In this document: positions 1-32,000 of the stretch, in pieces
How positions within the stretch are numbered: position 1 is the first letter of the stretch
Layout: every line of letters starts with the position of its first letter
Origin: Candidatus Omnitrophota bacterium
GTDB lineage: Bacteria; Omnitrophota; Gorgyraeia; Zapsychrales; JANLHA01
Reading direction: 5' to 3'
Length of the DNA stretch: 32,000 bases
Assembly (NCBI GenBank): GCA_963662715.1
Contig: OY759724.1
Coordinates: forward strand, 990,001-1,022,000
The notes under the pieces: model-generated
Databases searched by the model: none
What the model saw: the letters and a program-made list of their open reading frames with translations, nothing else
What the model was told of the DNA's origin: nothing
Made by a program: the position numbers and the translations under genes

Positions 1-545
1 CAGTCATCAGCCGCGGTCAGCTCCATGATCCCGTCCATAAGATCCTTGCGCGCGACCGGGTCCAGCCCGCTGAAAGGCTCATCAAGGATCAGTAATTTCG
101 GCCGGTAGGCTAGGGAGGCAATCAGGGCCGCTTTCATTTTCATGCCCCGGGAAAGCGTGTCTATCCGGCCTTGCCGGGGAAGGTCAAATTGTTTCACCAG
201 CCCCTGACAAAAAGCATGATCCCATTGCGGATACATCGACGAACAATAATTCATGAGTTCATCAACCGTCATGTCCTCCGGCAAAGCCTGATTTTCCGAC
301 ACATAGCCGATCTGCCGGAATTCTTTGGGGCCGAGAGACCTGGAATCAAGGTCCCAAATGCGCGCCTGGCCTTTCGTCGGCGGCAGGATATTGACAAGGG
401 TTTTAATGGTTGTGGTTTTTCCGGCGCCGTTGGGCCCCAGGTAAGCATAAATACTGCCGGCCGGGACTTTTAAGTTGAGTTGATTTAAAGCCACTGTCCT
501 TCCGAACTTTTTTGTTAAATCCCTGGTTTCAATGACGTATTTCAT
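1..545 (-). CDS. ABC transporter ATP-binding protein (first ~181 codons; C-terminus lies beyond the window edge)
   Basis: Open at the window edge, so absent from the ORF track. My reverse-strand translation from ATG (545-543) reads MKYVIETRDLTKKFGRTVALNQLNLKVPAGSIYAYLGPNGAGKTTTIKTLVNILPPTKGQARIWDLD...LSRGMKMKAALIASLAYRPKLLILDEPFSGLDPVARKDL. It has Walker A GPNGAGKTT, signature-like LSRGMKMK and Walker B LLILDEP. The ATG overlaps the TGA of the upstream regulator (ATGA at 542-545). Confidence 0.85.
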   Translation of the reverse strand, partial: MKYVIETRDLTKKFGRTVALNQLNLKVPAGSIYAYLGPNGAGKTTTIKTLVNILPPTKGQARIWDLDSRSLGPKEFRQIGYVSENQALPEDMTVDELMNYCSSMYPQWDHAFCQGLVKQFDLPRQGRIDTLSRGMKMKAALIASLAYRPKLLILDEPFSGLDPVARKDLMDGIMELTAADD

Positions 546-934
546 TTGTTTTCTTTCTTTTGATGGATATTCCATTGCCACTGGACCGCCTCCAGCAATT
601 CTTTTTTGGATATTGAAAGACGTTTCGCTTCAATGACCAGACGTTCCACCTCATTGTGCAGCACCTCTTTGCGCTGTTCCTGATTGGCCAGGCTTAATTC
701 CGAGACAACACTGCCGATGCCTGGTTTAATCTGCAGAAGCCGTTCGTTGACCAGATGCGTTACGACTTTCTGGGCCGTATTGGGATTGATACGCAGTTCC
801 CGGCTCATTTCCCGTACAGAAGGGAACCGGTCCCCGGCTCTCAAACGTCCGGAGACGATGGATTTCTTTACGGCATAAATAACCTGTTCATAAATCGGAA
901 CACCGGCTTTGAATGTTACGTTAAAATTAATCAT
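542..934 (-). CDS. GntR-family transcriptional regulator, short YtrA-like subtype
   Basis: From ORF 542..943. Winged-helix GntR signature GDRFPSVREMSRELRINPNTAQKVVTHLVNERLLQIKPGIGSVV. Only a short helical tail follows the HTH, as in YtrA-type regulators that pair with ABC transporters. The ORF-track start is TTG at 943; I prefer ATG at 934 (MINFNVTFKAGVPIYEQV). Confidence 0.8.
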   Translation of the reverse strand: MINFNVTFKAGVPIYEQVIYAVKKSIVSGRLRAGDRFPSVREMSRELRINPNTAQKVVTHLVNERLLQIKPGIGSVVSELSLANQEQRKEVLHNEVERLVIEAKRLSISKKELLEAVQWQWNIHQKKENK

Positions 935-981
935 CGGGCCCAAATCTATTTAAATGTTCATCGGCTTAGTGATCTAACTGT

Positions 982-1010
982 ATTATGCTACATAGTACAC
1001 CAAATGTCAA
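982..1010 (-). promoter_or_regulatory. sigma70-like promoter for the GntR/ABC operon (TTGACA-17-CATAAT)
   Basis: The minus strand reads cccTTGACAtttggtgtactatgtagCATAATacag. The -35 is at 1010-1005 and the -10 at 987-982, with an exact 17-nt spacer, about 40 nt upstream of the ATG at 934. Confidence 0.5.
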
Positions 1011-1062
1011 GGGCAAAGACTCTCTTTTTTTGATCGTGGGGAAAAAATGCCGGGAATATCAC

Positions 1063-1111
1063 AAAAAACAGGCTTTTCCGGGGGGATTGACCTGCCGGTT
1101 CCCCGGAAAAG
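1063..1111 (-). terminator. Intrinsic terminator downstream of leuS
   Basis: The minus strand reads cttttccgggg-(17 nt)-ccccggaaaag, an 11-bp stem (1111-1101 pairing with 1083-1073). It is followed by cctgtttttt (T-run = A-run 1063-1068 on the plus strand) and lies 33 nt after the leuS stop. Confidence 0.6.
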
Positions 1112-1143
1112 GGAAGAGAAGAAGAGCTGCGGGGGAGAAAACC

Positions 1144-3624
1144 TTATACAACAATGTTAATAAGCTTCTCGGGAACGACAATGAATTTTTTGACCGGCTT
1201 GCCCGCTAAATGACGCTGAATGGTTTCATCAGCCAGAACCATGTCTTTGAGTTCATCTTCCGGCATATCGGCCGGCACTTCAAACTTGGCGCGCAGCTTG
1301 CCGTTGATCTGCGCAACCATTAAAATAACATCCTTTATCAATGAGCCTTCTTCATAAGAGGGCCAAGGCACCCGGCTGACGCTTTCCTCCGCACCGTTCA
1401 TCTTTTGCCACAATTCTTCACAGATATGCGGAGTGAGCGGGGCCAGCATTAAGACAGTTGTCTCAATGGCTTTATTCAAGACAGCCTGGCGTACCGGCTG
1501 ATCCTCAACGGAAAATTTTTCCATCCGGTTCATAAGAATCATAATCTGACTGATCGCCGTATTAAATTTAAAACCCTGACTGATGTCCTCGGAGATCTTC
1601 TTAATGGAAAAGTTCCTTTCCTGCTCCAGCTCTTTCGCGTCTCCCGGAAGAGCGGCAAAAGAATACTGTTCATCGACAGGGTGATGCTTATTATGCACGA
1701 TATTCCACACCCGGCTCAAGAACTTCCACGACCCGTCAATAGCATGGTCGTTCCATTCCAGCTGGTCTTCCGGGGGGGCGGCGAAAAGGATGAACAGCCG
1801 GAGGGTGTCCGCGCCGTACTTGGCGATAACGGCATCCGGATCCACGGTGTTCCCCCTGGATTTAGACATAACCTCCCCGTCTTTCAAAACCATGCCCTGC
1901 GTTAATAAACGGTCAAAAGGCTCATCAAAAGAAATCCACCCCAAATCCTTCAGAAACTTGGTAAAAAAACGCGAATACAATAAATGCAGGATGGCATGCT
2001 CAATGCCCCCGATATACTGATCCACCGGCATCCAGTAGGCGGCGTCTTCTTTATCAAAGACCCGGCCGGTGTCCCGGGGAGAGATATAGCGCAAATAATA
2101 CCATGATGAATCAAAAAAGGTGGCCATCGTATCCGTTTCCCTCCGGGCATCCTGACCGCACTGAGGACAGGAAACGCGCACAAACCCCGCGCTCTGGCTT
2201 AAAGGACTCCCCCCCTCCCCGGTAAACTGCACATCCTCTGGGAGTTCCACCGGAAGCTGGTCTTCCGGAACCGGGACGATCCCGCAGGACGGGCAATAGA
2301 TAACGGGAATCGGGGTCCCCCAATACCGCTGGCGGGAAATCAGCCAGTCGCGCAGACGCCAATAGACCGTGATCCGCCCCATCCCTTCCTTTTCCATCCA
2401 CTGGGCGATCTTGGATTTTCCCTCCTCATTCGTCATCCCGTCGAACTGGGCTGAATGAACCTGCACGCCCTCCTCCTCATACGCTTCTGTCATATCTTCG
2501 ACCCGCAGGTCCGGTCTTTCGGGATCCTGAATAACGATCCTCATCGGTAAAGCATGTTCTCTGGCAAATAAAAAGTCTCTTTGATCATGAGTCGGGACCG
2601 CCATAATCGCGCCTGTCCCGTAGTCCATCAGGACATAGTCAGCAACCCAGACCGGGATCTTTTCCTGGTTCACCGGGTTCACGGCATACTGGCCGGTAAA
2701 AACACCTTCTTTCCTTAAATCCCCTGACATGCGCATGCTCTTGCTCATCTGTCCGGCTTTCTCGACAAATTCCAGGATATCCTTCTCCCTGTCCGTACCG
2801 GCCACCAGGGACTTCACGAGCGGATGTTCCGGGGCCAGGACGACATAAGTCGCCCCGAAAATCGTATCCGGCCGTGTGGTGAAAACAGGCAGCCGTTCCC
2901 CGGTCTTCACCATTTGGAAATAAATCTCAACACCGTAACTTTTTCCTATCCAGTTCTCCTGCATAGCCAAAACCCTGGAAGGCCACTGGTTGAGCTTCTG
3001 CAAGTCTTCCAGCAGGGCCTCAGAGTAATGGGTGATCTTTAAATACCATTGTTCCAGATCTTTTTGTATAACATTATTCTTGCACCGCCAGCACTGGCCT
3101 TGAATAACTTCTTCGTTCGCCAGCGTCGTTTCACAGCTGGGGCACCAGTTCACGGAAGATGCTTTCTTGTAAGCCAGGCCCTTCTCCAGCATTTTCAAAA
3201 AAATCCATTGGTTCCACCGGTAATATTCTTTATCGCATGTGGCCAATTCCCGGTCCCAATCATAGGAGAACCCCATCCTTTTTAAATTGGTCCTCATCTG
3301 GTCTATACACCGGTACGTCCATTCCGCCGGATGGCTTTTGTGTTTAATCGCGGCATTTTCCGCCGGCTGGCCAAAAGCATCATAGCCCATGGGATGAAGC
3401 ACATTATATCCCTGCATCAGCTTAAACCGGGCGATCACGTCAGCGATCGTATAATTGCGGACATGTCCCATGTGAATTTTTCCGGACGGATAAGGGAACA
3501 TTTCCAGGCAATAGAATTTGGGGCGGTCCTTCTCCTCCCCTGTTTTAAAGACCTGCTTCTGCTCCCAGGCCTTCTGCCATTTCTTTTCGATACGCTCTAT
3601 TTCTTTAGTGTTATACGGATTCAT
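1144..3624 (-). CDS. leuS: Leucine--tRNA ligase
   Basis: From ORF 1144..3675. Class I synthetase HIGH motif (PSGKIHMGHVRNY), KMSKS-type motif (VMSKSRGN), a CP1 editing-domain-sized insertion and Zn-type cysteines (CPSCETT...CWRC). I prefer the start at ATG 3624 (MNPYNTKEIERIEKKWQ), which has GGGAGAGG about 8 nt upstream. The 17-codon upstream extension has no such site. Confidence 0.95.
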   Translation of the reverse strand: MNPYNTKEIERIEKKWQKAWEQKQVFKTGEEKDRPKFYCLEMFPYPSGKIHMGHVRNYTIADVIARFKLMQGYNVLHPMGYDAFGQPAENAAIKHKSHPAEWTYRCIDQMRTNLKRMGFSYDWDRELATCDKEYYRWNQWIFLKMLEKGLAYKKASSVNWCPSCETTLANEEVIQGQCWRCKNNVIQKDLEQWYLKITHYSEALLEDLQKLNQWPSRVLAMQENWIGKSYGVEIYFQMVKTGERLPVFTTRPDTIFGATYVVLAPEHPLVKSLVAGTDREKDILEFVEKAGQMSKSMRMSGDLRKEGVFTGQYAVNPVNQEKIPVWVADYVLMDYGTGAIMAVPTHDQRDFLFAREHALPMRIVIQDPERPDLRVEDMTEAYEEEGVQVHSAQFDGMTNEEGKSKIAQWMEKEGMGRITVYWRLRDWLISRQRYWGTPIPVIYCPSCGIVPVPEDQLPVELPEDVQFTGEGGSPLSQSAGFVRVSCPQCGQDARRETDTMATFFDSSWYYLRYISPRDTGRVFDKEDAAYWMPVDQYIGGIEHAILHLLYSRFFTKFLKDLGWISFDEPFDRLLTQGMVLKDGEVMSKSRGNTVDPDAVIAKYGADTLRLFILFAAPPEDQLEWNDHAIDGSWKFLSRVWNIVHNKHHPVDEQYSFAALPGDAKELEQERNFSIKKISEDISQGFKFNTAISQIMILMNRMEKFSVEDQPVRQAVLNKAIETTVLMLAPLTPHICEELWQKMNGAEESVSRVPWPSYEEGSLIKDVILMVAQINGKLRAKFEVPADMPEDELKDMVLADETIQRHLAGKPVKKFIVVPEKLINIVV

Positions 3625-3711
3625 CAGTTTAACCTCTCCCAATAAAAATGAGGGAATCTCCTTAAGCCTGGCCATTCCCCCTCGATTACCTTCTGCTGTT
3701 TTCTTTAAAAA

Positions 3712-4134
3712 CTATTTATGATAATCTACACCCCTGTGAATGTATTGCTTATCCATGCGGCGGGGTGAAAAAAATTCCCGGCAAAAATTCTCGGCACATT
3801 CAACATCAAACTTTTTACAGCAGTAAATATCAACGGAAATAAAATTCTTTTTGGACAACGTGTGAATAACAATCGAACTCTCAATCAACGGAACCCATCC
3901 TGACAACCCGGCTTTATCCGGGAACCGCGTCGCATCACTTCTGAAAAGATTCGGAGGCGCCTGCTTTTCCATGCCCAAGGCGTCAACCAGTTCATCCAAA
4001 AAGCGGTAGTTCAGGGACAGGTCATCACAGGTTTCAGCCCGGCAATCATAAAGGTCTAAAAGCAATTGATAACCAAAGGCTCCGGGGGAAACGTCAAGAA
4101 CTTCTGGCTGCTTCTTTAAATCAACTTGGTTCAT
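3712..4134 (-). CDS. Pyruvoyl-dependent decarboxylase proenzyme of the AdoMetDC (SpeH/SpeD class 1) fold; substrate not assignable
   Basis: 140 aa. LLLDLYDC near the N-terminus, then GLSGWVPLIE-SSIVIHTL followed by FISVDIYCC. This matches the self-cleavage Glu-Ser site and IHT(W/Y/L) core of small prokaryotic S-adenosylmethionine decarboxylases (Glu85 codon 3880-3882, Ser86 codon 3877-3879). Confidence 0.7.
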   Translation of the reverse strand: MNQVDLKKQPEVLDVSPGAFGYQLLLDLYDCRAETCDDLSLNYRFLDELVDALGMEKQAPPNLFRSDATRFPDKAGLSGWVPLIESSIVIHTLSKKNFISVDIYCCKKFDVECAENFCREFFSPRRMDKQYIHRGVDYHK

Positions 4135-4218
4135 TCTCTCTCCCTGAATAAGCCGAACATCACTCTTTTTACCATAAAATATATAAAATTCCTACTAATT
4201 TATCCTGCCACCTCCAGC

Positions 4219-4419
4219 TTAACGTCCCCAAAGCAGGGTGATCAGCAAAAAGGCCGAAATAACGATTGTAATAATAACGGCCCTGGCGGACCATCGGTAT
4301 TTCATCTTCCCGAAGATTCCGTCCCCCGCCCGGTGTAAACTTTCTCCACAAAAATGACACAACAGGGCATCGTCATCATAAATGGGGTTATGGCAATGAG
4401 GACAAATATAATCGGGCAT
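4219..4419 (-). CDS. Membrane-anchored zinc-ribbon microprotein (hypothetical)
   Basis: 66 aa. C6-x2-C9-x11-C21-x2-C24 (CPHC...CHFC) followed by a C-terminal hydrophobic helix AVIITIVISAFLLITLLW. The RBS is weak (AAGG 1 nt from the ATG), so expression is uncertain. Confidence 0.5.
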   Translation of the reverse strand: MPDYICPHCHNPIYDDDALLCHFCGESLHRAGDGIFGKMKYRWSARAVIITIVISAFLLITLLWGR

Positions 4420-4674
4420 ACCTTAAAATTCTTACCGACCCTGACCACTTCACCGCTCGATCCAGCGTCTTGAGCACGAATAAATTATCCGAAGAATAAC
4501 AACTTTTTTAGAATTATCTCACTACTTATTCATGAAGTCAAAAATTAATACATATTTTTCTAATAACTTTTTTTTCAAATAATAAAGAGTAAGTAATACT
4601 AAAATTAATAAAAATTTAAATATTAAACAAATTCCCGGCTTTTCTGATTTCCTGCTGCCGTTCTTTTTATCTAT

Positions 4675-4703
4675 TTGCAAATTTAGAAAAAGTATTCTAA
4701 AAT
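4675..4703 (+). promoter_or_regulatory. sigma70-like promoter ahead of thiS (TTGCAA-17-TAAAAT)
   Basis: The plus strand reads tTTGCAAatttagaaaaagtattcTAAAATgac. The -35 is at 4675-4680 and the -10 at 4698-4703, with a 17-nt spacer. This would give a leader of only ~30 nt before the TTG start at 4739. Confidence 0.5.
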
Positions 4704-4738
4704 GACTCGTCACGGAAAATAAAAAAAGGAATAAAGAA

Positions 4739-4939
4739 TTGAAAATAGCCATTAACGGAAAGACACATGAATTCCCGGGACCGTTAAAGCTGCAGGCCCT
4801 CATCCAGCAGGTCTGCCAAGGACAACGGCATGTCATTGCCGAATTAAATGAAAAGATCGTTAAACAGGAGCAGTGGGACACTGTCAACGTATGCGAAGGA
4901 GACCGGATCGAACTGGTCAGTTTTGTGGGTGGAGGATAA
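4739..4939 (+). CDS. thiS: Sulfur-carrier protein ThiS
   Basis: 66 aa with a ubiquitin-like pattern ending in the diagnostic C-terminal GG (ELVSFVGGG*). TTG start with AAGGA 8 nt upstream. Sits immediately upstream of thiG. Confidence 0.85.
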   Translation: MKIAINGKTHEFPGPLKLQALIQQVCQGQRHVIAELNEKIVKQEQWDTVNVCEGDRIELVSFVGGG

Positions 4940-4948
4940 CATCATTTC

Positions 4949-5773
4949 ATGACAGATATGAAAACCGAAAAAATTCCAAATTCAGCCGAACCGGGAAAGA
5001 ATGCTGATCCTTTTCTGATCGCCGGCCAAGAATTCACCAACCGTTTCTTGCTCGGCACAGGGAAGTTCAAGAACAAAACGGATGTCAGCGAAAGCATCGC
5101 CGCTTCCGGGACGCAAATTGTCACCGTCGCCTTAAGGCGCATTGATCTGCAACGGCATGAAGACAACATTCTGGAATACATCCCCTCAAACGTCACCCTG
5201 CTCACAAACACCTCCGGGGCCAGGAATGCCCAGGAGGCGGTCCGTATTGCCCGGCTGGCACGCGAGGCCGGGTATGGGAATTGGATAAAGATCGAAGTCA
5301 TCAATGACAGCAAATACCTTTTGCCCGACAATGCGGAAACTGTCAAAGCCACCGAAATCCTGGCGCAGGAAGGATTCGTCGTCCTGCCGTATATCCTGCC
5401 TGATCTGAATATCGCCCGGGCCTTACAGAAAGCCGGAGCAGCCACGGTGATGCCGTTAGGGTCCCTCATCGGCAGCAATCAAGGAATCCGAGTTAAAGAC
5501 CTAGTCCGGATCCTTATTGAAGAGATGGATATCCCGGTCATCGTTGACGCCGGCATCGGGGCGCCGTCACAGGCCTGCGAAGCCATGGAAATGGGAGCCG
5601 CCGCCGTACTGGTCAATACGGCCGTAGCCACCGCCGGGAATCCTGCCCGTTTAGCTAAAGCTTTTTCTTTAGCCGTTAAGGCGGGCCGCCGGGCTTATTT
5701 GAGTCAGCCGCCGGCTCCGAGAGGTTTAGCCGAAGCGTCCTCTCCCCTGACAGGCTTTCTCTATGATGCCTGA
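4949..5773 (+). CDS. thiG: Thiazole synthase ThiG
   Basis: 274 aa. FLIAGQEFTNRFLLGTGKF, IKIEVI, VMPLGSLIGSNQGI and IVDAGIGAPSQA are the typical ThiG TIM-barrel motifs. An alternative start three codons in (ATG 4958) is possible. Confidence 0.95.
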   Translation: MTDMKTEKIPNSAEPGKNADPFLIAGQEFTNRFLLGTGKFKNKTDVSESIAASGTQIVTVALRRIDLQRHEDNILEYIPSNVTLLTNTSGARNAQEAVRIARLAREAGYGNWIKIEVINDSKYLLPDNAETVKATEILAQEGFVVLPYILPDLNIARALQKAGAATVMPLGSLIGSNQGIRVKDLVRILIEEMDIPVIVDAGIGAPSQACEAMEMGAAAVLVNTAVATAGNPARLAKAFSLAVKAGRRAYLSQPPAPRGLAEASSPLTGFLYDA

Positions 5774-5823
5774 GACGGCTGTCCTCAGACAAAAATATCC
5801 GCCAACGATCATGGATTAAAACT

Positions 5824-6849
5824 GTGAAAGATCATATTTCTTTAAAACACATACAAGCCCTTCTGGAGAACCGGGACCCGCTGACGACAGAAAAACTGGC
5901 GCGCCAGGCCGCGGTTTTGACACAACAGTATTTCGGACGGACAGTTTCCCTGTACGCTCCCTTATACCTGTCCAACTACTGCAGCAGTTATTGCACGTAC
6001 TGCGGATTTAACAGCCGCCAACGCATCCGACGGATAAAGTTAACCCCCGGCGAAATCCAGAGTGAGATGCAAAAAGTGGCGGACACCGGGATAGAAAACA
6101 TCCTGCTTTTAACCGGGGAGTCTTATCAAGCGACCCCTCTTTCATACCTGCTCCGGGCTGTCGAAATCGCCGGACAGCATTTCACCGGCATCTGTCTGGA
6201 AGTGCATCCTATGGACACAGAGGATTATCACACCCTCTATCTCCATGGTGTGGACGCCATCACACTTTATCAGGAAACCTACGACCGGAAACGCTACCAA
6301 TCGGTCCACCTGTCCGGGAAAAAAAAGGATTATGATTACCGGTATACGGCTATTGAAAGAATTGCCCAAGCCGGCATGCGTTATATATCCATGGGAATCC
6401 TGCTGGGACTCGGAGATGTGGCGGAAGATTTATATTCGCTTTTCCGGCATCTGAGATGGATGGAGAAAGCATACCCGGCGGTGGAATACAGTCTTTCCTT
6501 CCCCCGCTTAAGGCAAATCAGGGGCCAGGAGTTCTGCTCCGGCACCGTTGATGACATCACCTTCACAAAGATCATCTGCTTGACGAGGCTCCTTTTCCCC
6601 CGCGTGGGGATAAACCTATCAACCCGCGAATCCCCGCGTCTCCGCGATCACCTGATTGAATGCGGGGTCACGCGGTTATCCGCCGGCTCGAACACGGCTG
6701 TCGGAGGATACTCCGTTTTTGAACAGCCTTCGCAAGACCCGCAGTTTGACATACAAGACAAACGGGCGGTCCAGGAAATCGTCCGCACCCTTAAAAGCAA
6801 AAACTTTGATCCGGTCTTCACGGACTGGCGCCCCATAAAAAACACCTGA
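5824..6849 (+). CDS. thiH: 2-iminoacetate synthase (tyrosine lyase) ThiH, radical SAM
   Basis: 341 aa. LYAPLYLSNYCSSYCTYCGF carries the CxxxCxxC radical-SAM cluster in the ThiH-typical context, and the gene sits in a thiS-thiG context. GTG start; the exact start is uncertain. Confidence 0.85.
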   Translation: MKDHISLKHIQALLENRDPLTTEKLARQAAVLTQQYFGRTVSLYAPLYLSNYCSSYCTYCGFNSRQRIRRIKLTPGEIQSEMQKVADTGIENILLLTGESYQATPLSYLLRAVEIAGQHFTGICLEVHPMDTEDYHTLYLHGVDAITLYQETYDRKRYQSVHLSGKKKDYDYRYTAIERIAQAGMRYISMGILLGLGDVAEDLYSLFRHLRWMEKAYPAVEYSLSFPRLRQIRGQEFCSGTVDDITFTKIICLTRLLFPRVGINLSTRESPRLRDHLIECGVTRLSAGSNTAVGGYSVFEQPSQDPQFDIQDKRAVQEIVRTLKSKNFDPVFTDWRPIKNT

Positions 6850-7027
6850 AGTCCGCCGGCAGAAAACCTTATAAAGTCCGGGCGCGGCTGATGGCTCTCC
6901 GGATGTTTTTTATCATAAAATATGTTATACTTTCACAAAAGTCTATATAATATAAGCTGTTAGATCAAAATATTCACCAATGCCGCCGGCTCTTACAATG
7001 CGGTGAAAATCCATGAAGGAGTGAATC

Positions 7028-7270
7028 ATGCGAGCAGAAAATTCACATGCTTTAGAAAGATTAAGCATCTTTTGCCATTTTACCGGAATTTTCTCTGTAT
7101 TCATCGGCCTGTCATTGACTTTTTTTGATGCTTTAAACCGGGATATGGGCCACATTCAAATCAGTCTCTACGTCGTTATTACCGGATACTCCTTTGTCAA
7201 GATCGCCAAACGCATATCACAAATATTGATGATCGAAAACCACCCCTCCAGCAACAAGGTAAGACTTTAA
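7028..7270 (+). CDS. Small two-helix membrane protein (hypothetical)
   Basis: 80 aa. Strong RBS (gAAGGAGtgaatcATG, 7-nt spacing). Two hydrophobic stretches (FCHFTGIFSVFIGLSLTFF and ISLYVVITGYSFV). Lies between thiH and thiF on the same strand. Confidence 0.45.
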   Translation: MRAENSHALERLSIFCHFTGIFSVFIGLSLTFFDALNRDMGHIQISLYVVITGYSFVKIAKRISQILMIENHPSSNKVRL

Positions 7271-7337
7271 CAAGTCCCCTGATTGTGCTATCATTTCTAT
7301 ACTTCAGATACTGCGGAAAAACTTTCGTTTAATTTCT

Positions 7338-7970
7338 ATGAACCCATTTGAAAACAATCTTTTAAAATATTTCAAGCCCGAACAGCTGCAAAAAATTCAG
7401 TCCAAAAAAATTGGTATCGGAGGCGCCGGAGGTCTGGGATCGAATGTGGCGGTCATTTTGGCGCGTTGCGGATTCAGAAATTTCGAGATACTGGATGATG
7501 ACACCGTTGATCATTCCAATCTGAACCGTCAATTCTATTTTCTGGATGAGGTGGGAAAAAGCAAGGTGACCACTTTGCGCAACCGCCTTTTAAAAATCAA
7601 CCCTGATTGCGCCGTTCATATTTTTCCTGTTCATTGGTCGGAGGAAACCGGAGACCAATTCTTTCACGCGTGTGATTTCATTGTTGAAGCCTTTGATGAA
7701 GCCGAAACGAAACATAAATTCGTGTCGTTTTACCAGCCCCGGGCCCCTCATATCATCAGCGGGACAGGAATGGCAGGACTTATGCAGAAAAAGCCTTTAA
7801 CTCATAAAAAACTTGCTAATATTCACCTGGTCGGGGATTTCACAACAGACACCGCTGAAGGCCACCCGCCGCTGGCCCCCCGGGTCACGGCCTGTGCTGC
7901 GATGATGGCCGAAATCATCCTGGACCTGACCTGCGGCGTCCCTCCCTTATACCCCCAGAAGCGCTCTTAA
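7338..7970 (+). CDS. thiF: ThiF-family adenylyltransferase (ThiS-activating E1-like enzyme), short form
   Basis: 210 aa. Rossmann/E1 motif IGIGGAGGLGSNVAVILARCGFRNFEILDDDTVDHSNLNRQ. No C-terminal Zn CxxC pair, as in the short ThiF forms. Confidence 0.8.
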   Translation: MNPFENNLLKYFKPEQLQKIQSKKIGIGGAGGLGSNVAVILARCGFRNFEILDDDTVDHSNLNRQFYFLDEVGKSKVTTLRNRLLKINPDCAVHIFPVHWSEETGDQFFHACDFIVEAFDEAETKHKFVSFYQPRAPHIISGTGMAGLMQKKPLTHKKLANIHLVGDFTTDTAEGHPPLAPRVTACAAMMAEIILDLTCGVPPLYPQKRS

Positions 7971-8879
7971 GGTCGTCCTGGCTGTTTCCATAATCCCTTT
8001 GGATTTCGTGCGGAGGTTGTCATATTCGTTGCTGAACACAATATATTGTTCTTCGAACTTTTTATTGCTGACGCTGTCTTTCTTTTTCGGTTCTTTGATC
8101 TCCCGCCATAATAACGAAAGCATGCGTTCAATTCTTTCTATCTGGTCAATACATCCTCTGTAATGCCTGAATGACTTATCGTCGGACAAACTTCCCAGAG
8201 CAGAGACGGATATATTGTATTTCCATTTTCCTTCATTAAAATCCCAGCATTTGACGAGAAAATTGAGTGTTTGTTCATAGGCAAAGTTGCGGTTTTTTAA
8301 TAAGAGCTCCCGAAGGACAGAGGCCTTGAAATTAAGAAATTCTGACCTCGGCCGATGCAGGGGCAACAGCTTTACGCTTTGTGAAATCTCAGGCAGCCAG
8401 TTGGCCAAAAGAGGATAGGTCCCGTACGTATCCACCAGACTTTTGGCGCTGAATTTGTCTCCCGTGCCAAAGTCCCCGATGGCAATATCAACACTGTTGG
8501 TCTCAATAAATTTTCCGAGATTGTCATAGAATTCGACATCCTCGTTAACATAATCAAGATCCCCGGGCAATTGAATAATGCGCTCGGTTTCCGGATAATG
8601 ATCCAGCACATACCCCCAGCCCGCAAGCCAGGTCTGGCAGGTGTCAACGGACCAGGTTTCAATCACCTCAAGGGTGTCGTAGCGCGCATCCTTCAAAAAG
8701 GAAGCCGCATCGCCCTTGAGGACGGTTGTCCTGGGCAGCATAACGATCGGCTTAGGATCAATCTGCTTGCACCTGTCCACCGTCCACCAAAAGTACCACT
8801 GGCACTGCTCGTTGTGCTCATACCCCAGGTAAGGAAATATAATAACTGGTTTGGAACGAATATATTTATCTTTGATCAT
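7947..8879 (-). CDS. Hypothetical protein, possibly a GT-A-fold glycosyltransferase
   Basis: 310 aa with no motif I can assign to a named family with confidence. It has a beta-strand-like VIIFPY at the N-terminus, a DxD-like IIQLPGDLDY, then IAIGDF, then YPLLANWLPEISQSVKLLPLHRPRSEFLNFKASVLRELL. From memory this resembles the PLL..PEL...QPL.GEYA..RELL segment of GT81/GT55-type glycosyl-3-phosphoglycerate synthases. Coding status is good; function is weak. Confidence 0.6.
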   Translation of the reverse strand: MIKDKYIRSKPVIIFPYLGYEHNEQCQWYFWWTVDRCKQIDPKPIVMLPRTTVLKGDAASFLKDARYDTLEVIETWSVDTCQTWLAGWGYVLDHYPETERIIQLPGDLDYVNEDVEFYDNLGKFIETNSVDIAIGDFGTGDKFSAKSLVDTYGTYPLLANWLPEISQSVKLLPLHRPRSEFLNFKASVLRELLLKNRNFAYEQTLNFLVKCWDFNEGKWKYNISVSALGSLSDDKSFRHYRGCIDQIERIERMLSLLWREIKEPKKKDSVSNKKFEEQYIVFSNEYDNLRTKSKGIMETARTTLRALLGV

Positions 8880-8918
8880 CTCTTTTTCTATGGCTCCTTA
8901 GCGTTATTTTGTGTTAAA

Positions 8919-8943
8919 GGGACACAATTATGCCTTGTGTCCC
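8919..8943 (-). promoter_or_regulatory. Perfect 9-bp stem-loop in the leader of the 310-aa gene
   Basis: gggacacaa-ttatgcc-ttgtgtccc (8919-8927 pairs with 8935-8943), 40 nt upstream of the ATG at 8879. Only a TTT tail follows on the minus strand, so it is not a classical terminator. Confidence 0.35.
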
Positions 8944-9048
8944 CTCATATTTAAGCACACGCAAAGATTAATTTCAATTTATTTAAAAATATTATAAGCT
9001 GTTTCTTTGACGGACTTATTGCTTTTTTGTGAATTATCTGTGAATTAT

Positions 9049-9086
9049 AAAAAACACCCGAGCATCTATCCACTCGGGTGTTTTTT
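9049..9086. terminator. Bidirectional intrinsic terminator (ends the GPH transporter transcript)
   Basis: aaaaaa-cacccgag-catctatcca-ctcgggtg-tttttt. The 8-bp GC-rich stem (9055-9062 / 9073-9080) is flanked by an A-run and a T-run. It lies 28 nt after the transporter stop at 9108. Confidence 0.75.
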
Positions 9087-9107
9087 ATAATGAGCGAACT
9101 TTTATTG

Positions 9108-10865
9108 TTATACTTTACCTCTTCGTGCTTCCAATTTAATGCGAACATCATGGGCATCCTGCTCGGTAAACTTAATAGAAGCAATAACCACGATGGCAAT
9201 GACAGAGGCTACAATTGGAATGGAAACATCAAATATTCTCATCCACAGTAACGTATCCAAGGATTGGCCGATGCCTTTTCCTTGATCAAACCCTGTCCAA
9301 GCGAGCATGGCCCCACCGAGAAGCCCTGCAAGGGCCAGCCCCATCTTGACCATCCACCAATAGACCGCGGTGAACATTCCTTCACGGCGTTCGCCGGTTT
9401 CAAGTTCATCAATGTCACAGATATCCGCGAGCATCGAAAGAAAGATGGTGAAAATTGATCCCAGTCCGAAGACAATGAACGGTGCGCATAGTAAAAGCAA
9501 ATAGTGGGATTTCGCCAGGAACCAGCAAACCTTTACAAAGCTAATAAAACCAACCCCGCTGAGCATCTGCCACAACTCACTGTCTGCCGGATGAACTTGC
9601 AGGTACGCGGGCCATTTCATAGCAAAACCGATGATAGAGAGAGGGATGGCAATAAAAAAGGCATTCCGTTTTCCCAGCTTTTTGCTGAGCCATACAATTC
9701 TTGGGATGATAATCGTTGTACAGATGGCGCTAAAGGTCCCATAGACACCCAGCAATTTCCCGCCCGCGGAATATGCCAGGCCCGTATCCGGAGCATTCTT
9801 GAAAACATGAAAGAAAATAACCCAAAGAATAAAAGTGGAACTGAGCATAAAACCGTTAAAAATCAAGAATGTGCCCGTACAAATTTTAACAAACAGCTTA
9901 ATCTTGAATGTAAGGGCGATGTTATCAAATAATTTTTTCAATACCGGGTGGGCATAAAGTAACATGTAAACACCTGCGAACACTCCCCCGCCTAAGAGAA
10001 TAGCTGCAATTCTTACAGGTAAGGTAAACCAAGGATATTTTTCCGGACTAACATAAAAGGAGAAGAAAAAGGCAAGGACACCACAAATACCATAGAGCTT
10101 CGAAAGGAACTTCGCGCTATTGTGAGATTTTAAATTTTTAACATAATCCCCGGTTATTTTTTGCGGTTTGGGGAGGTTGGCGAAATGTTCCTTATTAAAA
10201 ATAGCCGGAAGGATACCGCCGGCTATGATGATAAGCCCGATAATGATAGAAACGATTCGTGCTCCCAGAACGGGGTCGGCCTCTCCCGTTTCAGGATTTG
10301 GAAACCAATTTTTGTTATACAGTATCGCCCAGCACCAGGGAGAAATGAGCCAAGGGATTTGGGCCATAACCCTGCTCCACCCTTGCAAGGCTGTCCGTTC
10401 ATGATAATCCGGGGTCAATTCATAACCCAAGGCGAGCCAAGGGATGGAAAAGCAGGTAAACGCACCGAAAAAGACAACTTGTAAAATCAGAAAATACCAG
10501 CCATTGAATGTTTTGCTGTTTTCCGGGTAAAGCTGGAACATGAGGAAGTAGCAGATCCCTGCGCAGATGGCGCCCCAAAAGATAAAAGGTTTGCGGCGCC
10601 CGTATTTTGTGCGTGCATTATCCGAGCTAAAACCGATAATAGGATCTAAAATGCCGTCAAAAACACGGGGGACAAATCCGATTAAACCGACTATCGCGGG
10701 ATTTAAACCTAAGCCGAGAATTAAAATCGCGACCATTTGGCCGATCCATGCCGCCTGACTGTCATTGGCCATTGATCCCATGCTGTATGCAAATTTTTGC
10801 AATAAAGGAATACGATCTTCCTTTGCTGTTACATGGTGGGTTGTCTTGTTTGCTGCAGATGCCAT
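9108..10865 (-). CDS. GPH-family (MelB/glycoside-pentoside-hexuronide) sugar:cation symporter, unusually long
   Basis: 585 aa and highly hydrophobic. The N-terminal GPH signature is FVPRVFDGILDPIIGFSSDNARTKYGRRKPFIFWG (D..DP..G..SD...T..GRR.PF). RBS GGGAGG lies 7 nt upstream of the ATG. Confidence 0.85.
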   Translation of the reverse strand: MASAANKTTHHVTAKEDRIPLLQKFAYSMGSMANDSQAAWIGQMVAILILGLGLNPAIVGLIGFVPRVFDGILDPIIGFSSDNARTKYGRRKPFIFWGAICAGICYFLMFQLYPENSKTFNGWYFLILQVVFFGAFTCFSIPWLALGYELTPDYHERTALQGWSRVMAQIPWLISPWCWAILYNKNWFPNPETGEADPVLGARIVSIIIGLIIIAGGILPAIFNKEHFANLPKPQKITGDYVKNLKSHNSAKFLSKLYGICGVLAFFFSFYVSPEKYPWFTLPVRIAAILLGGGVFAGVYMLLYAHPVLKKLFDNIALTFKIKLFVKICTGTFLIFNGFMLSSTFILWVIFFHVFKNAPDTGLAYSAGGKLLGVYGTFSAICTTIIIPRIVWLSKKLGKRNAFFIAIPLSIIGFAMKWPAYLQVHPADSELWQMLSGVGFISFVKVCWFLAKSHYLLLLCAPFIVFGLGSIFTIFLSMLADICDIDELETGERREGMFTAVYWWMVKMGLALAGLLGGAMLAWTGFDQGKGIGQSLDTLLWMRIFDVSIPIVASVIAIVVIASIKFTEQDAHDVRIKLEARRGKV

Positions 10866-10966
10866 GAATGACCTCCCTGTGAATTTTAAGCTGCAAAGGG
10901 GTTAAATTTTTTATTGTAAATCTATAAATAATAGAATATTAAAGAGTAAATGACTGGAAAGTCTGT

Positions 10967-10995
10967 ATTATAACAAACGAAGTCAATGTGCACAA
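10967..10995 (-). promoter_or_regulatory. Extended -10 promoter for the GPH transporter (TTGTGC-17-TATAAT with TGT)
   Basis: The minus strand reads atTTGTGCacattgacttcgttTGTTATAATacag. The -10 is at 10972-10967 and the -35 at 10995-10990, giving a leader of ~95 nt. Confidence 0.45.
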
Positions 10996-11216
10996 TATTA
11001 TTTTTGGGATTTAAGTTAATCTGGAACAATAAGTTATATGCGATTCCCCGACAAGAAGCGATCTCACCCATAATTCACAATAATGACAGGGGAAGGGAAT
11101 GCCGGAGGGGCAGAATTTCAGCAGCCATAGGGCCGCGGATGGACGGGCAAAGCTGCGTTTCTCGGAGGCTGCCGCTTACTATAACGGTGTGCGGCAAGGA
11201 ATCTCGGATCTTCCGG

Positions 11217-11918
11217 TTAGTTATGAGGAGGCAGCCGGGATTTCCTGTAGAGATAGATCATAAAGAAAGCGCCGATCACATAAACCATGACAAAAGCAAA
11301 TATCGACGGGTTTTCCTGCAGGTATAAAGAAAGCTTGGCAGGATTGAGAATCGTATCCATGCCCAAGGCAATAAAGAATTGAATGACGAATATTCTTAAA
11401 GGCGATCCAATAGCCGCAATTGTTAAATATCTTCTTAATGAAATCCTGGTTAGTCCGAAGCCGAGATCCTGAAATCGAAAAGGGACAATCGGAAAAAAAC
11501 GCAAAAAGAATATGCTCCAGAAACTTCTCTCGGCGATCGCACGATCGATCTGTTGCATTTTATGCGGCAGCTTGGCCGCGATAAAATCCCGGCCGAAGTG
11601 ACGACTGAGAGAAAACATCACGCAGGCATTCCCCATCTCACCAAACCAAACAATAACGGTGCTGAGATACGGGCCGTAAAGAAACGCCGCGACAACCCGC
11701 AAGACGTCCTTCGGTCCGAACCAGACCAGAAAGGTCAATCCGACATACAATAGGACAAAAATAACGGCGGAAACAAGTAAGGGGAAACCCTTCAGATAGT
11801 TCAGAAAAGTCTCTTGTTCAAAGTGAAAGTAGCGGCTAAGAATGACGAAACAGAAAACAAGGACGAGATAGAGAATGAAGCGGAAGTCATGTTTCTTCCC
11901 AGACACGTGGTTATTCAT
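11217..11918 (-). CDS. TVP38/TMEM64 (DedA-superfamily) membrane protein
   Basis: 233 aa and polytopic. The segment VVAAFLYGPYLSTVIVWFGEMGNACVMFSLSRHFGRDFI, followed by FFLRFFPIVPF, is the typical TVP38/YdjX pattern. It starts 8 nt after the mnmG stop. Confidence 0.8.
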   Translation of the reverse strand: MNNHVSGKKHDFRFILYLVLVFCFVILSRYFHFEQETFLNYLKGFPLLVSAVIFVLLYVGLTFLVWFGPKDVLRVVAAFLYGPYLSTVIVWFGEMGNACVMFSLSRHFGRDFIAAKLPHKMQQIDRAIAERSFWSIFFLRFFPIVPFRFQDLGFGLTRISLRRYLTIAAIGSPLRIFVIQFFIALGMDTILNPAKLSLYLQENPSIFAFVMVYVIGAFFMIYLYRKSRLPPHN

Positions 11919-11926
11919 AAGGCCGT

Positions 11927-13813
11927 CTAGTCTCGGGTACGTTCCAGACTTGATTTTCTTAAATAGATCATCAGTATGGAAATTGCCGCAGGAGTAACAC
12001 CGGAAATACGATGGGCCTGGCCCAGCGTCAACGGCTGAAAGGCCTTAAGTTTCTGCTGTATCTCTATGGAAAGGCCCGGGATCCGGCTGTAATCGATATC
12101 CTCCGGGATTTTAATATTCTCAATATGGCGGAACTTTTCGACATCTTTTAACTGCCGTTTAATAAATCCTTCGTATTTTATCTCGTATTCAACCTGTTCA
12201 ATGATGGAAGCCGCGTGATTCTTTAAATTACCGTCAAACGGAGCAATCATCGGGTACGATATCTCCGGACGTTTCAACAACAGGCTTAAAGCCGTCGGCT
12301 GCCGCAAAGGGCTGCTGTTATGTCTTTTTAAAACCTCATCAATGTCCGTGCCCGGACTAACAACCGTTGCGTTCAAGTGGGATATTTCTTTTTCGATCAA
12401 TTCATATTTCCTGAGCATGGCCTGGTAAAGCTCCTCGGGAATAAGCCCAAGGTCAAAGCCGTATTTCATGAGACGCTTATCCGCATTATCCTCCCTGATA
12501 ATAAGGCGGTATTCCACCCGGGAGGTAAACATCCGATACGGCTCTTCCGTCCCTTTTGTCGTTAAATCATCAATCAGCACCCCGATATACGATTCATCCC
12601 GGCCAAGAATGAGCGGCTGTTTATCCTTGATGAAACAAGCCGCGTTGATGCCGGCAAGAATCCCTTGCGCGGCCGCTTCTTCATATCCGGTCGTACCGTT
12701 GATCTGACCGGTTAAATAAAGGCCCTGAATCTTTTTTGTTTCTAAACTGGGCTTCAATTCTGTCGGATGAATAACGCCGTGCTCAATAGAATAACCGTAA
12801 CGGTTAATCTTAACTTTCTCCAGACCCGGGATAGAATGAACAAAGGCCTCCTGCACCTCCGCCGGAAGCCCGGTAGAAATGCCGTTCGGATAGTATTCAT
12901 CCGTATCCAGGCCTTCCGGCTCTAGGAAGACATGATGAGAAGATTTGTCGCCGAATTTTTTCAGTTTGTCTTCAATGGAAGGGCAGTAACGGACTCCGGT
13001 TGAGTGGATTTGCCCGGAATACATGGGCGATAAATGCATATTTTTCCGGATAATATCATGGGTCTTCTCCAGCGTACGGGTGATATAGCACGGGAGCAGT
13101 TTCTGGCTGTCAGGGATGCACGCTGTACGGAAAGAAAACGGCAGGGGCGGATTGTCGGAATGCTGGATCTCCAGCCGGGAGAAATCAATGGTCTTGCCGT
13201 CTAATCTGGGCGGCGTTCCGGTCTTGAACGACAGGATCTCAAATCCCAATTCAGACAAGCTTGCGGCCAGCCGGATAGAAGCAGGCTCGTCAATGCGTCC
13301 TCCGGGAACGATCTCGGGCCCGATATGAATCCTGCCGTTCAAAAATGTGCCGCTGGCAATAATAAGCGTCCGGGTCCCGATCGTCAACCCTTTTTGTGTC
13401 CTGAGGCCGATAACCTTGTTTCCCTTAACCACGATCTCACAGGCCTCATCCTCCAGGACCGCGCATCTTTCCTGCGCCTGAACCACCCGCTGCATATATT
13501 CCCGATATCTCTTCCGGTCACTTTGGCAGCGGCTCGAACGCACCGCCTGGCCTTTGGAAGCATTCAACCGCCTGAACTGAATACCGGTGCTGTCCGCCGC
13601 TAACCCCATTTCTCCCCCAAGGCAATCGATTTCCTTGACAAGCTGGCCTTTCCCCACCCCGCCGATAGCCGGGTTACAGCTCATCTGGCCGACCGAAAAG
13701 AACGACATCGTCACCAAAAGCGTCTCGCACCCCATGCGGCTCGCGGCCAAGGCAGCCTCTACCCCGGCATGACCGCCGCCGATGACAATACATTGAAATT
13801 CCTGATCAAACAC
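11927..13813 (-). CDS. mnmG: tRNA uridine 5-carboxymethylaminomethyl modification enzyme MnmG (GidA)
   Basis: 628 aa. FAD fold CIVIGGGHAGVEAALAASRMG, then CNPAIGGVGKGQLVKEIDCLGG, GPRYCPSIEDK-like RYCPSIEDK, and TGQINGTTGYEEAAAQG. GTG start with AGAGG upstream. Confidence 0.95.
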   Translation of the reverse strand: MFDQEFQCIVIGGGHAGVEAALAASRMGCETLLVTMSFFSVGQMSCNPAIGGVGKGQLVKEIDCLGGEMGLAADSTGIQFRRLNASKGQAVRSSRCQSDRKRYREYMQRVVQAQERCAVLEDEACEIVVKGNKVIGLRTQKGLTIGTRTLIIASGTFLNGRIHIGPEIVPGGRIDEPASIRLAASLSELGFEILSFKTGTPPRLDGKTIDFSRLEIQHSDNPPLPFSFRTACIPDSQKLLPCYITRTLEKTHDIIRKNMHLSPMYSGQIHSTGVRYCPSIEDKLKKFGDKSSHHVFLEPEGLDTDEYYPNGISTGLPAEVQEAFVHSIPGLEKVKINRYGYSIEHGVIHPTELKPSLETKKIQGLYLTGQINGTTGYEEAAAQGILAGINAACFIKDKQPLILGRDESYIGVLIDDLTTKGTEEPYRMFTSRVEYRLIIREDNADKRLMKYGFDLGLIPEELYQAMLRKYELIEKEISHLNATVVSPGTDIDEVLKRHNSSPLRQPTALSLLLKRPEISYPMIAPFDGNLKNHAASIIEQVEYEIKYEGFIKRQLKDVEKFRHIENIKIPEDIDYSRIPGLSIEIQQKLKAFQPLTLGQAHRISGVTPAAISILMIYLRKSSLERTRD

Positions 13814-13833
13814 CCTTTACCTCTTTCGCCACA

Positions 13834-14007
13834 TTATGACTTTTTCATCGTCAACGCCAAAACAGAATTAATGACCGCAAAAACAAAAGAGACAATTGCG
13901 ATCATATTCAAATCTTCATATTGGAAATCCTTAACAGTCGTGGCAATAACAGCTAAAATCGTCACGGTCCACAAAAAGTACATAAATAACGTTATGACTC
14001 TTTGCAT
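13834..14007 (-). CDS. 57-aa two-helix membrane protein (hypothetical), first gene of the mnmG operon
   Basis: Below the ORF-track size cut-off. Hand translation gives MQRVITLFMYFLWTVTILAVIATTVKDFQYEDLNMIAIVSFVFAVINSVLALTMKKS*. RBS aAGAGGAaaaact precedes the ATG, and the ORF ends 20 nt before the mnmG start. Confidence 0.5.
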   Translation of the reverse strand: MQRVITLFMYFLWTVTILAVIATTVKDFQYEDLNMIAIVSFVFAVINSVLALTMKKS

Positions 14008-14139
14008 AGTTTTTCCTCTTTTTTCATTAAAGTATAGACTATTAAACTAACCCTAAATCATTGATTTGTCAATATTTTCATGTCCCGGACATTCCCCAGC
14101 GTTGCCAGAGGGCGGGCAATATTGTGATTTTAAGTGGTG

Positions 14140-15144
14140 TTATTTTAATACTTTGCAGGAATCGCGGACAACAAGCTGGGGCGTTAAGACCATTTGAACA
14201 GCGGATTTCTTTTTACCGGTCATAATATTATGTAAATATTTTACTGCATATTCGGCCATTTGAAATAAAGACTGCCGGATCGTTGTTAAGGCCACCGGAC
14301 CATAAAGACTGGACGGATTATCGTCAAACCCGATCACGGATATATCCTGGGGCACTTTCAGGCCCCGCTCTTGAATAACATTAATCGCCTCCAGGGCCAT
14401 ATCATCGCTGGCGGCAAAGATAGCGGTCGGGGGTTGCGGCAGGGACAGAAAGGTTTCCGTCGCATTCCGCGCACTTCGGCGGGAATAATCCCCTTCGATG
14501 ACATATTCTTCTTTCAAATCAACATTCTCTTTTTCCAGGCCCTGCTTAAAACCTTCAAATCGCTGGGCTCCGGCCTGGGTTTGAAGATTACCGGTCACTG
14601 TTGCAATGTGATGATGTCCAAGGCTGATTAAATAATCGGCTGCTATGCGTCCGCCGGCCACGTTATCGATGCCGATATAATTGACATCCAGGTCATCAAC
14701 AATATTGTTGATCACAAGACTTGGGATATTGGCCGCCAAAGCTTCTTCAATCTGCTTTCGGTTTTCAATAATATCAGCAAAAATAACACCGCCGACACTG
14801 TTGGTGTTGATAGGATTAAAACCATTGGTTATGTGGAAGACCAGGTCCAGACGCAATGTTTCACAGGCATGCCCCACCCCGCGAATGATCTCTATCGCGT
14901 AAAAAGAATAAAAAATGCCAGGGTATCCTGGCATAACTAATCCGATAGCATTGTTCGTCCCGCTGGCCAAACGCTGGGCGCTGACGTCCGGTTTGTATTT
15001 CAAAGCCGCAATCGCTTCTTCGACCTTCGCACGATTCTGAGGGCTTACAGTAGGGACATTATTAATAACACGCGAGACCGTTGTGATGGACACTCTGGCT
15101 CGTCGGGCTACATCATCTATACTAACTTTACGTTTCCGGCTCAC
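14140..15144 (-). CDS. LacI-family transcriptional regulator
   Basis: 334 aa. The N-terminal HTH VSIDDVARRARVSITTVSRVINNVPTVSPQNRAKVEEAIAALKYKPDVSAQRL is followed by a periplasmic-binding-protein-like sugar-sensor domain (IGFDD motif). GTG start 11 nt after the stop of the upstream coiled-coil gene. Confidence 0.9.
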   Translation of the reverse strand: MSRKRKVSIDDVARRARVSITTVSRVINNVPTVSPQNRAKVEEAIAALKYKPDVSAQRLASGTNNAIGLVMPGYPGIFYSFYAIEIIRGVGHACETLRLDLVFHITNGFNPINTNSVGGVIFADIIENRKQIEEALAANIPSLVINNIVDDLDVNYIGIDNVAGGRIAADYLISLGHHHIATVTGNLQTQAGAQRFEGFKQGLEKENVDLKEEYVIEGDYSRRSARNATETFLSLPQPPTAIFAASDDMALEAINVIQERGLKVPQDISVIGFDDNPSSLYGPVALTTIRQSLFQMAEYAVKYLHNIMTGKKKSAVQMVLTPQLVVRDSCKVLK

Positions 15145-15155
15145 GTTATCCTATT

Positions 15156-16481
15156 CTACCGCACCGTATCTCCGACTTGAATAGTCGTAACCTTGTTTTT
15201 TATATCCGCCGCGGCGATATCGCTTCTGACCTGAATAACCTCTAAGGCAGCCACATACTCAGCGCCTCTATAAACGCTCATGTTATCTCCGAGCTTCAGG
15301 CCGTCACTCTCCCCCAAATCGACAATAACAAAATTGTTTTCGTCATTCACAGAAACAACATTCCCGTCAAACCCGGGAGATACTGCGACAGCGACCTCAT
15401 CTTCCAGGACAGAATGATTAGAGGAGGACACAACGATGGGTGGCAGTTCCACTTCACCGGACGCCTGGCTGTCCGTCGATTTAAAATTCTTTTCCAGGCT
15501 GTCTTTAATGTCCCAGATTTCATCTATCCGGTTTTGAATAATGTTTTCTGTCTCAAGCAGTTTACGTTCGATGGTCTTTTTTTCGTCCTGCAGACGGACA
15601 ATGCTCTTTTCCAGAGCAATCTTCGTGGAAGTCAATCCCTTGATCTGATTCCTTAAATTCGTATTTTCGTCATTCATTTTGCCAAGCCTGCCGTTGAGGA
15701 ACTTCTTGTCATTTTCGGAACGGGCCAGCTCCAGGGAAAGATTGTCCGCCAGGTCATTCCCGTGCTTGATCTTCCGCTCGATAGACTCTTTTTCATTGTT
15801 CAATTCCGACAAGCCCAGCTCCAGGTCGGAATTCCTCTTCTTCATTTCTTCCAGCTCAAGCATGCTCTTTTCAAGCCTGCCCTGCAAATCTTCCGTTTCC
15901 AATTCAAGCGCGGTTTTTTCTTTAATGACCTGCGCCCAATAATTTTCATTATCAGATGATATTTCCAGAGACGGAGGACTCACCGGTTTTTCCTGCACGG
16001 CCTGTTTCTCCGGGACTTTTTTATCCGCCAAAGGTCTCTGCAACTGGTCTTGCGGAACAGGGGCTCCGGTATCCCGGTCGACATACTTGTAAACCACCTG
16101 CGGCTCCGCCTTTTCCTTAAGCTGAGCCAACAACTTTTCCCGCTCGCCCTCCAGTTTCTTAACCTTTTCCTGCAACCCCTCCCGCTCCTGCGACAACTCC
16201 TTCAGCTTCAAATCAAGATCTTCCATATTGCCGTCAAAAGAACTTAATTTCTCCTGCAATTCTGTCTTGATTTTCTCCGCCACCTTCAGCTTTTCCTGAA
16301 GGTCCTTGTTCTCCAGAATATATTTTTTCTCCCGGCCCTGGAATTCATCAATTTGCTTTTCCAAAGAAATCTTCGCCTTATCCACTTCCTGCTTCTGTAA
16401 AGCGACATAAGTTAACAATCCGACGGAGACAAAAAGCAATAAGAGCAAAAAAACTAATATGGACTTTGCAGCTCTCGACAT
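15156..16481 (-). CDS. Membrane-anchored long coiled-coil protein with a small C-terminal beta-rich domain (hypothetical)
   Basis: 441 aa. N-terminal TM ILVFLLLLLFVSVGLLTYVAL. About 300 aa of E/K/L-rich heptad-like sequence follow (LQEKLKVAEKIKTELQEKL..., LEGEREKLLAQLKEK...). The C-terminus is NVVSVNDENNFVIVDLGESDGLKLGDNMSVYRGAEYVAALEVIQVRSDIAAADI..IQVGDTV. Strong RBS AAGGAG lies 5 nt before the ATG. Confidence 0.75.
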   Translation of the reverse strand: MSRAAKSILVFLLLLLFVSVGLLTYVALQKQEVDKAKISLEKQIDEFQGREKKYILENKDLQEKLKVAEKIKTELQEKLSSFDGNMEDLDLKLKELSQEREGLQEKVKKLEGEREKLLAQLKEKAEPQVVYKYVDRDTGAPVPQDQLQRPLADKKVPEKQAVQEKPVSPPSLEISSDNENYWAQVIKEKTALELETEDLQGRLEKSMLELEEMKKRNSDLELGLSELNNEKESIERKIKHGNDLADNLSLELARSENDKKFLNGRLGKMNDENTNLRNQIKGLTSTKIALEKSIVRLQDEKKTIERKLLETENIIQNRIDEIWDIKDSLEKNFKSTDSQASGEVELPPIVVSSSNHSVLEDEVAVAVSPGFDGNVVSVNDENNFVIVDLGESDGLKLGDNMSVYRGAEYVAALEVIQVRSDIAAADIKNKVTTIQVGDTVR

Positions 16482-16521
16482 ATTATCTCCTTATGATAAT
16501 AGTATTTATAAGTATGTTATG

Positions 16522-16550
16522 AATATAACAAAGGATATCTTTTAACACAA
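16522..16550 (-). promoter_or_regulatory. Extended -10 promoter for the coiled-coil/LacI transcript (TTGTGT-17-TATATT with TGT)
   Basis: The minus strand reads cTTGTGTtaaaagatatcctTTGTTATATTcataac. The -10 is at 16527-16522 and the -35 at 16550-16545. Confidence 0.45.
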
Positions 16551-16642
16551 GAAAAAAAGCAATAAATTATTACACGGCAATAGTTTTTCTACACCTCATC
16601 ATATATATTTCCCCGAAATAGCCCGCCAAGACGAGCGCGCAC

Positions 16643-16671
16643 AAAAAAAAGGGCAGCCGGTCTGGCTGCCC
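16643..16671 (-). terminator. Intrinsic terminator ending the glycan-locus transcripts
   Basis: The minus strand reads gggcagcc-agac-cggctgccc followed by tttttttt (A-run 16643-16650 on the plus strand). It lies 23 nt after the lipoprotein stop at 16694. Confidence 0.75.
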
Positions 16672-16693
16672 TTTCCCATAAAAAATATTCCTA

Positions 16694-17332
16694 CTACTCA
16701 TACTGAATATTATCTAAATAAAATGTACAAGACTCCGGATTCACATCAACATTTGTTGACCACGAAAAGCCGCCGCTGACATAAGATAAATCCCGGCCTC
16801 TTAAATCAATGGTATACTTCCTCCACTCATTCGTCAGGATCACAGGTCCGATGATGGCCATATCCGAATCCGGGTAATCTCCGGTAATGCCTCCCATCTT
16901 AAACTCTTCAATACGTTCTCCGCCTTTCTCACCCTTGGCCCAAAAACTTAATTCCCGCGCGCCTTCCAAATTAAAACCGCCTTTCTGGTTCCCCCAGTTA
17001 TTCGCCGGATTAAGCCAATAAATACCCGCCCATTTTTGATCTTCCTGGGAACATTCAATTTCATATTCCACGCGCATACAGGTTTTTCCATCATAACAGT
17101 CTTGCTGCCAGGCATCATTAAAATTAAGACATTTTCCGTTGGGCATAAAGCCAGAGGGAACAAAATGGTTATCTCTTGAGCCTTTATCTTTATACACGAT
17201 AAAGGGCTTGAACGTACTTTCCGTTTGCTCATAATTATTACTCTGCCCCGTCGAACTTACGCTGGTCCGGTTACACCCCCACACGACGAACACACACAGG
17301 GCCAATAGAAAAAAATTTTTTTTAATGGCCAT
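16694..17332 (-). CDS. Lipoprotein with a carbohydrate-binding-module-like beta-sandwich (hypothetical)
   Basis: 212 aa. Lipobox LALCVFVVWG-C. The Trp/Gly/Asn-rich AGIYWLNPANNWGNQKGGFNLEGARELSFWAKGEKGGERIEEFKMGG...WRKYTIDLRGRDLSYVSGGFSW...FYLDNIQYE looks like CBM / galactose-binding-like domains. Confidence 0.7.
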   Translation of the reverse strand: MAIKKNFFLLALCVFVVWGCNRTSVSSTGQSNNYEQTESTFKPFIVYKDKGSRDNHFVPSGFMPNGKCLNFNDAWQQDCYDGKTCMRVEYEIECSQEDQKWAGIYWLNPANNWGNQKGGFNLEGARELSFWAKGEKGGERIEEFKMGGITGDYPDSDMAIIGPVILTNEWRKYTIDLRGRDLSYVSGGFSWSTNVDVNPESCTFYLDNIQYE

Positions 17333-17392
17333 CAGAAACCCTTTCTTAGATTTGAATGATCTTTGATTTTTCTGCTTACTTGTCTATAAAAC

Positions 17393-17471
17393 AAACAGGA
17401 TCCCCAAGTTGAGGAAAGAACCTTAAGGATCCTGTTTCAGAATGAGGATCAATGACATGTCACTGTCATTG
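17393..17471 (-). terminator. Two stem-loops between the 285-aa gene and the lipoprotein gene (partial terminator or processing site)
   Basis: caatgaca-tgtcac-tgtcattg (17450-17471) lies 8 nt after the stop. Then comes aaacaggatcc-(23 nt)-ggatcctgttt, an 11-bp stem at 17393-17437, followed on the minus strand by gttttat. Confidence 0.4.
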
Positions 17472-17478
17472 TCTTTTA

Positions 17479-18336
17479 TTAATCTTCCAAAGCCTCCAAC
17501 TTTTGCTGTGCTGCTTCTGCCGGTTTCCAGAACCAACCCTTGGGATCCCAGCACTGAGAAAAATAATAATCGTCGACTAATTTCTTAAACGCTTCTTTAG
17601 CTTCGCTATTTTTACCGGCGTTCATATAGGCTTCGCCTCTGATAAAAAGACAGGTGCCGATATCATTCAATGCCCAGTAAGAAAAAATCTTGTCCTTGGA
17701 TTCCCAGGGATATTCCGTGAGCGACTCCTGCATTTCCTTGGCCTTTTCTTCATACAGCTCCAGGCATTTATTTGTATAAGCCAACACGGAATCAAGATCT
17801 TTTTCGGCTAAGGCTTCCCAAGCTTTAACCGCGAGAGTGCTGGATGTGTAATCCCCGAAATCCAAATCTGACCCGGACTCAATCATGGCGATTTTTTCTT
17901 TTGCCGCTTCGGCCGGCTTCCAGAACCATCCCTTGGTATCCCAGCATTGCCCGTATGAATACTCATCAATAAGCTTCTGATAGGCTTTAACAGCTTCGTC
18001 ATTCATTTTAGCCTTGCGATAAGCTTCTCCTTGAATGAATAAACCGGTAGCGATATCATTGAGCGCCCAATAGGAAAAAATTTCATCATTGGTTCCTGTC
18101 GGATACTCTGTTAAACTCGCCTGCATTTTTTGCCCTTGCTCGGCATAAAGTTCGATACACTTATTTGTGTATGCCAATACAGCTTCCAAATCGTTCTCTG
18201 CTAAAGATCCCCATGCTTTGGTGATCAATGTCACGGAACGATAATCCCCGAAGTTATAAGCGAATGCCTTTCCTGGAATGGCCAACGATAAACCCAATAC
18301 CAAAGCCATCATGACAAAGAAAATCTTTTTTAACAT
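17479..18336 (-). CDS. Secreted protein made of two copies of an unassigned TPR-like helical module
   Basis: From ORF 17479..18357. I prefer the start at ATG 18336 (MLKKIFFVMMALVLGLSLAIPGKAFA-YNF), which has GGAGG 9 nt upstream and a clean signal peptide. The mature protein is an internal duplication (see the repeat feature). Confidence 0.8.
   Translation of the reverse strand: MLKKIFFVMMALVLGLSLAIPGKAFAYNFGDYRSVTLITKAWGSLAENDLEAVLAYTNKCIELYAEQGQKMQASLTEYPTGTNDEIFSYWALNDIATGLFIQGEAYRKAKMNDEAVKAYQKLIDEYSYGQCWDTKGWFWKPAEAAKEKIAMIESGSDLDFGDYTSSTLAVKAWEALAEKDLDSVLAYTNKCLELYEEKAKEMQESLTEYPWESKDKIFSYWALNDIGTCLFIRGEAYMNAGKNSEAKEAFKKLVDDYYFSQCWDPKGWFWKPAEAAQQKLEALED
17482..18258 (-). repeat. Intragenic tandem duplication, 393-bp (131-aa) period, two copies
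   Basis: ORF-numbered aa 34-164 versus 165-292. 79 of 121 aligned residues are identical by hand count. Conserved blocks are FGDY, VLAYTNKC, SLTEYP, IFSYWALNDI, GEAY, QCWD.KGWFWKPAEAA. The DNA copies are visibly related but diverged. Confidence 0.85.
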
Positions 18337-18569
18337 CTCTACCATCCTCCAATTCATTTTACTTAAAAATTCTTTAATTTTGATTTATGTGAATTCCTTA
18401 AAAAGTAATTTTAAGGATATCTAACCAAGCGGTCAGATAAAACAATTTTGATTATACTACCTGCCAACACCCCCTCTCTTATTAAGATATAGATGAAAAT
18501 AACTCAGTAATTATAACATTTTTTACTATTATATAGCAAATTTTATTAACAACCCCCACGGGGACGATC

Positions 18570-21071
18570 TCAGGGGAGCTCATTCCAGGCTTCCTTATAA
18601 AATTCATAAGTCTTTCGCAGACGGCGCATAAAAGGGCTGTCTGTCCCGTTGCCCTGGGATGTAATGCCAAACCATTCTTCATAATAATATCCGCCCGGGA
18701 AAGGCCCGATGGCATCCGATTTACGGTCGTGATAAAAAGGCTCATAATTCTTCCACCATTCATCCGTCCATTCGAAAACAACGGCTCCCAGGGCATTGCC
18801 CTCACCCTCCGCACGGCCAGCCATATTGGCTTCAACATCATACCAGTTGCCCCGGTGATAATTCGCCTGGGCTTCCTCCCCTTCTTCCTGCGTTAAATGT
18901 TTCGCATAAGCCGGGCAACCGTATTCGGTAATAAAAGCAGGCTTGTCCGTAGCTTCCTTGATCTGTTGCCAATACGCGCCAAAACCATAATCCCCCCGAT
19001 AAGCATTCGCGGCAAACATATCAATATCAGGGGCATGCTTCGCAAAAATATCCAGATATAGAGTGTCCCCGTTACATAAAGCTACCGGGTGCTCCGGATC
19101 TAATGATTTAATCATCTTGGCCACTTCGTTCGCAAACTTGTAATATGCCTCTGGCTTTGTATCAGCATTTGAAGCGACCCCGTAGTTATTTTCATTCCCC
19201 AACAGCCAAAACAATAAATAAGGTTCGTCTTTATGCTCCAGCACCATCTGACGAACCGACTCCATCATGTTCTTTTGGTGTTCAGGATTTTCATAATCCG
19301 TCCCTTCAAACCAGGATGCTCCTGAACCTAAAGTGTATTTTCCCAAGAAATCTCCCAGAATCACCCGGATGCCGAATTCATCATATAACTTACGAAAAAC
19401 TTCCTTATTGGGCTTAAACGGTTGATGATACTCACGTATTGTATTGGCGCCCATTTCCGCCATCAGCTGAAAATCACCGACAACCGGTTCATCGTCATCC
19501 CGTTGGTTATTTTCGTTAGCATCCACCCAGACATCATAAGGACCGTCCGGAAGACCGTTTTTGTTCGTGTCTTCATACATCCAGGAAACGAGGGTCCCTT
19601 TATCCGGACTTTGCCCGATCTTTGTCGGGGCATAAGTAACACCTTTGATGATATAGGGTTTCCCTTCGACTAATAACTGCCAATGACCGTTCTCGTACTG
19701 CACCAGCGAGACTTTCCCCTCTCCCAACCTTCTTTTAATTTTCCGCAGAGGGACGGTCTTTTTATCAAGATTCATCTTATCCTTAACTTTATCAAGAAAC
19801 CCTTTCTCCTCTATCACGCCGGGATAGGTGATAACGGCATCATTGCTCACATCATTATCAAATCCGTTGATAACAGTCATCTTCATCCATTTCACTTTTA
19901 AATTCAACTCGGGATGAGAACGGACAAGATGAATGATCTTCGCGACAGCGGCCTGGGCCGGATACCAAGGCGTCTGCCAATATGTCCAGCCGATTGTTTT
20001 AGGAAAATGCACAACAAGCGCGTGGTAAGCTTTAATCGCCTCATAATACATCTGCGCTTTCTCTAAAATCATGGCCATATAAAACAGTTTGATCCCTCCC
20101 GGCTCAGGTGCGGTAGCCCATTTAAAAAAGGCTGCCTCCAAATCATCACTGTACACAAAATCCCAATGGCTACCGTCCAGGCGTCCTTCTTTTTTCGCTT
20201 GTTTATATTTGGGATTCTTCAGGATATCGCTGTTATTCGGATAAATGCCTTCTCCCACGGCTTCTTTGAGGCCTTTGAAATCATTGATTTTATAACGATA
20301 ATCTTTTGTGCCCACCTCAACAAACTCGCCATACTTCTGATAATCGATGACTTTTTCTGTCCCCGGCCTGGCTAAAGAAGGCAGTGTCCGCAGACGAGTC
20401 GGAGGCACCTCCTCCTCCTCTTCAACTTTGCCGGTCATCACATCAATACTGTCCTGACTTTTCTCCGCGACGGACCACAACGATCCTCGGGAGGGATCCC
20501 AGGCTTGAGCCCAGCCATACTCGTCGATAATGGATTGAAATACCCGGATCGACTGCTCGGTCTTGCCGTAATTCATGTAAGCTTCGGCCTGAATAAAAAG
20601 GACGGTGGCAAGATCATTTAATTCCTGACATTCCTTTTCCTTGCCCTTTGACGGGAATTCCGTCAACCCGGCCTGCTGTTCCTTGGCCTTCTCTTTATAG
20701 ACAGATAAAACCGCTTCAACCAGTTTATCCAGTTGCTCTAAATTCCCCTGGTGGGACAGCTCCCAGCATTTCCGGACCACGTCTTCCGGCGTTGCATCCT
20801 GATTAAGAGCAAAATCCTCAAAGGGGATATTTAGTTTCACGGATTGATCAGCGGCTGATTCATCAATCGACTCAGCCGGGACATCAGCTTCGGCTGCGTC
20901 CTGAGTTTCAACATCCGGCATATTTCCTTGATCTTCTTTCGTGATAGCTTCCGCTGTTGCCTTCTGACTTTCCGTTTCTGAACTTTTTTCTTCCTGGGCA
21001 CCGGCTAAAGAAGACATAAAAATCAAGCCGGCCATAAGCGTTGTATAAACTATTTTTTTCACTATAAACAC
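18570..21071 (-). CDS. Secreted multidomain glycoside hydrolase: signal peptide, acidic linker, helical module(s), beta-sandwich, clan GH-A (GH2/GH5-like) TIM barrel
   Basis: 833 aa. Signal peptide ...LMAGLIFMSSLAGA-QEE; GTG start at 21071, or GTG at 21062 giving MKKIVY. The pre-barrel strand is GKPYIIKGVTY. Acid/base motif FWLLGNENNY (Glu627, 19191-19193). Nucleophile motif PAFITEYGCP (Glu716, 18924-18926). The late FEWTDEWWK is typical of clan GH-A. Confidence 0.8.
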   Translation of the reverse strand: MFIVKKIVYTTLMAGLIFMSSLAGAQEEKSSETESQKATAEAITKEDQGNMPDVETQDAAEADVPAESIDESAADQSVKLNIPFEDFALNQDATPEDVVRKCWELSHQGNLEQLDKLVEAVLSVYKEKAKEQQAGLTEFPSKGKEKECQELNDLATVLFIQAEAYMNYGKTEQSIRVFQSIIDEYGWAQAWDPSRGSLWSVAEKSQDSIDVMTGKVEEEEEVPPTRLRTLPSLARPGTEKVIDYQKYGEFVEVGTKDYRYKINDFKGLKEAVGEGIYPNNSDILKNPKYKQAKKEGRLDGSHWDFVYSDDLEAAFFKWATAPEPGGIKLFYMAMILEKAQMYYEAIKAYHALVVHFPKTIGWTYWQTPWYPAQAAVAKIIHLVRSHPELNLKVKWMKMTVINGFDNDVSNDAVITYPGVIEEKGFLDKVKDKMNLDKKTVPLRKIKRRLGEGKVSLVQYENGHWQLLVEGKPYIIKGVTYAPTKIGQSPDKGTLVSWMYEDTNKNGLPDGPYDVWVDANENNQRDDDEPVVGDFQLMAEMGANTIREYHQPFKPNKEVFRKLYDEFGIRVILGDFLGKYTLGSGASWFEGTDYENPEHQKNMMESVRQMVLEHKDEPYLLFWLLGNENNYGVASNADTKPEAYYKFANEVAKMIKSLDPEHPVALCNGDTLYLDIFAKHAPDIDMFAANAYRGDYGFGAYWQQIKEATDKPAFITEYGCPAYAKHLTQEEGEEAQANYHRGNWYDVEANMAGRAEGEGNALGAVVFEWTDEWWKNYEPFYHDRKSDAIGPFPGGYYYEEWFGITSQGNGTDSPFMRRLRKTYEFYKEAWNELP

Positions 21072-21086
21072 CCCTTCCGATTCTTG

Positions 21087-21959
21087 TTATCCGAAAACTG
21101 CGCCAGATAATAATCCTTTTATGATATGTTTCTGCATAAGAAGATACACAATAATGATCGGGATAGCTGCGATACTTAATCCGGCCATGAGAAGCGGATA
21201 ATCCACACTATGAGCACCCTGAAAAACCATTAATCCCCGCTGAAGCGGCATGATGGTAGGCTTATTAGGAATGTCATTCAACAATAACATCGCTAAAATA
21301 TACTCATTCCAAACATTTAAAGCGTTGAAGATAACGATAACCGCGATAGCCGGCCTTGCCAGAGGCAGGGCCACATGGCGCCATATCCCCAATTTTGTAC
21401 AGCCGTCGATCCGCGCGGCATCTTCCAGATCAGGCGGCATTTTATCAAAAAATGTTTTCAATAGCAAAATACTTAAAGACAGCCCGACATTAATCATACA
21501 AAGGATATAACCTAATTGCCTGACATAGGTGTAAGGAGAGTTGATAAATCCAAGCTTTGTCATAAGAACGGTTAACGGGACGAAACTTCCCGGCAGGGGG
21601 ATCATCATGGCAGCCACGAACATATAAAAGAAAAAATTCTTTCCTGGGAAATGAAGACGGGAAAAAGCATATGCCGCCAAAGAAGCGATGAGCACAATAC
21701 CCGCCACAACGCAAAAAGTGTAAATCACGCTGTTTAAAGAATACATGCCGAATTGGCCTTCGGTCCAGGCTTTGATAAAGTTGTCAAAATATATCTCCGA
21801 TGGGATCAAAGACTTGTCTGTAAAGACCGTTGCGTTGGTCATCAGGGCGGAACGCAGCATCCAAAACAGCGGGAAGAGACAGGTTATGGCTATGGCAAGA
21901 AGAAAAATGTGAACGGAAACGGCTTTTGTCGCCCGAATCACCCGGTATTTATTAACCAT
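21087..21959 (-). CDS. Carbohydrate ABC transporter permease (MalG/AraQ-like)
   Basis: 290 aa with six predicted TM segments. EAA loop DLEDAARIDGCTKLGIWRHVALPLARPA. RBS GAGGA upstream. Confidence 0.9.
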   Translation of the reverse strand: MVNKYRVIRATKAVSVHIFLLAIAITCLFPLFWMLRSALMTNATVFTDKSLIPSEIYFDNFIKAWTEGQFGMYSLNSVIYTFCVVAGIVLIASLAAYAFSRLHFPGKNFFFYMFVAAMMIPLPGSFVPLTVLMTKLGFINSPYTYVRQLGYILCMINVGLSLSILLLKTFFDKMPPDLEDAARIDGCTKLGIWRHVALPLARPAIAVIVIFNALNVWNEYILAMLLLNDIPNKPTIMPLQRGLMVFQGAHSVDYPLLMAGLSIAAIPIIIVYLLMQKHIIKGLLSGAVFG

Positions 21960-22005
21960 AATTTATCCTCATTTAAACATCCCCCCTCTGCCCGACAATA
22001 GGGAA

Positions 22006-22935
22006 TCAGGCCTGTTTCATGTGAGCGGAAAGTTTTTTCAAACAAAAAGACACGGCAATCAAGATCATGCCGAAATTAACACCCATGGCACAGGCATACC
22101 CGTAACGATTCTGCCTTGTCATGGCTTCTAAAATTTTTGTAACAGGAACAGATGTATAGTCCACTAATCCAGAAGGACCGACTAAAGATAAAATCAAAAC
22201 AAAAGCCTGCATCGCCCCGAGAATTGTTAAAATCATGACAACAACAATAACCGGAAGCATCATCGGGACTGTGACATTCTTAAACACACTGAATGAGCCT
22301 GCCCCGTCAACTCGTGCCGCTTCATATAATTGCCGGTCAATGGTCTGAAGGCCGGCTAAAAACATAACGAAGCCCCATCCGAATCCTTTCCAGGAGTGAA
22401 CGACAGCCACACAGGTTAAAACCGTCTTAGGATCGGATAACCAATTATTAACGAGATGAGAAAAACCAATTTTATGCAGAAAATAATTCAGCAAGCCGAT
22501 ATGCTGCCCGTCTTGTAAGCCGGGATAAAGGATCCAGCTCCAAATGAGGCCAACAACAACCTCGGAGAGAACCGGCGGGATGAAAAAGATCACCCGGTAA
22601 AACCCTTTCAGAAAAATCTCCCGGTCGCACGCCAAAGCCAAGGCAAAAGCCAAAGCATTCTGAAAAGTCAAAGCAATAAGCGTGATATAAGCGGCGTTCC
22701 ACATGGAGACCCACCAGCTCTTATCACTCATCAGTTCTTTAAAATTCTCAAAACCGACATATATACGTGTCGGGCTAATGCCGTTCCATTCCTGCAGGGA
22801 AAGATTAAAAATTTCCAGAAAAGGAGCGATGTAAAAGGTTAAGAAAATAAAGACCGCAGGTAAAACAAACGCAAAACTTCCCAGCTGGTCACGAATACGG
22901 GGAAGCGACATGCTCCTTTTTTGGGGTAAAGCCAT
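22006..22935 (-). CDS. Carbohydrate ABC transporter permease (MalF/AraP-like)
   Basis: 309 aa. EAA loop LYEAARVDGAGSFSVFKNVTVPMMLP. Follows the binding-protein gene after 23 nt. Confidence 0.9.
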   Translation of the reverse strand: MALPQKRSMSLPRIRDQLGSFAFVLPAVFIFLTFYIAPFLEIFNLSLQEWNGISPTRIYVGFENFKELMSDKSWWVSMWNAAYITLIALTFQNALAFALALACDREIFLKGFYRVIFFIPPVLSEVVVGLIWSWILYPGLQDGQHIGLLNYFLHKIGFSHLVNNWLSDPKTVLTCVAVVHSWKGFGWGFVMFLAGLQTIDRQLYEAARVDGAGSFSVFKNVTVPMMLPVIVVVMILTILGAMQAFVLILSLVGPSGLVDYTSVPVTKILEAMTRQNRYGYACAMGVNFGMILIAVSFCLKKLSAHMKQA

Positions 22936-22958
22936 ATTTTAAAGGTTTAACCTTAAAT

Positions 22959-24266
22959 TTATTCGCGCTTCTTCTTTTTCGCCATCTGGCGTTCTTTGAC
23001 TTTCTGCACTTCTTCTGCCACCTGTTGAGGCGTTTTTTCACCGATAATAATCGACTGAATGCCTTTATCAAATGCCTCAACGACCAAAGGATGTTCATCC
23101 AGCGGCCAGATCGTTGGATGTGTTGTCGCGTCCATGGCTCTGGCAAATTCCGAAAGCACATCCGGGATATCGGTCAAAGCATAGCGATTCGCCGGTAAAT
23201 TTAAAGTCTCCTTTGATAAATAAGCTTGCTGTTCTTTCGCCGAAAGCCACTTTAAAAACGCAATCGCCTTATCCTTTTTATCGCTTGAATTATTAACGAC
23301 AAACGATGATCCTGCCCCGCCCCATATGCGCATCGGGATATTCTTGCTGTATTTCGGTGGCAGCATAACGCCATAATCAAGATGAGGATTCATCTTATGA
23401 TAAACATTGACGCACCAGGAGCCGTTAAAAGCAAATGCGTTACGGTTCAAGGCGAAATCCTGCTCAGCATATTTATTGGCTTTTGTCACGACCCCTTCGG
23501 CTAAGGCCCCTTTATCGCGTAAAGTTGCAAAAACCTGAAGAACCTCGATCCATTCGGGATCTGTATACGGGACTTTGCCGCGGTACGTGGCCATAACTTT
23601 ATCTTCACCTAAAATATTGAAAGCATAATTGGAGGCAAAACAATTCACCAGCCATAATTCCCCCCACCCGGAAACAAGCCCGGATACCCCAACGCGTTTT
23701 AAAGCTTCAATGGCTTCCAGAAACTCATCAAAAGTTTGAGGCACTTTACTGATTCCGGCCTTTTCCAGCAAGGCTTTATTATAAAGCATCTGAACATTCG
23801 TGACATCGATGGGAACACCGTAGATTCCGGGTTCAATGCCATAGCTATTTCCTTCATCAAAACGGTTTGCGGCAAGGGCCTTCGGGAAAAGGCTTTTCTC
23901 CCAGGCTGAATTATCTTTGACAAATTCTTCAGACAGATCCGCAACATATCCGCTTTCAATAAAGGTAGCAAAAACGGATTTCTTATCCAGGATTCCAAAG
24001 ATATCAGGAAGGATTTTGGCTTGGGCTGCGGCAATGATTTTTTGGGAGTAAACATCAGAAGGGGCGTAAAGTTCAAAGATGACTTCAACTCCGGTCTCTT
24101 CTTGATATTTTTTCGCTAACTCCTTTAAAACTTCATGCCGGTCAGTTATCCAGTGCCAAACCGTAATGATATTCTTATTCGGCGGAACGGCTGGGCCACC
24201 ACAGCTTTGACAACTCCAGATAACGGCTATGGCCAAACATATGCCTGCCAGAAATTTCCCTTTCAT
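22959..24266 (-). CDS. Sugar ABC transporter substrate-binding lipoprotein (solute-binding family 1)
   Basis: From ORF 22959..24272 (TTG). I prefer ATG 24266 (MKGKFLAGICLAIAVIWS-C lipobox), which has AAGGA 6-7 nt upstream. The Trp-rich family-1 SBP pattern is present (ITVWHW..., FNGSWCVN, RIWGGAGSSF). Confidence 0.9.
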   Translation of the reverse strand: MKGKFLAGICLAIAVIWSCQSCGGPAVPPNKNIITVWHWITDRHEVLKELAKKYQEETGVEVIFELYAPSDVYSQKIIAAAQAKILPDIFGILDKKSVFATFIESGYVADLSEEFVKDNSAWEKSLFPKALAANRFDEGNSYGIEPGIYGVPIDVTNVQMLYNKALLEKAGISKVPQTFDEFLEAIEALKRVGVSGLVSGWGELWLVNCFASNYAFNILGEDKVMATYRGKVPYTDPEWIEVLQVFATLRDKGALAEGVVTKANKYAEQDFALNRNAFAFNGSWCVNVYHKMNPHLDYGVMLPPKYSKNIPMRIWGGAGSSFVVNNSSDKKDKAIAFLKWLSAKEQQAYLSKETLNLPANRYALTDIPDVLSEFARAMDATTHPTIWPLDEHPLVVEAFDKGIQSIIIGEKTPQQVAEEVQKVKERQMAKKKKRE

Positions 24267-24399
24267 GGTCAATCCTTTAATATAGTAGCCCCAAGGTGTG
24301 AAGGTCCGCGAATAAAATATCTCTGGGGTTGAGCTTTAACTTATTGGGATTATTAAGTTAAATACGGATTGTATTCAAATGTAAAAATAATGATCGAGT

Positions 24400-24428
24400 A
24401 TTCTATCACGCACATTTTATTTTGTCAA
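24400..24428 (-). promoter_or_regulatory. Near-consensus sigma70 promoter for the SBP-permease-hydrolase operon (TTGACA-17-TAGAAT)
   Basis: The minus strand reads tttttTTGACAaaataaaatgtgcgtgaTAGAATactcg. The -35 is at 24428-24423 and the -10 at 24405-24400, giving a leader of ~125 nt. Confidence 0.6.
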
Positions 24429-24476
24429 AAAAAGCATTCCGGTATCGAATCTTAGAGAAAAAGGGAATCTGTCCCT

Positions 24477-26894
24477 TTATTCTATCACAACTTTAACCTT
24501 ATGAACCTGGGCATCTTTAAAAGGAACAATGATATCCCCTTCTATGACCTGCCCATCCACCGTGATCGTTTTCCGGCCTTTTTCCTTGCCTTGAGGGTTA
24601 AAAATCTCTATTTCATAAACATCCCCCCGGAAGGGCCGGCGGATAAAACATTTTTTCCACTGAGGAGGAAGACACGGATCAATCCTCAATCCCTCATAAT
24701 CTCTCCGCACCCCCAGAATCCATTCCGTAGCCAACATAAAATTCCATCCCGACGTTCCGGTAATCCAGGTAAAAGCCCCCTCCCCGTAACGGTAGGGGTT
24801 GCCAGGCCCGACTAAATATTCGGCAAAAACATACGGTTCCGTCTTATACAGCTCCATATTCTTTTGTTTGTTGGGCATGATCTTACACACAGCCTCATAA
24901 GCTTTGGCCCCGTAGCCGGCCATGGCATACCCGACCGCCATAAAAGTGGCGGCGTGGCAGAAAACAGCGGCATTCTCTTTTGTCCCTTCAGAAAACATGC
25001 TGATGCGTCCCAGCCTCTGAACCCAGTCAGAATAGGCAGGAGCAAAAAGAGCCAGCCCATGGGGACCGTTAAGATATTTATCCGTGGCCTGCAGGATTTT
25101 TTTCAAGCGATCACCCCGGGCCACTTCTGAAAGCACTGCCCAGGCCTGCGCATTTAAAAAGATTTTGCCTTCCTTGTCTTTCTTGCTTCCGTAGACCTGC
25201 CCCTGGTCATCAAATCCGCGGGCGTACCATTCTCCGTCCCAGCCCGCGGTATTTATCCGCTCATCCATCGTCTTGGCCATCTGCAAATATTCCGCTTTTT
25301 TCTGTTCTTCATTGACCAGCTGACAAAGTTCGGCTAAAACTTTAAGCGACCGGACCAAAGCTTCTGCCAACCAGACGCTTTCCCCTTTATGCTGAATACC
25401 GGCAGCGTCAATAGCATCATTCCAGTCAGCATGGCCGATTCTGGGGAACCCTTTTTCTCCGACATCGTTAAAGCAATAACGCAGATTCTTTTCTAAGTGC
25501 TCGAAAAGGGTGCCTTCCCCATCGGTCTGAGCCCCTCCTTTGTGCTGCGGATCCACCTCCCAGCCGTTGATCCACTTGTCTTTTAAATAAGGGACGTACT
25601 CAAAGAGAATATCCTTGTCTCCGGTTTCCTTAATATAAGAACTCACTGTCGCCGTCAGCCAGATGGGGTGGTCTTTATTGGGAAGAAATTTATGCGGGCC
25701 TACGGTGTCCGACCACCCGGGAGCCGATGTCCCGTCCCTGCGGATCAAAGAGGCCAGTTTTAAAATTTTTTGACGCGTTAGGGCCGCATTGATAGAAACA
25801 GCCGCCTCAGAATCCTGGGCGGAATCCCGGTAGCCCCGGCCGCCGGATCCCTCGTGGTAAAAACTCGGGGACCGTGACCAGAGATTACATATATACAGCT
25901 GGTATTTCACCCAAATGTTGAAAAGGGTGTCGAAATCTTTATCCGGGGTTTTACAGACAATATTATCCACGACACGCTTCTTCCAGATATCCTGTGTCCG
26001 GATCAGCTCCTGCCTGGCTAATTTGGGTTGACGATACTTAGCAACGGTCTTCCCGATACCTGAGATATCATGGCTCTGTCCTAAAACGACCGTGAATTCT
26101 TTAGACTGCCCCGGGCCTAATGTCAGCGTATGCTTATAGGCTCCTATGCTGTCTTCCCCGGAACAGAGATAAAAATTCTTGAAATGACCGTCAATCACCG
26201 CCTCCGGCTTTTCCTCGGTGTTATAACGGCCCAGGAACGCATCTTTCTGAGTGCAACAGCCCTTGACGGGCAAGGAAGAAGCAAAGTATATCAGGGAATC
26301 AAACGGCTGGATATTCATCCCCTGCCATTGAGCGGTCTTCTTGGCATACACAACTTTCTGTTTTTTATCAAACCATACCCGGTTGTATAAGTTCATAATG
26401 TTCCGGTATCTCAAATCCTCATGATAATCTCCTATGAGAAATTCCACATAAGGGTAAACTTCCAGTTTTTTTTCCTTTTTCGACGGATTCGTGATGTTCA
26501 CCAGCCAAACTTCACAGGATTCATCCTCCGGCACAAAAAAAGTTACTTCCGAGCGGACACCATTATTCAAGGCGGAAATCGTCGTATACCCCAGGCCATG
26601 CCGGCATTCATACTGCTGAGGCGTCACCCGAAGAGGCTGGTATGTCAAAGACCAGGCTTTCTTACCTTCTCGCATAAAGATGTATTTCCCCGGCCGGTCA
26701 AAATGCCAGTTTTCCGGGGCCCAGCGCGTAATACGGTTGCTTCGGCAGTCCTTATAAAAACTGTATCCCCCGGCACACTGTGAGAGGATACAACAGTAAT
26801 TTTCATTTGTAAGATAATTGATCCAGGGGCGGGGCGTGAGCGGAGTTGTAATAACATATTCTAAGCCTGATTTTGAAAAATATCCGTACTTCAT
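24477..26894 (-). CDS. GH94-family glycoside phosphorylase (cellobiose/chitobiose/beta-glucan-oligosaccharide phosphorylase type)
   Basis: From ORF 24477..27050. MKYGYFSKSGLEYVITTPLTPRPWINYLTNE is the canonical N-terminus of cellobiose-phosphorylase-like enzymes. GSGGRGYRDSAQD and RIGHADWNDAID (Asp542 in ORF numbering, 25425-25427) match the conserved catalytic-centre segments from memory. The start is set at ATG 26894 (AAGAGGA 8 nt upstream), giving 805 aa. Confidence 0.9.
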   Translation of the reverse strand: MKYGYFSKSGLEYVITTPLTPRPWINYLTNENYCCILSQCAGGYSFYKDCRSNRITRWAPENWHFDRPGKYIFMREGKKAWSLTYQPLRVTPQQYECRHGLGYTTISALNNGVRSEVTFFVPEDESCEVWLVNITNPSKKEKKLEVYPYVEFLIGDYHEDLRYRNIMNLYNRVWFDKKQKVVYAKKTAQWQGMNIQPFDSLIYFASSLPVKGCCTQKDAFLGRYNTEEKPEAVIDGHFKNFYLCSGEDSIGAYKHTLTLGPGQSKEFTVVLGQSHDISGIGKTVAKYRQPKLARQELIRTQDIWKKRVVDNIVCKTPDKDFDTLFNIWVKYQLYICNLWSRSPSFYHEGSGGRGYRDSAQDSEAAVSINAALTRQKILKLASLIRRDGTSAPGWSDTVGPHKFLPNKDHPIWLTATVSSYIKETGDKDILFEYVPYLKDKWINGWEVDPQHKGGAQTDGEGTLFEHLEKNLRYCFNDVGEKGFPRIGHADWNDAIDAAGIQHKGESVWLAEALVRSLKVLAELCQLVNEEQKKAEYLQMAKTMDERINTAGWDGEWYARGFDDQGQVYGSKKDKEGKIFLNAQAWAVLSEVARGDRLKKILQATDKYLNGPHGLALFAPAYSDWVQRLGRISMFSEGTKENAAVFCHAATFMAVGYAMAGYGAKAYEAVCKIMPNKQKNMELYKTEPYVFAEYLVGPGNPYRYGEGAFTWITGTSGWNFMLATEWILGVRRDYEGLRIDPCLPPQWKKCFIRRPFRGDVYEIEIFNPQGKEKGRKTITVDGQVIEGDIIVPFKDAQVHKVKVVIE

Positions 26895-26955
26895 ATGGTC
26901 CATCCTCTTTCTGATAATGTTATTATTTTGAAAAATATAGTAAAGAATACGTGGG

Positions 26956-26984
26956 ATATTATCATAGAGAAAAATTGCGGTCAA
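26956..26984 (-). promoter_or_regulatory. sigma70-like promoter for the GH94 gene (TTGACC-17-TAATAT)
   Basis: The minus strand reads tcTTGACCgcaatttttctctatgaTAATATccc. The -35 is at 26984-26979 and the -10 at 26961-26956. It lies inside the ORF-track N-terminal extension, which supports the shorter start. Confidence 0.55.
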
Positions 26985-27110
26985 GATTTTTCCCAGATTA
27001 ATCGCGATAAACAGGCGGGATACTGGCCTTGATCGTGTTTCAGATACCACGCGGGGATTCTGCTCTCTAAACAGGCAAAGTCGGTGGCCTACCCCCCGAC
27101 TCCGCTCATT

Positions 27111-27671
27111 CTACTGGGCGCCGACCTTGTCTTTAAAATAGTCTACGGCGACCTGCATGCTTTCCTCCAAAAGCTTCGGAGTATTCACAAGATGTTTTTG
27201 GCCGGTTGGGCTGGAATAAAAGTCGATCAGATCCTGAAGTTCTTCCGCTGTGTAATATTTAGAGTAGACAGGGATCAGCTGTTCAATAACATCATCCGGG
27301 ATCAAAACCCTTCTTAAATTCTCCCGTGTTTCTTCCGGGGCCTGTTCGATAATCTGGTTGAATATTATCTGCATGTTACTGCGGGCCTTATTCGCCTTGA
27401 GCAGTTCAAAGATCAATTCCCTTTTCTCGGCCGCATCCTTTCTTTTCTCCCGCCGTTCTTTGGAAATATCTTCATCCCGGATAACTTTCTCAACCTCTTC
27501 ATAATAAATTGTCTGCAGAACCTCACCGACTAAAACCTTCATGGAATACTTGCTCTCCTTCACAATCTTACCGGAAATCTCACGGCCCCCCTTTAAATAA
27601 ATAACGTCGGCAAAGACGCGGGCAGGGAAAAGCATTGCTACCATTAACAGCGCTAAAATTTTATTTTTCAT
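27111..27671 (-). CDS. Secreted DUF2059-like protein with a small N-terminal beta domain
   Basis: From ORF 27111..27746. I prefer ATG 27671 (MKNKILALLMVAMLFPARVFA signal peptide, AAGGAG 6 nt upstream). The C-terminal half, LIPVYSKYYTAEELQDLIDFYSSPTGQKHL, is the DUF2059 hallmark (YT..EL..L..FY.SP.GQK) from memory. Confidence 0.7.
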   Translation of the reverse strand: MKNKILALLMVAMLFPARVFADVIYLKGGREISGKIVKESKYSMKVLVGEVLQTIYYEEVEKVIRDEDISKERREKRKDAAEKRELIFELLKANKARSNMQIIFNQIIEQAPEETRENLRRVLIPDDVIEQLIPVYSKYYTAEELQDLIDFYSSPTGQKHLVNTPKLLEESMQVAVDYFKDKVGAQ

Positions 27672-27830
27672 AATGATCTCCTTATTCCTTAAATAACAAT
27701 CTTTGATTCTTTGAAATACCCGACACCTCAACAGCATGCATCGCAATTCAGCCCCCGGACTTTATCAAAAGCGTTTCGGCTTAACCCGCAAGAATAGAAG
27801 TTGCGACCCAAAATTAAATATGTTACGATA

Positions 27831-28919
27831 ATGCCCATGTTAACACAAATGAGAAAAAAAATCGACCAAAGTTTAGAAGCCTTCCTGAACAAGGCTTATA
27901 AAGAATATAACCTTCAGCAGATTGACCCCATCCTCTTTCACAGCATCAGAGATTTCGTACTGCGCCCCGGGAAGCGCATCCGCCCTCTTCTCTTAATTTG
28001 CAGTTATAAAGGATACTGCCGCAAAAGCATCCGGATGACGCCTTCCATTTACTATGTCTCCTCCTGCATCGAATTACTGCACAATTTCATGCTGATTCAC
28101 GATGATATTATCGACCGTTCGGACTTGCGCAGGGGAAAGCCGACGATGCACAAAATGCTTGAAAAAGCCGCTAAAACACCGGATCCGGCCCGTTTGGGCA
28201 CAGACTTGAGCATTATTGCCGGAGATATCGTCTATGCCTTAGCTATCGACGCTTTTCTATCGATCAACGAAGACAAGAAACGGAAAGAAAAAGCTTTGAA
28301 GTATTTTATTCAGACAGCGGTTTTTACGGCCATGGGGGAATTTATTGATACCTTGCACGGGAACAGGAAGATCCCCCAGGTCACAGAAAAAGATGTCTTT
28401 CTGAACTATTCTCTTAAAACAGCCCGCTACACCTTTGACTGTCCGCTAGTCGTCGGCGCCATTTTAGCCGGAGCCAATGAGCAGGACACGCGCCTTTTAT
28501 CAGAACTCGGACTCCTGATCGGACAGGCCTTCCAAATACAAGACGACATCATCGGGGTGTTTGATACACAAAAAAACATCGGCAAGTCCATATTAAGCGA
28601 CATCGCCGAATCAAAAAAAACCCTGCTGGTCTGCCATGCCTACCGGCACCTCAAAGGGAAACAGCGCTCCCAATTCCTCTATTATTTCACCAAACCCCAC
28701 ACAACCTATAAGGATCTCACGGCGCTGCGGAAAATTTTTATCCAGACAGGCAGCCTGGCCTACAGCCTGGATCAGATCCAGACCCGGTTAAAGCGTTCCG
28801 AAAAAATCCTGAAAAAGCTGAAGATAAAAAAACAACACCTCCATTATATAGAGAAGCTTCTTTTGGAATTATTCCACCACAGCCGGCGTATCGCTCAACA
28901 TAACCACATTTCCTTTTAA
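27831..28919 (+). CDS. trans-Polyprenyl diphosphate synthase (probably a GGPP-type short-chain enzyme)
   Basis: From ORF 27801..28919 (TTG). The first ATG is at 27831; the start is uncertain. FARM is LLHNFMLIHDDIIDRSDLRRGKPT (DDxxD without the two-residue insertion, Phe five residues upstream). SARM is GQAFQIQDDIIG. The chain-length call is inference only. Confidence 0.85.
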   Translation: MPMLTQMRKKIDQSLEAFLNKAYKEYNLQQIDPILFHSIRDFVLRPGKRIRPLLLICSYKGYCRKSIRMTPSIYYVSSCIELLHNFMLIHDDIIDRSDLRRGKPTMHKMLEKAAKTPDPARLGTDLSIIAGDIVYALAIDAFLSINEDKKRKEKALKYFIQTAVFTAMGEFIDTLHGNRKIPQVTEKDVFLNYSLKTARYTFDCPLVVGAILAGANEQDTRLLSELGLLIGQAFQIQDDIIGVFDTQKNIGKSILSDIAESKKTLLVCHAYRHLKGKQRSQFLYYFTKPHTTYKDLTALRKIFIQTGSLAYSLDQIQTRLKRSEKILKKLKIKKQHLHYIEKLLLELFHHSRRIAQHNHISF

Positions 28920-29076
28920 TTGTTCTCTTGCATTGAAACGTGCCACAAAGCGAACTTTTTTCAATTCCTTATCCGGGATACTTTACAATAAATTTTGCGG
29001 TCAGGGATTATAAGAAGAAAGGATTCGGAATCGCGCGATATCGGGCACGCGGTATTTCCTCGCGCTAAAATATATA

Positions 29077-30180
29077 TTACATAAGATACGGCATCATATT
29101 ATCGAGGATAAGTCGGCCTTGCCCTGTGGCTCTTAACACCGTCTGTTCTTGCTGCAGCCACCCTTCCTTTATAAAAGTGTTAATTTGCATTCTTACTTCA
29201 TCAGGCAGCCTTATTTGATATTTTTCTTCCAATTGGCTGATATCAACACCGCGGTCCATCCTTAATCCAAAAGCCAGGCTTTCCTTCAAACGCTGAAGAG
29301 GTGACAAGACTTCATGCCCGGCCTCCGGGCTTTGGTGTTGTTCCACCCGGGACATATAATCATTCAGCTTCTCTAAATTCCAACTCCTTCGCCCCTGATT
29401 GTGGGAATGGGCCCCCACGCCCAAACCGATGTAATCCCCACCCTGCCAATAATTGACATTATGAACAGATTCGTATCCCGGCCTGGCAAAATTGCTGACT
29501 TCATACGGCTGATACCCATTGCTGGCAAGCCGTTCGTATGTCCGCCGATACATTTCTGCTTCCTGCGACCGGGGCAGAGGCTGAACGCTCCGGACGTAAA
29601 AACGGCTTCTTTGTTCAACCGTCAATGCATACAAAGACACATGTTCGCAACGGAGATCGAAAACACAACTTAAATCATATTCGATCTCATCCCAACTTTC
29701 CTGCGGAAAAGAATACATCAAGTCAAGATTAACATTACTGAAACCGCGCGTCCGCAACATCGCAAAAGCCTTATAAGCAGCGGCCGCCTGATGATTACGG
29801 CCTAAAAAACTCAAATATTTATCATGAAACGTCTGCGCTCCCAGACTGACCCGGTTAACCCCCAGGCCATACAAAACGTCCGCTTTCTCCTCATCCATCG
29901 TTTCAGGATTCGTCTCTATCGTCACCTCTTGAATGCCGTCGCAACGGAACACCCGAAAAATATATTGCAGGAGTTCTTGCAGCTGCCGGGTTTTTAGCAG
30001 AGTGGGGGTTCCCCCTCCGATATAGACAGAACGAAGACTCTGCCCCTGATGCTGCTGAGCCTCGCGCATAAGACAATGAACATATCGGTCCATATGCTGC
30101 TCTTTTGACACAGCAACAACGAACGAACAATAAAAACATTTTTTAACACAAAAAGGAATATGAATATACAATGCGCGCAT
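29077..30180 (-). CDS. hemW: Radical SAM heme chaperone HemW (HemN-like, oxygen-independent coproporphyrinogen oxidase family)
   Basis: 367 aa. LYIHIPFCVKKCFYCSF is CxxxCxxC followed by x-Phe instead of the fourth Cys of true HemN, which is the HemW-type feature. The HNVNYWQGGDYIGLGVGAHS motif is also present. Confidence 0.85.
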   Translation of the reverse strand: MRALYIHIPFCVKKCFYCSFVVAVSKEQHMDRYVHCLMREAQQHQGQSLRSVYIGGGTPTLLKTRQLQELLQYIFRVFRCDGIQEVTIETNPETMDEEKADVLYGLGVNRVSLGAQTFHDKYLSFLGRNHQAAAAYKAFAMLRTRGFSNVNLDLMYSFPQESWDEIEYDLSCVFDLRCEHVSLYALTVEQRSRFYVRSVQPLPRSQEAEMYRRTYERLASNGYQPYEVSNFARPGYESVHNVNYWQGGDYIGLGVGAHSHNQGRRSWNLEKLNDYMSRVEQHQSPEAGHEVLSPLQRLKESLAFGLRMDRGVDISQLEEKYQIRLPDEVRMQINTFIKEGWLQQEQTVLRATGQGRLILDNMMPYLM

Positions 30181-30370
30181 ATTTTTTTATTTCTTTTTTT
30201 ATCATCAACAGGCCATTTAACTCTTGTGATCCCGCGCTATGATCGCGCCATAGTAATTATATTTTTTTCTCGACGGGAATTTTCACATTATTTTATCATT
30301 CTTCAAATAAAACGGACAACATTTTTTAACAACGAAAACATTTATTATTAAAAAAAACTTAAATTATTTT

Positions 30371-30398
30371 TTGCATTGAACTATGTGTGTGTTATCAT
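30371..30398 (+). promoter_or_regulatory. Extended -10 promoter for the lysine-rich protein gene (TTGCAT-16-TATCAT with TGT)
   Basis: The plus strand reads ttTTGCATtgaactatgtgtgTGTTATCATtt. The -35 is at 30371-30376 and the -10 at 30393-30398, in a very AT-rich context. Confidence 0.5.
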
Positions 30399-30446
30399 TT
30401 AATTAATAATATTAAAAATACTTCTTTCAAGAAAGGAGAAAGGAAC

Positions 30447-30590
30447 ATGCCAGTAAAAAAGAAAGCAGCTAAGAAAAAAGTTGCCAAGAAAAAAGTCGTA
30501 AAGAAGAAAGTCGCAAAGAAGAAAGTTGCCAAGAAGAAAGTCGCAAAGAAGAAAGTTGCTAAGAAAAAAGTCGCTGCTAAGAGAAAATAA
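30447..30590 (+). CDS. 47-aa lysine-rich histone-H1-like / nucleoid-associated protein
   Basis: The ORF track starts at 30387, but AAGGAGAAAGG sits 5 nt before ATG 30447. The product is MPVKKKAAKKKVAKKKVVKKKVAKKKVAKKKVAKKKVAKKKVAAKRK. It is monocistronic, lying between a promoter and a strong terminator. Confidence 0.7.
   Translation: MPVKKKAAKKKVAKKKVVKKKVAKKKVAKKKVAKKKVAKKKVAAKRK
30465..30569 (+). repeat. Seven tandem 15-bp units (coding, KKKVA pentapeptide)
   Basis: The units are gcagctaagaaaaaa / gttgccaagaaaaaa / gtcgtaaagaagaaa / gtcgcaaagaagaaa / gttgccaagaagaaa / gtcgcaaagaagaaa / gttgctaagaaaaaa. The 30-bp pair gtcgcaaagaagaaa-gttgc(c/t)aaga(a/g)aaa occurs twice in a row. Confidence 0.9.
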
Positions 30591-30611
30591 TTTTTCTGTA
30601 CTCTTTAAAAA

Positions 30612-30639
30612 CCCCCTGACATCTTCAGGGGGTTTTTTT
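30612..30639 (+). terminator. Intrinsic terminator after the lysine-rich protein gene
   Basis: ccccctga-catct-tcaggggg (8-bp stem, 30612-30619 / 30625-30632) followed by ttttttt (30633-30639). It lies 21 nt after the stop. Confidence 0.8.
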
Positions 30640-30703
30640 ATCCCTTTGATTATTCAACTGTCTGCTTGATTGATACCGGCAACATTATTATACTATAGAA
30701 ACC

Positions 30704-32000
30704 ATGACGCACTTGCTGAAAAAAAGAGCTCTCCTGATCCCCTGCTTTTTGAGCTTGCTGCTTATCATCGCATTTTATGACGTTGTCTTTCTTAATAAAA
30801 CCTTTAAAGTCACCACCGCTAATTCCCAGGCCCTGCCCACAGGCGCTTACGGGCAAGAAAACAATAAACCCAAATTTATCCCCGTCAACGGGACAGATTC
30901 CCCGGTCCTCGAAGAACCCGCATATGCTTTTATCAAAAAAAATCTGAAAAAAGGGATACTTCCTCTCTGGAACCCCCACCAGGCCTGCGGATATCCTTTC
31001 ATCGCCATGATGCAAATAGGCATCTTCTATCCCCTGAATTTCATTCTTTATATCTTTCCGGACTACTATGCCTGGGATCTGCTCATACTGGCGCGTCTCT
31101 TATTAGCCGGATGCCTGACATTCTGGTTCATGAGAACCCTCGGCTTCAAAACGGCCCCCGCGCTCTGTTCCGCGGTTGCTTTTATGTTAAGCGGTCCGCT
31201 CCTCCTGCTGCAATACTGGACCGCCAATGTCGACATCACAACCCCCTTGATCCTTTTGGCGGCAGAAAGACTTGTCAGATACCACAAAATGAAAGACGCG
31301 GCTTTCCTGAGTCTCGCGGCGGCCTTTTCCATATTGGGAGGACATCCGGAAAACGTGTTTCTGGGGAATTTTTATAGCTTTTGTTTTTTTGTCTTCCGGC
31401 TATGGGCACACCGAAAAACCGTCCCGGTCCGGAGAACGGTCCTGCTATATGTCATGGCCTACTTTTGGGCTCTGGGGCTTACGGCGTTTGACACTTTCCC
31501 CTTCTTTAAAAATCTTCTTTTTGAATTCTGGAGCGCACACCCTGAAGGGGTCGGCCTTTTGCTGGAGGAGCACCGCTCCCGCGCCTTAACTCTCGCCCTG
31601 CCCTATTTCTTCCAGGACGTCCCGCTCACTTATAAATGGGTTTTCTCCGGCTGGTGGGGAGGGTATATCGGGACACTGCCTTTTGCCCTGGCTTTCATCA
31701 GCCTTTACAACAAACAAAAAAAGGGTGCAAATTATTTCTTTGCCGTCATCGCCTTTCTTATCATCAGCAAACAATATGCCCTGCCTTTTATTAATTGGAT
31801 CGGATATCTGCCCTTGTTCAGCTCCTGCCGTTTTGCCAGCCACACCCCTTCCTTGGCGGCTTTTTCCCTGGCCGTATTAACGGGGATGGGGGTCAGAAGT
31901 ATTGTCCTCAGCCGAAATTTATTCTTAAAAGGAATTCCCTTCAGCCTCTTTCTCATAATCACCATAACGCTCCATCTCGTTTTTCATAATGATCCGGAGA
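30704..32000 (+). CDS. Polytopic membrane protein, YfhO-like (possible GT-C-type glycosyltransferase); 3-prime end beyond the window
   Basis: Not in the ORF track because it is open at the edge. I translated the frame by hand from ATG 30704 to 32000 and found 432 codons with no stop: MTHLLKKRALLIPCFLSLLLIIAFYD...GILPLWNPHQACGYPFIAMMQIGIFYPLNFILYIFP...LLLAGCLTFWFMRTLGF.... It has many hydrophobic helices. The LWNP....G.P motif near the first loop recalls YfhO-family proteins from memory. There is no clear RBS. Confidence 0.8.
   Translation, partial: MTHLLKKRALLIPCFLSLLLIIAFYDVVFLNKTFKVTTANSQALPTGAYGQENNKPKFIPVNGTDSPVLEEPAYAFIKKNLKKGILPLWNPHQACGYPFIAMMQIGIFYPLNFILYIFPDYYAWDLLILARLLLAGCLTFWFMRTLGFKTAPALCSAVAFMLSGPLLLLQYWTANVDITTPLILLAAERLVRYHKMKDAAFLSLAAAFSILGGHPENVFLGNFYSFCFFVFRLWAHRKTVPVRRTVLLYVMAYFWALGLTAFDTFPFFKNLLFEFWSAHPEGVGLLLEEHRSRALTLALPYFFQDVPLTYKWVFSGWWGGYIGTLPFALAFISLYNKQKKGANYFFAVIAFLIISKQYALPFINWIGYLPLFSSCRFASHTPSLAAFSLAVLTGMGVRSIVLSRNLFLKGIPFSLFLIITITLHLVFHNDPE

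Follow-up and report, generated by a model that had tools for sequence, protein, structure and literature searches.

A TPR-derived module with a Trp-rich hairpin shared by two adjacent exported proteins in a conserved carbohydrate gene cluster of Omnitrophota

The TPR proteins FSU_2397 and FSU_2398 of Fibrobacter succinogenes were found in a complex of cellulase, fibroslime and OmpA proteins, their proposed role being to keep glycoside hydrolases within a cell-envelope complex which supplies SBP/ABC uptake and a cellobiose/cellodextrin phosphorylase (PMC6851124). The two adjacent genes described here, ORF A and ORF B, lie in a stretch of 32,000 nucleotides (contig OY759724.1, positions 990,001 to 1,022,000; hereafter the window) from a member of the Omnitrophota, a widely distributed phylum from which no member has been isolated (PMC10066038). 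Their products share with the Fibrobacter proteins the character of secreted TPR proteins in a diderm bacterium devoid of a cellulosome or Sus system. The likeness drawn here is one of description; it spans two phyla, the Fibrobacter proteins are proposed to act by protein-protein docking, and no Trp-rich hairpin has been reported for them.

The preliminary description had drawn an analogy to the SusD glycan binders, with which ORF A has in common that it is an alpha-helical, TPR-containing exported protein encoded beside a glycosidase and sugar uptake genes. The analogy broke down in every comparison made (Pfam, signal peptide, SusC/TonB partner, Foldseek). ORF A gave no SusD Pfam match at E values up to 1, its signal peptide, read by eye, contains no lipobox cysteine, and no SusC/TonB-dependent transporter was present among the 18 scanned of the 21 window ORFs of at least 150 aa, uptake being served here by an ABC importer. 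The top 50 Foldseek PDB matches to the ORF A model included neither SusD nor CBM structures, and where SusD consists of one domain of ~500 aa, ORF A is built of repeated beads of ~125 aa. With CBMs, SLH, LysM and cell-wall-binding repeats the module shares its pattern of distribution: it is small and exported, occurs singly or in tandem on enzymes, a sensor kinase, a toxin-like protein and non-catalytic proteins, and carries conserved aromatic and acidic residues. It differs from these in its alpha-helical fold, which is neither a beta-sandwich nor any other fold known from CBMs, and in matching none of them in sequence or structure; no CBM family in Pfam or NCBIfam was returned for it.

ORF A (17479..18357, minus strand) comprises 292 codons at its longest; the identical database protein (P0001, 285 aa) lacks the first 7 of these and starts at 18336. 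The N-terminus of ORF A reads by eye as a Sec-type signal peptide, cut between GKAFA and YNF at an A-x-A motif of the signal-peptidase I type. Two module copies follow, delimited by HMM envelopes: copy 1 at aa 34-161 (17875..18258, minus strand) and copy 2 at aa 165-292 (17482..17865, minus strand). The internal duplication noted earlier was reproduced to the residue, since the two quoted peptides, at aa 36-156 and 167-287, are identical in exactly 79 of 121 positions without a gap. DNA identity between the copies is 65%, dropping to only 42% at third codon positions, and each copy is closest to the module in the same position of relatives. The duplication is therefore old.

In the AlphaFold2 model, copy 1 runs from the N- to the C-terminus through a helix, a long helix, a short helix, two further helices, the beta-hairpin CWDTKGWFW and a capping helix. 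As modelled, the module is a TPR-derived unit of ~125 aa with two TPR-like hairpins, a Trp-rich beta-hairpin (CWD..GWFW) and a capping helix; the model (pLDDT 93) thus agrees with the TPR-type hairpins and Trp-rich cap first proposed from the sequence, and specifies the cap as a beta-hairpin. With canonical TPR domains (TPR_6/TPR_2, clan CL0020; for instance periplasmic CpoB/YbgF) the module shares helix-turn-helix hairpins and TPR consensus residues. It departs from them in having only two hairpins per unit, a long first B helix, a second A helix extended by an invariant L-N-D segment, and a conserved Trp-rich beta-hairpin inserted ahead of the capping helix. A run of at least three contiguous repeats with a superhelical groove, as expected of TPR proteins, is not seen here: two hairpins are present per module and the beta-hairpin interrupts their succession. 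In the ORF A model pLDDT is 93.2 but pTM is 0.68, confidence falling in the inter-module linker, and the modules are predicted to be separate beads on linkers, unlike a continuous TPR superhelix.

The module had also been described as unrecognised. For the complete unit of 125 aa, Trp-rich cap included, this holds, as no whole-unit match was obtained in Pfam, NCBIfam, the PDB sequence search or Foldseek; it does not hold for the repeats, of which one per module passes the Pfam threshold (on ORF A, TPR_6 with 42.8 bits against a cut-off of 26.3, TPR_2 with 36 bits against 27). Public sources accordingly label these proteins ‘tetratricopeptide repeat protein’, and NCBIfam assigns ORF A to no family. 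Searching the PDB with the ORF A sequence returned designed consensus TPR proteins only, at E values of at least 3.3. With the module profile, one TPR repeat was matched (approximately columns 70-100) and no chain covered more than ~30-40 of the 125 residues; consensus TPR proteins and CpoB/YbgF ranked best, the latter being the best natural match with ~30 residues covered. The top Foldseek matches of the two-module model were all TPR proteins but weak (E values of at least 5e-3, TM 0.2-0.3); CpoB/YbgF, BamD, LapB and YfgM are among the TPR proteins matched in the Foldseek and PDB searches. A full-length match to a characterised family with a non-glycan role, named beforehand as an outcome that would speak against a glycan role, was not found, nor did we find a description of the module or of a TPR-appended GH158 in the literature. 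The features that set the module apart are strongly conserved: in a set of 599 unique modules drawn from all contexts, conservation is 99% for N66, 95% for D67, 91% for Q103, 91% for W105, 94% for D106, 93% for G109 and 97% for W112. As a possible disulfide signature, the Cys-rich columns 34, 71 and 104 co-occur to some degree, in counts that are confounded by sequence relatedness.

ORF B (18570..21071, minus strand) encodes a module-bearing putative clan GH-A enzyme of 833 aa, in which a signal peptide, an acidic disordered linker, module copy 3, a mixed domain, a half-copy of the module, a beta-sandwich and a TIM barrel follow one another. The N-terminus reads as a Sec-type signal peptide, cleaved between SLAGA and QEE. 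Copy 3 lies at aa 87-214 (20430..20813, minus strand; HMM envelope, i-E 1.5e-46) and bears out the third copy expected there, aligning at aa ~91-209; the Smith-Waterman scores are 187-226, where shuffled sequences reach 30 ± 6. The degenerate half-copy (aa 326-382; 19926..20096, minus strand) is weak in pairwise comparison (a score of 72 with copy 1, where shuffling gives 27 ± 4.5, and no more than 39 with copy 2), and the rich module profile matches it weakly (i-E 0.023). It is nevertheless genuine, as hhalign aligned aa 326-382 with module columns 70-126 (probability 93.8%, E 1.8e-7) and the helix-helix-hairpin-helix succession of the module recurs there in the ORF B model. Its counterpart in the module is the second TPR hairpin together with the beta-hairpin (here WTYWQTPWY) and the capping helix, and it sits between module and beta-sandwich in all ORF B homologues. 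The ORF B model reached a pTM of 0.78, so that its domains may be packed against each other.

The catalytic domain of ORF B, a (beta/alpha)8 barrel at aa ~500-833 (18573..19574, minus strand; Pfam GH2_C, 3e-16), is seen as such in the ORF B model and is of the clan GH-A type, closest to the GH158 endo-beta-1,3-glucanases both by sequence and by fold. In the profile search of the PDB, GH158 ranked top with BuGH158 (6pal) and GH158(Pro) (9oro), at 2e-14 and 1.5e-13 over ~130 residues only. By fold, GH158 was again top (2e-12; target-normalised TM 0.52-0.56 at ~20% identity), although GH2 glucuronidases and GH72 transglycosylases nearly equalled it. E627 (GNENN, the NEx motif) and E716 (ITEYG) are invariant in 46 ORF B homologues and, judged by these motifs, are the putative acid/base after strand 4 and nucleophile after strand 7, respectively. 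ORF B resembles GH158 enzymes in its GH-A barrel and in retaining both putative catalytic glutamates, and differs from them in carrying the module, the half-copy and the beta-sandwich N-terminal to the barrel. Similarity makes it a putative beta-1,3-glucanase; the neighbouring GH94 resembles a cellobiose phosphorylase and not a laminaribiose phosphorylase.

Both genes belong to a cluster on the minus strand. Upstream of ORF B are a GH94 phosphorylase (24477..27050), closest to cellobiose phosphorylase and with its true start probably ~50 codons downstream of that of the longest ORF, and a sugar ABC importer (21087..24272) made up of a solute-binding protein (22959-24272) and two permeases (22006-22935 and 21087-21959). 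Laminaribiose phosphorylase was considered for the GH94 product and rejected (2e-42, against 8e-143 for cellobiose phosphorylase). Directly downstream of ORF A lies lipo212 (16694..17332), encoding a lipoprotein-like 212-aa product of an unannotated family, followed by cc441 (15156..16481), a membrane-anchored coiled-coil protein syntenic with the cluster, and at the cluster end by a LacI-family regulator (14140..15144). A profile of 34 lipo212 sequences gave no Pfam, NCBIfam or PDB match, and the ~3250 homologues are all labelled ‘hypothetical’. The setting given in the preliminary description, of a secreted and duplicated module fused to a glycosidase amid sugar import genes, is corroborated by the signal peptides and by the ABC-import cluster with its GH94 and LacI genes.

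In ~85-96% of those sampled loci that have enough flank, the genes stand in the order (GH94)-SBP-permease-permease-ORF B-ORF A-lipoprotein-coiled coil-LacI, and synteny holds over ~160 sampled loci. A GH158-like gene lies directly upstream of the ORF A-type gene in 63/70 and 40/47 loci, and a lipo212-like gene directly downstream in 70/73 and 47/53. Because the ranking of the loci followed their similarity to the query, these counts mostly describe one orthologous group. A metagenome scan started from single-module proteins, in order to reach non-orthologous contexts, still yielded mainly the operon-type gene. Some cluster variants have no free ORF A.

The module family comprises 1544 clusters at 50% identity, and its members with a named source come mainly from Omnitrophota; judged by sequence, it is a large, uncharacterised Omnitrophota domain family. 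Proteins carry 1 to 8 copies, as a single secreted domain or as arrays, and most often the module stands alone or arrayed with no enzyme attached. Fusion partners are GH158-like, GH128-type, GT2, (sensor) kinase and (toxin-like) RHS domains, and very long proteins also occur. Among the glycan-enzyme fusions are those to a Glyco_hydro_cc/GH128-type domain (P0281, 5e-44), a GT2 synthase (P0287), a GH72/GH2_C-like domain (P0301) and CHB_HEX_C (P0262); the Glyco_hydro_cc Pfam family has been linked to GH128 (PMC11609419). In one locus (L095) the module is a small gene of its own beside a GH without module, and L173 is arranged similarly. Several paralogues adjoin phosphate-uptake (phosphate-regulon), redox and other housekeeping genes. 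In an ‘Aureabacteria’ metagenome-assembled genome, LacI and lipo212-type genes flank module proteins with no GH within 10 kb, and many paralogues elsewhere have no lipo212 gene nearby. The expected neighbourhood of homologues and carbohydrate genes is retained across many genomes, mostly within one orthologous group, with the glycan-enzyme fusions and the gene fission in addition. One and the same module on enzymes, a kinase, an RHS protein, long proteins and arrays is the pattern of wall- and glycan-binding modules such as SLH, LysM and PASTA.

From anatomy, family size, fusions and synteny we infer, tentatively, a cellular location, a ligand and an assembly. The module may be an exported binding domain that holds ORF B and ORF A on a glycan target in the manner of a CBM- or SLH-like tether. 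It would be a self-contained domain derived from TPR repeats and strung as separate beads; its presence on both the putative GH158-like beta-glucanase and the free two-module ORF A would keep the two bound, at the cell envelope, to a single multivalent target, beside the lipo212 lipoprotein and the coiled-coil anchor. This target would be a glycan, namely the beta-glucan substrate or else a glycopolymer of the envelope. Released beta-gluco-oligosaccharides would pass through the ABC importer and be split by the cytoplasmic GH94 phosphorylase. The discreteness of the domain in the model and its occurrence in 1-8 copies argue for such a tether, as do the conserved non-TPR residues of the 599 modules, the fusions to glycan enzymes, gene fission and synteny, and the flanking genes for sugar-responsive LacI regulators even where no GH is near. 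Against it speak the lack of a matching carbohydrate-binding family or fold, the paralogues beside phosphate-uptake, redox and housekeeping genes, the fusions to kinase or RHS repeats, and the cluster variants without free ORF A; the conserved Trp, Asn and Asp residues, moreover, may be exposed or may just pin the hairpin onto the helices.

TPR folds, too, usually bind proteins, CpoB/YbgF being a periplasmic protein-protein scaffold, and for the module protein docking is about as likely as glycan binding. The module would then bind lipo212, the coiled-coil anchor or another module within an envelope glucan-degrading complex in which other parts recognise the glycan, an explanation we regard as quite possible. 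Besides the TPR-class fold with its generic TPR matches and the Fibrobacter precedent, it draws on lipo212 as the partner gene with the closest and widest association, being a direct neighbour in 89-96% of the loci sampled and also present in the GH-less ‘Aureabacteria’ locus, on the tolerated split of module and GH in L095, and on the ORF B model, whose domains may pack together. It is less easily reconciled with the enzyme and the free protein bearing the same module and not complementary ones, or with the many paralogues lacking a neighbouring lipo212 gene. The same polar and aromatic residues are kept in paralogues of unrelated contexts, which a common ligand would fit better than many protein partners.

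It is improbable that module and half-copy are intramolecular helpers which stabilise, chaperone or gate the GH158-like domain, with ORF A as a detached copy acting in trans. The half-copy embedded between module and beta-sandwich in all ORF B homologues, the pTM of the ORF B model and the constant position of ORF A after ORF B in the main lineage would suit this, but the module is mostly enzyme-free, occurs also on a kinase, RHS repeats and a GT2 synthase, and is absent altogether from a second GH158-like gene, in L096. A generic, lineage-expanded periplasmic TPR family merely adjacent to the sugar cluster is equally improbable and already disfavoured by synteny and by the repeated fusions to glycan enzymes, as well as by the fission/fusion relation with the GH and the invariance of the non-TPR features that define the module, even though the Pfam TPR_6/TPR_2 matches, the public annotation and the paralogues in housekeeping contexts point that way.

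Nutrient acquisition and host interaction are poorly understood in Omnitrophota, and it is here that the cluster matters. Two large, unannotated exported families, the module and the lipo212 domain, are now defined, each of them a fixed part of a carbohydrate gene cluster that ranks among the most conserved in the phylum. A bolder form of the glycan tether, which we consider rather unlikely, is that the module founds a new family of helical carbohydrate-binding domains derived from TPR repeats and forms with lipo212 and the coiled-coil anchor an undescribed glycan-capture apparatus, replacing Sus-like or cellulosome systems in Omnitrophota and possibly latching onto surface glucans of host or prey. 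If the module is a docking device, it would hint at a cohesin/dockerin-like assembly principle in a diderm lineage. If it binds glycans, it would add an architecture other than the beta-sandwich to the carbohydrate-binding modules, and would allow better annotation of thousands of entries now listed as ‘TPR repeat protein’ or ‘hypothetical’.

ORF A (17479–18357, minus strand, 292 codons), a secreted two-module protein, and the adjacent ORF B (18570–21071, minus strand, 833 codons), in which the module accompanies a GH158-like barrel, share a helical domain of ~125 residues. The two peptides of ORF A picked out in the preliminary description are aa 36–156 and 167–287, and a recount reproduced exactly, without gaps, the 79 identities reported for their 121 positions. 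The diverged third copy proposed for ORF B was recovered at aa ~87–214, with Smith-Waterman scores of 187–226 against 30 ± 6 for shuffled sequence and an i-E of 1.5e-46 with the module HMM. The degenerate half-copy scored marginally in pairwise and single-HMM tests; profile-profile comparison with hhalign aligned ORF B aa 326–382 with module columns 70–126 (probability 93.8%, E 1.8e-7) and so confirmed this partial copy, and the helix-helix-hairpin-helix pattern is also present at this site in the ORF B model. DNA identity between the two ORF A copies is 65% overall and falls to 42% at third codon positions, and each copy is closest to the module of equivalent position in relatives. To judge by sequence, the duplication inside ORF A is an old one.

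The AlphaFold2 model of ORF A, calculated on a 60-sequence alignment, had a mean pLDDT of 93.2 and a pTM of only 0.68, with confidence dropping in the inter-module linker. In view of this pTM and the linker dip, the modeled modules look like independent beads rather than a single continuous superhelix. Each consists of a helix, a long helix, a short loop helix, two further helices, a beta-hairpin and a capping helix. The two helices following the short loop helix are the pair scored as TPR_6/TPR_2 by Pfam, and the CWD..GWFW motif forms the two-stranded hairpin. The TPR-type hairpins with a Trp-rich cap that had been read from the sequence are thus both seen in the model, the cap being this beta-hairpin. 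In a set of 599 unique modules drawn from every context, conservation is highest at W16, A42, N66, D67, T70, A88, Q103, W105, D106, G109 and W112. Several of these residues are not part of the TPR consensus and belong either to the hairpin or to the extended L-N-D segment with which the fourth helix begins. The Cys-rich columns 34, 71 and 104 co-occur to some degree (e.g. ORF A C67 and C138; C198, C236 and C269), C34 being present in 278 of the 292 modules that have C71. This co-occurrence hints at a possible disulfide and hence at an exported location.

Pfam scored one TPR repeat per module, NCBIfam gave no match to the module protein, in PDB sequence searches consensus TPR proteins and CpoB/YbgF matched over only ~30 residues, and Foldseek returned weak, generic TPR matches only. 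The whole 125-aa unit was recognised by none of these libraries, in line with the earlier failure to assign it to a named domain, and literature searches found no description of it. Sequence and fold place the module in the TPR superfamily, although contiguous repeats of the superhelix-forming kind are missing from it; it matches no CBM family. The analogy to SusD that had been suggested failed every test run, there being no Pfam or fold match, no lipobox cysteine in the signal peptide of the module protein and no SusC partner.

A word-indexed search returned 1432 relatives of ORF A. The 120 listed contain two modules (~285 aa) or more (~390–510 aa, three modules where counted) and, where source names are given, are called 'tetratricopeptide repeat protein' of Candidatus Omnitrophota, Aceula or Aureabacteria. 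Searching 1.84 billion representative proteins with a 57-module profile gave 1544 clusters at E ≤1e-3 and 942 at E ≤1e-10. Many members are secreted single-module proteins of ~145–200 aa; multi-copy members carry 2–7 modules, and one protein of a metagenome-assembled 'Aureabacteria' genome carries 8. The module is fused to a GH72/GH2_C-like domain (P0301), CHB_HEX_C (P0262), a Ser/Thr kinase (P0367) and RHS repeats (P0305), and in P0281 two modules are joined to Glyco_hydro_cc, a family (PF11790) labelled GH128 endo-beta-1,3-glucanase (PMC11609419). P0287 (L090 1930–5538) is a 1202-aa membrane protein with a clan GH-A-like domain (GNENNY motif), two modules and a GT2 synthase; by predicted domains, the module here bridges a glucan hydrolase and a cellulose-synthase-like glucan synthase in one chain.

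ORF B has 1310 relatives. Its model (pLDDT 79.6, pTM 0.78) shows, in order, a signal peptide, a disordered acidic linker, the module, a mixed domain, the half-copy, a beta-sandwich and a TIM barrel. The barrel is nearest to GH158 endo-beta-1,3-glucanases (profile 2e-14, fold 2e-12), with GH2 glucuronidases and GH72 transglycosylases scoring only slightly behind. E627 (NEN motif) and E716 (ITEYG) are invariant in 46 homologues.

Upstream of ORF B lie a sugar solute-binding protein (SBP), two ABC permeases and a GH94 phosphorylase (24477–27050, minus strand) scoring 8e-143 as cellobiose phosphorylase versus 2e-42 as laminaribiose phosphorylase. Its longest ORF (857 aa, GTG start) begins ~50 codons ahead of the point where cellobiose phosphorylases start to align, and homologues have 805 aa; the real start is therefore probably downstream. 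The probable substrate of the cluster is a beta-glucan or beta-gluco-oligosaccharide. Promoter-like sites on the minus strand were found upstream of the SBP gene (24400–24428; best score, 11/12) and a short way ahead of ORF A, within the 212 bp that separate it from ORF B (18510–18539; extended -10). Going by such consensus matches only, ORF A may have its own promoter.

Downstream of ORF A follow a lipoprotein-like 212-aa product (lipo212; 16694–17332, minus strand), a membrane-anchored coiled-coil protein and a LacI regulator. Lipo212 represents an unannotated domain family, with no Pfam, NCBIfam or PDB match even by profile and with ~3250 homologues, often as two tandem copies (383–430 aa); examples in other loci are L007 6087–6761, 8257–8847, 15991–16674 and 18160–18753, and L096 10001–11152. 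In the 441-aa coiled-coil protein (15156–16481, minus strand), an N-terminal transmembrane helix is followed by ~300 coiled-coil residues and, at the C terminus, by a small beta domain weakly matching FlgT_C. Its gene is kept in synteny at most of the loci sampled, and the protein may give the cluster products an envelope stalk or anchor. A few kb downstream of the cluster are a 585-aa MFS_2 sugar-type transporter (9108–10865, minus strand) and, adjoining it, a 310-aa ORF (7947–8879, minus strand) with no Pfam match.

Genomic context was sampled in 80 species-representative genomes and 80 metagenome contigs. Where flanks exist, nearly all loci share the order (GH94)-SBP-permease-permease-ORF B-ORF A-lipo212-coiled coil-LacI. 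A GH158-like gene lies directly upstream at 63 of 70 loci on genome contigs and 40 of 47 on metagenome contigs, and a lipo212-like gene directly downstream at 70 of 73 and 47 of 53, counts that mainly describe one orthologous group since query similarity set the ranking in both samples. Other paralogues have no lipo212 in their vicinity and are surrounded by phosphate-uptake, redox or other housekeeping genes. Gene fission and fusion are seen at two loci: at L095 (927–3382) the module is a separate 173-aa gene between a permease gene and, directly downstream, a module-less GH158-like gene, and at L173 (1221–4042) a single-module gene lies between a LacI gene and the module-carrying ORF B hydrolase. 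L096 lacks the free ORF A and has a doubled lipo212, followed by a second GH158-like gene without module; this cluster adjoins a 25,408-aa gene (L096 1–1931). Together with P0328, a 5953-aa protein with five modules, it ties module and cluster to the giant proteins already known from Omnitrophota, beside whose genes 'GH2 catalytic-domain' proteins recur according to a 2026 preprint. An 'Aureabacteria' locus, in which no GH was found within 10 kb, encodes proteins with 3 and 8 module copies, and four lipo212 homologues and two LacI genes flank them; here too lipo212 is the neighbour, as it is most constantly for module proteins.

The module is exported and forms an autonomous domain, defined by non-TPR features that are conserved across all contexts. 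It has undergone repeated fusion to, and fission from, glycan-active enzymes, and lipo212 always accompanies it in this cluster. From these observations we infer a shared tethering function, by which the ORF B enzyme and free ORF A would be held on one multivalent envelope target beside the importer. The function proposed here is read entirely from context. A glycan is tentatively and slightly favoured as the target, since one module is common to enzymes, a kinase, an RHS protein and stand-alone arrays, since identical aromatic and polar residues are conserved across all paralogues, and since sugar-responsive regulators accompany the module even without a hydrolase. Such sharing of one module is the pattern of wall- or glycan-binding modules. 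Protein-protein docking, most plausibly to lipo212, is a near-equal though somewhat more doubtful rival; such an action has been proposed for TPR proteins of the Fibrobacter succinogenes cellulolytic complex (PMC6851124). The module is most aptly classed as a TPR-derived domain family in its own right, set apart by the Trp-rich hairpin inserted in it; the family is large, well defined and experimentally tractable.
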